From: Betaproteobacteria bacterium RIFCSPLOWO2_02_FULL_63_19
Lineage (GTDB): Bacteria > Pseudomonadota > Gammaproteobacteria > Burkholderiales > SG8-39
Assembly (NCBI GenBank): GCA_001770415.1
Contig: MEQX01000015.1
Coordinates: 31,453-74,633 of the forward strand
DNA: 43,181 nt
Reading direction: 5' to 3'
The position numbers were made by a program, and so were the translations under genes. The notes beneath the pieces were generated by a model. The model was not told the origin of the DNA. It made no database searches and saw only the letters and a program-made list of their open reading frames with translations. Positions 1 to 43,181 of this stretch are shown here, piece by piece. Position 1 is the first letter of the stretch, and the number at the start of each line of letters is the position of its first letter.

Positions 1-8
1 CGGGGGCG

Positions 9-1007
9 CTACTTGATCAGCCCCTTTTCACGGAAGTATCTTTCAGCACCGGGATGAAACGGCGCCAAACCCTTCTCGGACCAGCTCTGCAGCGTCACGG
101 CTTTCTTCAGCAGCCGGTGCGCCGCCTTGTATTTCTCGAGGTTTTCCGTGATGCCCTTGGTGATGTTGTAGGCCAGTTGCTCATCCATGTCGGCGCGCAC
201 CACGGTCAACATGCCGACGCAGACCGACGGAGTGTCCACGGCCAGGAACTTGTAATCGCTGGCCTTGACGATGCAGGGCGTGGCGCCGAGCTGATCGGAA
301 ACCTTCCTGGCGGATTCCTGAGTCATCGGAAGCATCACCAACTCGATCCCATTCGCCATCTCGCGTATGCGCGGGTGATTGACGGAGATGCCGAAGCTCG
401 TGATATCCAGTCGCCGGTCGAGCATCAATGACGTTATCTCGCGCGAAGCAGCGCGCACGACTTGCCCGCCCCATTTGGCGATGTCGTCAAGCGAGATGCC
501 GTAGGCTGCCATCGCAGCAATGCTGACGTCGCCGTCCAGGTTGCCCGGCCGGTTTACCGCGATCCGCATGGCCGGCTTTTTCGCGGCGATGTCGGCGACC
601 GTCTTGATGCCGTTCTTTTGCGCCCAATCCTTATTGGCAAGAAAGTGCGTCGCCTGGAAGCGCGAGCCGGGTGAATAGGGGTGAAACAGAATTCGGAGAT
701 CCTTGATAGGCTGCTTGAATGGCGGCAGGCCCTTGAGCACCACGTTGAGTTCGGTGTCGGAAATGAAGGCGAGCGGCACCTTCTTCTGCGCAAGCGACAT
801 CGCATTCGCCAACCCGCCGCTCGAGGTTTGATAGGTGATGGTCGAGCCGGGATACGCCGCATTGAGCGCGCGGTCGAGTCCTGCGCCCGCCGTGGAGACC
901 AGACCGCCCGGGCTGTAGCCGGCGATGGTCAGGTTATATTTCTGAGCGGACGCGGGCTGCGCCAACGCCATCGCACCGATGGTCACTGCAAACAGGATCG
1001 TTCTCAT
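9..1007 (-). CDS. TAXI-family TRAP transporter solute-binding protein
   Basis: ORF 9..1118 minus. Likely start is the internal MRTILFAV... codon at 1005-1007, preceded by an AGGAGG ribosome-binding site at 1012-1017 (revcomp). It has an N-terminal signal peptide (AMALAQPASA) and the typical TAXI fold sequence with C-terminal ...AERYFREKGL. Confidence 0.8.
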   Translation of the reverse strand: MRTILFAVTIGAMALAQPASAQKYNLTIAGYSPGGLVSTAGAGLDRALNAAYPGSTITYQTSSGGLANAMSLAQKKVPLAFISDTELNVVLKGLPPFKQPIKDLRILFHPYSPGSRFQATHFLANKDWAQKNGIKTVADIAAKKPAMRIAVNRPGNLDGDVSIAAMAAYGISLDDIAKWGGQVVRAASREITSLMLDRRLDITSFGISVNHPRIREMANGIELVMLPMTQESARKVSDQLGATPCIVKASDYKFLAVDTPSVCVGMLTVVRADMDEQLAYNITKGITENLEKYKAAHRLLKKAVTLQSWSEKGLAPFHPGAERYFREKGLIK

Positions 1008-1214
1008 TGTTCGACCTCCTCTAGGAATTACATGATCAATCCGGGAGACATGTCGGAGCGGCCTGCCGGTGTGCTCCAATACCGAGTTTGAACCCGGTTC
1101 GAATCGCGCACGATGCATCTTACGTCAATTTCGCTCCGCGATGCACCCCCCGGAGGGAGGGCGAATCGCGCGAGTATTGCTCAGTGCCTTCATCATCCTT
1201 ACTCGTCCGTTGTT

Positions 1215-1739
1215 TCATCGACGACAGTGCCCCGATACGGCGCCACCCGGGATCGTTTCCGGGGCAATCCCGCCGCGGCAGCGCAGGTCGAACCAGCGGC
1301 GCAGTGATTTCTCCTGCTCATCCGTCGGTGCAGAAATCAAACGGACCCGCCGGATCGTTGCCAGCGCGTCGTCGACGCTTGCCCCCGACGCGTGGCAGAG
1401 CACCGCAGCGGCGACCGTCGGAGCGCGGTTCTGTCCTGCCAGGCAGTGAAGCAACACCGTGTGGCCCGCGGCGCGATGTTTTCCGATCACCGCAACGGCC
1501 CTGTCGAAACGTGCCGCCGGGATCGCGATCCAGTCAGTGGTCGGCAGCGCGACGAAACGAACTCCGCGCCGGGTCCAATCGAACTCCTCGCCGTCGCTGG
1601 GTTGTTCCAGCGTTACCACGGTGCGGATACCGCAGGCGACAATGGCGTCACGTTGGGGCGCATAGGGCTTGGAACCGATCGCAAAGCCGGGGTCAAGCCA
1701 GGCAAGGTCTGGCAGAGCGTTTCCGCGCCGACCGCTCAT
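1215..1739 (-). CDS. Dual-specificity / tyrosine protein phosphatase (CX5R active site)
   Basis: 174 aa with the motif VLLHCLAGQNRAP (HCxxGxxR P-loop). A GGAG ribosome-binding site lies upstream of the ATG at 1739. It is upstream of and co-directional with the TAXI gene. Confidence 0.6.
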   Translation of the reverse strand: MSGRRGNALPDLAWLDPGFAIGSKPYAPQRDAIVACGIRTVVTLEQPSDGEEFDWTRRGVRFVALPTTDWIAIPAARFDRAVAVIGKHRAAGHTVLLHCLAGQNRAPTVAAAVLCHASGASVDDALATIRRVRLISAPTDEQEKSLRRWFDLRCRGGIAPETIPGGAVSGHCRR

Positions 1740-2100
1740 CGCTCGCTCCGATGATCGCGCTGTCTTTCGCTGGGACGCATGGGATTGGCGATGTTGCCGA
1801 TCCGATAAGCTCTGCGGACGGTCATGCCTCTTTCTACCACATCGGCGCGAAGGGTACGACCGGGCAATGGTCCGTCAGCGGACGCAGCGCAATCCCGGTC
1901 CCGGGGCGCCACGGATTCGGTCGTGACGCTGCCGCGCGGAACCCGGCCCGAAGTCCGTTTCGATACCCGGAACATGGGAACGAAACGCGCGATCCCGTTA
2001 CATTTGATTCACATCAACAGCCCCGGCGGATTTTCCAAGAAACTCGCGACCTGAAAGAGCCATAATCCGAGATATATCGCAAGAACATACAGGAGCAGGC

Positions 2101-3180
2101 ATGACGATTTCTGCATACAGGTGGTTGATGACCGCGCCCAAGACGCCGATGATCCGGGAGGCGTTCGAACCGTCCGTGGGCGCCGGGGATGTAGTGGTCG
2201 AGATCGCGGGATGCGGCGTTTGCCACACCGATCTGGGCTATTTCTATGATGGCGTGCGGACCAACCACGCACTGCCTCTCGCGCTTGGTCACGAAATAAG
2301 CGGCCGCGTCGTGGCCGCGGGACTTGGCGCCGAGCCATGGACGGGAAAGAGTGTGCTGATTCCGGCAGTAGTGTCGTGCGGCGAGTGCGATACCTGCAAG
2401 CGCGGGCGTCCCGAAATCTGCAGCAAACAGCAAATGCCCGGCAACGACATCCAGGGAGGCTTTGCCAGCCATATCGTCGTTCCGGCACGTGGGCTTTGCC
2501 CGGTGGACGAAGCGCGACTGGGCGCACAGGGGCTCACGCTGGCCGACATTTCCGTCGTCGCAGATGCACTAACCACGCCGTACTCGGCGGTGTTCCGCGC
2601 CGGCGTCAAGCCGGGAACGCTCGCCATCGTGAACGGTGTGGGCGGCGTTGGGGGCTACTGCGTGCAGGTGGCCAATGCGTTCGGCGCCAAGGTGGTGGCA
2701 ATCGACGTCGATCCGGCCAAACTCGAGGCCGTAACCGGTTACGGTGCTGCGCTCACCCTGAACGCCAGGGAGATGGACCTCAAATCGATGAAGGCCGCGA
2801 TCGGAAAATTCGCCAAGGACAACGGCCTCTCGTCGATGGAATGGACGATACTGGAATGTTCCGGCACGGCCGCCGGACAACTCACCGCGTACGGCTTGAT
2901 GGTGCGCGGCGCGACGCTTTGCGTGGTCGGATTTACCATGGACAAGGTTGAAGTGAGACTCTCCAACCTGATGGCGTTCGACGCGCGCGCGCTGGGCAAC
3001 TGGGGCTGTCCACCGGAGCGCTATCCGGATGCGATGGATCTGGTGCTCACCGGCAAGGTGAAAGTCAAACCGTTCGTCGAATCGCATCCGCTCGACGACA
3101 TCAACCGCGTCTTTGAAGCGGTGCATCATCGTGAAATAAGGCGCCGTGCCGTGCTCGTCCCGGCAGGAACCTCGCGATGA
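2101..3180 (+). CDS. Zn-dependent alcohol dehydrogenase, MDR superfamily (6-hydroxycyclohexenoyl-CoA dehydrogenase-like)
   Basis: 359 aa with the structural and catalytic Zn motifs GCGVCHTD and [10 protein letters not shown], and a Rossmann motif [10 protein letters not shown] ribosome-binding site (caggagcaggc) precedes the ATG at 2101. Confidence 0.85.
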
Positions 3181-3950
3181 CGGATCAAACACCCCTCAAA
3201 GTCTGGCTGGAGCGCGACGGAGCGCTGCTGCGCTTGCGGCTCGCTCGGCCCAAGGCCAATATCGTCGATGCGGCGATGATCGCCGCGCTGCGCGCGGCGT
3301 TCGCCGCGCATCGCGACCGGGCGGGGTTGCTTGCGGCGATTCTTGACGCGGAAGGTCCGCATTTCTCCTTTGGCGCCAGTGTCGAAGAGCACCTTCCGGA
3401 GACCTGTGCACAAATGCTGTCAGGGCTGCACGCGATGGTCATCGAGATGCTCGAATGGCCGGCACCGATTCTGGTCGCTGTGCGCGGGCAGTGCCTGGGC
3501 GGAGGGCTGGAACTGGCAATGGCCGGCAGCCAGATATTTGTCGCGCAGGAAGCCAAGCTCGGCCAGCCGGAGATTCAACTCGCCGTGTTCGCGCCGGCCG
3601 CCTCGTGTCTGCTGCCCGCGCGCGTGGGGCAGGGTAGAGCGGAAGACCTGCTTTTTTCGGGCCGCTCGATCGATGCGGCGGAGGCCGTGCGCATCGGACT
3701 CGCGACGGCGATGGCGGCCGACCCGGAGGCGGCGGCATTGGAATATTTCGACAAGTATTTCGCCACCCGCAGCGCGGCGGCCCTCGCGGTGGCCGTGAGT
3801 GCGGCGCGCGGCAGCCACCTGCCCGAAGTCAAACGCCGCCTTGCAGAGGTCGAGCGGCTGTATGTCGAGCGCACGATCAAGACAAGGGACGCGAACGAGG
3901 GGCTCAACGCATTCATCGCCAAGCGTGCGCCCAAGTGGGAGCATTGCTGA
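3177..3950 (+). CDS. Enoyl-CoA hydratase/isomerase (crotonase) family protein (dienoyl-CoA hydratase-like)
   Basis: 257 aa. Its ATG overlaps the ADH stop as ATGA (translational coupling). It has a crotonase oxyanion-hole region ([17 protein letters not shown]) and a C-terminal [15 protein letters not shown] typical of the family. Confidence 0.8.
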
Positions 3951-4027
3951 ACCCGTAGCGGCGGGGTCGGATGCGCGAGTGACGCGGCCGGAGCGGCGAC
4001 CGCGTTGCCCCTCTACAATGGCGGCCG

Positions 4028-4810
4028 ATGAAGCAGCGTTCTCCCGGTTCCTCCGAAGAACCGATCCGCCTGTCCAAACGCATGAGCGAGCAGGGGCTCG
4101 CCTCGCGCCGCGAAGCCGACGAGTGGATCAAGCGCGGCTGGGTGCGCATCGACGGCGAGATCGCGGTGCTCGGCGCCAAGTGGGCGCCGGGGCAGCAAAT
4201 AAGCATCGACGAGCGCGCGCGGCGGCAGCAGGCGCGTCGCATTACCGTGCTGCTGAACAAACCGGTCGGCTATGTGAGCGGGCAGGCCGAGGACGGCTAT
4301 CAGCCGGCCAGCGTGCTGGTGACCCCGGAGAACCAGTGGCGTCCACCGGCGGGAAAGGCGACCAGCGAAGGGCGCCTGCAACGCAAGGACCTTCTCGGCC
4401 TCGCCCCCGCGGGCCGGCTCGACATCGATTCGACCGGCCTGCTGGTGCTGACCCAGGATGGCCGCATCGCAAAACAGCTGGTCGGCGAAGGTTCGGGTCT
4501 GGACAAGGAGTATCTGGTGCGCGTTCGCACGGTCAAAGGCGGGCGCCTGCCGGATGAGGAGCTGAAACGCCTCAATCTGGGGCTCGCGCTGGACGGACGG
4601 GCGCTGCGTCGCGCGCGCGTGACCTGGCAGAACGACGACCAGCTGCGGTTCATCCTGCAGGAAGGCCGAAAGCGCCAGATTCGGCGCATGTGCGAGCTGG
4701 TGGGCCTCGAGGTGCTCGGGCTCAAGCGCGTGCGCATCGGGCGGGTTCGGCTAGGCGAGCTGCCGCTGGGCAAGTGGCGTCTGCTCGGGCCCGACGAGAA
4801 GTTTGCTTGA
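4028..4810 (+). CDS. rRNA pseudouridine synthase, RsuA/RluB/RluF family (N-terminal S4 domain)
   Basis: 260 aa with an S4-like RNA-binding N-terminus (LSKRMSEQGLASRREADEWIKRGWVRIDGE) and the catalytic-core motifs GRLDIDSTGLLVLTQDG and KEYLVRV. The start could instead be the internal MSEQ codon at about 4082. Confidence 0.75.
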   Translation: MKQRSPGSSEEPIRLSKRMSEQGLASRREADEWIKRGWVRIDGEIAVLGAKWAPGQQISIDERARRQQARRITVLLNKPVGYVSGQAEDGYQPASVLVTPENQWRPPAGKATSEGRLQRKDLLGLAPAGRLDIDSTGLLVLTQDGRIAKQLVGEGSGLDKEYLVRVRTVKGGRLPDEELKRLNLGLALDGRALRRARVTWQNDDQLRFILQEGRKRQIRRMCELVGLEVLGLKRVRIGRVRLGELPLGKWRLLGPDEKFA

Positions 4811-6018
4811 CGAGTACTGCAGAAATCGTCTGGACCGAAGACGGCGCCGAGCGCAGGGCGCGATGGCATTCGGAAGCCGCGCTGCCGGCGCCCCCGCGTG
4901 TCGTGGTCGCTGACGACCGGATCAGCGCTGACAAGGCCTATCGCCTGGCGTGCGAGGGAACGGCGTTGCTGTGGCGCGGCGATTTCCAGAATGCGCGGCA
5001 ATTGGTGCGGGCGCTGGCGACGCGCATCGATCGCAGCACCGGCCCGGGAACGGCCAAGCCGGACGCCGCAGAATTCCCCGGGGCATTCCATCGCTACCGC
5101 ATGGCGCGCGCCCAACGCGCACGCACCCTTGGCATGCTGCTGATCCCGATCGATGCAGGCCATGCCATTCCGTTGCGCCGGGCACCGGACGTACGGATTG
5201 CGTGCACCGAAGCATACGGCAACGTCGATGCACCCTACGTCATTTCGCTGCGCGAACTGCTTGGCGTGATCGGCGCGCATGAGTGGCGGCGCAAAGGGGT
5301 GGACGTGCTGGGCGACGGAGTGCGTATTCATGCGCACTACGGTGTGTTCTCGCCGATGCGCGCCGAATATGTCGAACTCGCCGCACGAGCGCCGCTGCCG
5401 AAAGCCAAGCTCGTTTTTGATATCGGTACTGGGACCGGCGTGCTCGCGGCGCTGCTCGCGCGGCGCGGCATCGAGCGCGTGATTGCGACCGACGTGGATG
5501 AGGCTGCACTGGCCTGCGCGCGCGAAAACCTGGGCCGGCTGGGGCTTCTGGATCGCGTGCAGGTGATCGAGGCCGATCTGTTTCCGCCCGAAGCGGCGGG
5601 GTGTGCCGATCTGATCGTCTGCAACCCGCCGTGGCTGCCGGGCAAGCCGACCTCCCGGCTGGAATGCTCGATCTACGATCCGGAGAGCCGCATGCTGAAG
5701 GGCTTTCTCGCGGGGCTCGGCGCCCGGCTTGCACCGGGGGGCGAGGGCTGGTTGATTCTCTCCGACTTCGCCGAGCATCTCGGACTTCGGACGCGCACGG
5801 AACTCGAAGGCTGGTTCGACGCCTGCGGCCTCAAGGTGCTCGGCCGCCTCGAGGCGCGGCCGCGGCACCCCAAGGTTTTCGATGTCGTCGATGCGCTGCA
5901 TGCGGCGCGACAGGCGGAAGTGACGTCGCTGTGGCGGCTGGGCGCGTCAACGCCTGTCCCGATGCGGCGATCCGGAACTCCAAGCGTTGATGCGGGTCAA
6001 CCCGCCCCCGACGCGTGA
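4807..6018 (+). CDS. Class I SAM-dependent methyltransferase (NPPW motif) with about 200-aa N-terminal extension
   Basis: The ORF track gives 4690..6018, which overlaps the upstream gene. An in-frame TTG at 4807 overlaps the upstream TGA stop in a TTGA arrangement. The C-terminal half has a SAM-binding motif (VFDIGTGTGVLAA), a D-loop (ATDVD) and a CNPPWLPG amino-methyltransferase motif. The exact start codon is uncertain. Confidence 0.6.
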   Translation: MTSTAEIVWTEDGAERRARWHSEAALPAPPRVVVADDRISADKAYRLACEGTALLWRGDFQNARQLVRALATRIDRSTGPGTAKPDAAEFPGAFHRYRMARAQRARTLGMLLIPIDAGHAIPLRRAPDVRIACTEAYGNVDAPYVISLRELLGVIGAHEWRRKGVDVLGDGVRIHAHYGVFSPMRAEYVELAARAPLPKAKLVFDIGTGTGVLAALLARRGIERVIATDVDEAALACARENLGRLGLLDRVQVIEADLFPPEAAGCADLIVCNPPWLPGKPTSRLECSIYDPESRMLKGFLAGLGARLAPGGEGWLILSDFAEHLGLRTRTELEGWFDACGLKVLGRLEARPRHPKVFDVVDALHAARQAEVTSLWRLGASTPVPMRRSGTPSVDAGQPAPDA

Positions 6019-6084
6019 GCTGAGAATGGGGGGCGATAGGGGCCGCCCCGAACGGCTTCCGCAGGCTCTACATAGGAGACGACG

Positions 6085-7338
6085 ATGAAATACAACCGAC
6101 CGCATGCCACCGCCGCCTGGGGCACGATGGCCAAGGACTGGGAACTGGGCGTCGATTACGCGAGGCTGATTCGCGAACGCTTCCAGCGCGCACAGGCTTC
6201 GGTGAAGTCTTCCGGGCTGGGCGCGGTACTGTGCTTCAACGTCGACAACGTGCGCTACGTTACCGGCACGCATATCGGCGAGTGGGTGCGCGACAAATTC
6301 GATCGCTACGCGCTTTGCCCTCGCGAAGGCGAGCCGTATCTCTGGGATCCCGCTCCTCCGGCCAAGCGCATCAGCTCGCCGTGGATCGCCGATCGGGTCG
6401 CCGCCCCGGTCAGCACCATGCAGGGCGCGCTGCCGCCGAATATGCGCGTGCAGGACGATTTTGCGCGCCAGATCAGGAAGAAGCTCGCCGATTACGGCGT
6501 GGACAAGCAGCCGCTCGGCGTCGACCTGGTGGAGCTGCCGATGCTGCGGGCGCTGGAAAAGGAAGGCATCGAAGTGGTCGACGGGCAGCAGGCGATGCTC
6601 GATGCGCGCGAGGTGAAGACGGCCGACGAAATCGAGCTGCTGAAAGTCGCCGCCGGGATGGTGGATGCGACCTACGTGGACATCGCCCGCGCGATCCGCC
6701 CCGGCACGCGCGAAAACGAACTGGTGGCGATCGCGCACGACCGCCTGTTCCGTCTGGGCTCGGAGCGCGTCGAGTGCGTCAATTCGGTCGCCGGGCCGCG
6801 CGGCAAGCCGCATTCGCATACCTTCTCTGACCGGATCATCCAGCCCGGGGACATGGTGTTCCTCGACATCATGCATTCGTACAACGGGTATCACACCTGT
6901 TACTACCGCACTTTCATCTGCGGAGAACCGAACAAGTACCAGCTTGAAGCCTACGAACTGTGCTCCAGGTGGGTCAGCGCGTCGATCGACGCCATCCGTC
7001 CCGGGGTCAGCGTCGACGAAGTCGCCTCGGTGTGGCCGGAGGCGGCCGAATTCGGCTACAAGGACGAGGAAGAAGCGTTCCTGCTGCAATACGGCCACGG
7101 CATCGGTCTGTCGCTCTGGGAGCGTCCGATCATCACGCGGCGCTTTCGCGGCCAGAACACGGTGTTGAAGGAAGGCATGGTGTTCGCGGTGGAATGCTGG
7201 AAAGGCGCCGAGGACGGATCGGGCGCAGCACGCATCGAGGAAGAAGTGGTGGTTACGCGCGACGGTTGCCAGGTCATCACCAACTTCCCGTCAGACCACC
7301 TGATCTCGTGCGGCTTGCCGGGCTGCGAAGTGTTCTAG
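6085..7338 (+). CDS. M24-family metallopeptidase (Xaa-Pro dipeptidase / creatinase-like)
   Basis: 417 aa with a creatinase-like N-terminal domain and a pita-bread C-terminal domain (FLDIMHSYNGYHTCYYRTF, YGHGIGLSLWE). Confidence 0.75.
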   Translation: MKYNRPHATAAWGTMAKDWELGVDYARLIRERFQRAQASVKSSGLGAVLCFNVDNVRYVTGTHIGEWVRDKFDRYALCPREGEPYLWDPAPPAKRISSPWIADRVAAPVSTMQGALPPNMRVQDDFARQIRKKLADYGVDKQPLGVDLVELPMLRALEKEGIEVVDGQQAMLDAREVKTADEIELLKVAAGMVDATYVDIARAIRPGTRENELVAIAHDRLFRLGSERVECVNSVAGPRGKPHSHTFSDRIIQPGDMVFLDIMHSYNGYHTCYYRTFICGEPNKYQLEAYELCSRWVSASIDAIRPGVSVDEVASVWPEAAEFGYKDEEEAFLLQYGHGIGLSLWERPIITRRFRGQNTVLKEGMVFAVECWKGAEDGSGAARIEEEVVVTRDGCQVITNFPSDHLISCGLPGCEVF

Positions 7339-7488
7339 ATTGCGCCACCGCGCCGGCACTCGGGCGGCAGGGAATCGACGAGGAAGACCGTTTCCGCGTG
7401 TACGACGACAGGCGTGATTGTGATCGACTGGGGCAATAGCCCCGGCACGCATCGATCTATGGCTATCGTCGAGCCGGTGGCGCGTCCG

Positions 7489-8991
7489 CTACGGATACGT
7501 TGCGGTCGTGCCGTCGTTCAGGTGCCAAGCCTGCGTTGAAAAATCCTTGGAGACCAAAGCCTCCGGGCAGCCGTAAGGACATGGAACGCAGGACGATTTC
7601 CCGAAGTCCGAGAGTTCGCCTACGATCAGGTCGCTCGTATTTCGATAGGTCCTAAATCCCGTACGCAGGCTGCTGGCCGCAACCACCTCGCAAAGCGCCG
7701 AATCGCTTGCAGTCGGGGTGGCCGAGAGCGCGTCGGCGAGATCGTTGCCGATGCGGTACGCAAGCTGGGAAGGCAGCGGGTCGAGGCTGCCGCGCTGCAG
7801 GAGATCCCACGCATGCGCTCCGGCCAGTTGCACCGACCAGGGCACCCCCAGTGAGCGCGAAACGAATCCGAATTCGATGTCGTTGTCGATGTGCGAGATC
7901 ATGCATTGTCCGCACAGCGTGAACGTCGAGGTGTGACCGGTCCCTGAGCAATTCGCGGTCGGACATACGGCATTATTCTGCAGGTCTCTCAAGCTGCCGG
8001 TTACGAAGTCCATGTTTGTACCGTTGCTGGCGACAAACCTCGTTCCATCGTACATGCCGCGTTCGGAGTCGGGCAATGCCTGCAGACGCTGGTGCATGAT
8101 CTTCAGACGGGCGAAGAAAACACTGGTAATGTCAGGACCGCAATAGTCTGTCCCGGACGGAACCGATGCATTGATCGTTCCTGGCCCGATCAGGTTTTCG
8201 TCGACAGTGATGACAAGACCATAGCCGCAATTGTGCGGCGCCGGATCGGGGTATGCGCCGGCGCCGTCGATCGATATTGCGTCGCCATGCAAGTGCATAC
8301 CGGAACAGCCGTTATCCTGGCCCGCAGTTCTCCCGCCACCGATGCGCGATAGCGCAATTACGGAACCGGCGGGGAAGGTTCCCAGTGGCGAGCCGAGTTG
8401 CACCGCGGGGACGAGCGCTGCGAATTTGCCGTACGAACGCTTCTGTATGAATTCATCGGGCGCAACGGCGGCACGGAGGTCGGTTTCGCCACTCCAGATG
8501 ATGGAGGGCACGAACGTGCCGGTGCTCGATTGATAGGCGAGTTGCACGTCATAGGTTGAAGGCGTCGCCGAACCGTCGGCAAGCTCCACACCGGGCACGA
8601 ACACCGTGAAGTAACGTGTGAAATACGCCGCTGGCGAGCCGTGTTGAACACACGATTCCGTAAGTTCAGTCAGCGAAAATTCTAGTGAGGAGGCCGATAC
8701 CTGCTGGAGCACCGCCTTGTACCAGCCGTTTCCGGGGACGAATACCAAAGGGATATCCAGGCGGCCGGTCGATGGATCGTATCGCGAGGGCGTACTCGTG
8801 CTCGCACCTACCTTGTTCTTGCATTGGTCGAGGCCGGTAGTCGACGTTTGGGCATCTGCGATTCCGACGCCGCAGACGAACAGGGCAATGCATGCGAGGG
8901 GCACGACCCAGCGCCGGACCCGCGACGAGGGTCTCGTGGTCAACGGCTTGCGAGAGGGGACGTCCATCAGGAAGATTGATCCTGTATTCAT
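7489..8991 (-). CDS. Secreted hypothetical protein (possible Tat/Sec signal peptide)
   Basis: 500 aa. An AAGGAG ribosome-binding site lies 8 nt before the ATG at 8991. The N-terminus reads ...SRVRRWVVPLACIALFVCGVGIADAQ. The protein is Cys-containing and Gly/Ser/Thr-rich, with no family I can name. Confidence 0.6.
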   Translation of the reverse strand: MNTGSIFLMDVPSRKPLTTRPSSRVRRWVVPLACIALFVCGVGIADAQTSTTGLDQCKNKVGASTSTPSRYDPSTGRLDIPLVFVPGNGWYKAVLQQVSASSLEFSLTELTESCVQHGSPAAYFTRYFTVFVPGVELADGSATPSTYDVQLAYQSSTGTFVPSIIWSGETDLRAAVAPDEFIQKRSYGKFAALVPAVQLGSPLGTFPAGSVIALSRIGGGRTAGQDNGCSGMHLHGDAISIDGAGAYPDPAPHNCGYGLVITVDENLIGPGTINASVPSGTDYCGPDITSVFFARLKIMHQRLQALPDSERGMYDGTRFVASNGTNMDFVTGSLRDLQNNAVCPTANCSGTGHTSTFTLCGQCMISHIDNDIEFGFVSRSLGVPWSVQLAGAHAWDLLQRGSLDPLPSQLAYRIGNDLADALSATPTASDSALCEVVAASSLRTGFRTYRNTSDLIVGELSDFGKSSCVPCPYGCPEALVSKDFSTQAWHLNDGTTATYP

Positions 8992-9154
8992 GGCGATGTC
9001 TCCTTCAAACTGAATTGGTCAAATCGTCCAGCTCGGGCGGACATACGAAATCGGATCGATTCCGACTGCTGCCAGACCTTTCTGTCACCGGTTAGATGCA
9101 GCCGTTGGACGACTACATCAACCATTGACGCAAATCCACTCCGCGATGCCTTCG

Positions 9155-10594
9155 TTAGCGCACCGTGAATCTCAGAGGATTCGGACTATAGACGAGCTGA
9201 CCGCTGGTCAATCGATACCCGCAGAAAACCGAATAATCGGCAGGAGGGAGTTGAGTCTGCGCAACCAGATTCGTATTGACAGTGGCTTGAAGGCCCACGC
9301 TTCCATAACCGCGAAGATCCGCTAGCTGTCCGCTCCAAGGCTGCCATCCGTTGCTGGTCAGCATGAACCACAATTCTCCCGGCTCGATCAACGCCACCGC
9401 AAGCAGATCGGCCAACCGATCTCTGTCGGTCGCACCGACAGAGATCGTCACGCCGAGGGAAATCTTGGTTTCCTTGGGGATTTCGCTCCCGGACACCGTA
9501 GGAAGCTGGTTACCTGTCAACCCGAATGCGACCGTCGTCGCGGTAGCGCCAGGCGTGCCATCCGCGTTAATCACGGACCCAGCCTGGACTTCACCCAAAA
9601 GCGCGCTGCAATTTGATGTTGATCCGCCGTTGGAACCCGCGCACGACCATGTCCACGGACCGGAACCGGAAACGGAACTGGCGGAGCCTGAACTGCACAG
9701 TTCAACGCTCGGCGCAGAGGAAACGGCGCTACCGTCACTGGAGCCGCAGACACCGTTTACGGGGACGGATGCCAAGCTAGCGGAGCAGAACGCGTTCGAA
9801 CCGCCGTCGGACCCCGCGCACGACCACGCCCATGGACCGGATCCGGAAACGGAGCTGGCGGACCCTGAACTGCACAGTCCCGCGCTCGGCGCGGAGGATA
9901 CGGTGCCGCCGTCACTGGAGCCGCAGGCACCGTTAACGGGAACGGGTGCCAGGTTCGCGGAGCAGGACGCGGTGGAACCGCCGTTGGAGCCCGAGCACGA
10001 CCACGTCCATGGACCGGAACCGGAAACCGAACTGGCGGATCCCGAACTGCACAGTCCCGCGCTCGGCGCGGAGGATGCGTTGGCACCATCGCTGGAGCCG
10101 CAGGCACCGTTAACGGGAACGGGTGCCAGGCTCGCGGAGCAGGACGCGGTCGAACCGCCGTTGGAGCCCGAGCACGACCACGTCCACGGACCGGAACCGG
10201 AAACGGAACTGGCGACACCCGAACTGCATAGTCCGGTGCTCGGTGCGGAGGATACGTTGGCGCCGTTGCTGGGGCCGCAGGCACCATTGACCTGGGCAGA
10301 CGAATTCGCAGAGCAGTTCGTTGATGTCCCTCCATTTTGACCCGCGCAGGTCCAAGTCCATGGACCGCTGCCGAGGACGGAACCCACAAGCAATACGTCC
10401 CCAGGTAAGCACAGGTCGGAGTTCGGCACAGTGGAAAAAGTACCACCGTTGCTGGTGCCGCATTGCCCTGGACAATCGCTACTAGTGCTACAAGCGGTAC
10501 CCCAGTCCCAAGCAAACGCAACTTCAATACAGGCAAACGAAACGACCAGCACGTAAAGCGCCCTGCACAAGCACTTGGTTCGAGACATCATCAA
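9155..10594 (-). CDS. Secreted cysteine-rich tandem-repeat protein (4-5 copies of a 59-aa, 4-Cys repeat) with a C-terminal domain shared with the neighbouring RCC1 protein
   Basis: 479 aa. Signal peptide CRALYVLVVSFACIEVAFA. Repeat unit is about VPVNGACGSSDGANASSAPSAGLCSSGSASSVSGSGPWTWSCSGSNGGSTASCSASLAP. The start may be a TTG at 10592-10594 or the ATGs 3 or 6 nt inside. Confidence 0.7.
   Translation of the reverse strand: MMMSRTKCLCRALYVLVVSFACIEVAFAWDWGTACSTSSDCPGQCGTSNGGTFSTVPNSDLCLPGDVLLVGSVLGSGPWTWTCAGQNGGTSTNCSANSSAQVNGACGPSNGANVSSAPSTGLCSSGVASSVSGSGPWTWSCSGSNGGSTASCSASLAPVPVNGACGSSDGANASSAPSAGLCSSGSASSVSGSGPWTWSCSGSNGGSTASCSANLAPVPVNGACGSSDGGTVSSAPSAGLCSSGSASSVSGSGPWAWSCAGSDGGSNAFCSASLASVPVNGVCGSSDGSAVSSAPSVELCSSGSASSVSGSGPWTWSCAGSNGGSTSNCSALLGEVQAGSVINADGTPGATATTVAFGLTGNQLPTVSGSEIPKETKISLGVTISVGATDRDRLADLLAVALIEPGELWFMLTSNGWQPWSGQLADLRGYGSVGLQATVNTNLVAQTQLPPADYSVFCGYRLTSGQLVYSPNPLRFTVR
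9590..10297. repeat. Four near-identical 177-bp coding tandem repeats (plus one degenerate copy extending to about 10465)
   Basis: The 59-aa periodicity shows in the minus-strand protein. It is mirrored in the plus-strand shadow ORF 9351..10340 (EPPLEPEHDHVHGPEPETELADPELHSPALGAED... repeated). Boundaries were computed from residue positions. Confidence 0.7.
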
Positions 10595-10677
10595 GGCATG
10601 CCTATGGCGAAATTAGGACTTCTGGACCGGATCAGGCTAGCATAAACTGAATAAAATCTGAACCACGAGGTGGTCGA

Positions 10678-13326
10678 ATGAATTGGAGGTCCCTCCGGGT
10701 ACAGGCACGTATTGCGTTCGGTCTCGGCGCGCTTTGTCTTGGGGGCATTACATTCGCCGCGCCACCTCGACTGGCCGCCGGCGATACATTTTCGATGGCG
10801 CTGAGCACCAACGGCGAGGTATACGCGTGGGGCAGCAACATCTTTTCGCAACTGGGCGACGGCACGGGCGCGTTTAACCCCAACCCCTCCATAGCGGCCG
10901 TCGTGCCGGGCGTGAGCCGAATCGCCGGCGGAAACCAATGCAGCTACGCTTTGATGGAAAACGGGACGCTCTGGGCCTGGGGTGACAACACCAACGGACA
11001 ACTCGGTGACGGCACCACGCGGTCACACATCAACCCTGTTCGCGTTACGGGTATTCAAGAGCCCATCCTTGGTGTTGCCTCTGGCGCACGTCATGCACTT
11101 GCCGTCGATCGGAACGGCCAAGTCTGGGCTTGGGGTTCCGGCGACTACGGTCAACTGGGTCGCGAGACGACGCGCATCGAATCCACGCCATTGCCGGTGA
11201 ACGGCGTGCCACAGGCGACTGCGGTATCCGCGGGCGTCTATCACTCGCTGGCGCTTGCTGTCGATGGCACGGTGTGGGCTTGGGGGTACAACGCCGACGG
11301 AGAGCTCGGCAATGGCGGCACTACCAATAGTGCATTGCCAACCAAGGTGGCGGGCTTATCAAACATCGTTTCGATCGTGGCGGGCGCATACCATAATTTG
11401 GCGCTGGATCGAGATGGCACGGTCTGGGCTTGGGGGTTTGGAGGATCCGGCCGCCTTGGCGACGGTAGCAGCCAGACCAGGACGACGCCGGTCATGGTGC
11501 AGGGGTTGCCGATCGTCGCAAGTATTGCCGCGGCCAACATGAGTGCAGCGATCGATCGCGATGGCGCGGTATGGTTTTGGGGAACCAATCTATACGGCCA
11601 GTTCGGCGAGGCTGGAGTCGAAACCTCATTGCTGCCTCGAAAGAACGCAGGCTTGAGCGCCCTTCGAATCGCCGAGCTGGGATTCGGCTGGTATCACGCG
11701 ATCGCGCGTACGGCAGATGGAAAAGTGCTTACGTGGGGTGGCAATGAGCTTGGACAAATCGGCGATGGAACAATTGCAACGAGCACCGTGCCACTTGAGA
11801 TTTCGCAAATTGACCATGCCATACAGGTGAGCGCAAGCGGACAGCATACCTTTGTTGTCGATGCCGACGCGAACGTGTGGGCGTGGGGGGCCAACGGCAG
11901 CGGCCAACTCGGCGATGCGACGGTAGCACTGAGTAATCTTCCCAAGGCAGTACTTGGGCTCTCGGGAATCGCGGACATCGCGGCGGGTGGCTATCATGCC
12001 CTTGCGCTCGACGTTGGAGGGCATCTTTGGTCGTGGGGTGACAACACCAATGGACAGCTCGGGGATGGCACTACAGGTATGCACGCAATACCCCAGCAAC
12101 TCGCCGAGCCGGCGAACGCCGTGGCGATAGCGGCCGGTCGCGAATTCTCCATCGCGATGGATTCGAACGGCGAAGTCTGGTCCTGGGGGCGCTACCTGAA
12201 TGGACAATTGGGTCGAATAGGAAACAGTCTCGTACCGGCGAAGATATCGGGACTCCCCAAGGTGAAGGCGATAAGCGCGGGGGCCGAGCACGCGTTGGCA
12301 GTCGACGTCGATGGCGGCGTTTGGGCATGGGGGCGTAACGCGGACGGCAACCTCGGCGACGGCGAAACCAAGGACAGGAGTGTTCCGGTACGTGTTACGG
12401 GCGTGCCTCCGCATATCTTGGTTGCCGCGGGGCAGTATCACAGCCTTGGGCTTGCCGCCGACGGCACGGTTTGGGCGTGGGGCAGAAACAGTGATGGTCA
12501 ACTCGGAGACCAGACAACTGACGAAAGGCGCGTGCCGACAATGGTGCCTGGACTGGCAGAGATCGTCGGGATTGCAGCTGCCGGGAGCCACAGCCTGGCA
12601 TGGTCGTCAGACGGAACATTGTGGGCCTGGGGGAGCAACGAAGACGGCCAACTTGGCGCAGGCAGTAGTTCTCGTATTGTTACGTCGCCCGTCGGAATCG
12701 GCGACATTGGTCGAATTACGCATGCGGTTGCAGGATCCAGACATACACTTGCAACGCGCGAAGACGGATTGGTTTGGGCTTGGGGGCGCAATTTCGAGGG
12801 CCAACTGGGCGACGGGACCTTTGCAGCCTACAACCAGCCGGTTCTCGCGGTAAACCAGACTCTCACTGGCGTTCTCGACCTGAATTCCTTGGTCACCGAC
12901 AGCATCCCGACCGGGAAATACCCGCCGTTTCTTGCCAGGGCCACGCGGACCGGGGACTTAAGCGGATTGTCGCTCTCGGTGGAGGTCAAGGGCATCTCAA
13001 TAACAGGGATTTTCGCCTCCGAGATGGGCCGATTCGCGGCCACCTACAATGTCTATGTCGGAGCCAGCGTTTCCTCGGGCGGCACGCCAATCTATTTTCA
13101 ACTCGATGCAATCAACACTTGGAGCACTCTACGATTGCCGATGGCGGAATATCTGCGCGGGGTGACGCTGGACAGCCAAAACGATGTGGTCACGGCACAG
13201 CTTCTTCAGAACGTTGACCTTTCGGGGCTTCCCGGGGCCGAAATTCTAGTGGGGTACGGAACCGATTCAGACGAGATGCTGGGAAGCAAGCGCTACAGAG
13301 TCATTTTTACCGTGCCGGCGCAGTAG
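10678..13326 (+). CDS. Secreted RCC1-repeat (beta-propeller) protein with about 150-aa C-terminal non-RCC1 domain
   Basis: 882 aa. A GAGGTGG ribosome-binding site precedes the ATG. The signal peptide is RIAFGLGALCLGGITFAAP. At least 13 repeats follow the pattern GxxHSLALxxDGxVWAWGxNxxGQLGDGT. The C-terminal tail resembles the C-terminus of the 9155..10594 protein. Confidence 0.85.
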   Translation: MNWRSLRVQARIAFGLGALCLGGITFAAPPRLAAGDTFSMALSTNGEVYAWGSNIFSQLGDGTGAFNPNPSIAAVVPGVSRIAGGNQCSYALMENGTLWAWGDNTNGQLGDGTTRSHINPVRVTGIQEPILGVASGARHALAVDRNGQVWAWGSGDYGQLGRETTRIESTPLPVNGVPQATAVSAGVYHSLALAVDGTVWAWGYNADGELGNGGTTNSALPTKVAGLSNIVSIVAGAYHNLALDRDGTVWAWGFGGSGRLGDGSSQTRTTPVMVQGLPIVASIAAANMSAAIDRDGAVWFWGTNLYGQFGEAGVETSLLPRKNAGLSALRIAELGFGWYHAIARTADGKVLTWGGNELGQIGDGTIATSTVPLEISQIDHAIQVSASGQHTFVVDADANVWAWGANGSGQLGDATVALSNLPKAVLGLSGIADIAAGGYHALALDVGGHLWSWGDNTNGQLGDGTTGMHAIPQQLAEPANAVAIAAGREFSIAMDSNGEVWSWGRYLNGQLGRIGNSLVPAKISGLPKVKAISAGAEHALAVDVDGGVWAWGRNADGNLGDGETKDRSVPVRVTGVPPHILVAAGQYHSLGLAADGTVWAWGRNSDGQLGDQTTDERRVPTMVPGLAEIVGIAAAGSHSLAWSSDGTLWAWGSNEDGQLGAGSSSRIVTSPVGIGDIGRITHAVAGSRHTLATREDGLVWAWGRNFEGQLGDGTFAAYNQPVLAVNQTLTGVLDLNSLVTDSIPTGKYPPFLARATRTGDLSGLSLSVEVKGISITGIFASEMGRFAATYNVYVGASVSSGGTPIYFQLDAINTWSTLRLPMAEYLRGVTLDSQNDVVTAQLLQNVDLSGLPGAEILVGYGTDSDEMLGSKRYRVIFTVPAQ

Positions 13327-13589
13327 ACGCGAAGCTGCAAGAACCTTCAGCATGACAACAGCCATGTTCGAACGGCTATGAAGCAATGTGCTGCGAAGTG
13401 ACTGAGGTGAGCTTGGCCCGGGGCCTGCTACGTTGGAGCCGGGGGCTCACTGTATAGCGCGCCGCCGGATCGCTATTTGCTCAGTCTTGTTGTCATCGAA
13501 GTGGTTTCGCTCGCCTGGTTTCGTGTGGACCTGATCCTGTGGGCCCTTGCGAGACTTTTGCGCACTTACGTACGTATGGAAAAGATACT

Positions 13590-14498
13590 CTAATCAGTTC
13601 TTGCCGCACGAATGACTAGAACGGGATCCCCGGAGTAGCGTACGACGCGGTCCGTAACGCTCCCCAGCAGCCACCTGCCGATACCGGAACTGCCGTGCGT
13701 CGACATCGCCACCAGGTTGTCGGGCGTCGTGCGCGCCATTTCGATGATCTCGGCGGCGGCATCGCCATTGAGCAGAACATACGACACCTTGCTGACCCCG
13801 CCGGCTTGAAGCTGCTCGACTTTCTCTTCGAGATATTTCCTGCATTCGTCGATGCGCGCCGTGGCCACCTCCTGGAAGCTGGCCTCGTATTCCGACGCTG
13901 CATACGCCGAGATCGGCACGAACGGTGCTCGGATGACGACGACCTCCAAATTCAACTTCCGGGCCAACGCCGTGACGTGTGGCAAAACCAGTTCTGACAG
14001 TCCGGGGCCATCAAGCGGGACCAGTATCGTTGTTGGTATCGACTCGCCGGCAGCTGCCTTTTCGGAGTCTTTCGCTCGCACGAGGACCAGGGGACTGGTC
14101 GTCGCATGCAGGACTTTGTCCGCCACGCTGCCCAGAAGCCAGCGTTGTGCTCCGGAGCGGCCGTGCGTCGACATGAGCACAAGTGTATCGGGCTTCGCGC
14201 TTTCCACAATGACCTCGGCGGGGTCCCCTATTTGAGTCGAGCAATGGACCGCCGACGCGTCGGCAAAGGATTTGGCGATCTTTTTCAGATAATTGAGGCC
14301 CTCATCCTTCATATCGGAGGCAACCACATCCAGGTAGCGGCCATGCTCCGGCGCGAAGGAAGCTTCAGCGATGTGAAAATCGATCACCCTCAACAATTCG
14401 ACCGGGATCTTCAGCCCCGCGGCCATGAAACGGGCAAGGGGCAGGACTTTCTCGGACATCTGCGATGCATCCAGGGGCACGAGTATCTTGGAGTACAT
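13590..14498 (-). CDS. Tandem universal stress protein (two UspA domains)
   Basis: ORF 13590..14582. The likely start is the internal MYSKILVPLDAS codon at 14496-14498, typical of a Usp N-terminus. Two Usp domains each end in the ATP-binding motif G(S)(H/V)G(R/S)SG...LGSV. Confidence 0.85.
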   Translation of the reverse strand: MYSKILVPLDASQMSEKVLPLARFMAAGLKIPVELLRVIDFHIAEASFAPEHGRYLDVVASDMKDEGLNYLKKIAKSFADASAVHCSTQIGDPAEVIVESAKPDTLVLMSTHGRSGAQRWLLGSVADKVLHATTSPLVLVRAKDSEKAAAGESIPTTILVPLDGPGLSELVLPHVTALARKLNLEVVVIRAPFVPISAYAASEYEASFQEVATARIDECRKYLEEKVEQLQAGGVSKVSYVLLNGDAAAEIIEMARTTPDNLVAMSTHGSSGIGRWLLGSVTDRVVRYSGDPVLVIRAARTD

Positions 14499-14896
14499 AT
14501 TTCTCTCCGCCGGTTGTTTGGGTGGGCGTCTGCAGCAGGTGGGCAGCTGTCGATATTCAGTCACCGGTCCAGTTGGGCTCATCAGCCCCGCACTGCGTCG
14601 CGTAACCAGACTAAGCTCCCGGCTCGCCGCGCATTCTGAGATGGGTCAACAGTCGATCATTTGATCCGGCACGCGAACTCGCTTGCGCGAACGACCGCTA
14701 CGGCTTCGATACCGGCGCCCGGGCGATCGCAAGCGGTGCCGGTCGACTACCGGAATCCCGGTAATGAAGATTACCGGGTACCGGGAATTTTTTTGTTGCC
14801 GGAAATCGCATACATTCGACCGAAGGCTGCGGGAACCGGGCCAACTCCAATCGATCTCCACGGTCGGCTTTGCGGCAATTCGGAGGAGGGACGGTC

Positions 14897-15919
14897 ATGA
14901 AGATTGTTGCATTCGTGTTGGCGGGTGGAGAAGGCACGCGCCTTTATCCGTTGACGGTCATGCATGCAAAGCCAGCGCTGCATTTCGTCAACGGTTTCCG
15001 AATCATTGATTTCGTACTCAGCAATCTCTTTAATTCCGGAGTTTGCTCAATTTATGTGCTGGCGCAATACAAGCCTCAATCGCTGATCGATCACCTCGGC
15101 GGCGTGTGGATTCCACGCTTCAACGGAAAGGATCGATTCCTGACCGTGATATCACCGGACCCGGTCGGCGGGGAAGGGGCCTTCAAGGGCACCGCCGATG
15201 CCGTCTATCAGAATCTGCAGCTGGTCCGGCGGCACGAACCGGAGATGGTGGCCGTTTTCGCGGCTGATCATGTGTACCGAATGGATATAGGCCAAATGGC
15301 CGATTTTCACCGGGCGTGCGACGCCGATGTCAGCGTGGCGGCGTCTCCGGTCCCGATCGAGACGGCTTCGGCCTTCGGCATTTTGCGGACCGGCGAGGGC
15401 GGCTGCATACGCGAGTTCCAGGAAAAGCCGCTGCGGCCCGCCGCGATACCGGGAACCCCGACCCGTGCATATGCGTCGATGGGCAACTATCTGTTCCGCC
15501 CCGCTGTTCTGGCGCACCTGCTCGAGGAGGCGAACGCCAGCGGGGGAAGCGATTTCGGGCGTCACATCATGCCGCGCCTGCCCGGCCGGTATCGGATGTT
15601 CGCCTATGACTTCTCCGGCAATTCAGTGCCCGGTGTCGCGGCTCACGAAGAGCGCGGCTACTGGCGCGACGTGGGCACGATCGCGGCGCTCGACGCCGCG
15701 CGCAAAGATACCGAGGGCTCCCGGCCGCGGTTCGATATTTACAATCAGGTATGGCCGATTCTCGGCCACGAGCACGACGCTCGGCTCATCAACGATGCCG
15801 ACCGCGTATCGCGCAGGAAAGAACGGGTTGAACCGCGGGTTCATCGCGGAGCGCGGGTCTTCGAGACAACGGAGCACTTCTGCGTCGAACCCCATGAGGC
15901 GCCTTTCCGAAATATGTAG
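14897..15919 (+). CDS. GlgC-like sugar-phosphate nucleotidyltransferase lacking the C-terminal LbH domain
   Basis: ORF 14870..15919. A GGAGGAGGG ribosome-binding site precedes the ATG at 14897. The N-terminus KIVAFVLAGGEGTRLYPLT is the nucleotidyltransferase signature GGxGTRL. At 340 aa it is shorter than canonical ADP-glucose pyrophosphorylase. Confidence 0.7.
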   Translation: MKIVAFVLAGGEGTRLYPLTVMHAKPALHFVNGFRIIDFVLSNLFNSGVCSIYVLAQYKPQSLIDHLGGVWIPRFNGKDRFLTVISPDPVGGEGAFKGTADAVYQNLQLVRRHEPEMVAVFAADHVYRMDIGQMADFHRACDADVSVAASPVPIETASAFGILRTGEGGCIREFQEKPLRPAAIPGTPTRAYASMGNYLFRPAVLAHLLEEANASGGSDFGRHIMPRLPGRYRMFAYDFSGNSVPGVAAHEERGYWRDVGTIAALDAARKDTEGSRPRFDIYNQVWPILGHEHDARLINDADRVSRRKERVEPRVHRGARVFETTEHFCVEPHEAPFRNM

Positions 15920-16154
15920 GCGCTGAATTACTCCTTCATCGCGGGCCTCCTCCCCCTCCTCCTATGAGCCCGCGATTTGGCCCCGGCGAATGCTCGAAGA
16001 GGATTCGCCGGGTCTTTTCTTTCTGCTTCGCCGCCTGAATTGATCGCCGTCAAGGCCTGACAACTGCGGCCGGGTATGTTGGTGTGCGAAACCGCCAGGA
16101 GCTGGTCGGCACTTCGCGTCCGGCTCCGCCGCGACGGCGCCGGAAATCCGTTGC

Positions 16155-18833
16155 ATGAGAATCACCCAGCTTAGCGTTGCCGAAGCGCTGGCCAGCCTGC
16201 ACAGCGGCGAGAGCGGTTTGAGCACGGCCGAGGCAGCGAGGCGACTCGCGGAATTCGGCCCCAATCGGGTCGAGGAAATCCGCGGCGAGCCGCTCGTGCT
16301 TCGGTTTGCACGCGAGTTCACGCATTTTTTCGCGCTCATCCTGTGGCTCGCGGCAGGTCTGGCGTTCGTTGCCGAACGCTATGATCCCGGCACGGGCATG
16401 GCGACGCTCGGCGCCGCCATCGTCGGGGTCATCCTCGTCAACGGCGGGTTTTCGTTCTGGCAGGAATACCGCGCCGAGCGCGCGATTGCGGCACTCAAGA
16501 ATCTGCTGCCGCACCAGGTCACGCTGATGCGAGACGACCAGGAATGTCGTCTGCCGGCCGAAGCGCTGGTGCCAGGTGATCTGATCCTGGTGCAGGAGGG
16601 CGACGACGTGCCGGCCGACTGTCGCGTGATCGAGGCGTTGGCGCTGCGGCTCAACGCGGCCACGCTGACCGGCGAATCGCTGCCCAGGGCACTCAACGCC
16701 GAGCCGTCCGAGGAGACCGATCTGCTCGCGGCGAGCAACGCGTTGCTTGCGGGAACGTCGATCATCTCCGGAAACGGCCGGGCCCTGGTGTTCGCGACTG
16801 GCATGCGCACCGAATTCGGCAAGATCGCCCGCCTCACGCAGTCCGATGGCCAGCCGCAGTCGCCGCTGCAGCGCGAGATCGCTCGGGTCTCGCGCCTGGT
16901 CGCGATGCTCTCGTTCGTGCTCGGCGTGACGTTCTTCGCCATCGGCCGGCTGATAGGGCTGCCGTTCTGGGACACGTTCATTTTCGCGGTCGGCATTCTC
17001 GTCGCGAACGTCCCCGAGGGACTGCTGCCGACCGTAACGCTTGCGCTGGCGATGGCCACGCAGCGCATGGCGCGCCGCAACGCGCTGATCCGCCATCTTC
17101 CTGCCGTGGAAACGCTGGGTTCGGCGACGGTCATCTGCACCGACAAGACCGGCACCCTGACACGAAACCGTATGACGGTACGCGCCGTGTTCCTGGGCAA
17201 AGAACAGTTCGGGCTTCCCGTGACGGCCGGCACGGTGCAGTTGTATCGACCGTTTTTCGAAGCTGCGCAGCACTGCCAGACGCTGCGCCAGGTCACCGAG
17301 AACGGCACACTCACGCGGGTCGGCGATCCGATGGAAACGGCGCTTGCACAGATGGCCGAAAGTGCGCTCGGCGCGCAGCCGGGACATCCGCGCATGCACG
17401 AAATTCCTTTCGACACCGACCGCCGGCGGATGTCCACCGTGCACGAGACGCCGCAGGGAAGCTTGCTCTACTGCAAAGGCGCCCCGGAGGTCGTGATGCA
17501 GCTCTGTACCTCCGCGCTGACACCGGAGGGCGTGCGTGCTCTCGACGAGGCAACGGCGGCGCGGTTTCGGCGCGCGCAGGAGGCCATGGCCGAGCGCGGC
17601 CTGCGCGTTCTCGCGCTGGCCTGCCGGACGCTACCCGAGCGCGCGCCGCAGGCCTGCTGGGAAAGCGAACTGACGCTTGCGGGACTGGCCGGCATCGAAG
17701 ATCCGCCGCGCGCGGAAGTGCCAGACGCAGTGCGCCGCTGTGCCGAGGCTGGCATCAAGGTCATCATGATCACCGGCGATCATCCGAGCACCGCGTGCGC
17801 CATCGCGCGCGAAATCGGGCTGGTGCGTTCGCCGACACCGGTTGTCGTCAGCGGCGGTGACCTTCAGCGGATGTCGCGCAGCCAACTCCAGCTCGCACTC
17901 GATGCGCCGGAGATCCTGTTCGCGCGCGTCACGGCCGACCAGAAGATGCTGGTCGTGGAAGCACTCAAGCAAAAGGGACACGTGGTCGCGGCGACCGGCG
18001 ACGGGGTCAACGACGCGCCGGCGCTGAAACGCGCAGACATCGGCATCGCCATGGGCATCTCCGGCACCGACGTCGCGCGCGAATCCGCCGACATGGTGCT
18101 GCTCGACGACAACTTCGCCAGCATCGTCAGCGCGATCGAAGAGGGGCGAGCGATCTACGACAACATCCGCAAGTTCCTCACCTATATTCTCACCTCGAAC
18201 ATTCCGGAGATCGTGCCCTACCTCGCGTTCGTGCTGTTCAGAATTCCGCTGCCGCTCACCGTCGTGCAGATCCTCGCGGTGGACCTCGGCACCGACATGC
18301 TTCCCGCGCTTGCGCTGGGTGCGGAACCGCCGGACCCGCGGGGAATGCAGCGAGCACCGCGTGCGCGCAGCGAGAGGCTGCTTTCCTGGCCGTTGCTCGC
18401 GCGCGCCTATCTATTTCTCGGCATGATGGAAGCCGCCGTGGGAATGGCCGCGTTCTTCTATGTGCTGCGCGTGGGTGGCTGGACGTTCGGGGAATCGCTT
18501 GGGCAGCAGAATCCGCTCTACCTGCAGGCGACCACGGCGTGCCTGGCGGCGATCATCGTCACCCAGGTCGTGAACGTCTTTTTGTGCCGCGATCCGCAGG
18601 CGTCGCTGTTCAGCCGCGGGCTGCTCGGGAACCGGCTGCTGCTGCTGGGCGTCGCGGCGGAGATCGCGCTGATGCTGGCGATTGTCTATATGCCCTGGGG
18701 CCAGGCGGTTTTCGGGACCGCCGCGCTCACGCTCGACGCGTGGCTTTTCATGCTGCCGCTCGCGGCGGCCATGTTGTTGCTGGAGGAATTGCGCAAAATG
18801 CTCGTACGCCTGGTACTCCGATCGCGGGAGTAA
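16155..18833 (+). CDS. Cation-transporting P-type ATPase (type II/III; Mg2+/Ca2+-like)
   Basis: 892 aa. Motifs: DKTGTLT (phosphorylation site), TGDGVNDAPAL (hinge), PEGL, and TGD/KGAPE in the nucleotide-binding domain. It has a cation-ATPase N-terminal domain and 10 predicted TM segments. Confidence 0.9.
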   Translation: MRITQLSVAEALASLHSGESGLSTAEAARRLAEFGPNRVEEIRGEPLVLRFAREFTHFFALILWLAAGLAFVAERYDPGTGMATLGAAIVGVILVNGGFSFWQEYRAERAIAALKNLLPHQVTLMRDDQECRLPAEALVPGDLILVQEGDDVPADCRVIEALALRLNAATLTGESLPRALNAEPSEETDLLAASNALLAGTSIISGNGRALVFATGMRTEFGKIARLTQSDGQPQSPLQREIARVSRLVAMLSFVLGVTFFAIGRLIGLPFWDTFIFAVGILVANVPEGLLPTVTLALAMATQRMARRNALIRHLPAVETLGSATVICTDKTGTLTRNRMTVRAVFLGKEQFGLPVTAGTVQLYRPFFEAAQHCQTLRQVTENGTLTRVGDPMETALAQMAESALGAQPGHPRMHEIPFDTDRRRMSTVHETPQGSLLYCKGAPEVVMQLCTSALTPEGVRALDEATAARFRRAQEAMAERGLRVLALACRTLPERAPQACWESELTLAGLAGIEDPPRAEVPDAVRRCAEAGIKVIMITGDHPSTACAIAREIGLVRSPTPVVVSGGDLQRMSRSQLQLALDAPEILFARVTADQKMLVVEALKQKGHVVAATGDGVNDAPALKRADIGIAMGISGTDVARESADMVLLDDNFASIVSAIEEGRAIYDNIRKFLTYILTSNIPEIVPYLAFVLFRIPLPLTVVQILAVDLGTDMLPALALGAEPPDPRGMQRAPRARSERLLSWPLLARAYLFLGMMEAAVGMAAFFYVLRVGGWTFGESLGQQNPLYLQATTACLAAIIVTQVVNVFLCRDPQASLFSRGLLGNRLLLLGVAAEIALMLAIVYMPWGQAVFGTAALTLDAWLFMLPLAAAMLLLEELRKMLVRLVLRSRE

Positions 18834-19046
18834 GTTTGAGGCGTACTCGGCCGCCAGCGTACAGGTCGCATGCGGCGCAGGATGCCGCCACCTGATGGGC
18901 ACGCGCCAAGGCCGTTGCCTTCGGTGCTGCCACAGCGTAGATTGCGCCAGTAGTTAAGGCAATAGGTCCTGCGCCACCGGATCGGAACTCGGCTTGATCG
19001 GCTTCGCGGGTGGCGCGGATAATGCCGCTTTCACGGGGGAGGAACC

Positions 19047-20528
19047 ATGAACGCTCCAGAAACGAAAGCTACGCAAACAGCTGCCTACGACGGACTGCGC
19101 TCGTTTCTGAGCGCGTGCGAAGCGCTCGGCGAGCTGCGCACGATCAAGGGCGCAGACTGGGAACTCGAAATCGGCGCGCTGACCGAATCCGCCTCGGAGC
19201 TGATTCCCGAACCTCCCGCGTTGCTGTTCGACGACATCAAGGGATATCCGTCGGGCTACCGTATCCTGAGCCTGCCGATGACCTCGCGCGTGCGTTCGGC
19301 GCTCGCGCTGCGGCTGCCGACCGATACGCCGCGGCTGGAACTGGTACGTCTCGCGGCGAAGAAGATACGCACCTCCAAGCATCTGCCGCCGGTCGAGGTT
19401 CAGAGCGGTCCGGTGATGCAGAACGTGATGCGCGACAACGAGGTCGATCTGCTCAAGTTCCCGGCGATGCGCGCGCACCGCAAGGACGGCGGGCGCTACA
19501 TCGGTACCGGCGACACGCTGATCAACCGCGATCCCGAATCCGGCTATGTCAATGTCGGCACCTACCGCATGCAGGTGCACGAGCGAAACCTGCTCGGCCT
19601 CTGGCAGAGCCCGGGGCAGCAGGGACGACTGATCGCAGAGCGCTACTGGAAGCAGGGCAAGCCCTGTCCGGTGGTCGTCACCTTCGGCGGCGATCCGTTG
19701 CTGCTGATGGCGTCCTACACGAAATTCGCCTGGGGCCAGTCGGAGCTCGAGGCGGTCGGCGGCATGCTCGGCCACGCTCTCGAAGTCATTCGCGGCCCGC
19801 TGACCGGCCTGCCGATCCCGGCGCACGCCGAGATCGCGATCGAGGGCGAGATTCCGCCGCCCGACGTCGAATCGCGCGACGAGGGCCCGTTCGGCGAATG
19901 GACCGGCTACTATGCCGGCGGCACGATCGGTACCGGTGAGAAGCAGCCCGTTATCCGCGTCAAGGCGCTCTATCACCGCAACGATCCTATCCTGATCAAC
20001 ATGGCGCCGCAGTGGCCCGGCGCGCCGCATCACGGCGTGCGTTACGAGGGCGGCATTCTGTGGGACCAGCTCGAGGCGGCCGGCGTGCCGGGTGTCGTCG
20101 GCGCCTATTTCCACAATGCGTTTCTCGCGGTCGTCGCGATCCAGCAACGCTACGCCGGACACGCGCGCCAGGCCGGCATGGCCGTGCTCGGCTGCGCGGC
20201 CGCGGCGCGCAACGGTCGTTTCGTCGTCATCGTCGACGATGACATCGATCCGTCGAACATGCAGGAAGTCTGGTGGGCGATGACCTCGCGCGTCGATCCG
20301 GCGACCGACATCCAGATCGTTCCCGACTGCTGGGCGAGCCCGCTCGACCCGCGCATGCCGCCCGATCTCAGCCGCCACGGCCCGCACGTCAACTCGCGGG
20401 CGATCTTCTACGCCGTGCGCCCCTGGGCCTGGCGCAACGAGTTTCCGCAGGTCAACCGCATCGACCCCGATCAGAGGGAAGAGGTCGTGCGAAAATACGC
20501 TTCGATACTGCCATTCCCGAAGTTCTAG
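19047..20528 (+). CDS. UbiD-family (prFMN-dependent) reversible decarboxylase
   Basis: 493 aa. A GGAGGAACC ribosome-binding site precedes the ATG. The sequence is typical of UbiD (…GGRYIGTGDTLINRDPESGYVNVGTYRMQV…EWTGYYAGG…). Confidence 0.85.
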   Translation: MNAPETKATQTAAYDGLRSFLSACEALGELRTIKGADWELEIGALTESASELIPEPPALLFDDIKGYPSGYRILSLPMTSRVRSALALRLPTDTPRLELVRLAAKKIRTSKHLPPVEVQSGPVMQNVMRDNEVDLLKFPAMRAHRKDGGRYIGTGDTLINRDPESGYVNVGTYRMQVHERNLLGLWQSPGQQGRLIAERYWKQGKPCPVVVTFGGDPLLLMASYTKFAWGQSELEAVGGMLGHALEVIRGPLTGLPIPAHAEIAIEGEIPPPDVESRDEGPFGEWTGYYAGGTIGTGEKQPVIRVKALYHRNDPILINMAPQWPGAPHHGVRYEGGILWDQLEAAGVPGVVGAYFHNAFLAVVAIQQRYAGHARQAGMAVLGCAAAARNGRFVVIVDDDIDPSNMQEVWWAMTSRVDPATDIQIVPDCWASPLDPRMPPDLSRHGPHVNSRAIFYAVRPWAWRNEFPQVNRIDPDQREEVVRKYASILPFPKF

Positions 20529-20551
20529 TCTGCTAAAGAGGAGGAGGAACG

Positions 20552-21565
20552 ATGAGGACGACCCAAGAAGGAATCTATCGCCCGTTGCTGCGCGCCGCGG
20601 CCGCATTTTCGCTCGGTGCCGCGCTGGTCACGAACGTGGCGGCGCAGGAGGCCGTGCGCATCGGCACCTCGAGCGTCGGCAGCGTCTTCTACACGATCGC
20701 GATCGGCATGAGCGAGATCATCCAGAAGCACGGCAAGGTCAGCACCTCGGTGCAGCCGCTCGGCGGTTCGACGGCCAACGTCATCGGCATCGGCAACAAG
20801 AAGATCGAGTTCGCGATCGCCAATGCGTTCGCGTCGTTCTCGGGTTATTACGGCCGCTACAACTTCAAGAAATCGCTGGACGTGCGCCTTGTGCTGCAGG
20901 GGCAGCCGAGCTATCGCGCGTTCCTCGTGCGCAAGGGGGCGAACATCCGTACCGCCAGGGACATGGAGGGCAAGACGATCGTCGGCAAGCGCCGCGCGCT
21001 TCCGGAAATCGAGCTCGTGATGGACGCCTTCATCAAGGTGCACGGCCTCAACCCTAAGAACATCAAGGTCGTCGCAACCACCAACACCCCGGAAGTGAAC
21101 AACGCGTTCAAGGCCGGCACGATCGACGCGGCGATCATGCCGTTCAGCCGAAAGTCGCCGCAGATCGAACAGCCGATCCGCGACGGCGTCTTCGAATTTC
21201 TCTACATCGACGAAGCGAAGCGTGACGAGATGCTCAAGGAACTGCCGGGCGCGTTCTACGCCGGGGTCTTCGAGCCGGGGGTGTTCACCGATCAGAACAA
21301 GCCGGTCTACACCGTCGGCATGAATACCTATCTGATTACTCACTCGAAACTGGGCGAGGAAACGGTCTACCGCGTGGTCAAGGCGATCCTTGAGCACCTC
21401 GACGAGTTCGCGACCTACCATCGCGCCGGCCGGCAGTACAACGCAAAAGCCGCGCTCGGGACCTTCGCGTTGCCGTTTCATGACGGCGCAGTGCGTTACT
21501 TCAAGGAAAAAGGGCTCTGGACCGCGGCTCACCAGGCCAAGCAGGACGAACTGCTGAAGCGCTGA
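20552..21565 (+). CDS. TAXI-family TRAP transporter solute-binding protein
   Basis: 337 aa. A strong ribosome-binding site (AGGAGGAGGAA) is present. The signal peptide is AAAFSLGAALVTNVAAQE. The C-terminal ...AVRYFKEKGLW matches the first TAXI gene. Confidence 0.85.
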   Translation: MRTTQEGIYRPLLRAAAAFSLGAALVTNVAAQEAVRIGTSSVGSVFYTIAIGMSEIIQKHGKVSTSVQPLGGSTANVIGIGNKKIEFAIANAFASFSGYYGRYNFKKSLDVRLVLQGQPSYRAFLVRKGANIRTARDMEGKTIVGKRRALPEIELVMDAFIKVHGLNPKNIKVVATTNTPEVNNAFKAGTIDAAIMPFSRKSPQIEQPIRDGVFEFLYIDEAKRDEMLKELPGAFYAGVFEPGVFTDQNKPVYTVGMNTYLITHSKLGEETVYRVVKAILEHLDEFATYHRAGRQYNAKAALGTFALPFHDGAVRYFKEKGLWTAAHQAKQDELLKR

Positions 21566-21571
21566 TAAAGC

Positions 21572-21609
21572 AACGCCCGGCGTGCCGCCTGCGCGGCGCG
21601 CCGGGCGTT
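21572..21609 (+). promoter_or_regulatory. Intercistronic GC-rich hairpin between the TRAP binding-protein and permease genes
   Basis: An 11-bp perfect inverted repeat AACGCCCGGCG...CGCCGGGCGTT sits directly after the binding-protein stop, 7 nt before the permease ATG. Coordinates are ±1. Confidence 0.4.
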
Positions 21610-21615
21610 TGACTC

Positions 21616-23529
21616 ATGCCCTGGATCGCTACCGGAACGCTGCTGCGCTGGCTGTGCACGGCGATTGGTCTTTACCACGTCGTCGTCGTCGCCGGCCTGC
21701 CGGGCTGGATCGGCATCTTCGTCCCGCACCAGATCCACAAGTCGATCAGCCTCGCGGGCGCCCTGGTGCTGATCTTCTGGCTGCTGCGCGCACGCGGCGA
21801 CCGCCGCGGCGAAGACACCGAGACACGCGCTGCGGAGCGGCGCACGCCGTGGTACGACTGGTTGCTGCTCGCTTCAGGTCTCGCCGGCACCGGCTATGTC
21901 GTGTTCTTCCACGAACAGGTGCTCGACTACGGCATGTTCGGTGAACTCGATACGCGTGGCATGGTGCTCGCGGCAATGCTTGTCGTGCCGCTGCTCGAAG
22001 CGGTGCGGCGCACGACCGGTTGGGCGCTGCCGGTGATCATCGTGCTGTTCGTTCTGCTGACGATGTTCCAATCCTACCTGCCCGGACTGCTGCACGGGCG
22101 CGGCTACCCGCTCGAGCGGCTGTTGTACAGTGCCTACGCCGGCAATGCCGGCATCTACGGCCTGCCGCTCGGCATCGCCGCGAACATCGTCATCATCTTC
22201 CTGATCTTCGGTGCGCTGATGGACGGTGCCGGTGCGAGCCGCTGGTTCATGGACCTGGCGCTCGCGCTGACCGGCTGGTCGCGAGGTGGCCCTGCCAAGG
22301 CTGCAGTGGTCGCGAGCGCAATGTTCGGCTCGATTTCAGGCTCGCCGTCGGGCAATGCTGCGACCACCGGGGTGTTCACGATTCCGCTGATGAAACGGAT
22401 CGGCTACACGCCGGCGTTCGCCGCAGCCGTCGAAGCGGTCGCTTCGACCGGTGGCATGATCCTGCCGCCGGTGATGGGAGCGATCGCGTTCATCATGTCC
22501 GAGTGGATCGAGGTGCCGTATTCAGCGATCGTCGTCGCTGCGGCGGTGCCGGCGCTGCTTTATTACCTGATCGTCTTCGTATCGGTGCATCTGCAGGCGC
22601 GGCGCGACGGCATCCAGGCGATGCCGCGCTCCGAACTGCCGCGGTTCGGCGCGGTGCTGACGCGAGGCTGGCACCACCTGATTCCGATCGCCGCGCTCAT
22701 CTATTTCCTGATCTTCCGCTCGCTGCCACCGGGCATCGCCGGTGTCTATGCGTGCGGCTTCGTCGTGCTTGTCAGCTTCTTTACGCGCGACCGCGGCAAC
22801 TGGCTGACGCCGCGGCGCATCGTGCAGGCGTTCCAGGACGGCGTCAGTCGCTGGGTGGTCGTCGCGGCGATCACCGCATCGGTCGGCATTATGATCGGTG
22901 CACTCGAACTTTCGGGCGTCGGCATCAAGTTTTCGCGCTTTATCGTCGATCTCGCCGGCGGCAATCTCTACATTACGCTGGCGATGGTCGGCGTCGTCTG
23001 CCTGGTGGTCGGCATGGGGCTCGATGCGACCCCCGCCTACATTACGCTGGCGACGCTGATGGCACCCGCGCTCGTGCGCCTCGGCGTCTCGGACATGGCC
23101 GCGCATCTGTACGTGATCTACTGGGGCCTCGCCTCGTTTTACACGCCGCCGACCTGCATCGCGGTCTACGTTACTTGCGGGCTTTCGGGAAGCAAGGTCT
23201 GGGAAACCGGCTGGGAATCGGTGAAGCTCGGCATTGCCGCATTTCTGGTGCCGGTCGCATTTGCGATCAACCCGGGACTGATGCTTCAGGGCAGCCTGCC
23301 GAACATCTTCCTCGCGACGACGACCGCGCTGATCGGCGCCGTGCTGCTGGCTTGCGGCATCCGAGGCTACGCGTTTTCCCCGATCGGTGGCGGGCCGCGG
23401 TCGATGCTCGTCGTCGCGGGAATCCTTTTCATCCTGCCCGGGCTCGTGCTGCCGGGGATCGGGCTTGCGCTGACGCTCGCTGCACTGGCGCCGCAATGGC
23501 GCGGCAGCAAGCGGGCGGCGCATTTATGA
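21616..23529 (+). CDS. TRAP transporter fused permease (4TM/12TM, TAXI-associated)
   Basis: 637 aa and highly hydrophobic, typical of fused DctQM-like TAXI permeases. It is co-oriented and adjacent to the TAXI binding protein. Confidence 0.85.
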   Translation: MPWIATGTLLRWLCTAIGLYHVVVVAGLPGWIGIFVPHQIHKSISLAGALVLIFWLLRARGDRRGEDTETRAAERRTPWYDWLLLASGLAGTGYVVFFHEQVLDYGMFGELDTRGMVLAAMLVVPLLEAVRRTTGWALPVIIVLFVLLTMFQSYLPGLLHGRGYPLERLLYSAYAGNAGIYGLPLGIAANIVIIFLIFGALMDGAGASRWFMDLALALTGWSRGGPAKAAVVASAMFGSISGSPSGNAATTGVFTIPLMKRIGYTPAFAAAVEAVASTGGMILPPVMGAIAFIMSEWIEVPYSAIVVAAAVPALLYYLIVFVSVHLQARRDGIQAMPRSELPRFGAVLTRGWHHLIPIAALIYFLIFRSLPPGIAGVYACGFVVLVSFFTRDRGNWLTPRRIVQAFQDGVSRWVVVAAITASVGIMIGALELSGVGIKFSRFIVDLAGGNLYITLAMVGVVCLVVGMGLDATPAYITLATLMAPALVRLGVSDMAAHLYVIYWGLASFYTPPTCIAVYVTCGLSGSKVWETGWESVKLGIAAFLVPVAFAINPGLMLQGSLPNIFLATTTALIGAVLLACGIRGYAFSPIGGGPRSMLVVAGILFILPGLVLPGIGLALTLAALAPQWRGSKRAAHL

Positions 23530-23737
23530 TCACACGCCCGGCGCCGTAGCATACCGAGTCTTGATGCTCCGGCTCTGAGTGAATTTGGCGCATTTGGCTG
23601 CAGGCGGTATAACGGTATAATTCATTGCCCGCCGTTGCCTGCCTGTCGGTGGCGCCCCCATAGTTCCCGCGCTTGACGGTACCGTTGCTCCGCAATCCCG
23701 AGGGCGCGGTCATATCAACCCAATATGGAGGTGACCC

Positions 23738-24550
23738 ATGAATCATGTCGACGACGTTGATGCCGTCTTGACGATGTCCCCGTCACGTGCATGGGAAAGC
23801 CGTTTGCGGCTGCCGGTGCGGGGTCAGCGGATGCCGCAAGACTCCGAGTATTGCGAGATTCGCGAAGGATCCAAGTGGCGCCGGCTGCGTTTTCACGACT
23901 ATCACGAGATCTTCAACCGTCCCGGTCTGTACGAGTACCTGTACTGCGACCTGTTGCAGTGCCGATCACCGCAGCGTGTTGTGGGACTGCTCGCGGAAGT
24001 ACGCGACGATCTGGGCGGGACTGAGCCGCTTCGGGCAATCGATCTCGGGGCCGGCAACGGCATCGTAGGCGACGAGTTGAGGCGTATCGGCGCCGCTGAC
24101 GTCGTCGGCATAGACATTCTGGCGGAAGCTCGCGCCGCAGCGCAACGCGATTTCCCGCACGTCTACTCCGACTACTACGTCGCTGACATGGTCGACCCGC
24201 CCGCCGAAGTCGACCGGCGCTTGCGCGCGCTGCGACCGAACGCGCTGACCTGCGTAGCCGCGCTGGGTTTCGGCGACATACCGCCGCGCGCCTATCACAG
24301 GGCGGTCAGTTACGTTGCGCTGGGCGGACTCCTCGCATTCAACATCAAGGCGGAGTTTCTTGACGCTCGCTATACCTATGGATTCTCCGAGCTGATGCGC
24401 CGCATGGTAAACGAGGGAATAGTGCAGCTTGAAGCGACGCGTCGCTACCGGCACCGCCTGGCAGCCAACGGCGAGTCGATCTATTACACGGCGATGGTTG
24501 TCACGAAGCTCAAGGAGATCCCCGCAAGCATGCTGGTAGAAGCCAGCTGA
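23738..24550 (+). CDS. Class I SAM-dependent methyltransferase
   Basis: 270 aa. A GGAGGTGACCC ribosome-binding site precedes the ATG. Motif I is AIDLGAGNGIVGDEL and an acidic loop is VVGIDI. Confidence 0.65.
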   Translation: MNHVDDVDAVLTMSPSRAWESRLRLPVRGQRMPQDSEYCEIREGSKWRRLRFHDYHEIFNRPGLYEYLYCDLLQCRSPQRVVGLLAEVRDDLGGTEPLRAIDLGAGNGIVGDELRRIGAADVVGIDILAEARAAAQRDFPHVYSDYYVADMVDPPAEVDRRLRALRPNALTCVAALGFGDIPPRAYHRAVSYVALGGLLAFNIKAEFLDARYTYGFSELMRRMVNEGIVQLEATRRYRHRLAANGESIYYTAMVVTKLKEIPASMLVEAS

Positions 24551-24671
24551 TGACTCATCCCGCTTCTCGATGATCGTATGGGGATCGCCCGTATCTTGCG
24601 CTGGGAACAGGTCGAACCATCCATGCGGTTCCGGCCGGCAACCGATCTCGCGCGGTGAATGTCAACTGGCC

Positions 24672-25739
24672 CTAGTGAACGCCGATGAAGCGCTCGACGA
24701 TCCGGCGCTTCTGTTCACAGCGTTTCTGCGACCAGCAGGCCCTGAATTCCTTGGCGAGCTTGCCGTCCTGGTAGATCTGGATGGCCAAGGGCTTGTTCAT
24801 CATCACCGTGTGTACGTAGGTGACGAAAGCCTCGGCCCAGTCGTCACCCGGGCCGGTCGCGCCGTAAAGCGTGGGAAAGTTGGTCGTCTCCAGTTTCCGG
24901 TAGATGTCGAGCATCCGGCTTGCGGCGAGTTTCGCGCCGAAGTAGAACACCACGTCGCGGCGCTCCGGAAACGCGGCGTCATAGACGCTTGCGTACTTGT
25001 CGCTGCCGGGAGCGAGCGTCCAGGACAGCGAGAAGTACCGATAGCCGGCCGTGGACCGTACGTCCTTGGGTTCGATGGTCCACGAGGGATGGATATCTTC
25101 GCCGATCGACAGAATGTGACCGAGCTCATGCAACAGGATGTACTGGATGGCGTTCTTGCGGTTGTCTCCGACGCGGGCTTCGATCTCGCCTTTCAACTCG
25201 ATTCCGGATCGCGGCTGAAACGGCGTGTTTTCCTTCCACGTAAACCACGTGTTTGCGATCTTGTCTCGCAGTACCGCCGAGTCGAGCACGACAAATCCGG
25301 TGCGTTCGTTGCCGTCTGCATCCTCGATCGTGTCGGTCCATCCGGTGCCACCGAAGTCCTCCGCGAAATAGACGCCGGCAAGCTTGTCGTGCAGGAGCCG
25401 TCTAACCCGTTCGGGAAGCTCGACCAGCGCCTGGCGCGCGTCACGTTCGAAATCGGGCGTCAGCCTGGCGCCGCGCGGACGCTTGGATATTCCATTGCGG
25501 ATATTGTCCTGGGTCATGAAGTCGATCACCTCCGGCGCGGCCGCGCCGAATCTGTCTTCCACAGGTTTGGAGAATGCGGCATCCCAGTAGGCCCATGTCT
25601 TGACCACATGCTGCTTCGGCGCGACGACGCTGCAGTCCTGCCCGCCGGCGGCGCACTGGCTCTGTGCGGGTCCGGCGTAGCAGTTCGACGCGGCAAGCAG
25701 CCACAGCCCGGCCCAGATCGCTGCCGTGCGCGGCGCCAC
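24672..25739 (-). CDS. Secreted HExxH zinc-metallopeptidase-like protein
   Basis: ORF 24672..25868. The most plausible start is an in-frame GTG at 25737-25739. That start yields a clean signal peptide, (M)APRTAAIWAGLWLLAASNCYA. There is an HExxH motif at ILLHELGHILS and no confident family assignment. Confidence 0.55.
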   Translation of the reverse strand: MAPRTAAIWAGLWLLAASNCYAGPAQSQCAAGGQDCSVVAPKQHVVKTWAYWDAAFSKPVEDRFGAAAPEVIDFMTQDNIRNGISKRPRGARLTPDFERDARQALVELPERVRRLLHDKLAGVYFAEDFGGTGWTDTIEDADGNERTGFVVLDSAVLRDKIANTWFTWKENTPFQPRSGIELKGEIEARVGDNRKNAIQYILLHELGHILSIGEDIHPSWTIEPKDVRSTAGYRYFSLSWTLAPGSDKYASVYDAAFPERRDVVFYFGAKLAASRMLDIYRKLETTNFPTLYGATGPGDDWAEAFVTYVHTVMMNKPLAIQIYQDGKLAKEFRACWSQKRCEQKRRIVERFIGVH

Positions 25740-25913
25740 GGGAGCTGATTTCCTGTCGCGTTGGCGAAACAGGACCAGCCGCCCGACAGGGTGCACGGCT
25801 GGTAGAAACCCGAATCCGATCGACGATCGGCAGAACGACATTAGGTCTTGGAGGACCATCCGAGACACGCTTGACGTTGAGCGTTCGAGCAGCCGATGGC
25901 CGCGATCCGATCT

Positions 25914-26570
25914 TCAGAGACTGATGATCTGATCGACCAGCAGTTTCCAGTTGCTGCGGGGGCGCGTTGTATCGCCAGACAGCCAAGTGCCGGTCACTTT
26001 TCCCTCCCATTCGACCGGCAGCAGCATGCCGCGCAGGAACTTCCCGTGCATCTGGGTTGAACTCCATGCGACGACGGTATCTGAACCTGTTTCCCACCAC
26101 GCGTCGCCCGGTGTCCGGTCCCTGACCGATTCGGCATCCTGCTGAACGTTGAACGTTCCCTGCAGCAGACAGCGAATGCCGGGCCCCGGATGTTGATGTC
26201 GGTCGGCGATGCGGCCGGCCGCCGCTGTGATTTGATCGAGGCGGTAGAGCCATTGACTGCCCGGCGGCATATTCAGCGTCGCGATCACCCGTGACATGCG
26301 CAGGCTGGAAAACGATCCCCGACCCTGCAACAGGGTCGGCGCCGCGTTGGGCAGAGCCAGTTCCCAGCGCCACACTTGCGACCACTCGGCCTTTGCAGCC
26401 AGGCAGACGGGCGAGCCCGAATAGATGGCCGAGCCCGCATCCATTGTCTGGCCATTGATATCGACCGCACCGTGGCGAACATGGAAAAGGCGATGCGCGG
26501 CCGGCAAATCGGGCGCCGGCTGCCCACCCGTCAGCATCTGGTCATGGTATAGGTTCAGACTGAAAGCCAT
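25914..26570 (-). CDS. Cupin-fold protein (putative)
   Basis: 218 aa. Two cupin-like motifs are visible (…GRIADRHQHPGPGIRCLLQGTF… and a second half-barrel). Confidence 0.5.
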   Translation of the reverse strand: MAFSLNLYHDQMLTGGQPAPDLPAAHRLFHVRHGAVDINGQTMDAGSAIYSGSPVCLAAKAEWSQVWRWELALPNAAPTLLQGRGSFSSLRMSRVIATLNMPPGSQWLYRLDQITAAAGRIADRHQHPGPGIRCLLQGTFNVQQDAESVRDRTPGDAWWETGSDTVVAWSSTQMHGKFLRGMLLPVEWEGKVTGTWLSGDTTRPRSNWKLLVDQIISL

Positions 26571-26766
26571 TTTTCACCTTTATGGATGGTTCGTGGCGGA
26601 TCTGCAGTATTCCGCCGGGCACTGGCGATTTGACCAGAATCGTTGCTGCTTGGAAAGCGTGCCTTGGCTGCGCGGGCACCGACAGTCGGCATAAGAACCC
26701 TGGCGCCGCGCGCACGTCCCGCGAAGCTGGCCCGCGGTGGGTATTCTCCGGCCTTGCGAGACGTCT

Positions 26767-27636
26767 TCAGGACCGCGATCGGCCGCCGTAACGGTTTAGC
26801 AGTTCATTCAGTTGGTCGAGACAGTGGATACGCCAACCACGTGCATCTATGAGCAGCCACCCGATGCGTTTCCAGCGACTCAGGGTGCGCGCAACGGTCT
26901 CGACGCGCGCGTCTATTATTTCGCTGATTTGCTTCAACGTCAGGAACACCGGTAACAATGCATGCCCATTCCCCTCGCCAACTCCATAGCGGCCGACCAG
27001 TTGCAGCAGAAGCACCGCGAGGCGCTGTTGAATGGAGCCGGCGCTGATGATCTCGATCTTGTTGATGAATGCTTCACTGAAACGGGTGACTTCGCCTTTC
27101 ATGTTCCGCGAAAGCTGTGGGTGCTCCTCTGCCAGACGGGATATTTCTTCTGCATCGACGAAGATCAGAGTAACGCCCTCGCTGAGGGCGATGGCATCGG
27201 TCGGATAGCGCATGCCGGCCCAGAATGCATAAAGGCCCATCGAGTCGCCCGGGCCGAACAGGCCATACGTTTTGCTTGCTCCATTCAGGTCCCGGCGCGA
27301 CGCTTTGACGAAACCGGACCCTATCAGCACCATCTCCCGGGCGGGATCTCCGCGCTGCCAGATGAATTCGCCCTGACGAAAAACCCGTACGTGCGCGCCG
27401 GCTGCCACCGCTTTCAAGACGGCCGGTGGGATGCGCTCGAATAGGCCGAAATCGCCAAGGCGCTTGGCCAATTCAATCTCGTCCACATGCGCGGACGGCA
27501 GCGGGACGACCTGCGTCGCCTTGGCGCGGTAAAAGGCGCTGCGCGGCAAGTGCTGGATCGGAAATGCGCGGCGGTCCTTTCGTCTTGCCCGTGCTTTCGC
27601 CGGCGCGTGTCTAGAAATCTTCTTCATTGCCAACAT
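26767..27636 (-). CDS. Crp/Fnr-family transcriptional regulator
   Basis: 289 aa. It has a cNMP-binding domain (…FRQGEFIWQRGDPAREMVLIGSGFVK…) and a C-terminal HTH (LKQISEIIDARVETVARTLSRWKRIGWL). It is divergent from the ABC operon. Confidence 0.8.
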   Translation of the reverse strand: MLAMKKISRHAPAKARARRKDRRAFPIQHLPRSAFYRAKATQVVPLPSAHVDEIELAKRLGDFGLFERIPPAVLKAVAAGAHVRVFRQGEFIWQRGDPAREMVLIGSGFVKASRRDLNGASKTYGLFGPGDSMGLYAFWAGMRYPTDAIALSEGVTLIFVDAEEISRLAEEHPQLSRNMKGEVTRFSEAFINKIEIISAGSIQQRLAVLLLQLVGRYGVGEGNGHALLPVFLTLKQISEIIDARVETVARTLSRWKRIGWLLIDARGWRIHCLDQLNELLNRYGGRSRS

Positions 27637-27913
27637 TTATCTGCATAGTATAGATCGAAGTCGTCTCCGGCCGCGGGGGAGCATCATCGCTTCGGTCACA
27701 GGGCGCAGAACGTGCGGTAACGAAACCTCTGTGGAACCTTGCTGGATGTCGCCAGGCTCAACATGGCAAACTGGCAGCAACGATGACTCCGCAAACGGTT
27801 CGCGTTTCAGGATGTTGGCGCGGCGCGGCTGGCTATAGAATGATAAATTTCGATGCTGGTCGTGGCGTTGCACATCCGGTAATAAGAAAGCGGCGGCGGT
27901 TGGGACAAACTCC

Positions 27914-30196
27914 ATGAAGATATGCCGGATTCCACCGGCGGGCAGCCTTGTCAGCGCGGGTGCGCTTGCCACGCTGTTCGCGCTCGGCGCCGCACCGGCG
28001 ATGACGGGTTGCAGCGAGGTTTCCAACAACCCGCACCCCTTCGGTTCGGAGCAGACAAACACGCTGTTCGTCCCTTTCCGCGCGCGTTCGCCGAAATACC
28101 TCGATCCGACCAGTTCGTACTCCAACGACGAGGCCGTGTTTACGTTCCAGATCTACGAGCCGCTCTATCAATACCACTATCTGAAGCGGCCCTATGAACT
28201 GATGGGCCGCGCGGCCGAAGAAGTCGCACGGCCGCATTACTTCGATGCGTCCGGCAACGCGCTGCCGGACGACGCACCCGGCGAGCGGGTTGCGCAGACC
28301 GTGTACGGCATCAAGATCAGGCACGGCATCAAGTTCGCGCCGCATCCGGCGTTCGCGCGCGATGCGAGGGGCGATTACCGGTACCACTCGCTTAAACGCG
28401 AGGACGTCGCCGACAAGTACAAGGTCACCGATTTCAAAGAAACCGGCACGCGCGAGTTGACTGCGGACGATTATGTCTACGCAATACGCCGGCTGGCGAC
28501 GCCGCGGATCAAGTCGCCCGCGTTCTCGACGATGGCCGATCACATCGTCGGGCTGAAGGAGTACGGCCGCAGGATCGTCGCGGTCGATCGGGCCATGCGC
28601 AAGGGCCTGGCGCCGACCGACCGTGACCTGCCGTTCCTCGACTTTCGCCGGTACGGGTTTGCCGGCGCCGAGGCGCCCGATCGGTACACACTGCGCATCC
28701 GCGTGATCGGCAAGTACCCGCAGTTCAAGTACTGGCTCGCGATGCCGTTCTTCGCGCCGATTCCGTGGGAGGCCGAGAAGTTCTACTCGCAACCGGGAAT
28801 GGCGGAGAAGAACCTCACGCTCAACTACTGGCCAGTCGGCACCGGGCCGTACATGCTGACCGAATACATCGAGAACAGGCGACACGTGCTCACCCGAAAC
28901 CCGGATTCCCACGGCCAGTCCTACCCCTGCGAAGGTGAACCTGGCGACAAGGAAAAAGGGTATCTCGCCGACTGCGGCAAGACGATTCCTTTCGTCGACA
29001 AGGTGGTTTTCGACATCGAGAAGGAGGGGGTGCCGCTGCAGGCCAAGTTCCTGCAGGGGTACTACGACTCGCCGGCGATCGAGCGGCTCGACTACGGCAC
29101 CGGGCTCATCGTCGCGATGGGCGATTCGAAGGACAAGGAAAGGGAATACCGCGAAAAGGGCATCAAGCTTCCCACCACCGTCGAGGCGACCAACTGGTAC
29201 ATCGGCTTCAACTGGCTCGATCCGGTGCTCGGCAGGGGCGACACGCCCGAGCAGGCAGAGCGCAACCGCAAGCTGCGCCAGGCGCTGTCCATCGCGATCG
29301 ACTGGGAGGAGCGCGTCGCGATTTTCGAGCGCGGGCAGGGCGTCGCGGCGCATGGCCCGCTTCCGCCGTCGCTGTTCGGCTATCGCGCGGATGGACCTGC
29401 GGCCTTCAACCCTGTGGTCTACACCCGGGGTACGGACGGAAAACCGGTCCGGCGTCCAATCACGGAGGCGAAGAAGCTGCTGGCCGAGGCGGGCTACCCG
29501 GACGGGCGCGATGCGAGGACCGGCAAGCCGCTGGTCATCAATTTCGATTACCAGAGCTCGCCGACGCCGGGGGTCAGGGCGCTGCTCGACTGGTATCAGA
29601 AGCAGTTCGCGAAGATCAATGTTCAACTGGAAATCCGCGCCACCGACTACAACCGGTTCCAGGACAAGATGAACAAGGGCGTGGTCCAGATGTACTTTTG
29701 GGGGTGGCTTGCCGATTACCCGGATGCAGAGAATTTCCTGTTCATGCTGTACGGGCCGAACTCCAAGGCACTGACGGGCGGCAACGGAGAGAACAACAGC
29801 AACTACCAGAACGCGGAGTACGACCGGCTGTTCGACCGGATGAAGTTCCTCGACGACGGCCCCGAGAAGCAGAAACTGATCGACCGGATGATCGAAATCC
29901 TGCAACGGGACGCAGTGTGGAGTTTCGGATACTTCCCGACTTCAGCCGCCGCCTATCACCAGTGGGTGTACAACGGCAAGCCGACACAGATCATCCGCAA
30001 CCACATCGGCTATCTGCGGCTTGACCCCGAGCTTCGCGCGCGCAGGCTGGCGGAGTGGAACAAGCCGATTTGGTGGCCTGTTCCGCTGATGTTCCTGTTG
30101 CTGATCGCGGCCGTCATTCCCGCCTGGTTCGGGTGGCGCAGGAGGGAGCGGGAAACCGCAGCGCGCACGCTGGCGCGCGAAGGAGCCCGGCCTTGA
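27914..30196 (+). CDS. ABC transporter substrate-binding protein, family 5 (YejA/OppA-like), lipoprotein with unusual C-terminal TM segment
   Basis: 760 aa. It has a signal peptide with a lipobox (PAMTGCSE) and the SBP_bac_5 fold. The C-terminal end IWWPVPLMFLLLIAAVIPAWFGWRRRERE is hydrophobic and TM-like. Confidence 0.85.
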   Translation: MKICRIPPAGSLVSAGALATLFALGAAPAMTGCSEVSNNPHPFGSEQTNTLFVPFRARSPKYLDPTSSYSNDEAVFTFQIYEPLYQYHYLKRPYELMGRAAEEVARPHYFDASGNALPDDAPGERVAQTVYGIKIRHGIKFAPHPAFARDARGDYRYHSLKREDVADKYKVTDFKETGTRELTADDYVYAIRRLATPRIKSPAFSTMADHIVGLKEYGRRIVAVDRAMRKGLAPTDRDLPFLDFRRYGFAGAEAPDRYTLRIRVIGKYPQFKYWLAMPFFAPIPWEAEKFYSQPGMAEKNLTLNYWPVGTGPYMLTEYIENRRHVLTRNPDSHGQSYPCEGEPGDKEKGYLADCGKTIPFVDKVVFDIEKEGVPLQAKFLQGYYDSPAIERLDYGTGLIVAMGDSKDKEREYREKGIKLPTTVEATNWYIGFNWLDPVLGRGDTPEQAERNRKLRQALSIAIDWEERVAIFERGQGVAAHGPLPPSLFGYRADGPAAFNPVVYTRGTDGKPVRRPITEAKKLLAEAGYPDGRDARTGKPLVINFDYQSSPTPGVRALLDWYQKQFAKINVQLEIRATDYNRFQDKMNKGVVQMYFWGWLADYPDAENFLFMLYGPNSKALTGGNGENNSNYQNAEYDRLFDRMKFLDDGPEKQKLIDRMIEILQRDAVWSFGYFPTSAAAYHQWVYNGKPTQIIRNHIGYLRLDPELRARRLAEWNKPIWWPVPLMFLLLIAAVIPAWFGWRRRERETAARTLAREGARP

Positions 30197-31170
30197 TCAG
30201 CTACATCATCCGCCGCATCGCATACGGCGTGCTGATCCTGATCGGCGTTAACCTGTTTACGTTCGTGCTGTTCTTCACGGTCAACACGCCCGACGACATG
30301 GCACGGATGAACATCGGCGGCAAGCGCGTCTCGCCGGACGCCATCGAAAAATGGAAGGTCGAGCGCGGCTACGACAAGCCACTGCTGTGGAACGCCTCCG
30401 CTCCCGGAGCGGATAAGCTGACGAATACGATTTTCTTCGATCGCTCGGTGCAGTTGTTCGCATTCGACTTCGGCTCGTCCGACAGCGGTCGCGACATCGG
30501 TTACGAAATCCGGCAGCGGGTAGGTCCATCGATCGCGGTCGCGGTGCCCACCTTCCTGCTCGGGCTATTTGTCGTGATCGTGTTCTCGCTGCTGCTGGTG
30601 TTTTTCCGCAACACCTACCTGGAGTTCTGGGGCTTCGCCATTGCCGTTTTCATGATGGCGATTTCATCTCTGTTCTACATCCTGATCGGGCAGTTCCTGT
30701 TCAGCAAGCTGCTGAAGCTGGTGCCGATTTCCGGGTTCGCCGGAGGTACCGACCTGATCGTGTTTCTCGCGCTGCCGGTGCTGATCGGGATCGTCTCCCG
30801 GCTCGGCGCAGAGGCGCTTTTCTACCGGACCATGTTTCTCGAAGAGATCGGCAGGGACTACGTGCGCACCGCACGGGCCAAGGGCCTTTCGGAGACTGCC
30901 GTGCTGTTCCGCCACGTGCTGCGCAACGCGCTGCTGCCGATACTCACCAGCACCGTGGCGGTGTTGCCGCTGTTGTTTCTCGGCGCACTGATCATGGAAT
31001 CATTCTTCGGCATACCGGGACTCGGCAGCTACACCATCGATGCGATCAACGCGCAGGACTTCGCGATCGTGCGCTCGATGGTGTTCGTCGGTTCGCTGCT
31101 CTACATCATCGGCCTGATCCTGACGGATATCTCGTACACGGTCGCCGACCCGCGCATTCGGCTGAGTTAG
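30193..31170 (+). CDS. ABC transporter permease (YejB/DppB-like)
   Basis: ORF 30055..31170. The likely start is a TTG at 30193 that overlaps the SBP stop (TTGA), with an AAGGAG ribosome-binding site at 30180-30185. It has BPD_transp_1 permease features. Confidence 0.85.
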   Translation: MISYIIRRIAYGVLILIGVNLFTFVLFFTVNTPDDMARMNIGGKRVSPDAIEKWKVERGYDKPLLWNASAPGADKLTNTIFFDRSVQLFAFDFGSSDSGRDIGYEIRQRVGPSIAVAVPTFLLGLFVVIVFSLLLVFFRNTYLEFWGFAIAVFMMAISSLFYILIGQFLFSKLLKLVPISGFAGGTDLIVFLALPVLIGIVSRLGAEALFYRTMFLEEIGRDYVRTARAKGLSETAVLFRHVLRNALLPILTSTVAVLPLLFLGALIMESFFGIPGLGSYTIDAINAQDFAIVRSMVFVGSLLYIIGLILTDISYTVADPRIRLS

Positions 31171-31178
31171 CGACGCCC

Positions 31179-32654
31179 ATGCCCAAACTGGTCTTTCTCG
31201 CCACCGATATCGTTCTATACCTGCTGCTGGCCGCGATGGCTTTCTATGCGTGGCACGCGCTGCGCACACCGACGCTGCGCCAGGCCTGGCGGGCCGTCGC
31301 GAGCGATTCTGCCGCAATGTCGGCAGCGGTCGTACTCGGCGCCTTCCTGCTGGTCGCGGTGCTCGATTCGTTCCATTACCGCCCGCGGCTGCCCGCCGCG
31401 CCCGGGGTGGCGGCGGGCGCGCCGGTGGCGTACTCGACGCAGACGTTGTCGGTGCTTGATGCGCTGCTCGCCGGCCCGCGCGAAGCGCGCGAGAAGACCT
31501 ACTCCGTTCCGCTCGGCACCCACCAGTACTCGAAGGAATCGATGCTGGTCGGGGGCAAGATGATCCGCGATTTTCCCAGGCTGCAGTTCGGCGGTCCGCA
31601 CCTCAAGGATACCGGCCGCGACTGGATCGGCGATCTCGTTCGGCGATCGGCGGCCGGACTGGCCGGCGGTGCGCTCGCCGCCGCGACGCTGTGGCTCGCT
31701 GTCGCTGCGCTGCGTGCGCGCGGCACCGGGGTCGGAATCAGGGAGTCGCTGCGCGCAATTCGGCACAAGACCACGTACATTCCGTGGCGGGCAATGCTGC
31801 TGACGGCCGCCGCGCTGGCGCTTTTCGTCGGCTGGGTGGCGGCGCTGTGGCCGTGGTACCACGTGTTCGGGACCGATCAGACCGGGAACGACATCCTGTT
31901 CCAGGCGATCAAGTCGGTGCGCACGGCTTTGGTGATCGGCTCGCTCGCCACGCTGGCCACGCTGCCGTTCGCGATCGTATTCGGTATTCTTGCCGGCTAC
32001 TACAAGGGCCGGGTCGACGACGTCATCCAATACATCTACACGGTGCTGTCATCGATCCCGTCGGTGCTTCTGATCGCCGCTTTCGTGCTGATGATCCAGG
32101 TGTTCATCGACAAGAACCCGCAGATGTTCGAGACGGGCGTTGAACGTGCCGACGTTCGCCTTTTCCTTCTGTCGGCTATTCTCGGCATCACCGGGTGGGC
32201 GTCGCTGGCGCGGCTGCTGCGCGCGGAGACGCTGAAGCTCACCGAACTCGAGTACGTGCAGGCAGCGCGCGCGTTCGGCGTTTCCGACGCCGGCATCATG
32301 CGCCGGCACATCCTGCCCAACGTGATGCACGTCGTGCTTATCGTCGCCGTGCTGGACTTCTCGGGTCTCGTGCTCTACGAAGCGGTGCTGTCGTACGTCG
32401 GCGTTGGCGTTGACCCATCGACCAACAGCTTCGGTACGATGATCAACAGCGCGCGCACCGAGCTGGCGCGGGATCCGCTCGTATGGTGGAACCTGCTCGC
32501 CGCGTTCGCATTCATGGTGACGCTGGTGCTGGCGGTTCAGCTTTTCGCGAGCGCGGTGCGGGAAGCCTTCGACCCGCGTTCGCGGGCGTTTCGCCCGCAC
32601 CGGGCCAAACCTGCTGCGGGCCGCGCGCGCGGCGCCGTAACCGAAGCGCCGTAG
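31179..32654 (+). CDS. ABC transporter permease (YejE/DppC-like) with about 150-aa N-terminal extension
   Basis: 491 aa. It has the permease EAA-like region (…YVQAARAFGVSDAGIMRRHILPN…). Confidence 0.85.
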   Translation: MPKLVFLATDIVLYLLLAAMAFYAWHALRTPTLRQAWRAVASDSAAMSAAVVLGAFLLVAVLDSFHYRPRLPAAPGVAAGAPVAYSTQTLSVLDALLAGPREAREKTYSVPLGTHQYSKESMLVGGKMIRDFPRLQFGGPHLKDTGRDWIGDLVRRSAAGLAGGALAAATLWLAVAALRARGTGVGIRESLRAIRHKTTYIPWRAMLLTAAALALFVGWVAALWPWYHVFGTDQTGNDILFQAIKSVRTALVIGSLATLATLPFAIVFGILAGYYKGRVDDVIQYIYTVLSSIPSVLLIAAFVLMIQVFIDKNPQMFETGVERADVRLFLLSAILGITGWASLARLLRAETLKLTELEYVQAARAFGVSDAGIMRRHILPNVMHVVLIVAVLDFSGLVLYEAVLSYVGVGVDPSTNSFGTMINSARTELARDPLVWWNLLAAFAFMVTLVLAVQLFASAVREAFDPRSRAFRPHRAKPAAGRARGAVTEAP

Positions 32655-32663
32655 GCTTCCTGC

Positions 32664-34493
32664 ATGCTGCGGATCGAAAACCTGACCACCGACCTCGATT
32701 CGGACAGCGGCCTGGTGCGGGCCGTCGACGCGCTGTCTCTCACGATCGAGCGCGGCGAGACGTTCGCTCTGGTCGGCGAGTCGGGCTGCGGCAAGTCGAT
32801 GGCGGCGCTGTCGATCCTGCGGTTGCTGCCGGACAGCGGCCGCGTGAGCGCCGGCAGCGTCCACGTGGACGGCATCGATATCACCCAGCTGCCCGAGGCG
32901 CGGATGCGCGATATCCGCGGCCGGCGCGTCAGCATCATCTTCCAGGAGCCCTCGACCAGCCTCAACCCGGTGATGACCGTGGGCCGGCAGATCACCGAGG
33001 TGATAGAACGCCACACTGCGCTGCGTGGTCCGGCGGCGGTGGAGAAAGCGGTCGACTGGCTGCGCAGGGTAGGTATTGCGGAACCCGAGCGGCGCATCAA
33101 CGACTACCCGTTCCAGATGTCCGGCGGGCAGAAGCAGCGTGTGATGATCGCGATCGCGCTTGCCGCCGATCCGGATATCGTGATCGCCGACGAGCCGACG
33201 ACCGCGCTCGACGTCACCATCCAGGCGCAGATCCTCGAACTTCTCGTGAAACTGCAGGCCTCGCAGCAGATGGCGATGCTGTTGATCACCCACGACCTGG
33301 CAATTGTCGCGCAGGTGGCGCAGCGCGTCGCGATGATGTACGCGGGCCAGATCGTCGAAGTGGCGGAGGCGAAGGAATTCTTCGCGCGCCCGTCGCACCC
33401 GTACGCAGTCAATCTGTTCGAAGCGCTGCCCGATACGAGCAAGCGCGGGCGCAGGCTGGCATCGATTCCCGGTAGCGTGCCAACGCTCAACCAGCAATTT
33501 ACCGGCTGCCGTTTCGCCGAGCGCTGCGGCAACGTGACCGATCGCTGCCGCAGCGCGCCACCGCCGCTGGTCGAATACCGGCCGGGCCACGCAGTGCGCT
33601 GCGTCCTCTATCAGGGCGTGACGCCGGCCGAGGCGGTAGAGCGCGTTTCCAACAAGGATGCCGCGCTGCCGCCCAGTTCCGCGACCGGCGACACGGTTCT
33701 GGAGGTTCGCGACTATCGGGTCTGGTTTCCGATCCGAAAGGGCCTATTCAAGCGTACGGTAGGTCATGTCAAGGCGGTCGACGGAGTGTCGTTCACGCTC
33801 GCGGCGGGGCGCACGCTCGCGCTCGTCGGCGAATCCGGCAGCGGCAAGACGACGGTCGGCAAGGCGGTGCTGCAGCTGTTGCGAAACACCGCGCGCATCA
33901 GCGGCTCGGCACGGCTCGCGGGGGTGCCGCTGGAGACGATGCACGGGGAAGCGCTGCGCTGCGCGCGCCGCACGGCGCAGATTGTGTTCCAGGATCCGTT
34001 CGCCTCGCTCGATCCACGCATGCGCGTCAGGGAGATCCTCGAGGAGGGTGTCGCTTCGCTGCGTCCGGACGTCGCGCCGGGAGAGCGCGCCGAGCGCGTC
34101 GTGGCGCTGCTCGAAAGGGTGGGGATGAGAAGCGATGTGCTGACGCGCTATCCGCACGAGTTCTCCGGCGGCCAGCGGCAGCGCCTGGCGATCGCCCGTG
34201 CGCTCGCGGTGGAGCCAAAGCTGATCGTCGCCGACGAACCGACGTCCGCGCTCGATGTGTCGGTGCAGGCGCAGATACTCAATCTTCTGCAGCAATTGCA
34301 GTACGAGCTAGCGGTAGCCTACCTGTTCATTACGCACAATTTCGGCGTCGTCGAATACCTTGCCCACGAAATCGCGGTGATGAAGGAGGGGCGGCTGGTT
34401 GAAACCGGGAGCGCGGAGCAGATTCTGAACCGCCCGCAGCACGAGTACACGCGCACGCTGCTCGCAGCGGTGCCGCGGTTGAGCCGGGCATAA
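32664..34493 (+). CDS. ABC transporter ATP-binding protein with two fused ABC domains (YejF-like)
   Basis: 609 aa. Two Walker A motifs (GESGCGKS and GESGSGKT), two LSGGQ signatures (MSGGQKQR and FSGGQRQR) and two Walker B motifs are present. Confidence 0.9.
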
Positions 34494-34906
34494 AGCCGCG
34501 CTCCCGGGAGCGGTGAGCCTGCCTTTCTAGGTACGGTAAGCGCGATCACTCGAACTACGGTGCATGCGCGGGTGAGGCAGCGCGTTCAGCATGTTGCCAG
34601 ATTCGAGCATCATCCCACCTATCAAAGTGCCCCGAAGACTGGGGGAAGACCAGAACTCCTCGACCATGCTCTCGAGGCCCTCGTAGCGGGCACTATGGAA
34701 TTCGTCCTGCGCAACGGGCTGCCCGGGGTCATACGGCGCGAGCAGCGTCTTTGTGCCGCCTTTCTTTCCCGCGATCAGCATTCCGCACGATTCTCGACCA
34801 ACCGGTTCAAATCGGCCTTAGGGCGACCCGACCTGATCCCGGATTCGTGGGATTGACAGTCAAGTTCAGCGGCAGCACAATGTGCGCCCATTACTGTCGA
34901 GGCGAC

Positions 34907-34999
34907 ATGAGAACAGTGGCACCAATGAACGAATTGCGGACCGGATCGCTGCAAAGCTGCAGCGAGGCCCCCGCGTATCCGGGAGCGGCGTTCGAGTAG
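34907..34999 (+). CDS. Small ORF A (30 aa, MRTVAPMNELRTGSLQSCSEAPAYPGAAFE), immediately followed by an intrinsic terminator
   Basis: A GAGGCG ribosome-binding site lies 5 nt upstream of the ATG. It is in frame within track ORF 34751..34999 and is paralogous at the DNA level to small ORF B. It is not supported beyond this context. Confidence 0.2.
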   Translation: MRTVAPMNELRTGSLQSCSEAPAYPGAAFE

Positions 35000-35021
35000 C
35001 GCGGCGCGCGATCGACCCGTG

Positions 35022-35054
35022 GCCCGGACTGCGCGAGCGCTCCGGGCTTTTTTG
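35022..35054 (+). terminator. Rho-independent terminator (GCCCGGA...TCCGGGC + TTTTTTG)
   Basis: A 7-bp GC stem with a 12-nt loop is followed by a T6 run. Confidence 0.6.
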
Positions 35055-35089
35055 TTTCTGGTTGAACGTGAACGACGACGAGTGAACTG

Positions 35090-35218
35090 ATGAGGACAGG
35101 ATCAAACGTGACGAAATGCAGCCAAGCGGCACCAGATCTGCGCGCCGCCTCGCCCGCGCTCGTGCTCGAGTACGGCGATCGGACAGCGCCCGCAATCCAG
35201 GCGGAGGAAGGAATGTAA
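35090..35218 (+). CDS. Small ORF B (42 aa, MRTGSNVTKCSQAAPDLRAASPALVLEYGDRTAPAIQAEEGM)
   Basis: Runs from the ATG at 35090 to a TAA at 35216-35218. Its 5' end (ATGAGGACAGGATCAAACGTGACGAA) resembles that of ORF A (ATGAGAACAGTGGCACCAATGAACGAA). A second terminator follows it. Confidence 0.2.
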   Translation: MRTGSNVTKCSQAAPDLRAASPALVLEYGDRTAPAIQAEEGM

Positions 35219-35245
35219 CGTACGCACCAGTTGCGTTCTCACGAA

Positions 35246-35282
35246 GCCCGGGTTGCGCCGCAAGGCCCCCGGGCTTTTTTGT
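35246..35282 (+). terminator. Rho-independent terminator (GCCCGGG...CCCGGGC + TTTTTTG)
   Basis: A GC stem is followed by a T6 run, and it sits immediately before the first tRNA-like gene. The tail (CCGGGCTTTTTTGT) is nearly identical to that of the first terminator. Confidence 0.6.
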
Positions 35283-35359
35283 GCCCCGCCGGCGGAATCG
35301 GCATACGCACGCGTTTCAGAAACGCGCATCTCCGGGTTCGAATCCCGGGTGGGGTACCA
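35283..35359 (+). tRNA. tRNA-like gene, anticodon CAG (Leu box) on a short-variable-arm (type I) body
   Basis: A cloverleaf can be drawn. Acceptor is GCCCCGC/GTGGGGT (two G-U pairs). Anticodon stem CGCGT/ACGCG with loop TTCAGAA. T-arm is CCGGG-TTCGAAT-CCCGG, with A73 and an encoded CCA. A Leu anticodon with a 5-nt variable loop is non-canonical. Confidence 0.55.
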
Positions 35360-35502
35360 GAGTTTTGCAGCAGAAGTTTTGCATTACCCGCGCCGGCACA
35401 GCGTCCGGGACTACGCGGTTTGCTCTTTGACAATTTGGATGTGGCACAACTTCGTCCGCGCGGGCAGGTGCCGCGCGCGGACGGAGTGTGGATGACGCAC
35501 GT

Positions 35503-35577
35503 GCAGACATGGCTTAACGGGCAGAGCGCGACGTTGCCAGCGTCGAGGCGCGGGTTCAAGACCTGCTGTCTGCACCA
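35503..35577 (+). tRNA. tRNA-Gly (GCC)
   Basis: Acceptor GCAGACA/TGTCTGC is perfect. D stem is GCTT/GAGC. Anticodon stem CGACG/CGTCG with loop TTGCCAG. T-arm is GCGGG-TTCAAGA-CCTGC and CCA is encoded. Confidence 0.8.
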
Positions 35578-35583
35578 GTTTTC

Positions 35584-35658
35584 TTTCCCGTCGTCTAACG
35601 GTCAGGACCGCGGCCCTTCAAGCCGCGTATGCCGGTTCGAGTCCGGCCGGGAATGCCA
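35584..35658 (+). tRNA. tRNA-Glu (TTC)-like, non-canonical (C33, U1-U72)
   Basis: It has a Glu-type 3-bp D stem (GTC/GAC). Anticodon stem GCGGC/GCCGC is perfect, with loop CCTTCAA (C at position 33). T-arm is GCCGG-TTCGAGT-CCGGC and CCA is encoded. The first acceptor pair is mismatched. Confidence 0.55.
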
Positions 35659-35665
35659 AACGTTC

Positions 35666-35746
35666 GGAAGGTGGCGCTCGTGCAAGCAAACGGTTTCGAA
35701 CACCGTCGCCAACCCGATGCGGGTTCGCCTCCTTCACCTTCCGCTA
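35666..35746 (+). tRNA. tRNA-like, anticodon CGA (Ser box), about 12-nt variable region, no encoded CCA
   Basis: Acceptor GGAAGGT/ACCTTCC is a perfect 7 bp. Anticodon stem ACGGT/ACCGT with loop TTCGAAC. The T-stem is weak (GCGGG-TTCGCCT-CCTTC). The 3' tail reads G-CTA. The D-arm is not cleanly resolved by eye. Confidence 0.4.
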
Positions 35747-35747
35747 T

Positions 35748-35823
35748 GGGGACGTGGCTCAATCGCCAGAGCGCCTGCCTTGCAAGCAGGAGGGTGTCGG
35801 TTGGACTCCGACCGTCTCCACCA
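35748..35823 (+). tRNA. tRNA-Ala (TGC) with G3:U70 but aberrant T-loop (TTGGACT)
   Basis: Acceptor GGGGACG/CGTCTCC includes G3-U70. D stem GCTC/GAGC. Anticodon stem CCTGC/GCAGG with loop CTTGCAA. T-arm is GTCGG-TTGGACT-CCGAC, with G56 instead of C56. CCA is encoded. Confidence 0.7.
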
Positions 35824-35824
35824 A

Positions 35825-35901
35825 CTCGCTGTAGCGCAGCTGGCCAGCGCGCCTCGTTCGGGGCGAGGAGACCGCAGGTTCGAATCCTGCCGGCGAGACC
35901 A
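35825..35901 (+). tRNA. tRNA-Pro (CGG)
   Basis: Acceptor CTCGCTG/CGGCGAG has a C1-G72 pair as in bacterial tRNA-Pro. D stem GCGC/GCGC. Anticodon stem CCTCG/CGAGG with loop TTCGGGG. T-arm is GCAGG-TTCGAAT-CCTGC and CCA is encoded. Confidence 0.8.
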
Positions 35902-35906
35902 ACATT

Positions 35907-35983
35907 ACCTCCTTAGTTCAACGGAACGAGAGCGCGCGGCCACGGACCGCGAGATGAGGGTTCGAATCCTTCCGGGGGTACCA
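35907..35983 (+). tRNA. tRNA-Arg (ACG)-like, non-canonical (C33, G37, A1-U72, 7-66 mismatch)
   Basis: D stem GTTC/GAGC with a 10-nt loop. Anticodon stem CGCGG/CCGCG is perfect, with loop CCACGGA. T-arm is GAGGG-TTCGAAT-CCTTC and CCA is encoded. Confidence 0.55.
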
Positions 35984-35992
35984 GTTCGGCTC

Positions 35993-36065
35993 GGCACTGT
36001 AACTCAGAGGCCAGAGTGCCCGCCTGTCGAGCGGAAGACCGCGGGTTCGAATCCCGTGAGCGTCG
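35993..36065 (+). tRNA. tRNA-Asp (GTC)-like, degenerate acceptor, no encoded CCA
   Basis: D stem ACTC/GAGT. Anticodon loop CTGTCGA. T-arm is GCGGG-TTCGAAT-CCCGT. Acceptor GGCACTG/GAGCGTC pairs at 5 of 7 positions. The 3' tail is G-CGA. Confidence 0.5.
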
Positions 36066-36077
36066 CGAGCATCCGCA

Positions 36078-36153
36078 CGGCGCGTAACTTAACGGCGAAA
36101 GGTCCTGACTCTTAATCAGCGAGATGCAGGTTCGAATCCTGCCGCGCCGACCA
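36078..36153 (+). tRNA. tRNA-Lys (CTT)
   Basis: Acceptor CGGCGCG/CGCGCCG is a perfect 7 bp. D stem ACTT/AGGT. Anticodon loop CTCTTAA. T-arm is GCAGG-TTCGAAT-CCTGC, with A73 and an encoded CCA. Position 26 is missing or the anticodon stem is 4 bp. Confidence 0.7.
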
Positions 36154-36155
36154 CG

Positions 36156-36232
36156 CCCCGCGTAGCTCAGCCGGAAGAGCGCCTGCCTTGTAAGCAGGAG
36201 GACGCGCGTTCGAATCGACGCCCGGGGCACCA
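36156..36232 (+). tRNA. tRNA-Thr (TGT)-like with degenerate T-stem
   Basis: D stem GCTC/GAGC. Anticodon stem CCTGC/GCAGG with loop CTTGTAA. The T region GCGCG-TTCGAAT-CGACG pairs poorly. Acceptor CCCCGCG/CCCGGGG pairs at 6 of 7. The 3' tail is CACCA. Confidence 0.45.
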
Positions 36233-36233
36233 T

Positions 36234-36309
36234 GCTTCCGTAGCTGGTCTGGTGAAAGCGCCGGCCTGAAAAGCCGGAGAGGTTCGTTCGAATCGAACGG
36301 GAAGCGCCA
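36234..36309 (+). tRNA. tRNA-Phe (GAA)
   Basis: Acceptor GCTTCCG/GGGAAGC pairs at 6 of 7. Anticodon stem CCGGC/GCCGG is perfect, with loop CTGAAAA. T-arm is GTTCG-TTCGAAT-CGAAC and CCA is encoded. The D stem is 3 bp. Confidence 0.75.
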
Positions 36310-36314
36310 ACAGA

Positions 36315-36389
36315 AGGGGCGTAGTTCAGCGGCAGAACGCCGGACTCTGAATCCGGATGTCCCTGGTTCGATCCCAGGCGTCCCCGCCA
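36315..36389 (+). tRNA. tRNA-Gln (CTG)
   Basis: D stem GTTC/GAAC. Anticodon stem CCGGA/TCCGG with loop CTCTGAA. T-arm is CCTGG-TTCGATC-CCAGG. Acceptor AGGGGCG/CGTCCCC pairs at 6 of 7, with a 1-72 A-C mismatch. CCA is encoded. Confidence 0.7.
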
Positions 36390-36395
36390 GTTAAT

Positions 36396-36471
36396 GCCGG
36401 TCCAGCTCAGCGAGCAGAGCATTCCCCTGATAAGGGAAAGACCCGCAGTTCGAGTCCACGGGCCGGTACCC
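36396..36471 (+). tRNA. tRNA-Ile (GAT)-like; 3' CCC instead of CCA, two T-stem mismatches
   Basis: Acceptor GCCGGTC/GGCCGGT has two G-U pairs. D stem GCTC/GAGC. Anticodon stem TTCCC/GGGAA with loop CTGATAA. T-arm CGCAG-TTCGAGT-CCACG resembles enterobacterial Ile GGTGG-TTCAAGT-CCACT but carries two stem mutations. Confidence 0.55.
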
Positions 36472-36476
36472 GTCAT

Positions 36477-36552
36477 CGTCCAGTAGCTCAATCTGTGGAG
36501 CGGCGCGCTGTTGACGCGAGGGCTGCAGGTTCGAAGCCTGCCTGCACAGCCA
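36477..36552 (+). tRNA. tRNA-Asn (GTT)-like, degenerate acceptor
   Basis: D stem GCTC/GAGC. Anticodon stem GCGCG/CGCGA with loop CTGTTGA. T-arm is GCAGG-TTCGAAG-CCTGC. Acceptor CGTCCAG/CTGCACA pairs at 5 of 7. CCA is encoded. Confidence 0.55.
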
Positions 36553-36804
36553 GTTTCAATGGCGATCTTGATGTAGGAGCAGCACGGCGGAACGTGACTC
36601 CGCAGGCGCCGGTGCGATTCCGGCAGATCACCCCATCCCGGCTGCCACATCCCAAGTAATGCTCGCCGCGATTCGCGGCGGGCGTAAAGAGTTTGTCGTG
36701 ACCGGTTCTGCAGCGGGTAAGGCTCGTGAGTCCTGCCTGGCGCGCTCGGCCCGAAACATCGGCCCTGTGTGTACCGCGGAAACGGGAGCGACGGACACCA
36801 CGAA

Positions 36805-36877
36805 GTGTGGATAGCTCAGTGGAAAGAGCAATCGGCATAGGTCCGATGAGTCGCGGGTTCGAATCCCGCTCCGAAGC
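36805..36877 (+). tRNA. tRNA-like gene with non-canonical anticodon loop (CATAGGT; A33; anticodon position reads TAG), no CCA
   Basis: D stem GCTC/GAGC with loop AGTGGAAA. Anticodon stem ATCGG/CCGAT. T-arm GCGGG-TTCGAAT-CCCGC is perfect. Acceptor GTGTGGA/TCCGAAG is poor, with mismatches at 1-72 and 3-70. A weak AT-rich hairpin (36881-36900) follows it. Confidence 0.4.
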
Positions 36878-37154
36878 AGCAAAAGGCCTTGAAAGCCTTT
36901 AACGCAGTACCGGACCGGCTTCCGCACGCTCCGCAGAACATCGCGGTGCAGGCACCGGGCGTCAGACCGAGTGCGCCGTGCGGCGCGCGCGGGCGAAACG
37001 GCAACAGCCGAGCGTGAGCGGCGCTCGTCGTCCAGGGCAACGGGCGGGAGTTCGCGAGCGCGAGGCGCGGCAGTTTTCCCCCGCACGCGCGGCGGAGCCC
37101 GTCGGCGAACGGGAAGCCGGGGCCGGAATCTTTGACGATGGATGGAGTTGAGCG

Positions 37155-37379
37155 ATGTTGATGAATGAGGTGGCATTAACGGTTCGCCTGACTGGCCGCG
37201 AAGCGGATGTGCTGCGGCTGATCGCGCGCGGCTGCACGTACGCGCAAGTCGCCGAGCGGCTCGGCATGTCGGCGCACACGGTGGGCTCTCACGTCAAGAA
37301 CGCCTACCGCAAGCTCGACGTCCACTCGGCGCCTGCGGCGGTGATGCGCGCCATCCAGCTGCGCCTGCTCGAGACATGA
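37155..37379 (+). CDS. LuxR/GerE-type HTH transcriptional regulator (stand-alone 74-aa HTH)
   Basis: LTGREADVLRLIARGCTYAQVAERLGMSAHTVGSHVKNAYRKL is a canonical LuxR C-terminal HTH. A GGAG ribosome-binding site precedes the ATG. Confidence 0.8.
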   Translation: MLMNEVALTVRLTGREADVLRLIARGCTYAQVAERLGMSAHTVGSHVKNAYRKLDVHSAPAAVMRAIQLRLLET

Positions 37380-37408
37380 GGGCGCTTGATTGACGATGTA
37401 AGGAGAAG

Positions 37409-38557
37409 ATGATGATGCCGTTTCGCAAGTTTCGTGTGAAGAAGGACGAACGTGCGCTGCTGTTCGACCGCGGCGACTTCGTCGAGGTGCTGGGTCCGGG
37501 CGAGCACGTTCGCTTCGACCCGCTGTTCCGTCTCGCGCTGCAGACGTTCGCGCTTGCGGAGCCGCGCTTCGAGCACCGGCTGGGCGACTGGCTGGTGAAG
37601 GCCGAGCGTGAAGTCGTGGAGCGCGAGTTCCACTTCGTCGAGCTGGGGCCGACCGAGGTGGGCATGCTCTTCGCGGACGGCGTGCTGCTCGAAGTGCTGG
37701 CGCCGAACACCCGCCAGCTGTACTGGAAGGGTTACATCGACCTGCGCTTCGAGCGTATCGACATCGCGACCGACTTCGCGGTCGACGCGAAGCTGGTGCC
37801 GCAGCTGATCGCCTTCACCGGCCACGACTTCAAGGTGCTGGTGAAGGGCGGCGCGGGCGTGTACGGCGTGCAGGTGCCGGCTTTCCATGTGGCGGTGCTG
37901 TACGTGAACGGCAAGCTGCATGGCGTGATCGAGGCGGGCGCATACGCGTACTGGGCCTTCGGCCGCGATCTGCGCGTCGAGTTCGTGGACCTGCGTCTGC
38001 AGGCAATCGAGGTGGCGGGCCAGGAGATCCTGACCAAGGACAAGGTGCCGCTGCGCGTGAACCTGAACGCCGGCTACCGCGTGACCGATGTCGTGACCGC
38101 GTACGGGAAGCAGGCCAAGCCGGCTGACTTTCTGTACAAGGAGCTCCAGTTCGGTCTGCGCGCGGCGGTGGGTACACGTACCCTGGACGAGCTGCTGGAA
38201 AACAAGGGCGTGATCGACCAGGTAGTTGCGGCGCACGTCGCGCAGCGCGTCGAGGCCTTCGGCCTCGAGGTGGATTCGGTCGGCGTCAAGGACATCATCC
38301 TGCCGGGTGACATGAAGACGATCCTGGCGAAGGTGGTGGAAGCGGACAAGATCGCGCTCGCCAACGTGATCCGTCGTCGCGAAGAAACCGCGGCGACCCG
38401 TTCGCTGCTCAACACCGCCCGCGTGATGGAGGACAACCCGACCGCGCTGCGGCTGAAGGAGCTGGAGACGCTGGAAAAGGTCACCGAAAAGATCGACAAG
38501 ATCTCGGTCTTTGGCGGCCTCGACGGCGTGCTCAAGGATCTGGTGAAGATCCGATGA
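37409..38557 (+). CDS. SPFH / band-7 (slipin/stomatin-like) domain protein
   Basis: 382 aa. The SPFH core is …EVAGQEILTKDKVPLRVNLNAGYRVTD… followed by …VKDIILPGDMKTILAKVVEADKIALANVIRRREETAATRSL…. Confidence 0.85.
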   Translation: MMMPFRKFRVKKDERALLFDRGDFVEVLGPGEHVRFDPLFRLALQTFALAEPRFEHRLGDWLVKAEREVVEREFHFVELGPTEVGMLFADGVLLEVLAPNTRQLYWKGYIDLRFERIDIATDFAVDAKLVPQLIAFTGHDFKVLVKGGAGVYGVQVPAFHVAVLYVNGKLHGVIEAGAYAYWAFGRDLRVEFVDLRLQAIEVAGQEILTKDKVPLRVNLNAGYRVTDVVTAYGKQAKPADFLYKELQFGLRAAVGTRTLDELLENKGVIDQVVAAHVAQRVEAFGLEVDSVGVKDIILPGDMKTILAKVVEADKIALANVIRRREETAATRSLLNTARVMEDNPTALRLKELETLEKVTEKIDKISVFGGLDGVLKDLVKIR

Positions 38558-38610
38558 GGTGCAATACCACTTGACGAGCCGAGGTGCGCCCCTCGGCTCT
38601 TTTTCGCAGC

Positions 38611-39561
38611 TTATTCGTTCTCGTTCGAATTGAGGGCGGAATCGAAGAACGCTACCACCTTGGCGAGATACATCTCGCGCAACGGCGACGGCGTTTGCTG
38701 TTCGTGGCCGAGCCTGATGCCCTCGGTATGGCCCCGGCCGCGAAGTACCCAAATCCTGTCCGCGGGGTTTCTCGAGGCGGCCTTGAGGCGATACGCATGG
38801 CGCACGGGGATCACATCGTCGTCGTTTCCGTGAATGAACAGGATGGGGCGGGGCGCAATGGCAGGCACCGCGCGCATTGGCTGGATGCGGTCCAGGTCGA
38901 GTCCGTGGAACACCCATGCAATGCTCTCGATCCCTGGGCTGGCGAGCGTGCTCGCCAGCCATGTTGGTGCGGATGTACGGGATTCGATCTGTGCAGTCAT
39001 CAGGTCACGCACGTCCGAGAAGGCGCTGTCCGCCACCACGGCGCCGACTTCCGGGATATCGGCCGCAGCCAGCAGCGCTGTTGCCGCTCCGTAGGAGGTT
39101 CCGTGCACGCCGATAGCGCCGGGCTTGAAGCCGCGCGCGAGCAGCAGATCCACCGCGGCGCGCACATCGCCGCGCTCGTCCCAGCCCAGGCCAAGGCGTT
39201 TGCCACCGGAGCGCCCGTGCCCGCGCAGGTCGAACGCCAAAACGTGGAATCCCGCAGAGACATAGGCCCGCGCGAGATCCGGGTGTCCGCCATCCCAACT
39301 GGCCGAATCGACGCCGTGAACGAGCACGATGGCACGCGTTCCGTGTGATGGCATCAGCCAGCCCGCAAGCGGAACGCCATCGCGGGCGCTTGCGAAGCGT
39401 ACAGCTTCGGCGTCGTCGTCCAGGGGGCTGCGAATTGCGTGCGGGGCCGGTCGCGGGGTCAGGGCGGCCGACAGTACGATCGCGGAAAATCCGAAATAGG
39501 CAGCGCTCAGCAGCCCGACAATTCCTGTCCAGAGCAGGATTCCAGACTTGAGTCGATTCAT
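38611..39561 (-). CDS. Alpha/beta hydrolase (membrane-anchored/secreted serine hydrolase)
   Basis: 316 aa with an N-terminal TM/signal segment (ILLWTGIVGLLSAAYFGFSAIVL). The nucleophile elbow is GTSYGA (GxSxG). It is divergent from a LysR gene. Confidence 0.8.
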   Translation of the reverse strand: MNRLKSGILLWTGIVGLLSAAYFGFSAIVLSAALTPRPAPHAIRSPLDDDAEAVRFASARDGVPLAGWLMPSHGTRAIVLVHGVDSASWDGGHPDLARAYVSAGFHVLAFDLRGHGRSGGKRLGLGWDERGDVRAAVDLLLARGFKPGAIGVHGTSYGAATALLAAADIPEVGAVVADSAFSDVRDLMTAQIESRTSAPTWLASTLASPGIESIAWVFHGLDLDRIQPMRAVPAIAPRPILFIHGNDDDVIPVRHAYRLKAASRNPADRIWVLRGRGHTEGIRLGHEQQTPSPLREMYLAKVVAFFDSALNSNENE

Positions 39562-39688
39562 CGCCGTATCCTCCGTGACATCGCGTTGTCCACGGTGTCA
39601 GGATGCCCGCCGCGCCGTCGCTCCGCCACGGGGCAGGCGTTAAACTACCCCCAAGCGGCGCTTACACAGATTTCTGCGAGGTGGCCCA

Positions 39689-40609
39689 GTGTCGGACGAC
39701 TCCTATAGAGTGATGGACCTCAAGGCGCTGCGCTGTTTCTGGGCAGCGGCATCCCAGGGCAGCCTGACCCGAGCCGGCATCGAACTGGGTATTTCGGAAG
39801 CCGCCGTTTCCCAGCGGATCAGGGCGCTGGAGGGATACCTCGGGGTCAAGCTCTACGAATCGCGCGGCGGACGCCTTCGGCTTACATCTGCAGGCGATCG
39901 AACCTTCGAGATGGCGATCGGCCTTTTTTCGAATCTTGAGGATTTTGAAAAGAACGTCGCGCAGGAGGAGGCCACCGGTACGCTAACGCTGGCTTCGTCG
40001 GAAAGTATCCTGCGCAACCTTCTGCCGGACGTTGCGCAGCGATTCGCCGAGCAGTTTCCGCTGGTCCGGCTGCGTCTGCGGCGCAGGAGCGTGCCGGACA
40101 TACTCAAGCTGGTCCGAACAAACGAAGTCGATGCTGGCATCCTCATCGAGCGCGCGCTGCCCGAGGACCTCGTCTTTCAGCCGATTCGCGTCTACAAGTC
40201 CTATCTCGTCTGTCAGCGCGGGCACCCGCTGGTGCGAAGGGGTGTCCCGAATATCGCCGAACTGCTGCGCGAGGACATTGTCCGACACTACCCGCTCGTC
40301 GTCGCGGAGAAGGACGATCCGGATGACAGCAAGCTCGAGGAGACGCTCGCACGGCACAAACTGCCGTTCAATGTGGCGCTCGAAGCCGGCACGGAGGAAA
40401 CGCTGAAGTACTACGTCCTGCGCGGGCTCGGCGTCGCCGTGCTGTCGGGCATGAGCCTGGACGATGCGGACCGGAAACTGTTCGAGGTGATCGAAATCCC
40501 GCAGGAGTACGGCGGCGACAACACCTACGGCACGGTCATGCGGCGCGACAAGCATGTTTCGCGACCACTGCGCGGCTTGCTGGGTTTACTGAACGGGCCG
40601 CCGAACTAA
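39689..40609 (+). CDS. LysR-family transcriptional regulator
   Basis: 306 aa. The N-terminal HTH (LRCFWAAASQGSLTRAGIELGISEAAVSQRIRALEGYLGVKLYES) is followed by a LysR substrate-binding domain. Confidence 0.9.
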   Translation: MSDDSYRVMDLKALRCFWAAASQGSLTRAGIELGISEAAVSQRIRALEGYLGVKLYESRGGRLRLTSAGDRTFEMAIGLFSNLEDFEKNVAQEEATGTLTLASSESILRNLLPDVAQRFAEQFPLVRLRLRRRSVPDILKLVRTNEVDAGILIERALPEDLVFQPIRVYKSYLVCQRGHPLVRRGVPNIAELLREDIVRHYPLVVAEKDDPDDSKLEETLARHKLPFNVALEAGTEETLKYYVLRGLGVAVLSGMSLDDADRKLFEVIEIPQEYGGDNTYGTVMRRDKHVSRPLRGLLGLLNGPPN

Positions 40610-40732
40610 GCGAAAAAGAAGCGCGAGCAGGGCGACGAAGGCGACAGCCAGCCTGCGGCGCAAAGCAACGATGCGCATGCTCAGGTCTCCGGAGCGTTCG
40701 TCACGGATCTGTCCGCAAGTGCCTTAGCTCTG

Positions 40733-41845
40733 TTAGCCCTTGATGTTGAGGATCGGCAGCACATGGGCCACGACCTCCACCATCTCATTTTGCCGGCGCA
40801 TCACCTCGAAGATGCTCTTGTAGGCGAATGGAGACTCGTCAAGCGTTTCATCCGTCACCCGCGCCACAACGCCGGCCATCGTTTCGGCGAAGCTCTCCAT
40901 CGTCAGCGTCCGTTTGGCTTCCTTGCGCCCGAGCACTCGCCCCGCACCGTGTGAGCTGGACCACAGCGCATCCGCGTTGGCCTTGCCGCGCACAATGAAT
41001 GAGCCGTCCCGCATGTTTCCCGGGATGACGCCCATCATTCCTGCCTCGGCATGTGTCGCACCCTTGCGGTGAATCCAGAGGCCGTCTTTCTGCTCTGCGT
41101 GGTTGTGGTTGCTGTTGATGAGCGCGCCCCAATCCGCCGTGCCAGGCAACAGCGCGTCCATCACGGCGACGATCCGCCGCATCATCTCGAGCCGATTCTC
41201 CAGCGCGAACGCGAGGCAGAAGACCATGTCCTTCGTGTAGTCCGCTCCTTCCATGCTTTCGACTGCGAACCCGAAATGCCCTTCGCGGGCCTTTCCATCG
41301 CCACTGGCGAGCCTCATATAGTGTGAGGCCGCTGCGTGTCCGATGCCACGGCTCCCGGAATGAATGATGATCCAAACCTTCCCGGTTTCGTCCGCGCCAA
41401 CCTCGGCAAAGTGGTTTCCTCCGCCAAGCGAGCCGAGCTGCCTGTGTCCGTTCTTGGCGAAAATTTCCTGCATCTTGTTGGTGCGCGGCAGGCTGTCGCC
41501 TTCGCTCCACTCGGTGTTTCTGGCGTTGTGCGAGAAGCCGACCGGCACTGCCTTGTAAATGCCGTCGAAAATCTTTCGCGCCTTTGCGCGCACGTCTTCG
41601 GCTTTGTGGCTGGTCGGCAGCGCGCACATTCCGCAGCCAATGTCGTACCCCACCCATGCAGGGAGCACTACGCCATCCGTTGCAACCACGCCGCCAATCG
41701 GCAGCGAGTAGCCGGCATGTGCATCAGGCATCAGCGCCCCACGCACTGCGAACGGCTGTTGCATGGCGCTCGCGAATTGATTCAACGCCTCCTGTTCAAG
41801 CACATCGGCGAATATCCGGTAGGGTTTGTCGGTGTTGATTTGCAT
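40733..41845 (-). CDS. rtcB: RtcB-family RNA 3'-phosphate ligase
   Basis: 370 aa. It has RtcB metal- and GTP-binding motifs: PDAHAGYSLPIGG, GGGNHFAE, HSGSRGIGH, NHNH and SSHGAGR. Confidence 0.9.
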   Translation of the reverse strand: MQINTDKPYRIFADVLEQEALNQFASAMQQPFAVRGALMPDAHAGYSLPIGGVVATDGVVLPAWVGYDIGCGMCALPTSHKAEDVRAKARKIFDGIYKAVPVGFSHNARNTEWSEGDSLPRTNKMQEIFAKNGHRQLGSLGGGNHFAEVGADETGKVWIIIHSGSRGIGHAAASHYMRLASGDGKAREGHFGFAVESMEGADYTKDMVFCLAFALENRLEMMRRIVAVMDALLPGTADWGALINSNHNHAEQKDGLWIHRKGATHAEAGMMGVIPGNMRDGSFIVRGKANADALWSSSHGAGRVLGRKEAKRTLTMESFAETMAGVVARVTDETLDESPFAYKSIFEVMRRQNEMVEVVAHVLPILNIKG

Positions 41846-42005
41846 CTTCCTCTCCGATGGCTACAACGGGCTAACCCGGCGTTCGTTCGGACACGCCTAC
41901 GCTACGCTTCGGCGACGCGCACAACTTTGCGGTAGTTCGATTCTCGTAGTCATTCTTACTTCGGGGACCATACGCTGGGCCACGTCATGCCTCCCCCAAG
42001 CTTAG

Positions 42006-43181
42006 CTAATCACGCTTCGGAGGCGGAACATGGAATCTCACCTTGTGTTGGGGCGCTCCCGGCAGAAACGGGGCTGGTTCGCCGCGAACCCAGGCTTCGT
42101 GTCCGGCGCGATAGTAGGGAGAAAGCGGATGACCGCTTTGTCCGCCCGGCATGTGGAAATAGCCGTCTTGCTCTCGGCCCGGTGCTACCGCGAAGCGCTC
42201 CGACGCGCCTTTGCCGGGTGACTGAACCAGCGGCATGTGGCGGTCGCCGGGCAGGGGCACTCTTGGCATGTCGAGAAAGCGCCCCAGCCACGGAACCGCG
42301 CGCGAGAGTGGATGGCGCATCGAAAGCGTGTTGTGTTCCCCCCAGGTGCGCTGCACGTAGGGTCCCTCGAAGTTCCGGTCGAAGTAATCGATGGTTTCGA
42401 GTGCAATGGCTCGAAGCTGCGCCTCCCAGTCGGAATAGCGCGGATTGAGAAGGTGCGGTGGACGCTGTTCGATCAGTGTCCAAAGCGGCCCTTCGTATTG
42501 CTTGAAACCCTCGAACCGGTACTTCGGGTCGAGCCGCCGGCAGGGCGCGGTGATTGCCGCAAACAGCACATCGCGCACCCGCTCGCGAAACGCGCGCACC
42601 AGCCGGTACGGGGCCGAGTCGACGCTGGCGCGACCGTTCCACCTGGCCAATGCTTGCCTGAATTCCGCGGCCCGGGGATGTTTCGAGAGCGCATCGGGGG
42701 TGAGCAGGGAAACGAGGAGCCGGTGCCAGCGCGCGAGTAGCAGCGCCCTGTCGTCGCGCTGGATGGCGAGCATGTCTTTCTCGGTCGCATGTTCGAGGCC
42801 GCGCAAGCCGTCGCGGATCTGCCGCGCCCGCGCACCGAGCCAATAGCCACCGTCGCCGATCGTTGCAAGGGCTTTCCCCGTCACGACCTGGTGATTGGCC
42901 GTCCAGATCTGGCCTTCCGGCGGATCGACGATGCGAGGGTACTCGCCTGGGGCAATCCAGCCGTTCCAGCCGATGCCGCGGGTGGTCCATTTGGCCGGCA
43001 GGCTGGAATCGAACCCCTGTTTGCGAGGAATCCGCCCGGCGATCGTCCAGCCGATGTTCCCTCGCGCATCTGCGACGACGATGTTCTGCGGCGGCATGCC
43101 GCTTTTCGACGCGATCCGGAGTGCGTCATTGACATTCGCCGCCCGCTCGAGATCCAGGAGGCGAAGATTCGTCGCCTCGGC
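42006..43181 (-). CDS. Penicillin-amidase / acylase (Ntn-hydrolase S45) family protein, C-terminal part; gene continues past the window end
   Basis: The ORF track gives 42006..43097 from an internal Met. The reading frame probably stays open to the window edge and full-length members are about 800 aa. The sequence resembles the C-terminal (beta-subunit) region of acyl-homoserine-lactone / penicillin acylases. Confidence 0.7.
   Translation of the reverse strand, partial: AEATNLRLLDLERAANVNDALRIASKSGMPPQNIVVADARGNIGWTIAGRIPRKQGFDSSLPAKWTTRGIGWNGWIAPGEYPRIVDPPEGQIWTANHQVVTGKALATIGDGGYWLGARARQIRDGLRGLEHATEKDMLAIQRDDRALLLARWHRLLVSLLTPDALSKHPRAAEFRQALARWNGRASVDSAPYRLVRAFRERVRDVLFAAITAPCRRLDPKYRFEGFKQYEGPLWTLIEQRPPHLLNPRYSDWEAQLRAIALETIDYFDRNFEGPYVQRTWGEHNTLSMRHPLSRAVPWLGRFLDMPRVPLPGDRHMPLVQSPGKGASERFAVAPGREQDGYFHMPGGQSGHPLSPYYRAGHEAWVRGEPAPFLPGAPQHKVRFHVPPPKRD

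Follow-up and report, generated by a model that had tools for sequence, protein, structure and literature searches.

Divergent Ig-like tails on two neighbouring predicted exported proteins of a Betaproteobacterium probably belong to one unannotated superfamily

Gene layout and domain organization

The window analysed here is a 43,181-nucleotide stretch of Betaproteobacteria bacterium RIFCSPLOWO2_02_FULL_63_19, a groundwater/sediment MAG of a free-living aquifer organism. It carries three adjacent ORFs, A, B and C, whose translations each begin, as read by eye, with a signal-peptide-like N-terminus, that of B reading MMMSRTKCLCRALYVLVVSFACIEVAFA followed by WD. The ORFs, coordinates and peptides that a first-pass annotation had given for these genes are all correct in the sequence. 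The genes and their domains are as follows.

7489–8991, minus strand: protein A, ORF of 500 aa, predicted exported
8476–8808, minus strand: N-terminal beta-rich domain of A, residues ~62–172, conserved across the A family
9155–10594, minus strand: protein B, ORF of 479 aa; signal peptide, Cys-rich 59-aa repeats and Ig-like tail
9602–10510, minus strand: Cys-rich repeats of B, some five 59-aa modules
9158–9577, minus strand: tail of B, a B-type Ig-like module, residues 340–479
9161–9412, minus strand: B-tail core, paired with the C tail in hhalign alignments, residues 395–478
10678–13326, plus strand: protein C, ORF of 882 aa; signal peptide, 14 RCC1 blades and C-type tail
10771–12837, plus strand: RCC1 repeat region of C, residues ~32–720, with blades enough for two propellers
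12847–13323, plus strand: tail of C, a C-type module, residues 724–882 (159 aa)
13039–13314, plus strand: C-tail core, paired with the B tail in hhalign alignments, residues 788–879

The genes flanking this trio in the window have housekeeping functions (M24 peptidase, Usp, NTP transferase, cation ATPase), and scans for promoters and terminators gave nothing above shuffles. Protein A shows 100% identity to hypothetical protein A3H32_04000 from the same organism and has no match in Pfam, NCBIfam or PDB, the PDB profile search being empty or insignificant. Protein B has no Pfam or NCBIfam match, and its relatives are near-identical or fragmentary only. In translation, its repeat module follows the pattern CG..G...P...LC..G...GSGPWTWSC.G.NGGS...CSA, and the DNA holds a 177-bp tandem repeat (3.7 copies, 88% matches) at 9624–10285.

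Protein C is an RCC1 repeat protein, matching Pfam RCC1 (PF00415) at E = 7.6e-152 in 14 stretches and WD40_RLD (PF25390) at E = 1.7e-241 (801 bits, cut-off 150), and its homologues are full-length and collinear at 39–51% identity. It is thus a clear member of the bacterial RCC1 propeller proteins defined by these two models, which cover only the N-terminal 720 residues; the tail falls outside every RCC1 model. NCBIfam returned no match to C. The literature on secreted bacterial RCC1 propellers yielded nothing relevant.

B-type and C-type tail families

A word-indexed search with the B tail gave only one near-identical relative, and an exhaustive phmmer search recovered its family. The B-type HMM defined in this analysis from 125 domains matches the B tail at 7e-43 over the whole domain (HMM positions 2–141). 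The only invariant or nearly invariant residues of the B-type alignment are W89, L96 and Y129, and the subtype signature reads GWQPW ... GYRL.dG.ivYn ... F.V. B-type modules lie at the N-terminus (30), internally (36) or at the C-terminus (57) of their proteins, also in tandem copies, and their neighbours include Calx-beta, fn3, Lcl_C, DUF2202, Flg_new_2 and beta-propeller domains, as seen, for instance, in Beggiatoa and Thiomargarita.

Relatives of the C tail comprise six homologues, 11 genome loci and 55 metagenome loci, and the C-type HMM matches the C tail at 3e-80. Its hallmarks are WPMAEF and VGYGTDxDEM..RYR.IFTV, the latter near-invariant. In all 81 of 81 ORFs, the C-type domain ends 0–10 aa from the stop codon, always behind a beta-propeller of the RCC1, NHL or BNR/Sortilin class, and its taxonomic range is restricted to Betaproteobacteria MAGs. 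No family in Pfam, NCBIfam or PDB covers either module. When the window was searched in six frames with both HMMs, only self matches were returned, so it contains no further copy of either module. Separately, genes with a C-type tail were seen to be expanded into tandem arrays.

Profile similarity between the two families

The first-pass annotation had aligned the B and C tails by eye. Direct comparison of the two sequences gives no signal, an outcome foreseen in the refuting condition of that annotation: the best BLASTP match between B and C has E = 0.65 and lies outside the tails, and Smith–Waterman alignment of the 130-aa tails yields a score of 32, where shuffles average 28.9 (sd 5.0; z = 0.63, p = 0.24). 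With filters off, the B-type HMM does not match C, nor the C-type HMM B, at E ≤ 10, and a 7-sequence C profile shows no signal against the single B sequence. While the pair itself is thus indistinguishable from shuffles, profile-level alignment of the two families beats them. hhalign of the B family (125 domains) against 7 C-tail sequences gave P = 6.3e-4, and P = 8.4e-4 when repeated after the B family had been realigned independently with MAFFT. The similarity rose with the depth of the C family to P = 1.7e-5 (probability 78%) at 18 sequences and did not rise further at 69 (P = 2.4e-5, 75%), the probability staying below 80% throughout.

The alignment is collinear over ~130 columns and reproduces the register that had been proposed by eye. 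It pairs YNVYVgA of C with DLLAVAL of B, YFQLD..W with WFML..GW, VGYG with CGYR, and FTV with FTV. These blocks fall among the landmarks of the two cores, ADLLAVAL ... WFML..GWQPW ... SVFCGYRL ... LRFTV in B and YNVYVGAS ... IYFQLD..TW ... ILVGYGTD ... VIFTV in C. The shared core spans ~85–90 aa, and the whole module ~140 aa in B.

Shuffle controls bear on whether this similarity could be analogy or chance, that is, whether B and C end in unrelated beta-sandwiches whose strand and loop rhythm produces weak profile scores. Block shuffles, which keep strand-like segments, already lift the null mean to ~20, and this point, together with the pairwise scores and an hhalign probability of at most 75–78%, favours such a reading. 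The real score nevertheless exceeded all 1000 shuffles: it was reached by 0 of 300 column and 0 of 300 block shuffles in a first control and by 0 of 200 of each in a second. In the latter, the real score was 35.7, compared with a mean of 11.3 (maximum 18.9) for column shuffles, a mean of 19.7 (maximum 26.8) for block shuffles and 13.5 for the reversed alignment.

Individual sequences also connect the families. Weak cross-family HMM matches, reciprocal and in the correct domain and register, were found for L012 (2.5e-4) and for P0028 and P0031 (~1e-4). A further ORF, L018, lies outside both HMM training sets and encodes a BNR propeller protein whose tail contains ...GWQPW...IYVGYGTDADEML... Over largely the same residues, this tail scores 5e-11 with the B-family HMM (residues 622–708) and 3.5e-16 with the C-family HMM (residues 633–719). 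Intermediate motif variants form a graded series in the MAFFT alignment, from GYRLTSGQLVY through GYQNGAGDIIY and GHGGADGDIYY to GYGTDADEML. Set against collinearity, the controls and these linking sequences, an absence of homology is unlikely.

Profile similarity above controls, combined with linking sequences, is what we take to mark a superfamily, and the B-type and C-type families show both. The B and C tails are therefore probably divergent members of one unannotated Ig-like superfamily. The two tails are only ~18% identical in the MAFFT alignment, and because of this a recent transfer of the domain from one of these genes to the other was rejected; as far as sequence can tell, the relationship reflects old common ancestry rather than recent shuffling between neighbours.

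Predicted fold and comparison with known domains

AF2 produced a confident Ig-like model of the B tail (pLDDT 95.7) and a weak, all-beta model of the C tail (pLDDT 57.8, pTM 0.58). Each matches Ig-like folds, the C tail through this weak model, whose strand order agrees with that of the B tail under the hhalign register. In the same low-confidence model, a short helix (DEML) takes the place of a B-type strand.

The module resembles generic Ig-like or carbohydrate-binding beta-sandwich accessory domains, such as the O-antigen-binding C-terminal domain of Wzt (2r5o/6o14) and RbmA, although sequence identity to domains of this kind is 4–13% no PDB chain gives a profile match, and no ligand-binding residues map onto the module. 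The PDB profile search with the C family was empty or insignificant. With the B family it returned pyruvate oxidase at E = 0.004, which was judged a false positive because its fold is alpha/beta and the alignment runs across an insertion. Ester-bond adhesin repeats (Clostridium perfringens Cpe0147, 4mkm/4ni6; 8f9l) belong to Firmicutes, whereas the hosts of B-type modules are Gram-negative Proteobacteria. An intramolecular ester-bond adhesin domain was rejected, as the Thr–Gln bond and the catalytic His and acid residues have no conserved counterpart in the B-type family.

Accessory role and the sorting-signal alternative

Members of the superfamily are carried by Sec-exported proteins of Proteobacteria with several domains. 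The module would most likely play a non-catalytic, accessory part, as a binder of a ligand or surface or as a spacer, and would hold the functional portion of the protein (propeller or Cys-rich repeats) in the envelope or extracellularly. This would be no new type of system; the module looks to be one of the ordinary accessory domains found on secreted proteins of bacteria. The analysis does define a widespread extracellular Ig-like module that had no prior Pfam or NCBIfam model, and placing the 'GWQPW/GYRL' and 'WPMAEF/GYGTDxDEM' families together would improve the annotation of many hypothetical secreted proteins in environmental Proteobacteria.

An anchoring or sorting function had been proposed for the shared tail. 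In the strongest form of this idea, the tail would be a C-terminal signal devoted to export or anchoring, like that of the T9SS, and a single sorting machine would handle both B and C. T9SS C-terminal domains are Ig-like sandwiches, and the C-type tail resembles the T9SS sorting domain (Por_Secre_tail) in its place at the extreme C-terminus behind diverse N-terminal parts, here three propeller classes. The near-invariant motif of the C-type tail also speaks for such a signal. B-type relatives, by contrast, are not limited to the C-terminus, as their N-terminal, internal and tandem positions attest. A T9SS sorting domain was rejected, with no Pfam match at E ≤ 1 and no NCBIfam match at E ≤ 0.1, and no secretion-system genes were seen adjoining the genes in the window or at related loci. 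A T9SS is not known from Betaproteobacteria. A PEP-CTERM/exosortase anchor was also rejected: the two proteins end in ...NPLRFTVR (B) and ...RVIFTVPAQ (C) without a hydrophobic segment, neither has a C-terminal transmembrane segment, and there is no NCBIfam match. A shared sorting signal is accordingly quite unlikely, and the proposed anchoring or sorting function found no support.

Speaking against this accessory reading, the strictly C-terminal position and near-invariant GYGTDxDEM motif suggest that the C-type tail is more specific than a generic spacer. This motif-bearing subtype behind beta-propellers is the sole feature that might hide something more particular. There is a slight chance that it is the tag of an undescribed export, anchoring or processing pathway for secreted beta-propeller proteins of Betaproteobacteria, with the B-type modules as its non-specialised ancestors; the idea draws on the strict position and the motif, on the occurrence behind three unrelated propeller classes, and on the tandem arrays.

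Protein A and the wider locus

The N-terminal beta-rich domain of A is the block that had been taken as similar to the tails of B and C. The B-family profile aligns with residues 31–177 of the single A sequence at P = 0.067, which is not significant. Against a profile of the 22 A homologues that we found, the best hhalign match of the B family moved to residues 323–464 (P = 0.06), away from the N-terminus, and the C family gave P = 0.5. The 7-sequence C profile showed no signal against single A, and the B-family HMM left A unmatched even at E ≤ 10. Judged from these profiles, A lacks the shared module. Its N-terminal domain may have arisen by internal duplication of a ~50-aa motif, the two halves aligning weakly (hhalign P = 0.002, probability 13%). 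The claim of one domain on three proteins thus stands for B and C, as a remote relationship seen through family profiles, and falls for A. Similarly, a common module on otherwise unrelated secreted proteins is borne out for B and C, the module being promiscuous on many exported proteins, and A has no part in it.

It is extremely unlikely that A, B and C all share the module and together form one surface or host-interaction locus. The signal-peptide-like N-termini of all three, the P = 0.067 alignment and the proximity of A-like ORFs to RCC1 genes with tails at three other loci speak for it. The shift of the A match in the deeper profile, the C-family value of P = 0.5, the A-homologue contexts without RCC1, the housekeeping neighbours and the free-living aquifer source speak against it, and the suggestion of host interaction was not upheld. 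A functional cluster fared slightly better. RCC1 is absent from four other contexts of A homologues; in a single other genome (L068), an A homologue divergently adjoins an RCC1-plus-tail gene, which weakly favours such a cluster. At two further loci, L002 and L054, ORFs with only the N-terminal domain of A flank RCC1 genes.

Three secreted proteins and their domains

The three ORFs reported by the first-pass annotation are present in the window as follows.

7489-8991, minus strand: protein A, ORF translation of 500 aa
9155-10594, minus strand: protein B, ORF translation of 479 aa
10678-13326, plus strand: protein C, ORF translation of 882 aa

The N-termini of all three pass from basic to hydrophobic to small residues and, by eye, are read as Sec signal peptides. 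Protein C is composed of 14 RCC1 repeats (PF00415, E=7.6e-152; PF25390, 801 bits) with a 159-aa tail behind them; protein B has approximately five 59-aa Cys-rich modules and then a tail of about 140 aa. The B modules, with the consensus CG..G...P...LC..G...GSGPWTWSC.G.NGGS...CSA, are encoded on the minus strand by a 177-bp tandem repeat (window 9624-10285, 3.7 copies, 88% matches). Searches of Pfam and NCBIfam gave no match for A, for B, including its 59-aa Cys-rich module, or for the C tail. Protein A matches, at 100% identity, a hypothetical protein from the aquifer MAG Betaproteobacteria bacterium RIFCSPLOWO2_02_FULL_63_19. A near-identical contig from another metagenome, L001, has the gene order of the window; there (6158-10420), gene calling splits the RCC1 gene and B into several shorter genes (415+471 aa and 86+139 aa), probably owing to misassembly or a frameshift within the repeats.

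The tails of B and C are remotely related

A terminal domain common to A, B and C had been proposed from a by-eye alignment. When B was compared with C by BLASTP, the best E was 0.65, for a match outside the tails, and A against C or B scored no better. Smith-Waterman alignment of the 130-aa regions against 2000 shuffles gave z=0.63, 0.93 and 0.14, all within one standard deviation, and a profile of the first six C-tail homologues matched neither B nor A. With pairwise scores no better than shuffles, the outcome that the first-pass annotation had itself named as refuting, the claim fails at the pairwise level.

Family profiles connect the tails of B and C. The B tail, used as query in an exhaustive phmmer search, retrieved 86 proteins at E<1e-3, and local iteration on these produced a B-type family of 125 domain copies. 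The resulting HMM has no direct match to C or A. Profile-profile comparison aligned this family collinearly with the C-tail family over about 130 columns, in the register proposed by eye, with P=6.3e-4 for seven C sequences and P=8.4e-4 for an independently built alignment. After 11 loci from GTDB genomes and 55 from JGI metagenomes had been added to the C-tail family, the comparison gave P=1.7e-5 (probability 78%) with 18 C sequences and P=2.4e-5 (probability 75%) with 69.

Control scores for the profile-profile comparison
Real alignment: 35.7
200 column shuffles: mean 11.3, maximum 18.9
200 block-of-8 shuffles: mean 19.7, maximum 26.8
Reversed alignment: 13.5

Individual sequences also bridge the two families. 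At E=2.5e-4, the B-family HMM matches the C-type tail of L012 1625-3268 (+), which comes from a Comamonadaceae MAG, follows an NHL/Teneurin-NHL propeller and is the C-type member nearest to this HMM. Marginal matches to several other C-type tails always fall within the tail and keep the register. Reciprocally, the C-family HMM matches the B-type domains of two family proteins, P0028 and P0031, at about 1e-4. The strongest link is L018 1316-3475(-), a BNR/Sortilin-Vps10 propeller protein adjoining an RCC1+C-tail gene, whose ORF entered the dataset solely as a flanking gene. Its C-terminal domain bears the hallmarks of both subtypes, GWQPW and VGYGTDADEML. Both HMMs recognise this domain, the B-family model at 5e-11 over residues 622-708 and the C-family model at 3.5e-16 over residues 633-719. 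In the joint alignment, the penultimate strand-loop grades through GYRLTSGQLVY, GYQNGAGDIIY, GHGGADGDIYY and GYGTDADEML. At the level of sequence families, the relationship between the B and C tails is real but very remote.

From an input of 36 family members, AlphaFold2 modeled the B tail as an all-beta sandwich (pLDDT 95.7, pTM 0.88); Foldseek TM-scores were at most 0.51. Under the hhalign register, the strands of the B tail pair one to one with those of the C tail, for which the model is weak, except at the DEML segment, where C has a short helix and B a strand. The models lend support to a putative common fold of the two tails.

Protein A does not carry the module

A profile built from 22 A homologues matched neither tail family (against the B family P=0.06, falling on residues 323-464; against the C family P=0.5). 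Therefore, two proteins carry the module, not three, and the proposed common domain holds for B and C only. The N-terminal domain of A (residues ~62-172; window 8476-8808 (-)) is a beta-rich unit of another kind. Its two halves, which hhalign aligns at P=0.002 (probability 13%), may be duplicate copies of a ~50-aa motif, sRYd..tG.LdiPlVfvPG..WY.a.L......F.l. The C-terminal two thirds of A (residues ~180-500; window 7489-8450 (-)) form a conserved Cys-containing region, with segments such as GCSGMHLHGD and CGQCMISHIDNDIEFGF. This region is kept in 22 Betaproteobacteria homologues, including Rubrivivax, and has no relative in Pfam, NCBIfam or PDB.

Gene neighborhood

In GCA_043776975.1 (L068 5025-9464), an A homologue with 53% identity and an RCC1+C-tail gene with 39% identity to C are divergent neighbors, and no B-like gene separates them. 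Short ORFs with the A N-terminal domain alone also adjoin RCC1+tail genes at L002 3553-4185 (-) and L054 3-407 (+). These arrangements hint at an association of the A domain with RCC1 that does not involve B. Four other A-homologue contexts are without RCC1. Homology searches with B found only near-identical sequences and two fragments. Given this adjacency elsewhere and the lack of wider B relatives, the A-C pairing may be meaningful, and B looks like a lineage-specific addition. The side-by-side placing of two module-bearing genes is not conserved, apart from L018.

Distribution and possible role of the module

The module defines a new family, without annotation so far, within a very common class of domains, and has no Pfam model over it in the 36 members searched, no NCBIfam model and no PDB sequence relative. 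B-type copies are C-terminal (57), internal (36) or N-terminal (30), counts that are approximate as many source proteins are metagenomic fragments. They often occur in tandem, alongside Calx-beta, fn3, Lcl_C, DUF2202, Flg_new_2 and Beta_propel domains; where a source is named, it is Beggiatoa or Thiomargarita. Their variable position speaks against a general sorting signal at the C-terminus. Nothing points to an anchor either, as neither a C-terminal transmembrane segment nor a match to a sorting-domain model is present. While homology, the B-tail fold and the domain architectures were demonstrated, we infer for function that the module would be a non-catalytic Ig-like accessory domain, binding a surface or glycan ligand or spacing the functional part.

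C-type copies lie 0-10 residues from the stop codon in 81 of 81 ORFs. This strict position and the near-invariant GYGTDxDEM motif make a specialised role for the C-type conceivable, albeit with a small chance. In 61 of the 81, RCC1 repeats precede the tail within the ORF; others stand behind NHL or BNR propellers. On related Betaproteobacteria metagenome contigs, RCC1+C-type-tail genes often stand in tandem arrays of paralogues, with three genes each at L055 and L066 and two each at L021, L027, L044, L047 and L050.

What the first reader, a model, noticed from the sequence alone, without database searches (positions are those of the whole stretch)
9590..10465. Secreted protein built from 59-aa cysteine-rich tandem repeats (177-bp DNA repeats)
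Four almost identical 59-aa units are present, plus a degenerate fifth. Each has four Cys in a fixed pattern (NGxCGxSxGxxxSSAPSxGLCSSGxASSVSGSGPWxWSCxGSNGGSxxxCSA) with a conserved GPWTW core and a Gly/Ser-rich low-complexity context. The protein has a signal peptide. I cannot assign the repeat to a named domain family from memory. The near identity of copies 2 to 4 at the DNA level implies recent expansion and possible copy-number (phase) variation, as in surface adhesins.
Basis: seen in the sequence. Interest (0 to 1): 0.6.

Follow-up and report, generated by a model that had tools for sequence, protein, structure and literature searches.

The report
Secreted protein with uncatalogued four-cysteine repeat
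A groundwater betaproteobacterium encodes an exported protein whose core is a rod of five small disulfide-bonded beta modules; the module belongs to a very large family that no domain database used here names, and the gene was called on the wrong strand in public annotations.

The parts
9155..10594 (-). Complete CDS of the repeat protein (479 aa from TTG 10594; ATG codons at 10591 and 10588 are equally possible starts)
   Evidence: purifying selection in this frame (26 syn: 16 nonsyn); more than 1,100 homologues
10511..10594 (-). Sec-type signal peptide, aa 1-28 (MMMSRTKCLCRALYVLVVSFACIEVAFA | WDWG)
   Evidence: manual n/h/c-region analysis; pLDDT below 50 as expected for a signal peptide
10475..10510 (-). 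Short N-terminal cap of the mature protein (aa 29-40, WDWGTACSTSSD). Cys35 may pair with the extra Cys41 at the start of unit 1
   Evidence: 21 Cys in aa 41-337 = 5x4 + 1; the pairing is inferred
10307..10474 (-). Repeat unit 1 (aa 41-96), divergent, 3-aa insertion between Cys2 and Cys3
   Evidence: E = 8.7e-18
10133..10291 (-). Repeat unit 2 core (aa 102-154)
9956..10114 (-). Repeat unit 3 core (aa 161-213); the unit missing in the 4-unit allele L080
9779..9937 (-). Repeat unit 4 core (aa 220-272)
9602..9760 (-). Repeat unit 5 core (aa 279-331)
9155..9601 (-). Orphan C-terminal region (aa 332-479 plus stop), putative head or effector domain. No homologues outside the sister strains and not modelled
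10092..10130 (-). 39-bp exact direct repeat, copy A (linker plus start of unit 3); junction of the 177-bp deletion allele
9915..9953 (-). 39-bp exact direct repeat, copy B (linker plus start of unit 4)
9351..10340 (+). Spurious antisense ORF (329 aa) that public gene callers annotated instead of the real gene
7489..8991 (-). Co-directional downstream gene: 500-aa hypothetical protein with a signal-peptide-like N-terminus (OGA19280.1), possibly co-transcribed. Context only
10678..13326 (+). Divergent neighbour: 882-aa RCC1-repeat beta-propeller protein with a signal-peptide-like N-terminus. Context only

Best explanation
The gene encodes a Sec-exported modular protein. After the 28-aa signal peptide is removed, five tandem 53-aa modules form the core. 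Each module has four invariant cysteines (presumably two disulfides made in the periplasm) and a Trp-x-Trp strand, and short linkers join the modules. Together they form a stiff, uncharged, Ser/Gly/Ala-rich rod about 300 residues long. The rod carries a lineage-specific 148-aa C-terminal domain that is probably the functional head. The module belongs to a very large prokaryotic family that is absent from every domain and structure library searched here. In that family it serves as a spacer or stalk between an export or anchor element (signal peptide, type IV pilin N-terminus, archaeal class III signal, OmpA-like domain) and a head domain (glycoside hydrolase, adhesin-like or propeller). Array length and internal unit sequence change in frame through unequal homologous recombination or gene conversion between units, so strains differ in stalk length and surface. 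Shown: gene, frame, repeat anatomy, family size, lack of database matches, confident all-beta model, architecture pattern, allele differences among assemblies. Inferred: disulfides, export and final location, rigidity, stalk function, role of the C-terminal domain, recombination mechanism.
For: Anatomy is. Frame: 62% of natural substitutions are synonymous against 27% expected, and third-codon-position changes are enriched. Family: 1,159 hits in the word-indexed search, 5,633 representatives at E <= 1e-3 with up to 29-44 units per protein, and 121 loci in reference genomes (78 distinct loci returned) spanning CPR, Alpha-, Beta- and Gammaproteobacteria, Bdellovibrionales, Nitrospirota, Acidobacteriota and a Micrarchaeon. 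Fold: the single unit has pLDDT 96.3 and pTM 0.76 and is all-beta. In the full-length model the 10-residue block pLDDT stays at 87-98 from residue 91 to 330, straight through the linkers. Conservation: the columns conserved at 60% or more are Cys, Gly, Pro, Trp, Leu, Val, Ala, Ser and Asn only, with no conserved charged residue. Family-wide charge is D+E 2.7% and K+R 2.0%. Architecture: N_methyl pilin - array - Fib_succ_major (P0007); Class_IIIsignal - array - Gly_rich_2 (P0039); array - GP38-like (P0118); array - GH16 or GH26 (P0013, P0064); Peptidase_C1 - array (P0033); RCC1 - array (P0011); array - OmpA (P0008). Variation: L080 equals the window minus exactly 177 bp, with a 39-bp exact repeat at the junction. 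L085 has 4 units and L083 has 5 units with different internal units. L083 shows 6.5% divergence in units 2-5 against 0.44% in 11 kb of flank.
Against: No experiment bears on location or function. No signal-peptide predictor was run. The mature protein has no recognisable anchor (no lipobox, pilin motif, OmpA domain or sorting signal), so it could be periplasmic or freely secreted rather than surface-displayed. The C-terminal domain has no homologues and no confident model, so calling it a 'head' is an analogy with other architectures. AlphaFold confidence across linkers may reflect repeated-MSA effects rather than true rigidity. In some homologues the array is C-terminal with nothing after it (P0011, P0033), which fits a binding role equally well. 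The copy-number alleles all come from short-read metagenome assemblies. L084 has a 100-N gap inside the array, and L081, L086 and L087 end inside it.
Confidence: 0.55

Rival explanations
1. The repeat module is itself the functional element. It would be a small lectin-, CBM- or adhesin-like binding unit, and tandem copies would give multivalent (avidity) binding to a polysaccharide or to another cell's surface. The array would then be an adhesin, not just a spacer.
For: The family is fused to glycoside hydrolases (GH5, GH16, GH26), a polysaccharide deacetylase, a discoidin domain and lectin-like domains. It is carried on type IV pilins and archaeal pilin-like proteins, and it is frequent in episymbiotic or predatory lineages (CPR, Micrarchaeia, Micavibrio, Bdellovibrionales). 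There are two near-invariant Trp residues per unit. Between-strain variation is concentrated at the variable surface positions of internal units. Large, strain-variable, Cys-rich extracellular proteins in Rifle CPR genomes have been proposed to mediate attachment (PMC4736985).
Against: No conserved polar or charged residue that could form a common binding site. W36, W38 and C40 alternate on one strand and so share one face with a disulfide cysteine, which suggests a mini-core rather than an exposed platform (inference). Partner domains are very heterogeneous, including proteases, propellers and OmpA, as expected for a generic spacer. No match to any CBM or lectin family or fold.
Confidence: 0.3
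2. The 4-unit, 5-unit and mosaic differences among related assemblies are artefacts of short-read metagenome assembly (repeat collapse or chimeric joins between co-existing strains). On this view the gene has one stable array.
For: All alleles come from short-read assemblies (MEGAHIT k141, IDBA-type scaffolds, Logan). Three contigs end inside the array and one scaffold has a 100-N gap there. The deletion junction is a 39-bp exact repeat that a de Bruijn graph could mis-join.
Against: L080 and L085 come from different samples and assemblers, and both give in-frame 4-unit genes with different internal sequence. L083 and L085 carry residues present in no unit of the window allele (ATI, TTM, STPSAG, GPASS, CAAS, PENG), which collapse alone cannot create. 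The substitutions are biased to synonymous sites. Units differ by 10-27%, which is usually enough for assemblers to resolve them.
Confidence: 0.3
3. The real gene is the opposite-strand ORF (window 9351..10340 +, 329 aa, Pro/Glu/His-rich), as public gene callers annotated it, and the Cys-repeat reading is fortuitous.
For: Gene callers chose this ORF in at least five assemblies. It has no stop codon across the array.
Against: The Cys frame has thousands of homologues with invariant Cys and Trp across phyla, a pLDDT-96 fold, a signal peptide and the best syn:nonsyn ratio (26:16 against 17:23). The antisense ORF is open simply because GC-rich in-frame repeats lack stops.
Confidence: 0.02
4. The module is a divergent member of an already named family that sequence and fold searches here were too insensitive to recognise. 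Candidates are the Myxococcus cysteine-rich repeat, PKD/Big/Ig-like domains, Rib, or a family present only in InterPro member databases, ECOD or CATH.
Confidence: 0.12

Closest known systems
Rod-forming tandem domains of bacterial surface proteins (Ig-like/Big, PKD, Rib, cadherin-like, G5-E repeats of SasG/Aap)
Myxococcus cysteine-rich repeat (TIGR02232 / DUF4215), and the large Cys-rich extracellular proteins reported in Rifle CPR genomes (PMC4736985)
   Same: These are Cys-rich tandem repeats in large exported prokaryotic proteins. Attachment and rigidity have been proposed as functions, and strain variation has been noted in the same aquifer.
   Different: No hit to those models in Pfam or NCBIfam. 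The Cys spacing and motifs differ: here CG..NG...P...LC..G..S.V.G.GPW.W.C.G.NGG...C.A.
Modular type IV pilins and archaeal pilin-like proteins with C-terminal extensions
   Same: At least 11 of the top 120 homologues carry the prepilin N-methyl motif and at least 2 an archaeal class III signal peptide. In both cases the same repeat array follows, and then a distal domain.
   Different: The window protein has a classical Sec signal peptide and no N-methyl motif or pilin domain. It shares only the stalk module.
Linker or X modules and CBMs of secreted glycoside hydrolases
   Same: The module is found adjacent to GH5, GH16 and GH26 catalytic domains.
   Different: No CBM family match. No conserved binding residues. 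The window protein has no catalytic domain.

Membership tests
Uncatalogued 4-Cys 'GPWxW' repeat family (defined here by HMM/alignment A1) | ~53-aa unit with invariant C5, C22, C40, C51 and W38, near-invariant G25 (~100% of 625 units; at least 90% in the 128 diverse units of A1) and near-invariant G3, G6, P17, L21, G42, G46 | tested here: met
   All five window units carry these residues and score E = 9e-18 to 2e-23
Uncatalogued 4-Cys 'GPWxW' repeat family (defined here by HMM/alignment A1) | Occurs as head-to-tail arrays (period ~56-60 aa) in proteins with an export signal | tested here: met
   Five units with a 58-59-aa period after a signal peptide. Homologues have 2-44 units
Myxococcus cysteine-rich repeat (TIGR02232 / PF13948) | Significant match to the family HMM | tested here: not met
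   No Pfam or NCBIfam hit at E <= 1 for the protein or for 128 family units
Carbohydrate-binding modules | Match to a CBM family, or a conserved exposed aromatic or polar binding platform | tested here: inconclusive
   No CBM Pfam hit. Two conserved Trp exist, but their exposure could not be inspected because no coordinates were returned. No conserved polar residues
Type IV pilin / pseudopilin | N-terminal prepilin cleavage/methylation motif (PF07963) followed by a hydrophobic helix | tested here: not met
   No PF07963 hit in the window protein. The N-terminus is a Sec-type n-h-c signal with AFA|W. The motif is present in some homologues
Phase-variable (ON/OFF) surface protein | Repeat whose gain or loss shifts the reading frame or promoter spacing | tested here: not met
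   Unit = 177 bp = 59 codons. The observed 177-bp deletion allele stays in frame and gives a 420-aa protein on the window's numbering (the open frame printed is 426 codons because it starts 6 codons upstream of the TTG)
Sec (SPase I) secreted protein | Positively charged n-region, 10-20-residue hydrophobic h-region, small residues at -3 and -1 | tested here: met
   MMMSRTK / CLCRALYVLVVSFACIEV (mean KD 2.03) / A-F-A|W, by manual inspection only. No SignalP-type tool was available
Disulfide-bonded extracellular domain | Cysteines paired in disulfides | not testable with these tools
   Four invariant Cys per unit.

The most novel reading that the evidence does not exclude
The 53-aa four-cysteine GPWxW module is a previously undescribed extracellular fold. 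It would be shared by Bacteria and Archaea and especially used by episymbiotic or predatory lineages (CPR/Patescibacteria, DPANN Micrarchaeia, Micavibrio, Bdellovibrionales). On pilins and surface proteins it would act as a hypervariable, recombining stalk or contact element for cell-cell attachment. The window gene would be a free-living betaproteobacterial offshoot of that system.
Probability: 0.25. Interest if true: 0.65.

Novelty: new variant of a known kind. Interest (0 to 1): 0.45.

Why it matters
Tandem-repeat stalks in surface proteins are a familiar theme. This module, however, has at least 5,633 clusters at 50% identity and up to about 44 copies per protein, and it lacks any Pfam, NCBIfam or PDB counterpart. 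It sits on pilins and surface proteins of lineages whose host-attachment machinery is largely unknown (CPR, DPANN, predatory bacteria). Defining it as a family would annotate thousands of 'hypothetical' proteins. It would also flag a recurrent gene-calling error, in which the antisense ORF is called across GC-rich repeats. It offers a compact, confidently modelled, disulfide-stapled domain for structural work. Several cultured carriers could serve as experimental hosts: Ottowia flava, Thiobaca trueperi, Undibacterium sp. and Minisyncoccus archaeiphilus. For this particular gene the biological payoff is modest, because the function of its C-terminal domain remains unknown.

Tried and rejected
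1. Pfam, NCBIfam and PDB sequence searches with the whole protein, 128 diverse units and a profile returned only noise.

3. The exact-sequence look-up of the protein with three alternative starts found nothing on record. This is explained by wrong-strand gene calls.

4. A homology search with the C-terminal 148 aa returned only the same gene. tblastn and phmmer against 84 related loci found nothing. BLASTP against both neighbours found nothing. The apparent extension of L012 and L024 into the C-terminus was spurious: L012 ends in an OmpA-like domain and L024 in another Cys-rich region.

5. AlphaFold did not model the C-terminal domain, which has no alignment depth (pLDDT below 50).

6. I tested whether RCC1 or the 500-aa protein is a conserved partner of repeat genes, and rejected it. 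Only 1 of 78 loci has RCC1 nearby. The RCC1 + p500 pair occurs without the repeat gene in L090-L092, and there are no repeats in L088-L093.

8. Literature searches by motif and by topic found no paper describing this repeat. PMC4736985 only gives a generic precedent.

9. The promoter and terminator scan was uninformative: no sigma-70 match and no terminator between the repeat gene and p500.

10. The assembly-artefact explanation for the array itself is rejected, because it is identical in an independent assembly.

Full report
**1. Observation**

The window holds one tandem repeat: 9624-10285, period 177 bp, 3.7 copies, 88% matches. It lies inside ORF 9155..10594 on the minus strand, which is 479 aa long. 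The translation has five GPW[TA]W motifs and 26 cysteines.

Alignment resolves five modules at aa 41-96, 102-154, 161-213, 220-272 and 279-331. Each is a 53-aa core with Cys spacing C-x16-C-x17-C-x10-C, joined by 5-6-aa linkers such as LAPVP. Unit 1 has a 3-aa insertion.

Units 2-5 are 75-90% identical as 59-aa units, 79-91% in the core, and 73-90% at the DNA level. Unit 1 is about 51-55% identical to the others.

The N-terminus reads MMMSRTK-CLCRALYVLVVSFACIEV-AFA|WDWG and has the n/h/c layout of a Sec signal peptide. This rests on manual inspection, as no predictor was available. The array is 27% Ser and 18% Gly, has no Lys or Arg, and has a pI of about 4.1.

**2. Source and reality of the gene**

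Exact matches of neighbouring proteins identify the source as the Rifle-aquifer MAG 'Betaproteobacteria bacterium RIFCSPLOWO2_02_FULL_63_19'. A sister MAG, RIFCSPLOWO2_12_FULL_63_13, also exists. Surrounding genes are ordinary chromosomal genes.

The repeat protein itself is absent from a 15-billion-protein collection with any of its three possible starts. The reason is an annotation error. In the public assemblies the gene callers placed an ORF on the opposite strand across the repeats. On the correct strand, if anything, they called only the last 139 aa.

The Cys frame is the real one, for these reasons:
- It has thousands of homologues with invariant Cys and Trp.
- It gives a confident fold.
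- Natural substitutions between strains are 26 synonymous to 16 non-synonymous in this frame, which is 62% against 27% expected.
- The same substitutions are 17:23 in the annotated antisense frame, and they concentrate at sense codon position 3.

The five-unit array is identical in an independent re-assembly (L079). It is nearly identical in the sister MAG (L082). It is therefore not an assembly artefact in this window.

**3. The module is a large family that the libraries do not name**

No Pfam, NCBIfam or PDB sequence hit was found for the protein. The same is true for each of 128 diverse units scanned separately and for a profile of them against PDB sequences.

The family is nevertheless very large. 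The word-indexed search gave 1,159 significant hits, all through the repeat region. A full HMMER profile search of 1.84 billion representatives gave 5,633 proteins at E <= 1e-3, 3,349 at <= 1e-10 and 872 at <= 1e-30, with up to 29-44 matched stretches per protein.

From 625 units the consensus is `VNGxCGSANGxxfsSAPttnLCsaGtaSaVsGsGPWtWtCaGsNGGtTAsCSA`. C5, C22, C40, C51 and W38 are invariant, and G25 is close to it (about 100% of the 625 units, at least 90% in the 128 diverse units). Every column conserved at 60% or more is Cys, Gly, Pro, Trp, Leu, Val, Ala, Ser or Asn.

Reference-genome loci with the repeat come from these groups:
- many CPR groups, including the cultured Minisyncoccus archaeiphilus;
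- Alphaproteobacteria, including Micavibrio and Bradyrhizobium;
- Beta- and Gammaproteobacteria (Ottowia flava, Undibacterium, Thiobaca trueperi);
- Bdellovibrionales;
- Syntrophobacteraceae;
- Nitrospirota;
- Acidobacteriota;
- a Planctomycetales MAG;
- a Micrarchaeon.

Literature searches found no description of the module. The nearest statement is a general note that Rifle CPR genomes encode large, strain-variable, Cys-rich extracellular proteins, perhaps used for attachment (PMC4736985).

**4. Structure**

AlphaFold2 with the 128-unit alignment models one unit at mean pLDDT 96.3 and pTM 0.76, as a small all-beta domain. In the full-length model the repeat region keeps 10-residue block means of 87-98 from residue 91 to 330, including the linkers. 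The signal peptide and residues 338-479 fall below 50.

No solved structure matches significantly:
- Foldseek has no hit at E <= 0.001 (best E 5.8).

The weak top hits are tandem Ig, cadherin, PKD and Rib rods. They are analogues at most. AFDB could not be searched. Disulfide connectivity could not be read because coordinates are not returned.

**5. Architecture and inferred role**

In homologues the array lies between an export or anchor element and a distal domain, or it flanks an enzyme or propeller. The cases checked (more) are:
- prepilin N-methyl motif - array - Fib_succ_major (P0007);
- archaeal class III signal - array - Gly_rich_2 (P0039);
- array - GP38-like adhesin domain (P0118);
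- array - GH16 (P0013) or GH26 (P0064);
- papain-like protease - array (P0033);
- RCC1 propeller - array (P0011);
- array - OmpA domain (P0008).

Three observations favour a generic rigid stalk or spacer: this promiscuity of partners, the purely structural conservation pattern, and the very low charge of the family. The window protein has the same layout: signal peptide, array, then a 148-aa C-terminal region.

That C-terminal region is an orphan. Its only hit is the same gene in a sister assembly. It has no similarity to either neighbour or to any related locus. I take it as the probable functional head, by analogy only.

The main rival is that the units themselves bind ligands multivalently. 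I cannot exclude this and give it 0.3.

**6. Variation among strains**

Nine related loci were recovered through the conserved 500-aa neighbour.

| Locus | Array compared with the window |
|---|---|
| L079 | identical |
| L082 | 5 units, 2 aa changes |
| L080 | 4 units: identical over 1.7 kb apart from a clean in-frame 177-bp deletion |
| L083 | 5 units, but units 3-4 have different sequence, including residues found in no window unit |
| L085 | 4 units, with yet another internal combination |
| L084 | 100-N gap inside the array |
| L081, L086, L087 | contig ends inside the array |

The L080 deletion has a 39-bp exact direct repeat at its junction (window 10092-10130 and 9915-9953).

In L083, divergence from the window is 6.5% in units 2-5 against 0.44% in 11 kb of flanks. 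It peaks at 13.6% in unit 3. The signal peptide, unit 1 and the C-terminal region have no differences.

This pattern fits unequal recombination or gene conversion within the array. All the data are short-read metagenome assemblies, however, so I give 0.3 to the view that the differences are assembly artefacts. Because 177 = 3 x 59, changes preserve the frame. This is length and sequence variation, not phase variation.

**7. Context**

The 500-aa protein with a signal-peptide-like N-terminus lies 163 bp downstream on the same strand, with no predicted terminator between the two genes. An 882-aa RCC1-propeller protein, also with a signal-peptide-like N-terminus, is divergently transcribed 83 bp upstream.

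RCC1 and p500 form a divergent pair in another genome without any repeat gene between them (L090-L092). RCC1 is near repeat genes in only 1 of 78 loci. The repeat gene therefore looks like a lineage-specific insertion, although RCC1-array fusions do exist (P0011, L019).

**8. Verdict**

The finding is real. It is a new, uncatalogued variant of a familiar kind of protein: an exported protein with a tandem-module stalk. The family-level result is the most useful outcome. It is a large, confidently folding, unnamed four-Cys module spread across Bacteria and some Archaea, together with a recurrent wrong-strand annotation. The specific function of this gene remains inferred. Interest is 0.45.

Noticed in passing
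window 9351..10340 (+); L079 8652-9629, L080 5933-6631, L082 8652-9362, L083 8652-9629, L085 1695-2393: Public gene callers (NCBI MAG GCA_001770545.1, ENA and JGI assemblies) annotated an ORF antisense to the Cys-repeat gene. At best they called only the last 139 aa on the correct strand. The true protein is therefore absent from protein databases. The same error probably affects other GC-rich members of this family.
   Followed up: yes
window 10678..13326 (+) and 7489..8991 (-); L090 3025-5709 / 6001-7464: The RCC1-propeller protein and the 500-aa hypothetical protein, both with signal-peptide-like N-termini, form a conserved divergent gene pair in another genome (53% identity) without the repeat gene between them. 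RCC1 is fused to the repeat array in P0011 and is adjacent or fused in L019. The function of the pair is unknown.
   Followed up: partly
window 7489..8991 (-): The 500-aa neighbour (OGA19280.1) belongs to a small family (23 hits, Burkholderiales-type MAGs including Rubrivivax) with no Pfam domain. It has many conserved Cys and a conserved 'GCSG(M/R)HLHG' motif. It may be an uncharacterised secreted enzyme.
   Followed up: partly
window 10475..10510 and aa 458 (about window 9221-9223): An extra Cys pair (C35, C41) precedes unit 1 and may form an N-terminal capping disulfide. The C-terminal region has a single, unpaired Cys458.
   Followed up: no
window 9584..10474: The array has no Lys or Arg and 27% Ser, with a recurring SSAPS(A/T)G segment around the near-invariant Pro17. 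This resembles the Ser/Ala/Pro-rich low-complexity sites used by general O-glycosylation systems of Betaproteobacteria. That comparison is from my own knowledge and is speculative and untested.
   Followed up: no
L004 and L025 (Minisyncoccus archaeiphilus PMX.108 chromosome), L053 (Thiobaca trueperi DSM 13587), L077 (Ottowia flava CGMCC 1.13650), L060 (Undibacterium sp. TJN19): Cultured organisms carry genes with this repeat, which gives experimental access to the family. The archaeon-parasitising CPR bacterium Minisyncoccus has at least two such loci.
   Followed up: no
P0118 aa 503-707; P0039 aa 367-582: Some family members end in a phage Gp38-like tail-fibre adhesin domain or a Gly_rich_2 domain. 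This hints at exchange of tip modules between phage receptor-binding proteins and cellular pilin-like proteins. The viral-contig scan could not be run with the unit alignment.
   Followed up: no

Follow-up and report, generated by a model that had tools for sequence, protein, structure and literature searches.

Does a tRNA gene array that lies within 7 kb of a LuxR-type regulator, an SPFH/Band_7 protein and an RtcB RNA ligase form a single functional unit with them? These elements are located in the analysed stretch of 43,181 nucleotides (the window), and an earlier note had read them as a co-inherited island for the supply and repair of tRNAs. All of them were identified by ARAGORN and Pfam searches (Table 1). 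The RtcB gene begins 3.86 kb past the array on the opposite strand, in agreement with the 3.9 kb reported previously. The LuxR and SPFH genes lie between array and ligase as described, together with two genes that had been missed, encoding an alpha/beta hydrolase and a LysR regulator.

The boundaries of the unit were drawn by comparison with about 85 related loci. Positions 34853-38609 are apparently one forward-strand operon, in which a promoter and two leader-ORF/terminator units precede 14 tRNAs, an 83-nt structured RNA, a tRNA mimic, a rod-like RNA of ~240 nt, the LuxR and SPFH genes, and a terminator. The nucleotide homology to relatives is unbroken from ~35244 to ~38604, and therefore the array, LuxR and SPFH genes belong together, which supports this part of the proposed co-inheritance. 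Homology to all relatives stops at ~38604. The promoter recurs at the equivalent place in a relative without an array (L165), and L005 has a comparable site 5' of its module. We consider it reasonably probable that the unit belongs to a class of RNA-repair or translation-stress modules composed of a Band-7 (SPFH/slipin) protein and a tRNA-like RNA, with a mobile long tRNA array inserted.

Table 1. Features of the locus in the order of their positions within the window.
Feature	Position	Strand	Evidence and details
Sigma-70-like promoter	34853-34881	+	Promoter scan; TTGACA-17-CACAAT, 10/12 matches
Leader unit 1	34907-35053	+	Sequence reading; 30-codon ORF 34907-34999, intrinsic-terminator hairpin and T-run 35022-35053
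Leader unit 2	35090-35280	+	Sequence reading and relatives; 42-codon ORF 35090-35218, terminator hairpin and T-run 35246-35280
First tRNA-type gene, 'Leu-CAG', 77 nt	35283-35359	+	ARAGORN; Rfam tRNA, 45.6 bits; class-I geometry, CCA encoded
Conserved ~25-nt motif	35422-35449	+	12-locus alignment; CTCTTT(T/G)ACAAyTTGGATGTGGCAmA, 3' of a hairpin
13-gene accessory array	35503-36635	+	ARAGORN, Rfam tRNA model; Gly-GCC, Glu-TTC, Ala-TGC, Pro-CGG, Arg-ACG, Asp-GTC, Lys-CTT, Thr-TGT, Phe-GAA, Gln-CTG, Ile-GAT, Asn-GTT, His-GTG
Degenerate tRNA remnant	~35666-35742	+	Within array
Structured 5' RNA element, 83 nt	36711-36793	+	Covariation, nhmmer; closing helix and two hairpins
tRNA mimic, ARAGORN 'Leu-TAG', 73 nt	36805-36877	+	ARAGORN; Rfam tRNA model positions 5-66 only; 49-orthologue alignment
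Structured 3' 'rod' RNA, ~240 nt	36887-37133	+	Covariation, nhmmer; long interrupted helix
Stand-alone LuxR/GerE helix-turn-helix protein, 74 aa	37155-37379	+	Pfam, E=1.6e-15
SPFH/Band_7 ('slipin') protein, 381-382 aa	37409-38557	+	Pfam, E=1.1e-28
Intrinsic terminator closing operon	38576-38609	+	Located where homology to relatives ends
Alpha/beta hydrolase	38611-39561	-	Between SPFH and RtcB
LysR regulator	39689-40609	+	Between SPFH and RtcB
RtcB RNA ligase, short clade, 370 aa	40733-41845	-	E=2e-88

The two units of a small ORF and a terminator, which the earlier note had recognized ahead of the array, were confirmed as paralogous by repeat comparison. Homologues of unit 1, which has no Pfam match, precede arrays in 11 relatives. 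An alignment of 12 loci showed that the hairpin of unit 2 is almost invariant and that the stop codon of its ORF occupies a single column, in which TAA, TAG and TGA interchange. Unit 2 is also present in the array-less L001 and L165, and L165 shares the conserved arrangement of promoter, leaders and terminators. From this geometry alone, we infer that the leaders may control the operon by attenuation. The complementarity of a candidate anti-terminator segment is no more than partial, and the invariance of the terminator arm leaves it without covariation. The hairpin ahead of the conserved ~25-nt motif scores terminator-like in L005. By sequence reading, the motif matches no sigma-54 or sigma-70 consensus.

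ARAGORN called 15 tRNA-type genes on one strand between 35283 and 36877. All of them exceeded the gathering score of the Rfam tRNA model with relaxed filters (34.6-66.2 bits), and 13 did so with default filters. Judged by its conservation, the fifteenth call is a separate tRNA mimic and not a member of the array, which comprises 14 tRNAs, the first gene and the block of 13. The 'Leu-CAG' gene, separated from the block by ~140 nt, is the conserved first element of arrays in the clade of the window, and the array-less L165 retains a stub of it. The genes are non-canonical, as had been claimed: both 'Leu' calls (77 and 73 nt) lack a long variable arm, several of the 15 genes have acceptor-stem mismatches, and two are missing the encoded CCA. 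The array Ala gene keeps G3:U70; in the His gene, G-1 is combined with C73 and CCA. The anticodon loop is invariant among Lys-CTT orthologues, in which 14 of the 16 pairs exhibit compensatory changes. Purifying selection for tRNA structure is thus supported, and the covariation and the kept identity elements indicate that the array probably encodes real, structurally constrained and functional tRNAs for 14 amino acids.

The gene order of the array is repeated in L164 (19 genes), L042 and L006. The array contains 0, 15 or 19 genes among the window and its relatives at 85-86% SPFH identity, and from 0 to about 20 across the wider loci. As an island would require, some close relatives are devoid of the array: L001, L003 and L165 keep the rest of the operon. 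Therefore, the array is accessory and not the sole source of its isoacceptors. It may be best described as an optional, cassette-like, horizontally mobile long tRNA array. Its patchy presence among close relatives, the different chromosomal surroundings of the module from relative to relative, and the HNH endonuclease genes that adjoin arrays in 11 loci, as they do in cyanobacterial long arrays (PMC8421152), would also suit selfish cargo, spread by homing endonucleases, that is carried in the SPFH operon to no benefit of the host. We consider such purely selfish cargo quite improbable, since the gene order and anticodons are conserved, the stems carry compensatory changes, neither the orientation of the array nor its insertion point, with the leader terminators on one side and the 5' element on the other, ever changes, no HNH gene was found in the window, and the long array of Anabaena improves survival under translational stress (PMC8421152). 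The earlier observation that no integrase or direct repeats are visible was correct: an integrase is absent from the window and the 10 kb beyond it, and no direct repeats flank the unit.

The array is followed by three RNA elements. A search with nhmmer detected the 5' element once per locus in 47 relatives, upstream of SPFH every time. Compensatory changes affect 9 of its 19 predicted pairs, 97% of cells are paired vs 33-55% with slid partners, and none of 500 shuffles reached its covariation score. The rod was found by nhmmer in 42 relatives, directly 3' of the tRNA mimic. It has 39 predicted pairs, 28 of them with compensatory changes, its indels are not multiples of three, and its covariation score (0.43, vs 0.07-0.12 in slid controls) was equalled by 0 of 500 shuffles. 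The covariation supports both the 5' element and the rod as structured RNAs, and both are previously uncatalogued in that neither matched an Rfam family. The mimic between them, equated here with the Band-7-associated 'b7a-tRNA', has an acceptor stem of only 4 bp, no CCA, and near-invariant D and T arms. Some relatives have mimics with CCA ends and anticodon arms capped by GNRA tetraloops. Overall, a tRNA or tRNA-like gene is located upstream of the SPFH family in 69 of 72 loci.

The anticodon triplet of the mimic varies freely among 49 orthologues (about 25 triplets), while U33 and A37/A38 are nearly invariant. This pattern could point to a decoy or sentinel for anticodon nucleases, in which cleavage of the mimic in its anticodon loop would soak up toxin or signal damage, and RtcR is reported to respond to tRNA halves with cyclic-phosphate ends (PMC10159003). 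However, the variation may reflect a mere lack of constraint, GAT remains the commonest triplet, many loci have another mimic (tRNA-like 1) with a tetraloop and no anticodon loop, and the window lacks RtcR, so that we give the decoy function little credence. The three RNAs could instead act in cis on SPFH as a regulatory leader, similar to a riboswitch or T-box, and not be RNA partners of its protein. They are always directly upstream of SPFH on the same strand, and in loci without LuxR the basal helix of the rod overlaps a terminator-like hairpin and T-run just 5' of the SPFH ribosome-binding site (L005 4941-4960), in the mutually exclusive manner typical of attenuators. In LuxR-bearing loci, that of the window among them, the T-run is degenerate, and the rod is separated from SPFH by an entire gene. 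Furthermore, no known riboswitch or T-box model matches, and the CCA-ended mimics and GNRA-capped arms resemble stable processed RNAs. We regard the cis-regulatory role as rather unlikely.

Only some members of the clade of the window have the LuxR gene between the rod and SPFH, and L042 contains a pseudogene remnant of it. The nearest relatives of the SPFH protein with solved structures are stomatins (E=1e-20), and its residues 1-150 have no annotation. It had been described as a membrane protein, which was not borne out: no membrane helix was predicted, and the highest 19-residue Kyte-Doolittle mean of 1.32 indicates no hydrophobic segment typical of one. The protein is a 100% match to one recorded for Betaproteobacteria bacterium RIFCSPLOWO2_02_FULL_63_19, and it is 57% identical to that of Burkholderia cenocepacia sited between rtcR and rtcB. 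Solely from co-occurrence, we infer that SPFH proteins may bind the RNAs.

The comparison of loci showed a constant core in Burkholderiales and several Gammaproteobacteria, consisting of structured RNA and then the SPFH gene. This RNA comprises the 5' element and either one or two tRNA mimics, to which the 240-nt rod is added in Burkholderiales. The partners vary among RtcB, nucleotidyltransferase, RtcR, AAA ATPase, HNH endonuclease, LuxR and a tRNA array. Of 53 loci, 24 have a full-length RtcB next to SPFH and on its strand, and in L025 and L027 the linked RtcB is embedded within a tRNA array. The order is rtcR, tRNA-like RNA, SPFH, RtcB, nucleotidyltransferase in B. cenocepacia, and rtcR, slipin, nucleotidyltransferase in Citrobacter, where sequence reading identified a candidate sigma-54-type promoter (TGGCAC-N5-TGGCA). 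The P. aeruginosa SPFH protein PaFlo8 is located inside the rtc locus (PMC13086221). The SPFH family is thus tightly tied to tRNA-like RNAs and RtcB/RtcR repair genes elsewhere.

This link, which is real for the family, is unproven for the RtcB of the window. The ligase has intact catalytic motifs, with metal-binding and GMP-histidine motifs that align to solved RtcB structures. It scores below the NCBIfam RtcB equivalog cut-offs and shares 33-39% identity with the SPFH-associated RtcBs. RtcB is absent from the equivalent position in 9 of 9 close relatives with enough flanking DNA, and therefore a co-inherited 7-kb island is not supported. The proximity of the parts is real, the arrangement is kept in contigs of the same strain from several samples, and a chance neighbour is a priori unlikely (far below 1% by estimate if the genome measures a few megabases) because the family-level link of RtcB and SPFH is strong. 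Nevertheless, in the relatives whose SPFH proteins are 91, 86 and 85% identical, the module is followed by different genes, with RtcB absent for 10 kb, and none of the SPFH relatives, including those at 85-91% identity, has the hydrolase, LysR or a window-type RtcB nearby. Conversely, none of the 80 closest relatives of the window RtcB is near an SPFH, LysR or hydrolase gene. The ligase is on the opposite strand, beyond two unrelated genes and a terminator, and shared homology has ended before it. It lies outside the conserved module; the island as a co-inherited block is largely refuted, and we consider it very improbable. Overall, the supply-and-repair proposal is partly supported.

It is possible, although doubtful, that the clade lost an in-operon ligase and that selection then placed the short RtcB nearby as a functional partner. 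Its intact motifs and the family-level link would agree with such recruitment, as would the frequent association of short-clade RtcBs with tRNA genes: a tRNA-like gene is directly 5' in L081, L085, L116 and L128, and in L146 and L159 the ligase gene lies inside a very large tRNA array. Against it, the arrangement is common only to one strain, no regulatory signal shared with the operon was found, the strands are opposite, and no tRNA-like gene was found upstream of the window RtcB. An adjacent RtcB is present in 0 of 9 loci of the clade, which may therefore have a function without ligation.

Based on the favoured reading of a stress module with an inserted array, a mechanism can be proposed. 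The two leader units would keep the operon mostly silent after initiation at the promoter. Damage to or stalling of translation, for example by ribotoxins or antibiotics, would cause transcriptional read-through, which would supply a replacement tRNA set, the tRNA-mimic RNA and SPFH. SPFH, we speculate, would combine with the RNA into a scaffold or particle, with the help of which an RNA ligase could reseal tRNA or rRNA after cleavage. Since the operon itself contains no ligase, this role would fall in trans to the nearby short RtcB or to a ligase encoded at another genomic locus.

Among known systems, the rtcR-rtcBA operon of E. coli and Salmonella resembles the locus in that an RtcB with intact motifs is nearby, and the SPFH family appears to be under RtcR control in Citrobacter and Burkholderia. 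In contrast, the window has no RtcA, RtcR or sigma-54 promoter, and its RtcB is of the short form. Ro60 (Rsr)/Y RNA (YrlA) modules and eukaryotic vault particles are similar in concept, combining a ring- or cage-forming protein and a structured RNA with a tRNA-like domain beside RtcB. The major vault protein has an SPFH-like shoulder domain. Unlike Ro60/YrlA modules, the window has no TROVE-domain protein, and the RNA architecture differs. The Rfam YrlA model reached a chance-level 27.6 bits on an array tRNA, vs a gathering score of 69.

The TrcR translational-stress regulon of Anabaena comprises a long tRNA array and rtcB along with genes for HNH endonucleases, a slipin and an AAA ATPase (PMC10272220; PMC8421152), the same set that clusters around SPFH in the loci compared. 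Both arrays have such genes as neighbours or co-regulated partners, and both are long, non-periodic, in a single orientation and patchily distributed, and the proposed role of both is survival of translational stress. Whereas the Anabaena genes are dispersed and have the repressor TrcR in common, the array of the window, in an uncultured betaproteobacterium, is physically fused to the SPFH/tRNA-mimic operon and apparently controlled by leader/terminator units and a LuxR-type protein.

Burroughs and Aravind reportedly predicted, in Nucleic Acids Res in 2016, an RNA-repair system of RtcB, Band-7 (SPFH) and 'b7a-tRNA'. As quoted in bioRxiv 10.1101/312249, the prediction places a Band-7 protein and 'b7a-tRNA' next to RtcB (Burroughs and Aravind 2016). 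Relative to the system in this quoted form, the window has an SPFH protein of the same family and a tRNA-like RNA directly upstream of it on the same strand. It differs in that the operon has no RtcB, nucleotidyltransferase or RtcR and contains a LuxR helix-turn-helix protein instead, that two more covariation-supported RNA elements flank the mimic, and that a 14-gene tRNA array preceded by leader units is inserted. The arrangement of the family, as in B. cenocepacia, matches the predicted Band-7/b7a-tRNA/RtcB system as quoted, and this locus probably adds a long tRNA array that is horizontally mobile.

The SPFH (Band-7/slipin) protein of the window was compared with 80 species-level loci whose SPFH proteins are 47-85% identical to it, mostly from uncultured Burkholderiales, Steroidobacteraceae, Lysobacterales and large sulfur bacteria, and with three nearer relatives of 91, 86 and 85% identity. 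At the nucleotide level, the window is homologous to these loci (designated by L numbers) from about position 35244, or about 34650 for locus L001, to about 38604. The hydrolase, LysR, RtcB, amidase and ABC genes of the window occur in none of the 80 plus three SPFH loci. Reciprocally, neither SPFH nor LysR nor the hydrolase was found near RtcB among 80 metagenomic relatives of the window RtcB (57-82% identity). The full arrangement from array to RtcB is present only in contigs of the same strain. Therefore, the 7-kb block including RtcB, which the earlier note proposed as an island of tRNA supply and repair, is not co-inherited: the homology stops short of RtcB, and this RtcB and SPFH are not neighbours in the relatives. 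By homology, the conserved unit is the tRNA array, the RNA region, LuxR and SPFH. The smaller block of array, LuxR and SPFH contained in the same proposal is borne out by the continuous homology. Close relatives without the array, which the proposal foresaw, also exist: in L001, L003 and L165, about 100 nt take the place of the array, and the leader unit, 5' element, tRNA mimic, rod, LuxR and SPFH are retained. All of the elements said to be clustered, namely the array, LuxR, SPFH and RtcB, were located (Table). LuxR and SPFH do lie between the array and RtcB, but so do the hydrolase and LysR, which had been overlooked. The description of SPFH as a membrane protein is unsupported, since the sequence lacks any hydrophobic stretch of membrane-helix strength.

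Table. Positions of the operon elements and of the genes that follow them, relative to the window.
Feature	Position	Strand	Remarks
Sigma-70-like promoter	34853-34881	+	strong; TTGACA-17-CACAAT
tRNA-type genes (array, with the mimic as the last gene)	35283-36877	+	15 genes; ARAGORN
5' element	36711-36793	+	83 nt; found once per locus in 47 relatives (nhmmer)
tRNA mimic ('Leu-TAG' gene)	36805-36877	+	alignment of 49 orthologues
Rod	36887-37133	+	about 240 nt; present in 42 relatives
LuxR/GerE helix-turn-helix protein	37155-37379	+	74 aa
SPFH/Band_7 protein	37409-38557	+	Pfam Band_7, E=1.1e-28
Intrinsic terminator after SPFH	38576-38609	+	
Alpha/beta hydrolase	38611-39561	-	
LysR regulator	39689-40609	+	
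RtcB	40733-41845	-	370 aa
Penicillin amidase	from 42006	-	

The remaining genes of the window are ordinary chromosomal ones, encoding ABC and TRAP transporters, dehydrogenases, a P-type ATPase and a Crp-type regulator. An 882-aa protein consisting nearly entirely of RCC1-like repeats (10678-13326, plus strand; Pfam WD40_RLD, E=1.7e-241) is unrelated to the operon. The earlier note had seen neither an integrase nor obvious direct repeats, and this holds: no integrase or recombinase domain was detected in the window or 10 kb beyond it, no transposase in the window, and no direct repeats flank the region, so that both hallmarks of an integrase-borne island are missing. A query of IMG/VR viral contigs with SPFH returned no relative, and a phage tRNA cluster is thus not indicated. 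Among the PADLOC defence models, none matched SPFH, RtcB, the hydrolase, LysR or the open reading frame orf84, and LuxR matched CARF-HTH models over its helix-turn-helix part only. The SPFH gene is a 382-aa open reading frame in the window, and the deposited protein begins one codon later; an AlphaFold2 model calculated from a 30-sequence alignment had a mean pLDDT of 34.7, too low for use, and the first 150 residues of the protein carry no annotation. An 84-codon open reading frame without a family match (34527-34781, minus strand) diverges from the operon promoter. It may be part of the left end of the module, because a sequence with 72% protein-level identity occupies the equivalent place in L001.

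The promoter hexamers are identical in the array-less L165, and a similar site is present in L005. The promoter spacer (34863-34878) matches the D-arm of tRNA-Gln (36323-36338) with 94% identity in 16 nt, a likeness that may be left over from a tRNA gene or have arisen by chance. The promoter is followed by two units, each of a small open reading frame and a terminator, which the earlier note had recognized; they are real and paralogous. Searches of Pfam and NCBIfam with the leader open reading frames returned no known peptide. The hairpin of leader unit 2 is almost invariant across 12 loci, and the stop of its open reading frame falls in a single alignment column, where it is TAA, TAG or TGA; this pattern hints at translation. 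Pairing between the last codons of leader open reading frame 2 and the terminator's 5' arm, as in a ribosome-dependent anti-terminator, is possible, but with a complementarity of only 4-7 of 7 positions in the 12 loci. The anti-terminator lacks covariation support and is speculation only. A sigma-54 promoter was sought by eye in the gap after the Leu-like gene and in the region 5' of the 5' element, and both misfit the consensus. The first Leu-like gene is followed by the motif CTCTTT(T/G)ACAAyTTGGATGTGGCAmA (35422-35449), about 25 nt long, which has homologous sites in 11 relatives; it is retained in the array-less L165 and departs from both the sigma-70 and the sigma-54 consensus. The hairpin 5' of the motif scores as terminator-like in L005.

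The array packs 15 tRNA-type genes into 1.6 kb of one strand, with spacers mostly of 1-12 nt and every anticodon different. With filters relaxed, all 15 exceed the Rfam gathering score for tRNA (34.6-66.2 bits), and the internal repeats within the array are shared tRNA arms only. Several genes have acceptor-stem mismatches, both 'Leu' calls are without a long variable arm, and the encoded CCA is missing from the Asp and Ile genes. Identity elements are kept in the Ala (G3:U70) and His (G-1, C73, CCA) genes. Among orthologues of tRNA-Lys(CTT) from 22 loci, the anticodon loop is invariant, nearly all have the ACCA end, and compensatory changes occur in 14 of the 16 stem pairs. On sequence grounds, the array genes are maintained tRNAs and not decaying copies. 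Locus L164, an SPFH relative of 85% identity, has 19 genes in the order of the window, with Val, Met and Trp in addition; together with the array-less loci, it indicates that whole tRNA units are gained and lost cleanly. The anticodons span 14 amino acids and appear to fit the major codons of a GC-rich genome. The existence of array-less close relatives implies indirectly that the array is redundant to the housekeeping tRNA set. In L164, the slot of the window's tRNA-Asn(GTT) holds a gene with the anticodon TTA (2938-3013), and such a tRNA would decode UAA stop codons. In the window, tRNA-Glu and tRNA-Ala are 89 nt apart, and the interval contains a degenerate tRNA remnant (35666-35742) with a T-arm-like repeat (35714-35735) and a weak Rfam tRNA-Sec match of 18.5 bits, whereas the Glu and Ala genes are neighbours in L164.

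Three conserved non-coding elements separate the array from LuxR. The 5' element folds (RNAalifold) into a closing helix and two hairpins with 19 pairs, nine of which show compensatory changes; 97% of its alignment cells are paired, compared with 33-55% after sliding of the 3' partners, and none of 500 shuffles matched its covariation score. The second element is the 'Leu-TAG' gene; across its 49 orthologues, the D and T arms hardly vary, and CCA is missing. Its acceptor stem is reduced to four pairs, which covary from TGGA/TCCA to TCCA/TGGA, and the Rfam match is confined to positions 4-67 or 5-66 of the tRNA model. In the anticodon loop, U33 and A37/A38 are kept, and the triplet takes about 25 values. 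As read from this alignment, the gene is a tRNA mimic and not a decoding tRNA. Just 5' of the first, many relatives carry a second mimic, in which the acceptor stem is complete, CCA is present and a GNRA tetraloop often replaces the anticodon loop; the second mimic is absent from the window. The third element, the rod, has indels of lengths that are not multiples of three and a predicted fold of a long interrupted helix with 39 pairs, 28 of them with compensatory changes. Its covariation score is 0.43, as opposed to 0.07-0.12 in slid controls, and was equalled by none of 500 shuffles. Rfam 15 contains no family for the 5' element or the rod (searched with the window at E<=5 and with six relatives at the gathering score), and both appear to be so far undescribed, as far as Rfam and accessible text show.

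In loci without LuxR (L005 4941-4960 and the equivalents in L006, L008, L011 and L042), the 3' strand of the basal helix of the rod can instead form a hairpin followed by a T-run, just 5' of the SPFH ribosome-binding site, giving a riboswitch-like pair of folds. In the window, the corresponding T-run is degraded, and the gap is occupied by LuxR. The interval between rod and SPFH in L042 (about 9850-9990) holds a fragment whose translation is the N-terminus of LuxR (VDQTVRLTEREADVLRLIA...), which suggests that LuxR is probably ancestral in the clade of the window and decayed in some members.

The features that travel with SPFH were counted only in loci with enough flanking DNA. A tRNA or tRNA-like gene lies within 900 nt upstream of SPFH on the same strand in 69 of 72 loci. 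An array of at least five tRNAs precedes SPFH in 25 of 60 loci and in nine of the 12 belonging to the window's clade of at least 75% identity. A full-length RtcB adjoins SPFH on the same strand in 24 of 53 loci, with none among nine in the window's clade. The SPFH orthologues beside RtcB are 47-74% identical to that of the window, and the adjoining RtcB, of about 400 aa, is located between array and SPFH, inside the array (L025, L027) or directly 3' of SPFH. An HNH endonuclease is a recurrent neighbour (11 loci). A 355-aa AAA ATPase is encoded directly 3' of SPFH in 13 loci, at about 1.15-2.3 kb from the start of SPFH (L002-L018, L028, L034), mostly in the closest clade, which is without adjacent RtcB; the window has no copy. 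The module sits in differing chromosomal contexts among relatives. Cultured bacteria have members of the SPFH family within the Rtc repair locus. In Burkholderia cenocepacia, the order is rtcR, RNA, SPFH, RtcB and nucleotidyltransferase, and this SPFH, between rtcR and rtcB, is 57% identical to that of the window. Citrobacter freundii has rtcR followed by a "slipin family protein" and the nucleotidyltransferase, and a sigma-54-type promoter candidate (TGGCAC-N5-TGGCA) can be made out by eye between rtcR and the slipin gene. The slipin/nucleotidyltransferase pair is present at a coverage of at least 80% in 1625 of 5426 complete E. coli genomes (about 30%). It lies between rluF/DUF3811 and lysC (L161 5469-7922), with rtcR adjoining in Citrobacter, and the RNA upstream of it is divergent and gives no ARAGORN tRNA call. 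The protein PaFlo8 of P. aeruginosa was reported inside the rtc locus (PMC13086221).

The conserved motifs of the window RtcB are intact in an alignment with solved RtcB structures. The gene, the only one for RtcB here, lies 2.2 kb past the operon terminator on the opposite strand, with two unrelated genes in between, and it has this position in one strain only. Its product belongs to another clade than the SPFH-adjacent RtcBs, which are 33-39% identical to it. We consider chance an unlikely cause of the closeness, because SPFH and RtcB are linked at the level of the family. Relatives from the short clade, that of the 370-aa RtcB, often have a tRNA-like gene directly 5' (L081 472-548, L085 2259-2335, L116 136-290, L128 94-170), which in L081 and L085 is called as 'Pro-TGG' and has a promoter-like site of its own. 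RtcB is inside very large arrays of 8-24 tRNA genes in three metagenomic contigs (L146, L159, L102). No tRNA-like gene was found 5' of the window RtcB.

From the anatomy of the operon, its gene associations and the structural constraints on its RNAs, we infer how its regulation, RNA-protein binding and part in repair may proceed. The leader terminators would hold the operon down, and translation damage would permit read-through. The array would then resupply tRNAs, and SPFH and the composite RNA would form a scaffold for ligase-mediated repair. We lean towards this reading of a damage-gated operon as a whole, and hold each of its individual steps with less confidence. More doubtful is the idea that a stomatin-like SPFH oligomer and the composite RNA of about 430 nt (5' element, mimic and rod) form a ribonucleoprotein, a counterpart of Ro/Y-RNA or the vault, which together with attenuator-gated spare tRNAs would make a self-contained, horizontally exchangeable cassette that senses and repairs translation damage. 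The two covariation-supported RNAs outside Rfam and the tRNA mimic with its truncated acceptor provide biochemical handles. Since the SPFH family occurs with rtcR, rtcB and the nucleotidyltransferase in B. cenocepacia and with the nucleotidyltransferase in E. coli, the proposal is testable in cultivable hosts.

Several known systems resemble parts of the region. The rtcR-rtcBA operon combines RtcB, RtcA and RtcR; the window RtcB instead has LysR and penicillin amidase as neighbours, and the window contains no RtcR homologue and, in its scanned open reading frames, no RtcA domain. The same neighbours distinguish it from the RtcB2-PrfH pair, in which a short RtcB stands beside PrfH, and its score against TIGR03073 is 144.9 bits, below the cut-off of 271.8. 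The Ro60/Y-RNA (Rsr-YrlA) module consists of a TROVE protein and YrlA RNA, and the window has neither: the scanned open reading frames contain no TROVE domain, and the YrlA model reaches 27.6 bits (gathering score 69) in a match that falls on an array tRNA.

[quoted passage not shown] The window has an SPFH of the RtcB-associated clade and a tRNA-like RNA, the mimic, immediately 5' of the Band-7 gene. Unlike the predicted clusters, the operon is without RtcB, and the expected nucleotidyltransferase and/or RtcR are both lacking from the window (no tblastn match of the E. coli nucleotidyltransferase or Citrobacter RtcR at E<=1e-3); LuxR, the long tRNA array and the leader units are additions. 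The shared SPFH and mimic, with other parts lacking or added, therefore identify the operon, by its gene content, as a variant of the already predicted Band-7/b7a-tRNA/RtcB system. The array in turn resembles the horizontally spreading long tRNA arrays defined by Santamaria-Gomez et al. (PMC8421152), which are likewise dense, of single orientation and non-periodic, and have a patchy distribution fitting horizontal gain and loss, as does the window array among its relatives. The operon thus unites two puzzles, the purpose of "cryptic" long tRNA arrays and the role of the Band-7 and tRNA-like partners of RtcB, and their physical fusion speaks for a single stress response in which both the spare tRNAs and the SPFH/RNA module serve. 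In Anabaena, translation inhibitors induce the array, and rtcB and an HNH gene are co-regulated with it (PMC8421152); the regulon of the repressor TrcR comprises the array, rtcB, HNH endonucleases, a slipin family protein and an AAA ATPase (PMC10272220). This parts list is identical to that of the genes physically clustered around SPFH in the loci studied here, and the fusion is a gene-cluster mirror of the experimentally defined TrcR translational-stress regulon.

Follow-up and report, generated by a model that had tools for sequence, protein, structure and literature searches.

L-arrays, long arrays of tRNA genes that spread by horizontal transfer, enlarge the tRNA complement with redundant members; they are kept silent and respond to translational stress by induction (PMC8421152, PMC10272220). 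The Anabaena array shares its repression with rtcB and a slipin gene (PMC10272220). Arrays are often carried by plasmids, ICEs and phages (PMC4758250, PMC5966550), and an anti-defence role has been suggested for them (PMC10264068, PMC12803027). Tran et al. (2016) defined a tRNA array unit as at least 20 tRNA genes at a density of at least 2 per kb (PMC4758250). The preliminary description of the present locus had called such arrays rare in Proteobacteria and usually located on mobile or accessory DNA. Their rarity and usual horizontal spread agree with the literature (PMC4758250, PMC8421152); the array reported here occupies a fixed chromosomal locus in which mobile-element genes are absent.

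We analyzed a 43-kb window, that is, the whole stretch of 43,181 nucleotides presented here, which derives from an uncultured groundwater betaproteobacterium. ARAGORN with default settings called 15 plus-strand tRNA genes, all within 35283-36877; the remaining ~41.5 kb yielded none. Against the Rfam model RF00005 (threshold 29 bits), 13 of these 15 reached or exceeded the gathering score with default filters and all 15 passed with permissive filters (34.6-66.2 bits, E values of 6.5e-05 to 1.3e-13), an outcome far from the "at most one or two tRNAs" that had been named beforehand as contrary to an array. Together with a decayed unit bearing the anticodon CGA, the array comprises 16 units, 15 of them confident, in 1,595 bp. 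This density of ~10 per kb lies above that in the definition of Tran et al., whereas the gene number (15 plus one decayed) stays below 20. The preliminary description had counted about 15 units, 14 of them in 35283-36552 and a fifteenth at 36805-36877. The array as such and the fifteenth unit were borne out by both programs, and all 15 listed anticodons were correct; however, only 13 of the 14 units are ARAGORN calls, the other being the sub-threshold CGA unit, and tRNA-His(GTG) at 36562-36635, recovered by ARAGORN and Rfam, had been missed.

The spacers measure, in order, 143, 6, 7, 3, 1, 5, 9, 11, 1, 1, 5, 5, 5, 9 and 169 nt. Within the core array, from tRNA-Gly to tRNA-His, spacers are 1-11 nt, and every unit lies on the plus strand. 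T loops of the TTCGAAT type, initially ascribed to all units, are found in most of them as TTCGAAT or near variants, with exceptions in tRNA-Ala (TTGGACT), tRNA-His (TGCGATT) and the CGA unit (TTCGCCT). CCA is encoded in 12 of the 16 units. All 16 anticodons are different, identity within the array is 77% at best and typically 64-72%, and the array is non-periodic; the only isoacceptor repetition among the ARAGORN calls concerns two pseudo-"Leu" units. No rRNA was found in the window using Rfam, and the array is without linkage to 16S, 23S or 5S genes. With neither periodic isoacceptor repeats nor rRNA present, the locus does not fit an accretive array or rRNA-operon cluster. Long ORFs across the array, rightly regarded from the outset as artefacts, had no Pfam match; one array-spanning minus-strand ORF of 245 aa, annotated as a gene in public assemblies, is such an artefact.

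The core opens with tRNA-Gly(GCC) at 35503-35577 (Rfam 59.7 bits), which is 97-99% identical to its copies in the related loci L100 and L103, followed by tRNA-Glu(TTC) at 35584-35658 (49.3 bits), which carries C33 and, in the window copy, U.U at 1:72. The next unit, at 35666-35744, is a decayed tRNA-Ser(CGA)-like pseudogene that is not in the relatives' arrays. ARAGORN called it only at a relaxed threshold (-ps); all 7 bp of its acceptor stem are intact and its anticodon stem has 5 bp, but the D arm is degenerate and CCA is lacking. It yielded no RF00005 match and 18.5 bits (E=2.5) with the tRNA-Sec model. Downstream of it, tRNA-Ala(TGC) at 35748-35823 (66.2 bits) carries G3:U70, and tRNA-Pro(CGG) at 35825-35901 (60.8 bits) has C1:G72, A73 and three compensatory pairs across lineages. 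tRNA-Arg(ACG) at 35907-35983 (40.1 bits) displays C33, a 7:66 pair broken in the window copy and six compensatory pairs across lineages, while tRNA-Asp(GTC) at 35993-36066 (47.8 bits) is damaged, with three broken stem pairs and loss of the encoded CCA. tRNA-Lys(CTT) at 36078-36153 (58.7 bits) is 99-100% identical to the L100 and L103 copies, and tRNA-Thr(TGT) at 36155-36232 (42.2 bits) has a non-canonical T arm and the anticodon AGT in L100 and L107. Two pairs are broken in the window copy of tRNA-Phe(GAA) at 36234-36309 (51.6 bits), and 1:72 is unpaired in tRNA-Gln(CTG) at 36315-36389 (61.2 bits). tRNA-Ile(GAT) at 36395-36471 (42.8 bits) is also damaged: it has two T-stem mismatches, has lost G18G19 and ends in CCC, not CCA. 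tRNA-Asn(GTT) at 36477-36552 (46.4 bits) has A37>G, and two of its acceptor pairs are broken; C33 in the homologous units of L103 and L100 led ARAGORN to miscall them as "Stop-TTA". The core closes with the aforementioned tRNA-His (34.6 bits), which has G-1 (36561), C73 and three compensatory pairs across lineages. G3:U70 in tRNA-Ala, C1:G72 in tRNA-Pro and G-1 with C73 in tRNA-His are identity elements, as is G73 in tRNA-Asp, tRNA-Asn and tRNA-Gln.

The first unit in every array, tRNA-Leu(CAG) at 35283-35359, is a 77-nt type I molecule with a 5-nt variable loop (45.6 bits) and, in the window copy, U8>C. Its anticodon loop reads YUCAGAA, its 20 stem pairs are intact in seven lineages (three compensatory, none broken), and position 73 is A in six of the seven and G in L105. 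In the acceptor and D arm the unit agrees with class II Leu tRNAs, but its variable arm falls short of theirs by 8-11 nt; with a Leu anticodon, a variable loop of 4-5 nt and a good cloverleaf, the unit has the features that define a bacterial type I tRNA-Leu. The LeuRS of E. coli is reported to need the variable arm and to charge type II tRNA-Leu alone (PMC6614811). The long variable arm is missing from both "Leu" units, the second of which, on the plus strand at 36805-36877, is called Leu-TAG. Although the unit itself is real, this element, which had been listed as the fifteenth unit with the anticodon TAG, proved to be tRNA-like and not a leucine tRNA: its acceptor stem is truncated to ~4 bp, it has A33 and no CCA, and it matches only positions 5-66 of the Rfam model (41.9 bits). 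In alignments, its anticodon loop varies in nearly every lineage, and the element is kept even in loci that have no array.

As previously described, the array lies outside any rRNA operon, between a peptide-type ABC importer on its 5' side (27914-34493) and a conserved LuxR/SPFH pair on its 3' side, which consists of a GerE/LuxR-type HTH gene of 74 aa (37155-37379) and an SPFH/Band7 (slipin) gene (37409-38557), both on the plus strand. An rtcB gene was also observed 3.9 kb from the array in the window, a linkage that is missing in the relatives. The only promoter-like plus-strand site found 5' of the array is a sigma-70-like TTGACA-17-CACAAT at 34853-34881, present at the same site in L102 and L103. 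Between this promoter and the array lies a conserved plus-strand ORF of 42 aa (35090-35218). With tblastn it was recovered at unchanged length and frame in L103 (85% identity) and L102 (50%), and it had no match in Pfam, NCBIfam or PADLOC. A terminator-like GC hairpin with a T-run (GCCCGGG...CCCGGGCTTTTTTGT; 35246-35282, plus strand) abuts the first tRNA exactly and is conserved throughout the relatives, even in L101 and L102, which have no array; a second terminator-like hairpin repeat is located at 35021-35055. No convincing promoter was found immediately 5' of the array, nor any promoter between the array and GerE, and the core array contains no detectable sigma-70-like promoter or intrinsic terminator.

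The core is bracketed by a 10-nt inverted repeat on the plus strand, with the left arm GGATGTGGCA at 35437-35446 and the right arm TGCCACATCC at 36643-36652. This repeat is invariant in six arrays, and in the array-less L102 its arms stand 14 nt apart with a compensatory T>C / A>G change. A GC-rich plus-strand hairpin (35449-35487) lies in the 143-nt spacer that precedes tRNA-Gly; it is conserved in L103 and L100 and absent from L105. On the other side, a plus-strand non-coding block conserved in all relatives (36703-36795) forms the right-hand edge of the array cassette, and a structured non-coding leader (36878-37154, plus strand), conserved in the alignment, precedes GerE. RNAalifold predicted 75 pairs in this leader, 18 of them with compensatory changes, and the leader had no Rfam match.

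Homologous arrays of 8-19 units in the same order lie 5' of the GerE/SPFH side in seven other loci, six of them complete (L100, L103, L105, L107, L111 and L112-114, with L099 on a partial contig; SPFH identity 78-91%). The array is followed by the GerE and SPFH pair in L100, L103, L099 and L111, and by the SPFH gene alone in L105, L107 and L112, while three related loci, L101, L102 and L106, are without it. L102 keeps the first 23 nt of tRNA-Leu together with the flanks, indicating that its array has been lost. None of 26 related importer loci has an array next to the ABC importer; the array is tied to the LuxR(GerE)/slipin side and not to the importer. The best-preserved relative's array has 19 units, and taken together the family's arrays cover 19 amino acids. 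Unit order is shared by at least seven lineages. All lineages have one and the same insertion point, and their outer flanks differ. This pattern of presence and absence fits one old acquisition followed by losses.

We consider it probable that the locus is a supernumerary chromosomal L-array, with one tRNA per amino acid, that was acquired once by the ancestor of an uncultured Burkholderiales clade and then inherited vertically at one site, between the terminator of the small ORF and the GerE-slipin leader. Its single orientation, its co-transcribable spacing and its non-periodic arrangement, which did not arise from local duplication, are those by which Santamaria-Gomez et al. (2021) recognize L-arrays (PMC8421152). 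In the window, the array lacks tRNAs for Met, Trp, Val, Tyr and Cys and a working tRNA-Ser; because these missing isoacceptors must be encoded elsewhere in the cell, the set is likely to be supernumerary, and the losses in relatives and the divergence from canonical tRNAs likewise suggest redundancy. Identity of the Asp and Glu units to the canonical, near-invariant Burkholderiales tRNAs is only 66-67%, and the canonical tRNAs score 56-70.5 bits compared with 34.6-66.2 bits in the array. The anticodons correspond to the codons used most often (for example, CTG 54%, CCG 69%, AAG 81% and CAG 84%). The core from tRNA-Gly to tRNA-His would be made as one precursor, with the conserved 10-bp flanking stem perhaps pairing its ends; read-through from the 34853 promoter may produce it, and RNase P and 3' nucleases would presumably cut it. 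By analogy with Anabaena, phage and mycobacterial arrays, its products may provide a conditional pool of spare tRNAs under translational stress or during attack on housekeeping tRNAs.

Comparison of 352 stem pairs across lineages showed no variation in 289, one-sided change in 33 and compensatory change in 30, with 98.6% of stem cells still paired overall. The compensatory pairs, found across lineages whose SPFH proteins share only 78-91% identity, indicate that the cloverleaves are under selection and argue against a dead relic, in which tRNA pseudogenes from an old transfer would be drifting to loss with no present role. The same holds for the identity between lineages of the Lys, Gly, Thr and Pro units (97-100%, against ~82-91% for the flanking coding DNA) and for the unusual type I tRNA-Leu, intact in all seven lineages. 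We judge a dead relic to be unlikely, but several observations speak for it. Broken stem cells reach their highest level, 3.9% (12 pairs), in the window copy, compared with 0.3-2.4% in the relatives; the Asp unit there is without CCA, the Ile unit ends in CCC, the CGA unit is decayed, and units for Val, Met, Trp and Tyr are gone. Units have been lost lineage by lineage, the whole array has been lost in L102, and no promoter was found next to the array. Features of a tRNA-impairing type are also frequent, including C33 in ~20% of units across the family, the odd T arms of tRNA-Thr and tRNA-His, and a tRNA-Leu without a variable arm. About six units (Asp, Ile, Asn, Phe, Arg and Glu) as well as the CGA unit are degenerating in the window genome, suggesting that only part of the set is likely still useful. 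Since the window copy is the most damaged and units are freely lost in relatives, present-day usefulness here may be low.

A more speculative reading, to which we give somewhat less credence than to the relic, is that the array forms one element of a conserved composite RNA locus, which would correspond in a betaproteobacterium to the translational-stress regulon of cyanobacteria, where tRNA array, slipin and rtcB are co-controlled, and that C33 and other loop changes confer insensitivity to anticodon nucleases. The 5' part of such a locus would comprise the promoter, the 42-aa ORF, a leaky terminator and the type I tRNA-Leu; the middle would be a tRNA cassette held in a long-range stem, like the processing stalk of an rRNA operon; and the 3' part would consist of the tRNA-like element with its ever-changing anticodon loop, the ~270-nt structured leader, GerE and slipin. 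If this were true, the array would not be a free-riding relic.

It is improbable that the units serve mainly as cis-acting modules for the processing or regulation of a single long transcript running from the ORF through array and leader to GerE and slipin, and not primarily as decoders. The GerE-slipin pair does without the array in L101, L102 and L106, co-transcription is putative, and the units have kept identity elements and canonical anticodons that would be superfluous for cis-acting elements. Such a role would nevertheless accord with the terminator abutting the first tRNA, the lack of a detected promoter between array and GerE, the retention of the tRNA-like element and structured leader even in array-less loci, the enclosure of the core by a conserved stem, and the co-repression of slipin and rtcB with the tRNA array of Anabaena (PMC10272220).

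It is very improbable that the array belongs to a mobile island, such as an integrated phage or ICE, that can still be recognized and can still move, even though arrays elsewhere are often found on such elements (PMC4758250, PMC5966550) and the nearest matches include the phage-like pPM1 island (82-83% for Thr(AGT), 78% for Asp). Pfam annotation of the tested ORFs across the 43-kb window and gene calls in the relatives' flanks revealed only ordinary chromosomal genes, with no integrase, transposase, HNH, phage or other mobile-element genes. The G+C content of the array equals that of its surroundings, the insertion point is constant while the outer flanks vary, and no homologous array that might have been the donor turned up among the phages, plasmids, viral contigs or metagenome contigs scanned. 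Not being embedded in phage, integrase, conjugation or homing-endonuclease genes, the array does not fit a tRNA cluster of a phage, prophage or ICE. The window also contains no defence genes. Finally, an ordinary housekeeping tRNA operon grown by accretion, as in Firmicutes, is scarcely credible, for the single strand, tight packing, mostly encoded CCA and match to the most used codons are outweighed by the missing isoacceptors, the low identity to canonical Asp and Glu tRNAs, the non-periodic order with at most 77% internal identity and the three relatives that have no array.

A supernumerary L-array acquired once, which we prefer to these alternatives, can be placed beside several known systems. 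Its leading unit resembles the type I tRNA-Leu(CAA) of Streptomyces coelicolor (PMC6614811) in its Leu anticodon, its short variable loop and its presumed coexistence with type II Leu tRNAs, but it carries CAG and heads a betaproteobacterial tRNA array, and its leucylation is putative. With the 27-tRNA island of plasmid pPM1 of Methylibium petroleiphilum PM1 (PMC4758250), the array shares very high density, a Burkholderiales host and a tRNA-Thr (AGT/TGT) with the same odd T arm (82% identity; 83% for the L100 copy). That island, which provides some of the nearest single-tRNA matches, differs in gene order, is interrupted by phage-like HNH, ERCC4, AlkB, HD and NADAR genes, resides on a conjugative plasmid and has Leu, Ser and Tyr tRNAs that keep long variable arms. 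Compared with the phage and mycobacterial clusters proposed to be resistant to anticodon nucleases (PMC10264068, PMC5966550, PMC12803027), the window array is not on a phage or plasmid and has no linked tRNase or defence gene; the likeness lies in a near-complete spare set and in anticodon loops that differ from those of host tRNAs, with C33 recurrent and G37 occurring in the window family.

The closest counterpart is the trn operon of Anabaena sp. PCC 7120 (PMC8421152, PMC10272220). Compared with Anabaena-type L-arrays, the window array is smaller (15-16 units, and 8-19 in relatives, versus 23-43), is chromosomal at one fixed locus with no nearby HNH homing endonuclease, starts with a type I tRNA-Leu, is bracketed by an inverted repeat and belongs to a family whose other members are not linked to rtcB. 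However, both arrays are same-strand, tight and non-periodic with about one tRNA per amino acid, and both undergo frequent insertion and deletion of units with their order kept. Like the Anabaena array, the window array probably supplies redundant anticodons and not new ones, and it appears to be patchy among relatives. The window moreover has slipin adjacent and rtcB 3.9 kb away, and in Anabaena the array is regulated together with genes of these two kinds. Collectively, these comparisons suggest that the array is a further example of the already known type of spare tRNA array, in a copy that is partly decaying.

The ARAGORN search of the whole 43-kb window returned 15 tRNA genes, all on the plus strand and all within 35283-36877, bearing out the dense plus-strand run of about 15 tRNA-like genes that the preliminary description had placed there. 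Thirteen units reached the gathering score of the Rfam tRNA model under default filters, and under permissive filters all 15 passed, scoring 34.6-66.2 bits where the threshold is 29; the canonical tRNA-Asp and tRNA-Glu of Burkholderiales reach 56-70.5 bits in Rfam. The dense tRNA array is real. An assembly artefact was ruled out, as four independent assemblies are identical across 34494-37154 wherever they overlap; the flanking proteins are identical to their counterparts on four metagenome contigs, with the array region 100% identical in the overlaps, and the SPFH protein matches one from Betaproteobacteria bacterium RIFCSPLOWO2_02_FULL_63_19 at 100% identity.

The inventory of units differs from the 15 first proposed. 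The tRNA-His(GTG) at 36562-36635, which carries the isotype hallmarks G-1 and C73, had been overlooked, and the unit at 35666-35744, listed with a CGA anticodon, is tRNA-derived but called by ARAGORN only at a relaxed threshold. Pairing is perfect in its acceptor and anticodon stems, but the D arm has degenerated, the variable region shows no structure, the T loop is TTCGCCT and CCA is absent, the picture of a decayed rather than an intact tRNA. The 15 ARAGORN genes, which include tRNA-His, and this decayed unit therefore give 16 units in total, separated by spacers of 143, 6, 7, 3, 1, 5, 9, 11, 1, 1, 5, 5, 5, 9 and 169 nt, in order. None of the ORFs called over the array region had a family match, in agreement with their earlier dismissal as artefacts. 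One of these false ORFs is annotated as a gene in public assemblies, illustrating that gene callers put false ORFs on such tRNA arrays.

The units are mutually divergent (77% identity for the closest pair) and share only 66-67% identity with the near-invariant canonical tRNA-Asp and tRNA-Glu of Burkholderiales. Besides those of tRNA-His, isotype hallmarks are kept in many units, including G3:U70 in tRNA-Ala, C1:G72 with A73 in tRNA-Pro, G73 in the Asp, Asn and Gln units and an unpaired 1:72 in Gln, and CCA is encoded in 12 of the 16. The array anticodons pair with the commonest codons of the host (CTG, 54%; GGC, 60%; CCG, 69%; AAG, 81%; CAG, 84%; and TTC, ATC, AAC and CAC, at 75-82% in host usage), suggesting that the set provides the main decoding capacity a second time rather than serving rare codons. 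Because essential isoacceptors are missing from the array and relatives live without it, we infer that the array is supernumerary.

For synteny, the peptide-type ABC importer upstream of the array (27914-34493) proved to be the wrong anchor, since none of the 30 importer loci scanned, out of 80 fetched, carried the array or the GerE/SPFH pair downstream of the importer; the 26 related importer loci scanned had neither. Using as anchor the SPFH protein encoded downstream of the array (37409-38557) was successful, and homologous arrays were found directly 5' of the GerE-SPFH pair, or of SPFH alone. These related loci contain 19 units in L100 (SPFH protein 85% identical to that of the window), 18 in L103 (91%), 12 in L107 (81%), 11 in L112-114 (78%), 10 in L111 (80%) and 8 in L105 (82%), those of L100 and L103 being the best preserved; L099 (91%) shows only the array tail, at a contig end. 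Unit order is identical in all arrays: Leu-CAG comes first, followed by a long spacer, by subsets of Gly, Glu, Ala, Pro, Tyr, Arg, Asp, Lys, Val, Met, Thr, Phe, Trp, Gln, Ile, Asn and His, and by one or two odd terminal units after His. The family-wide union covers 19 amino acids with one tRNA apiece, and the outer flanks vary between loci. In L101, L102 and L106 the GerE-SPFH pair is present and the array absent. L102 still has the terminator upstream, the downstream block and the initial 23 nt of tRNA-Leu, and has therefore lost its array. In the window the cassette extends from 35283 to about 36707. The cassette of L111 also holds an OmpA-domain gene (4529-5122), placed after the last core tRNA and before the right arm of the bracketing repeat described below. 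A penultimate tRNA-like unit, called 'Ser-GGA' by ARAGORN, occurs in L103 (2244-2316), L100 (3263-3337) and L099 (123-194), and is missing from the window; this RNA is of type-I size, and the best fold of its anticodon arm is a stem of 5 bp with a loop of 5 nt.

Searches of phage (50,697) and plasmid (72,556) records by blastn in distant mode gave matches at the level of single tRNAs only, covering at most 9% of the query. Order-specific DNA patterns (the Ala-Pro-Arg anticodon loops, and the Lys-Thr-Phe loops with their T loops) found chance matches and no homologous array in viral contigs, and ordinary Lys-Thr pairs only in metagenome contigs, a scan that also missed the source contig and is thus not exhaustive.

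Among the ORFs tested across the window there was no integrase, transposase or phage gene, and G+C content showed no shift at the array within the window. The other ORFs tested encode ordinary metabolic or transport proteins, or lack a family match; RCC1-like repeats make up nearly the whole of an 882-aa protein (10678-13326, plus strand; Pfam RCC1 and WD40_RLD, 801 bits), which is unusual in bacteria. Judged by the ABC ATPase, the closest species representatives belong to uncultured Burkholderiaceae and to the Rubrivivax, Ideonella and Rivibacter group, and reach only 60-70% identity. PADLOC gave nothing relevant on the neighbouring genes, and their reading as a defence system was dropped. 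The importer came to adjoin the array through a later rearrangement. Between them, an 84-aa ORF (34527-34781, minus strand), called in public assemblies, is what remains of the N-terminal part of a glucokinase gene, of which L102 has an intact copy at the matching position.

Alignment and folding of the 16 unit families yielded 352 stem pairs and 1,730 stem cells. Of these pairs, 289 are invariant, 33 show a one-sided change that preserves pairing and 30 show compensatory double changes, and only 26 of the 1,730 cells are unpaired. The window accounts for 12 of these 26, which puts its rate at 3.9%, compared with 0.3-2.4% for the other lineages. Its Asp unit has three broken pairs and has lost CCA; its Ile unit has lost G18G19, carries two mismatches in the T stem and has CCC as its 3' end; its Asn unit has A37>G and two acceptor mismatches; the Phe, Arg and Glu units have acceptor mismatches, and Leu-CAG has U8>C. 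Val, Met, Trp and Tyr units are wholly absent. The compensatory changes and the scarcity of unpaired cells across the family argue that it is under purifying selection for tRNA structure, and the extra damage in the window indicates that this copy is eroding.

Two unusual features lie in the tRNAs themselves. U33 is near-universal in tRNAs, and C33 replaces it in about 20% of units of the array family, compared with 2 of 27 in the island of the Methylibium plasmid pPM1 and 0 of 12 canonical tRNAs; the isotypes concerned vary by lineage (Glu, Arg, His, Asn, Tyr, Met and Phe). The possibility that relatives encode a suppressor tRNA was rejected, as C33 in a homologue of tRNA-Asn(GTT) puts ARAGORN out of register and so produces its 'Stop-TTA' call. 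Names taken from anticodons, such as 'Leu-TAG', 'Stop-TTA' and 'Ser-GGA', may thus mislead. The other feature concerns the first unit, tRNA-Leu(CAG) (35283-35359), which has a variable loop of 5 nt; in the acceptor and D arm it agrees with class II Leu tRNAs, while lacking 8-11 nt of the variable arm. All seven lineages have it intact, and three of its pairs show compensatory changes. Streptomyces coelicolor provides a described case of a bacterial type-I tRNA-Leu (PMC6614811).

The core array, from tRNA-Gly to tRNA-His, is bracketed by a perfect 10-nt inverted repeat (GGATGTGGCA at 35437-35446 and TGCCACATCC at 36643-36652), which each of the six complete arrays checked contains. L102, which lacks the array, has the two arms separated by 14 nt, with a compensatory T>C/A>G change in them. 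Three pairs of the repeat show double changes, and 28 of 500 shuffles reached the observed covariation score, so that covariation support is moderate. A conserved non-coding block of about 90 nt (36703-36795; GCAGCGGG..GGCTCGTGAGTCC..GTACCGCGG) lies between the array and the last tRNA-like unit in all relatives. This last unit (36805-36877) has intact D, anticodon and T arms, an acceptor stem of about 4 bp and no CCA; homologues occur in all ten loci (L099-L112), array-less genomes included, and the anticodon loop varies almost per lineage (TAG, TGT, AGT, TTT, GGT and one 8-nt loop). The 277-nt leader from there to the GerE start codon (36878-37154) is strongly conserved with or without the array. 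The long-range fold predicted for it comprises 75 pairs, of which 18 show compensatory changes. It had no match in Rfam and is regarded as a candidate for a new cis-regulatory RNA.

No sigma-70-like promoter or intrinsic terminator was found inside the core array. The only conserved promoter-like site (34853-34881, TTGACA-17-CACAAT) lies 5' of a conserved plus-strand 42-aa ORF (35090-35218) accompanied by hairpins at 35021-35055 and 35246-35282, and the terminator-like hairpin of this ORF ends exactly at the first base of tRNA-Leu. The window and L103 share roughly 170 nt that end in the first terminator-like hairpin and that L102 lacks. In the 143-nt spacer a TTGACA/TTTACA box is conserved, whereas a -10/-12 element is not, and a standard sigma-54 or sigma-70 promoter was dropped. 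As a working model, we consider it most likely that read-through transcription would produce a polycistronic precursor, which RNase P and 3' nucleases would process into a spare tRNA pool, normally kept at a low level. By analogy with the Anabaena long tRNA gene array (L-array) and with phage and mycobacterial arrays, such a pool may matter under translational stress or tRNA attack. The Anabaena L-array is silent, is induced by ribosome inhibitors and helps survival (PMC8421152, PMC10272220), and an anti-tRNase role has been proposed for phage and mycobacterial arrays (PMC10264068, PMC12803027).

Compared with known systems, the array is dense enough for an array unit in the sense of Tran et al. 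and falls short of the at least 20 genes which that definition requires. Its closest sequence relatives are single tRNAs of the pPM1 plasmid island, namely Thr(AGT) at 82-83% and Asp at 78%; unit order and context differ, and the likeness is confined to single tRNAs. That island (L085, 243-248 kb) comprises 27 tRNAs interleaved with HNH, ERCC4, AlkB, HD, NADAR and DUF1064 genes. The odd, non-canonical T arm shared by pPM1 tRNA-Thr(AGT) and the array tRNA-Thr may point to a pool of array-type tRNAs shared within Burkholderiales. Downstream of the array, the window reads 74-aa GerE/LuxR HTH (37155-37379), SPFH/slipin, hydrolase, LysR, rtcB and penicillin amidase, and thus has an adjacent slipin gene and, 3.9 kb off, an rtcB gene, both kinds being found in the Anabaena regulon. 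The rtcB, LysR and hydrolase genes are absent from the array neighbourhoods of all relatives; the rtcB linkage was treated as coincidence, and only the slipin association is therefore conserved. The RtcB-family RNA ligase gene itself (40733-41845, minus strand) is short (370 aa), adjoins the LysR gene and lacks an rtcA/rtcR partner, and its best NCBIfam matches are RtcB-family models, every one under its cut-off.

Most work on long tRNA arrays has dealt with Firmicutes, cyanobacteria, mycobacteria, Acidithiobacillus and phages, and what the arrays do is still debated. The array in itself is unsurprising to specialists. What is noteworthy is its long vertical history at one chromosomal locus, a natural time series across at least seven diverging Burkholderiales lineages in which units are kept, altered or lost, allowing a direct estimate of which spare tRNAs are selected and which decay. 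It also offers three testable oddities, namely a conserved tRNA-Leu outside Streptomyces that lacks the long variable arm, the recurrent change of U33 to C and the inverted repeat enclosing the cassette, together with a conserved tRNA-like element and a structured leader ahead of GerE-slipin. In orientation, spacing and non-periodicity the array fits the L-array kind, and its patchy distribution and probable redundancy would agree with it.

What the first reader, a model, noticed from the sequence alone, without database searches (positions are those of the whole stretch)
35283..36877. Many array members are non-canonical
Manual folding shows several anomalies. The tRNA at 35283-35359 has a Leu anticodon (CAG) on a type-I body with a 5-nt variable loop, and the one at 36805-36877 has anticodon position TAG with A33. 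Leu tRNAs are normally type II, so both look like identity-switched or decoy molecules. The Glu-like (35584-35658) and Arg-like (35907-35983) tRNAs have C33 instead of the near-universal U33. The Ala tRNA keeps the G3:U70 AlaRS determinant but has a TTGGACT T-loop (G56). Four units lack an encoded CCA, ending CTA (35666-35746), CGA (35993-36065), CCC (36396-36471) and AGC (36805-36877). Several have one or two acceptor-stem mismatches, including at pair 1-72. By eye only Gly, Pro, Lys and Phe look fully canonical. Either this is an array decaying under relaxed selection, or the anticodon-loop changes are functional. C33 and other loop changes are the kind of alteration reported to make phage-encoded tRNAs resistant to anticodon nucleases.
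Basis: partly seen in the sequence, partly recalled or inferred. Interest (0 to 1): 0.65.

Follow-up and report, generated by a model that had tools for sequence, protein, structure and literature searches.

The report
Reserve tRNA array beside RNA-repair module
This is a conserved extra set of 14 transfer-RNA genes, several with unusual but maintained shapes and a few decaying, inserted into the leader of a Band-7/SPFH "RNA-repair" module whose own tRNA look-alike was mistaken for a faulty leucine tRNA.

Summary
Confirmed: Leu(CAG) with a 5-nt variable loop, C33 in Glu and Arg (also His, which was missed), G56 in Ala, missing CCA in Asp, Ile and the last unit, and several 1-72 mismatches.

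The either/or interpretation is too simple. Dozens of uncultured Burkholderiales and Gammaproteobacteria carry collinear arrays upstream of the same SPFH/Band-7 gene. These tRNAs are 84-85% identical between species where long spacers are 44-61% identical. Stems change by compensation, anticodons are retained, and position 33 is always a pyrimidine.

Several "anomalies" are maintained family traits:
- a variable-arm-less tRNA-Leu;
- a swapped C19:G56 pair in Ala;
- a G55 T-loop in His;
- a 1-72 mismatch in Gln;
- recurrent C33.

This copy is nevertheless the most damaged of its clade. Lesions in Asp, Asn, Arg, Ile and Glu and a Ser-like remnant look lineage-specific.

The "Leu-TAG/A33" unit is not a Leu tRNA. 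It matches the previously predicted band-7-associated tRNA-like RNA and is preceded by a structured RNA absent from Rfam.

The most likely function, which is inferred, is a stress-inducible reserve tRNA set coupled to RNA repair.

The parts
34853..34881 (+). Promoter-like site TTGACA-17-CACAAT, upstream of a short transcript and small ORF (34907-34999).
   Evidence: Consensus scan. TTGAC-N17-tACAAT is conserved in related loci.
35022..35054 (+). Conserved GC hairpin followed by a T-run (terminator-like hairpin 1).
   Evidence: Read from the sequence. It is 92-97% identical in 10 related loci.
35246..35281 (+). Conserved GC hairpin followed by a T-run (terminator-like hairpin 2). It abuts the first tRNA and follows a small ORF (35090-35218).
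   Evidence: In array-less L008 it lies about 80 nt from element X.
35283..35359 (+). tRNA-Leu(CAG) without a long variable arm (type-I shape). It has U33, A73 and an encoded CCA.
   Evidence: In 18 species 99.2% of cells are paired and 11 of 20 pairs changed on both sides. Its D-arm matches the type-II Leu of related arrays.
35427..35446 (+). Conserved motif TTKACAAYTTGGATGTGGCA in the spacer after tRNA-Leu. Its function is unknown; it may be an operator or an RNA signal.
   Evidence: Alignment. It occurs once in the window with 0 expected by chance. It occurs once per locus, after the Leu gene, in 11 other species.
35503..35577 (+). tRNA-Gly(GCC). No stem mismatches; discriminator A73.
35584..35658 (+). 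tRNA-Glu(TTC) with C33 and a U1.U72 mismatch.
   Evidence: C33 also occurs in the orthologs of L013, L018 and L032. U1 is specific to the window.
35666..35744 (+). Sub-threshold tRNA-like remnant with a Ser(CGA)-type anticodon arm, no T-loop and no CCA.
   Evidence: Called only at the relaxed ARAGORN threshold -ps90. Fold. No Rfam hit. No homolog in relatives.
35748..35823 (+). tRNA-Ala(TGC) with G3:U70, A73 and a swapped elbow pair C19:G56.
   Evidence: L021 carries the same swap.
35825..35901 (+). tRNA-Pro(CGG), canonical, with C1-G72 and A73.
   Evidence: The anticodon stem covaries in 11 species.
35907..35983 (+). tRNA-Arg(ACG) with C33, G37 and a U7.C66 mismatch.
   Evidence: C33 also occurs in L049. 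The 7-66 mismatch is specific to the window.
35993..36066 (+). tRNA-Asp(GTC) with several stem mismatches and no CCA. It is probably decaying.
   Evidence: Orthologs have perfect acceptor stems and CCA.
36078..36153 (+). tRNA-Lys(CTT) with D-stem and 27-43 mismatches.
36155..36232 (+). Thr(TGT)-like unit with an irregular acceptor/T-arm: only 2 standard T-stem pairs, or a bulged stem.
   Evidence: It is 97-99% identical in L049 and L021, where the anticodon is AGT.
36234..36309 (+). tRNA-Phe(GAA) with an atypical D-arm, a 4-nt variable loop, G73 and a G7.G66 mismatch.
   Evidence: A canonical housekeeping Phe in L032 serves for contrast.
36315..36389 (+). tRNA-Gln(CTG) with an A1.C72 mismatch, G73, G2-C71 and G3-C70.
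   Evidence: A 1-72 mismatch is present in all 7 orthologs.
36395..36471 (+). tRNA-Ile(GAT) with C8, two T-stem mismatches and a 3' end of A-CCC.
36477..36552 (+). tRNA-Asn(GTT) with C1.A72, C4.C69 and G37.
   Evidence: Orthologs pair perfectly at these positions.
36561..36635 (+). tRNA-His(GTG) including G-1. It has C73, C33, the T-loop UGCGAUU (G55) and a D-loop without GG.
36686..36800 (+). Conserved structured RNA element 'X', immediately 5' of the tRNA-like element(s). It is not in Rfam 15.
   Evidence: The covariance model gives 65 hits, all on the + strand and all in this position. 93.6% of cells are paired and 20 of 28 pairs changed on both sides. No Rfam hit.
36805..36877 (+). Band-7-associated tRNA-like RNA (element B). 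It has a conserved D, anticodon and T-arm body, a weak outer acceptor stem, no CCA and a free-varying 'anticodon' (here TAG, with A33).
   Evidence: Literature.
37155..37379 (+). Small LuxR/GerE-type helix-turn-helix protein (74 aa). It is present only in the close clade.
37409..38557 (+). SPFH/Band-7 (slipin-type) protein, 382 aa. It is the anchor of the module.
   Evidence: Pfam PF01145, E = 1.1e-28. 304 relatives were confirmed and 80 loci examined.
40733..41845 (-). RtcB-family RNA ligase, 2.2 kb downstream on the opposite strand. The link to the module is uncertain here.
   Evidence: RtcB lies next to SPFH on the same strand in 31 of 80 related loci.

Best explanation
**What it is.**
- The region holds a 14-gene long tRNA array (35283-36635).
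- The array carries one tRNA per amino acid. Each one reads the codon the host uses most for that amino acid.
- The array sits as a cassette inside the non-coding leader of a Band-7/SPFH module.
- The 15th unit (36805-36877) is the module's own tRNA-like RNA, the b7a-tRNA. It is preceded by a structured RNA, X (36686-36800).

**Shown here.**
- The array family is collinear across species and evolves under purifying selection.
- Several oddities are maintained family traits, so these look like working but specialised tRNAs:
  - a variable-arm-less tRNA-Leu;
  - a C19:G56 swap in Ala;
  - a G55 T-loop in His;
  - a 1-72 mismatch in Gln;
  - recurrent C33.
- This lineage's copy has also picked up private lesions, so part of it is decaying:
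  - damage in Asp, Asn, Arg, Ile, Glu and Phe;
  - a Ser-like remnant;
  - two lost CCA ends.

**Inferred.**
- The array is probably a normally silent, stress-inducible reserve tRNA set.
- It would keep translation going when housekeeping tRNAs are cleaved or depleted by toxins, phage-triggered nucleases or translation inhibitors.
- It would act alongside Band-7/b7a-tRNA(/RtcB) RNA repair.
- Loop variants such as C33 may lower sensitivity to anticodon nucleases. That step is untested.
For: **Family and selection.**
- Of 80 species' loci found with the SPFH protein, 71 have at least one same-strand tRNA-like unit just upstream. 31 have at least five tRNAs.
- The close clade shares one gene order, Leu-Gly-Glu-Ala-Pro-Arg-Asp-Lys-Val-Met-Thr-Phe-Gln-Ile-Asn-His-A-B, with lineage-specific losses.
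- tRNAs are 84-85% identical where long spacers are 44-61% identical.
- Anticodon stems of Pro, Asp, Ile, Val and Leu change by compensation.
- Position 33 is a pyrimidine in 275 of 275 array tRNAs. Position 37 is a purine in 271 of 275.
- Identity elements are kept: Ala G3:U70, His G-1:C73, Pro C1-G72/A73, Gln G73/G2-C71/G3-C70, Leu A73. CCA is encoded in 12 of 14.
- All 14 anticodons read the most-used codon of their amino acid.

**Private decay.** The window has 1.29 stem mismatches per tRNA, against 0.44 in the close clade (p = 0.0014).

**Repair link.**
- The SPFH gene lies directly downstream.
- RtcB is adjacent on the same strand in 31 of 80 relatives.
- The b7a-tRNA/Band-7/RtcB association has been described before.
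- In Anabaena one repressor controls the long tRNA array, rtcB and a slipin gene. The array is induced by translational stress and aids survival.
Against: - There are no expression, charging or cleavage data.
- The host genome is not available, so 'supernumerary' and 'different from the housekeeping isoacceptors' are not shown directly.
- The closest clade lacks an adjacent RtcB. In the window RtcB is on the opposite strand and only 33-39% identical to the SPFH-linked RtcBs.
- C33 is polymorphic within families rather than fixed. From general knowledge it weakens the U-turn.
- No nuclease or toxin gene lies in the 43-kb window.
- The closest SPFH relatives, L008 and L010, have no array, so it is dispensable.
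- No convincing promoter was found for the array.
Confidence: 0.6

Rival explanations
1. The whole array is a non-functional relic. It would be a horizontally acquired tRNA cluster decaying under relaxed selection, with every anomaly being damage.
For: - The window has the highest mismatch load of its clade.
- Asp and Ile have lost CCA, and a remnant unit is present.
- Relatives have lost different members, and some have no array at all.
Against: - tRNAs are far better conserved than spacers.
- Compensatory changes keep the stems paired.
- Anticodons are conserved and codon-matched.
- There are no purines at position 33 among 275 tRNAs.
- Tertiary pair 19:56 is swapped, not broken.
- The sequence is identical across samples.
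Confidence: 0.15
2. The anticodon-loop changes (C33, G37 and position 32/38 variants) are adaptive. They would make the array tRNAs resistant to anticodon nucleases that cleave the housekeeping tRNAs, as proposed for phage tRNAs.
For: - C33 recurs in 26 of 275 array tRNAs, in 8 isotypes and many species. It is present in 8 of 13 Ile genes.
- Anticodons stay fixed while flanking loop positions vary.
- The array is coupled to an RNA-repair-type module.
- There is a precedent in phage tRNAs.
Against: - C33 is not fixed in any family, and most orthologs keep U33.
- No nuclease was identified in the window.
- The host's own tRNAs are unknown, so no derived difference at a cleavage site can be shown.
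- Relaxed constraint on a rarely used tRNA would give the same pyrimidine-only pattern if purines are strongly deleterious.
Confidence: 0.3
3. The two 'Leu' units are identity-switched or decoy molecules: tRNA bodies of another identity carrying Leu anticodons.
For: Both lack the long variable arm that bacterial tRNA-Leu normally has. The TAG unit has no CCA and a poor acceptor stem.
Against: **CAG unit.**
- Its D-arm UGGCGGAAUCGGCAUACGC and A73 are those of tRNA-Leu.
- A type-II Leu in L047 shares the D-arm and anticodon arm and differs by a 14-nt variable arm. This points to a variable-arm deletion.
- It is conserved with covariation in 18 species.
- From general knowledge, E. coli LeuRS does not need the variable arm.

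**TAG unit.** It belongs to a family with 22 different triplets at that position, so TAG is incidental.
Confidence: 0.08
4. The array is cargo of a prophage, integrative element or plasmid. Its oddities would reflect a phage origin.
For: Long tRNA arrays are reported to spread horizontally. The module sits in different gene neighbourhoods in different species. Its presence is patchy.
Against: - There is no match in the plasmid collection and only generic tRNA similarity in phages.
- The SPFH protein has no phage homolog.
- The type-I Leu pattern is absent from viral contigs.
- All other genes in the window are ordinary chromosomal functions, with no integrase.
Confidence: 0.1

Closest known systems
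[quoted passage not shown] 2021, PMC8421152; TrcR regulon, PMC10272220)
   Same: - Many same-strand tRNA genes with very short spacers, arranged non-periodically.
- Patchy distribution among relatives, with some pseudogene members.
- Linkage or co-regulation with rtcB and with a slipin (SPFH) gene.
   Different: - This array is shorter: 14 genes against 26-43.
- It is chromosomal and in Burkholderiales.
- It is physically fused to the leader of an SPFH gene that carries tRNA-like RNAs.
- It begins with a variable-arm-less tRNA-Leu.
- The candidate regulator here is a LuxR-type protein or an unknown motif, not an RHH repressor.
- Induction was not tested.
Band-7/SPFH - b7a-tRNA - RtcB RNA-repair system predicted by Burroughs & Aravind 2016 (NAR 44:8525), as summarised in bioRxiv 10.1101/312249
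   Same: An SPFH protein has a tRNA-like gene immediately upstream on the same strand. RtcB is adjacent in many relatives.
   Different: - In this window RtcB is not in the operon.
- A LuxR-type gene is inserted between the tRNA-like RNA and SPFH.
- The module carries a full tRNA array and an extra structured RNA (X).
- I could not read the original paper, so I cannot say whether X, the A/B pair or linked arrays were noted there.
Phage tRNA clusters with anticodon-loop changes predicted to resist anticodon nucleases (van den Berg et al. 2023, PMC10264068)
   Same: One tRNA per amino acid in a tight cluster. Anticodons are kept while flanking loop positions differ.
   Different: - This array is not phage-encoded.
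- The loop changes cannot be compared with host tRNAs or with known cleavage sites.
- C33 is not among the changes I could find in that paper's text.
allo-tRNAs and polycistrons of irregular tRNAs (Mukai et al. 2017, PMC5389517)
   Same: A conserved tRNA scaffold with highly diverse anticodons, as in element B. Clusters of irregular tRNAs occur in uncultured bacteria, some charged but not used in translation.
   Different: allo-tRNAs have 8/4 or 9/3 acceptor/T arms and a long variable arm. Element B has a 7/5-type body, a 5-nt variable loop, a weak outer acceptor stem and no CCA.
YrlA (Y RNA-like, tRNA-mimicking) RNA of rsr-yrlBA-rtcBA operons
   Same: A tRNA-shaped non-coding RNA encoded with RNA-repair genes. 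It is proposed to act as a cofactor for a scaffold protein.
   Different: There is no Ro/Rsr protein here. The only Rfam YrlA match (27.6 bits against a gathering score of 69) lies over the Lys/Thr tRNAs and is sub-threshold.
Metazoan mitochondrial tRNA-Leu (general knowledge)
   Same: A tRNA-Leu without the long variable arm.
   Different: Here it is a bacterial, GC-rich tRNA. It is otherwise canonical and has a bacterial tRNA-Leu D-arm and an encoded CCA.

Membership tests
Long tRNA array (L-array) | Many same-strand tRNA genes at operon-like spacing. | tested here: met
   There are 14 tRNAs in 1,353 bp, and most spacers are 1-11 nt. This is below the 20-gene cut-off of Tran et al. 2016 (PMC4758250).
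Long tRNA array (L-array) | Patchy distribution among relatives and dispensability. | tested here: met
   31 of 80 SPFH loci have at least 5 tRNAs. The closest SPFH relatives, L008 and L010, have none.
Long tRNA array (L-array) | Adds supernumerary genes to a complete housekeeping set. | not testable with these tools
   The host genome is not held. Only two housekeeping tRNAs were seen in related loci.
Long tRNA array (L-array) | Silent under normal growth and induced by translational stress. | not testable with these tools
   This needs expression data.
Band-7 / b7a-tRNA / RtcB repair system | SPFH/Band-7 domain protein. | tested here: met
   PF01145, E = 1.1e-28, residues 155-326.
Band-7 / b7a-tRNA / RtcB repair system | tRNA-like gene immediately upstream on the same strand. 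| tested here: met
   The window unit is at 36805-36877. The element is present in 71 of 80 loci. The cloverleaf is supported by covariation in 44 species.
Band-7 / b7a-tRNA / RtcB repair system | RtcB ligase encoded adjacently. | tested here: inconclusive
   In the window RtcB is 2.2 kb away on the opposite strand. It is absent within 10 kb in the close clade. It is adjacent on the same strand in 31 of 80 loci.
Canonical elongator tRNA (each array member) | Cloverleaf scoring above the Rfam tRNA gathering score. | tested here: met
   All 15 units score 34.6-66.2 bits against a gathering score of 29. The unit at 35666-35744 does not.
Canonical elongator tRNA (each array member) | U33. | tested here: not met
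   Not met for Glu, Arg and His (C33) or for the last unit (A33). Met for the other 11.
Bacterial tRNA-Leu (type II) | Long variable arm. | tested here: not met
   The variable loop is 5 nt in the window and 4-6 nt in 18 species.
Bacterial tRNA-Leu (type II) | Leu-type D-arm and A73 discriminator. | tested here: met
   The D-arm matches type-II Leu genes of related arrays. A73 is present in 17 of 18 species.
Nuclease-resistant phage-type tRNA | Loop change at a known cleavage or recognition site, relative to the host isoacceptor. | not testable with these tools
   Host isoacceptors and the relevant nucleases are unknown.
YrlA / Y RNA | Match to Rfam RF02553 at its gathering score. | tested here: not met
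   27.6 bits against 69, lying over ordinary tRNAs.

The most novel reading that the evidence does not exclude
The locus is one unit of an undescribed RNA-centred damage-response island.
- Its sensing or scaffolding core would be a structured RNA (X) plus two tRNA mimics working with a Band-7 protein. One mimic (A) has an acceptor stem and CCA but a crippled anticodon loop. The other (B) has no CCA and a freely diversifying 'anticodon'.
- The tRNA array inserted in its leader would supply nuclease-insensitive replacements, namely the variable-arm-less Leu and the C33 species.
- On this reading B's variable triplet tracks the specificity of locally circulating anticodon nucleases.
Probability: 0.2. 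Interest if true: 0.85.

Novelty: new variant of a known kind. Interest (0 to 1): 0.62.

Why it matters
The purpose of long tRNA arrays in bacteria is still debated. The Band-7/b7a-tRNA module has never been tested experimentally.

This locus family joins the two physically in dozens of species. Anabaena joins them only by co-regulation. That gives a concrete hypothesis to test: reserve tRNAs plus RNA repair form one stress module.

The family also offers natural experiments in tRNA design:
- a bacterial tRNA-Leu that has lost its long variable arm yet stays under structural selection;
- a reversed 19:56 elbow pair in Ala;
- repeated U33-to-C changes.

Homologous modules exist in cultured Burkholderia cenocepacia, which carries an X-like element, A' and B upstream of the SPFH homolog. 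A related island is present in about a quarter of complete E. coli genomes. Genetics is therefore feasible.

A covariation-supported RNA motif (X) that is absent from Rfam is a by-product of this work.

Tried and rejected
- **Plasmid and phage origin.**
  - Megablast of the array against plasmids found nothing. Distant blastn against phages found only generic single-tRNA similarity.
  - tblastn of SPFH against phages found nothing.
- **Viral scan for the B body.** The pattern gave at least 120 hits. All were ordinary tRNA-Asn, Ile or Lys genes with no SPFH nearby, so the pattern is not specific.
- **Viral scan for the type-I Leu D-arm.** It gave 0 hits.
- **Known defence systems.** PADLOC models matched none of SPFH, hydrolase, LysR or RtcB. 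LuxR matched only through its helix-turn-helix.
- **Alternative loop placement.** Neither ARAGORN nor Infernal shifts any anticodon loop in a way that restores U33.
- **Promoter for the array.**
  - The sigma-70 scan found none between 34882 and 37400 on the + strand.
  - The conserved motif after Leu contains TTGACA. In L035 and L020 it lies too close to the next tRNA to be a -35 box.
  - By eye it does not fit sigma-54 spacing either.
- **8/4 fold for the Thr-like unit.** It does not fit, because the 4-bp T-stem would still have two mismatches (read).
- **Element A in the window.** Nothing A-like lies between X and B by eye. A is absent here and in L008.
- **Literature.**
  - Burroughs & Aravind 2016 is not in the held library. 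The description of b7a-tRNA rests on a citing paper and on my memory of the abstract.
  - The held papers on tRNA arrays do not mention Band-7 or RtcB linkage, apart from the Anabaena studies.

Full report
**1. What is at the coordinates.**

ARAGORN finds 15 tRNA genes on the + strand between 35283 and 36877 and none elsewhere in the 43-kb window. Rfam's tRNA model scores all 15 above its gathering score, at 34.6-66.2 bits against 29.

The following are real:
- Leu(CAG) is 77 nt with a 5-nt variable loop.
- Glu and Arg have C33.
- The last unit reads C-A-[TAG]-G-T, so it has A33.
- Ala has G3:U70 and the T-loop TTGGACT.
- Asp ends G-C|gag, Ile ends A-CCC, and the last unit has no CCA.
- Pair 1-72 is mismatched in Glu (U.U), Gln (A.C), Asn (C.A) and the last unit (G.G).

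The 2.3 kb upstream of the LuxR gene is identical in assemblies from other samples. The one exception is a single polymorphism, A/G at 36413, in one assembly. The oddities are therefore not sequencing errors.

Four corrections apply:
- The unit at 35666-35746 is not called at default thresholds by either tool. It appears only at a relaxed ARAGORN threshold, as Ser(CGA) at 35666-35744. It folds into a four-way junction without a T-loop and has no homolog in relatives.
- His also has C33, plus a T-loop UGCGAUU (G55) and a D-loop without GG.
- The members free of stem mismatches are Leu, Gly, Ala and Pro, not Gly, Pro, Lys and Phe.
- G56 in Ala is matched by C19, which reverses the G19:C56 elbow pair. 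The only ortholog, in L021, carries the same swap.

**2. Context.**

The window is a chromosomal stretch of an uncultured betaproteobacterium of the order Burkholderiales, from reactor metagenomes.

Upstream of the array lies an Opp/Dpp-type ABC transporter. Downstream lie:
- a 74-aa LuxR-type protein;
- a 382-aa SPFH/Band-7 protein;
- a hydrolase;
- a LysR regulator;
- an RtcB ligase on the opposite strand.

The rest of the window encodes ordinary metabolic and transport functions. It has no integrase, phage or toxin genes. The array has no counterpart in the plasmid collection and only generic tRNA similarity in phages.

**3. Relatives.**

Searching one genome per species with the SPFH protein returned 80 loci, mostly Burkholiderales and Gammaproteobacteria MAGs at 47-85% identity.
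- 71 loci have at least one same-strand tRNA-like unit within about 900 nt upstream of SPFH.
- 31 loci have five or more tRNAs within 7 kb upstream.
- Nine loci have under 1 kb of upstream DNA.

In the 13 closest array-bearing species the gene order is the same: Leu-Gly-Glu-Ala-Pro-Arg-Asp-Lys-Val-Met-Thr-Phe-Gln-Ile-Asn-His, then one or two tRNA-like units. Different members are missing in different lineages. The ABC transporter is not conserved upstream in these loci, so the unit that travels together is the array plus the SPFH module. The two closest SPFH relatives, L008 and L010, have no array.

**4. Selection or decay.**

Several results point to selection on the family:
- Between the window and L049, L013 and L021, orthologous tRNAs are 84-85% identical. 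The long spacers and the 300 nt upstream of Leu are 44-61% identical.
- Anticodon stems change by paired substitutions. Pro shows CCUCG/CGAGG, CCCCG/CGGGG, CGUCG/CGACG and CGUGG/CCACG. Asp, Ile, Val and Lys behave similarly.
- Anticodons are nearly fixed within each positional family.
- Among 275 array tRNAs, position 33 is U in 249, C in 26 and never a purine. Position 37 is a purine in 271.
- Known identity elements are retained: Ala G3:U70, His G-1:C73, Pro C1-G72/A73, Gln G73 with G2-C71 and G3-C70, and Leu A73. CCA is encoded in 12 of the 14.
- Allowing standard wobble, all 14 anticodons read the codon most used for their amino acid in ten genes of the window.

These results argue that the family is used in translation and is not a set of decoys.

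The window copy is nevertheless the most damaged of its clade. It has 18 mismatches in acceptor, anticodon and T stems across 14 tRNAs. Twelve relatives have 46 mismatches in 104 tRNAs (p = 0.0014). The defects in Asp, Asn, Arg, Glu, Phe and Ile are absent from orthologs. The family is therefore under selection, while this copy is partly decaying.

**5. The type-I Leu.**

The first gene of the array is a 76-79-nt Leu(CAG, UAG or UAA) tRNA in 18 species.
- In their alignment 99.2% of cells form standard pairs.
- 11 of 20 pairs have changes on both sides, and all five anticodon-stem pairs covary.
- No shuffle or slid control comes close.
- The D-arm (UGGCGGAAUCGGCAUACGC) and A73 are those of tRNA-Leu.
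- A type-II Leu in L047 has nearly the same D-arm and anticodon arm as the type-I genes of L015, L032 and L033. It differs by a 14-nt variable arm.

The simplest history is loss of the variable arm from a tRNA-Leu, not an anticodon switch on another body. From established work on E. coli LeuRS (Asahara et al. 1993; Larkin et al. 2002, cited from memory), the variable arm is not needed for leucylation. Leu identity is therefore plausible but untested.

**6. C33.**

C33 is seen in these isotypes:

| Isotype | tRNAs with C33 |
|---|---|
| Ile | 8 of 13 |
| Glu | 4 of 14 |
| His | 4 of 21 |
| Pro | 4 of 21 |
| Arg | 2 of 20 |
| Leu | 2 of 24 |
| Gly | 1 of 6 |
| Tyr | 1 of 5 |

It is a recurrent and persistent variant, but it is not fixed in any family. 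This fits either tolerance in rarely used tRNAs or selection, for example against nucleases that cut next to position 33. The phage precedent for nuclease-evading loop changes is van den Berg et al. 2023. I found no mention of position 33 in that text.

**7. The last unit.**

The unit at 36805-36877 belongs to a family I call B, found just upstream of SPFH in Beta- and Gammaproteobacteria. In 44 species:
- the D-stem is invariant;
- the anticodon and T stems are 98.6-100% paired, with covariation;
- the inner four acceptor pairs are essentially always paired;
- the outer three pairs are unpaired in 36-66% of sequences;
- there is no CCA.

The 'anticodon' takes 22 different values in the 44 sequences. 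Entropy is 1.35-1.92 bits at positions 34-36, against 0.67-0.88 bits at positions 32, 33, 37 and 38. TAG is therefore incidental. The window copy is unusual only in also having A33, G37 and U38.

Many loci have a second unit, A, abutting B. A has a covarying 7-bp acceptor stem and CCA. Its anticodon loop is CAT in the close clade and often only 6 nt elsewhere. The window and L008 lack A.

[quoted passage not shown] A citing paper reports that it had not been validated experimentally. I could not obtain the original. An RtcB homolog lies on the same strand next to SPFH in 31 of the 80 loci.

**8. Other conserved non-coding parts (outside the finding).**

*Element X.* A roughly 113-nt element lies directly 5' of A/B (window 36686-36800).
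- It is detectable by nhmmer in more than 30 loci.
- RNAalifold gives a multi-stem fold in which 13 of 28 pairs are compensated.
- A covariance model finds 65 copies in 1.3 Mb, all on the + strand and all in that position. These include gammaproteobacterial loci not used to build the model, and three tandem X-A-B cassettes in L057.
- On those 65 copies 93.6% of cells pair and 20 of 28 pairs change on both sides. The covariation score is 0.534, against 0.206 for shuffles and at most 0.137 for slid controls. That alignment was fitted to the model, which inflates the figures somewhat.
- Rfam 15 has no match at E<=1.

*Motif after Leu.* TTKACAAYTTGGATGTGGCA follows the Leu gene once per locus in 12 species.

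*Upstream elements.* A conserved promoter-like site, two small ORFs and two terminator-like hairpins lie upstream. The hairpins are 92-97% identical between species. In array-less L008, hairpin 2, X and B are contiguous. The array therefore sits as a cassette between hairpin 2 and X.

**9. How it most likely works.**

*Shown:* a conserved, codon-matched tRNA array under structural selection, fused to a Band-7/tRNA-like-RNA module that is often joined by RtcB.

*From the literature:*
- In Anabaena the long tRNA array is silent, is induced by translation inhibitors and improves survival.
- One repressor, TrcR, controls that array, rtcB and the slipin gene alr0740.

*Inferred:* the array here is an inducible reserve that keeps translation running when housekeeping tRNAs are cleaved or depleted, while Band-7/b7a-tRNA(/RtcB) deals with the damaged RNA. 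Loop variants may reduce nuclease sensitivity. I put about 0.6 on this overall reading, about 0.3 on the specific nuclease-resistance claim, and about 0.15 on pure decay.

**10. Novelty.**

Long tRNA arrays and the b7a-tRNA/Band-7 association are both known. None of the following appears in the papers I could read:
- their physical fusion across many species;
- the variable-arm-less bacterial tRNA-Leu;
- the swapped 19:56 pair;
- element X.

The key 2016 paper was not available, so prior description cannot be excluded.

Homologous SPFH modules exist in cultured Burkholderia. B. cenocepacia has an X-like element, A' and B. In E. coli an island between yjbD and lysC encodes a slipin, a nucleotidyltransferase and a zeta-toxin-family protein. 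At least 80% of that stretch is present in 1425 of 5426 complete genomes, with no tRNA detected there.

Noticed in passing
window 36686-36800: Element 'X', a conserved structured RNA of about 113 nt, lies immediately 5' of the tRNA-like units. A covariance model finds 65 copies in 62 related loci, always in this position and on this strand. The fold has strong covariation support and no Rfam 15 match.
   Followed up: yes
window 36805-36877; L008-L087, about 280-700 nt upstream of SPFH: The band-7-associated tRNA-like unit B has 22 different 'anticodons' in 44 species, while loop positions 32, 33, 37 and 38 stay conserved. A second unit, A, has a 7-bp acceptor stem and CCA but often a 6-nt anticodon loop. 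A abuts B in many loci and is absent from the window.
   Followed up: partly
window 35427-35446: The motif TTGACAATTTGGATGTGGCA lies in the spacer after tRNA-Leu. It is conserved once per locus in 12 species, always after the type-I Leu gene. In L035 and L020 it is too close to the next tRNA to be a sigma-70 -35 box. Its function is unknown.
   Followed up: partly
window 34853-35282: A promoter-like site (34853-34881) is followed by two small ORFs (34907-34999 and 35090-35218, both starting MRT). Each ORF is followed by a GC hairpin with a T-run (35022-35054, 35246-35281). The hairpins are 92-97% identical across species, which is more conserved than the tRNAs.
   Followed up: partly
window 36155-36232; L049 8837-8914; L021 1622-1699: The Thr-like unit has only 2 standard T-stem pairs, or a bulged stem with an 8-bp acceptor. 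It is 97-99% identical in three species whose other tRNAs differ by about 15%. The anticodon is TGT in the window and AGT in the other two.
   Followed up: no
window 36561-36635: tRNA-His keeps G-1:C73 but has C33, a T-loop UGCGAUU (G55 instead of U55) and a D-loop lacking GG. The T-loop and D-loop traits are shared by nearly all orthologs, which suggests a remodelled elbow.
   Followed up: partly
L057 2395-3747: A Beggiatoa MAG carries three tandem copies of the X + two tRNA-like unit cassette upstream of its SPFH gene.
   Followed up: no
window 40733-41845 (- strand): An RtcB-family RNA ligase (370 aa, below the NCBIfam cut-offs) lies 2.2 kb from SPFH on the opposite strand. The closest relatives have no RtcB within 10 kb, whereas 31 more distant loci have one on the same strand next to SPFH.
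   Followed up: partly
L208/L210 (E. coli, between yjbD and lysC); L209 5440-5741 (Burkholderia cenocepacia): SPFH homologs occur in cultured bacteria. In E. coli an island encodes a slipin, a nucleotidyltransferase and a zeta-toxin-family protein. At least 80% of it is present in 1425 of 5426 complete genomes, and ARAGORN finds no tRNA there. B. cenocepacia has an X-like sequence, a truncated A and a B unit upstream of its SPFH homolog.
   Followed up: partly
L064 2707-2783; L034 6265-6342: Variable-arm-less Leu(TAG) and Leu(TAA) tRNAs also occur in more distant arrays, including a gammaproteobacterial locus. The type-I Leu is therefore not confined to the close clade.
   Followed up: no
window 10678-13326: An 882-aa protein made almost entirely of RCC1 repeats (Pfam RCC1-like domain, 801 bits). 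It is unrelated to the finding.
   Followed up: no
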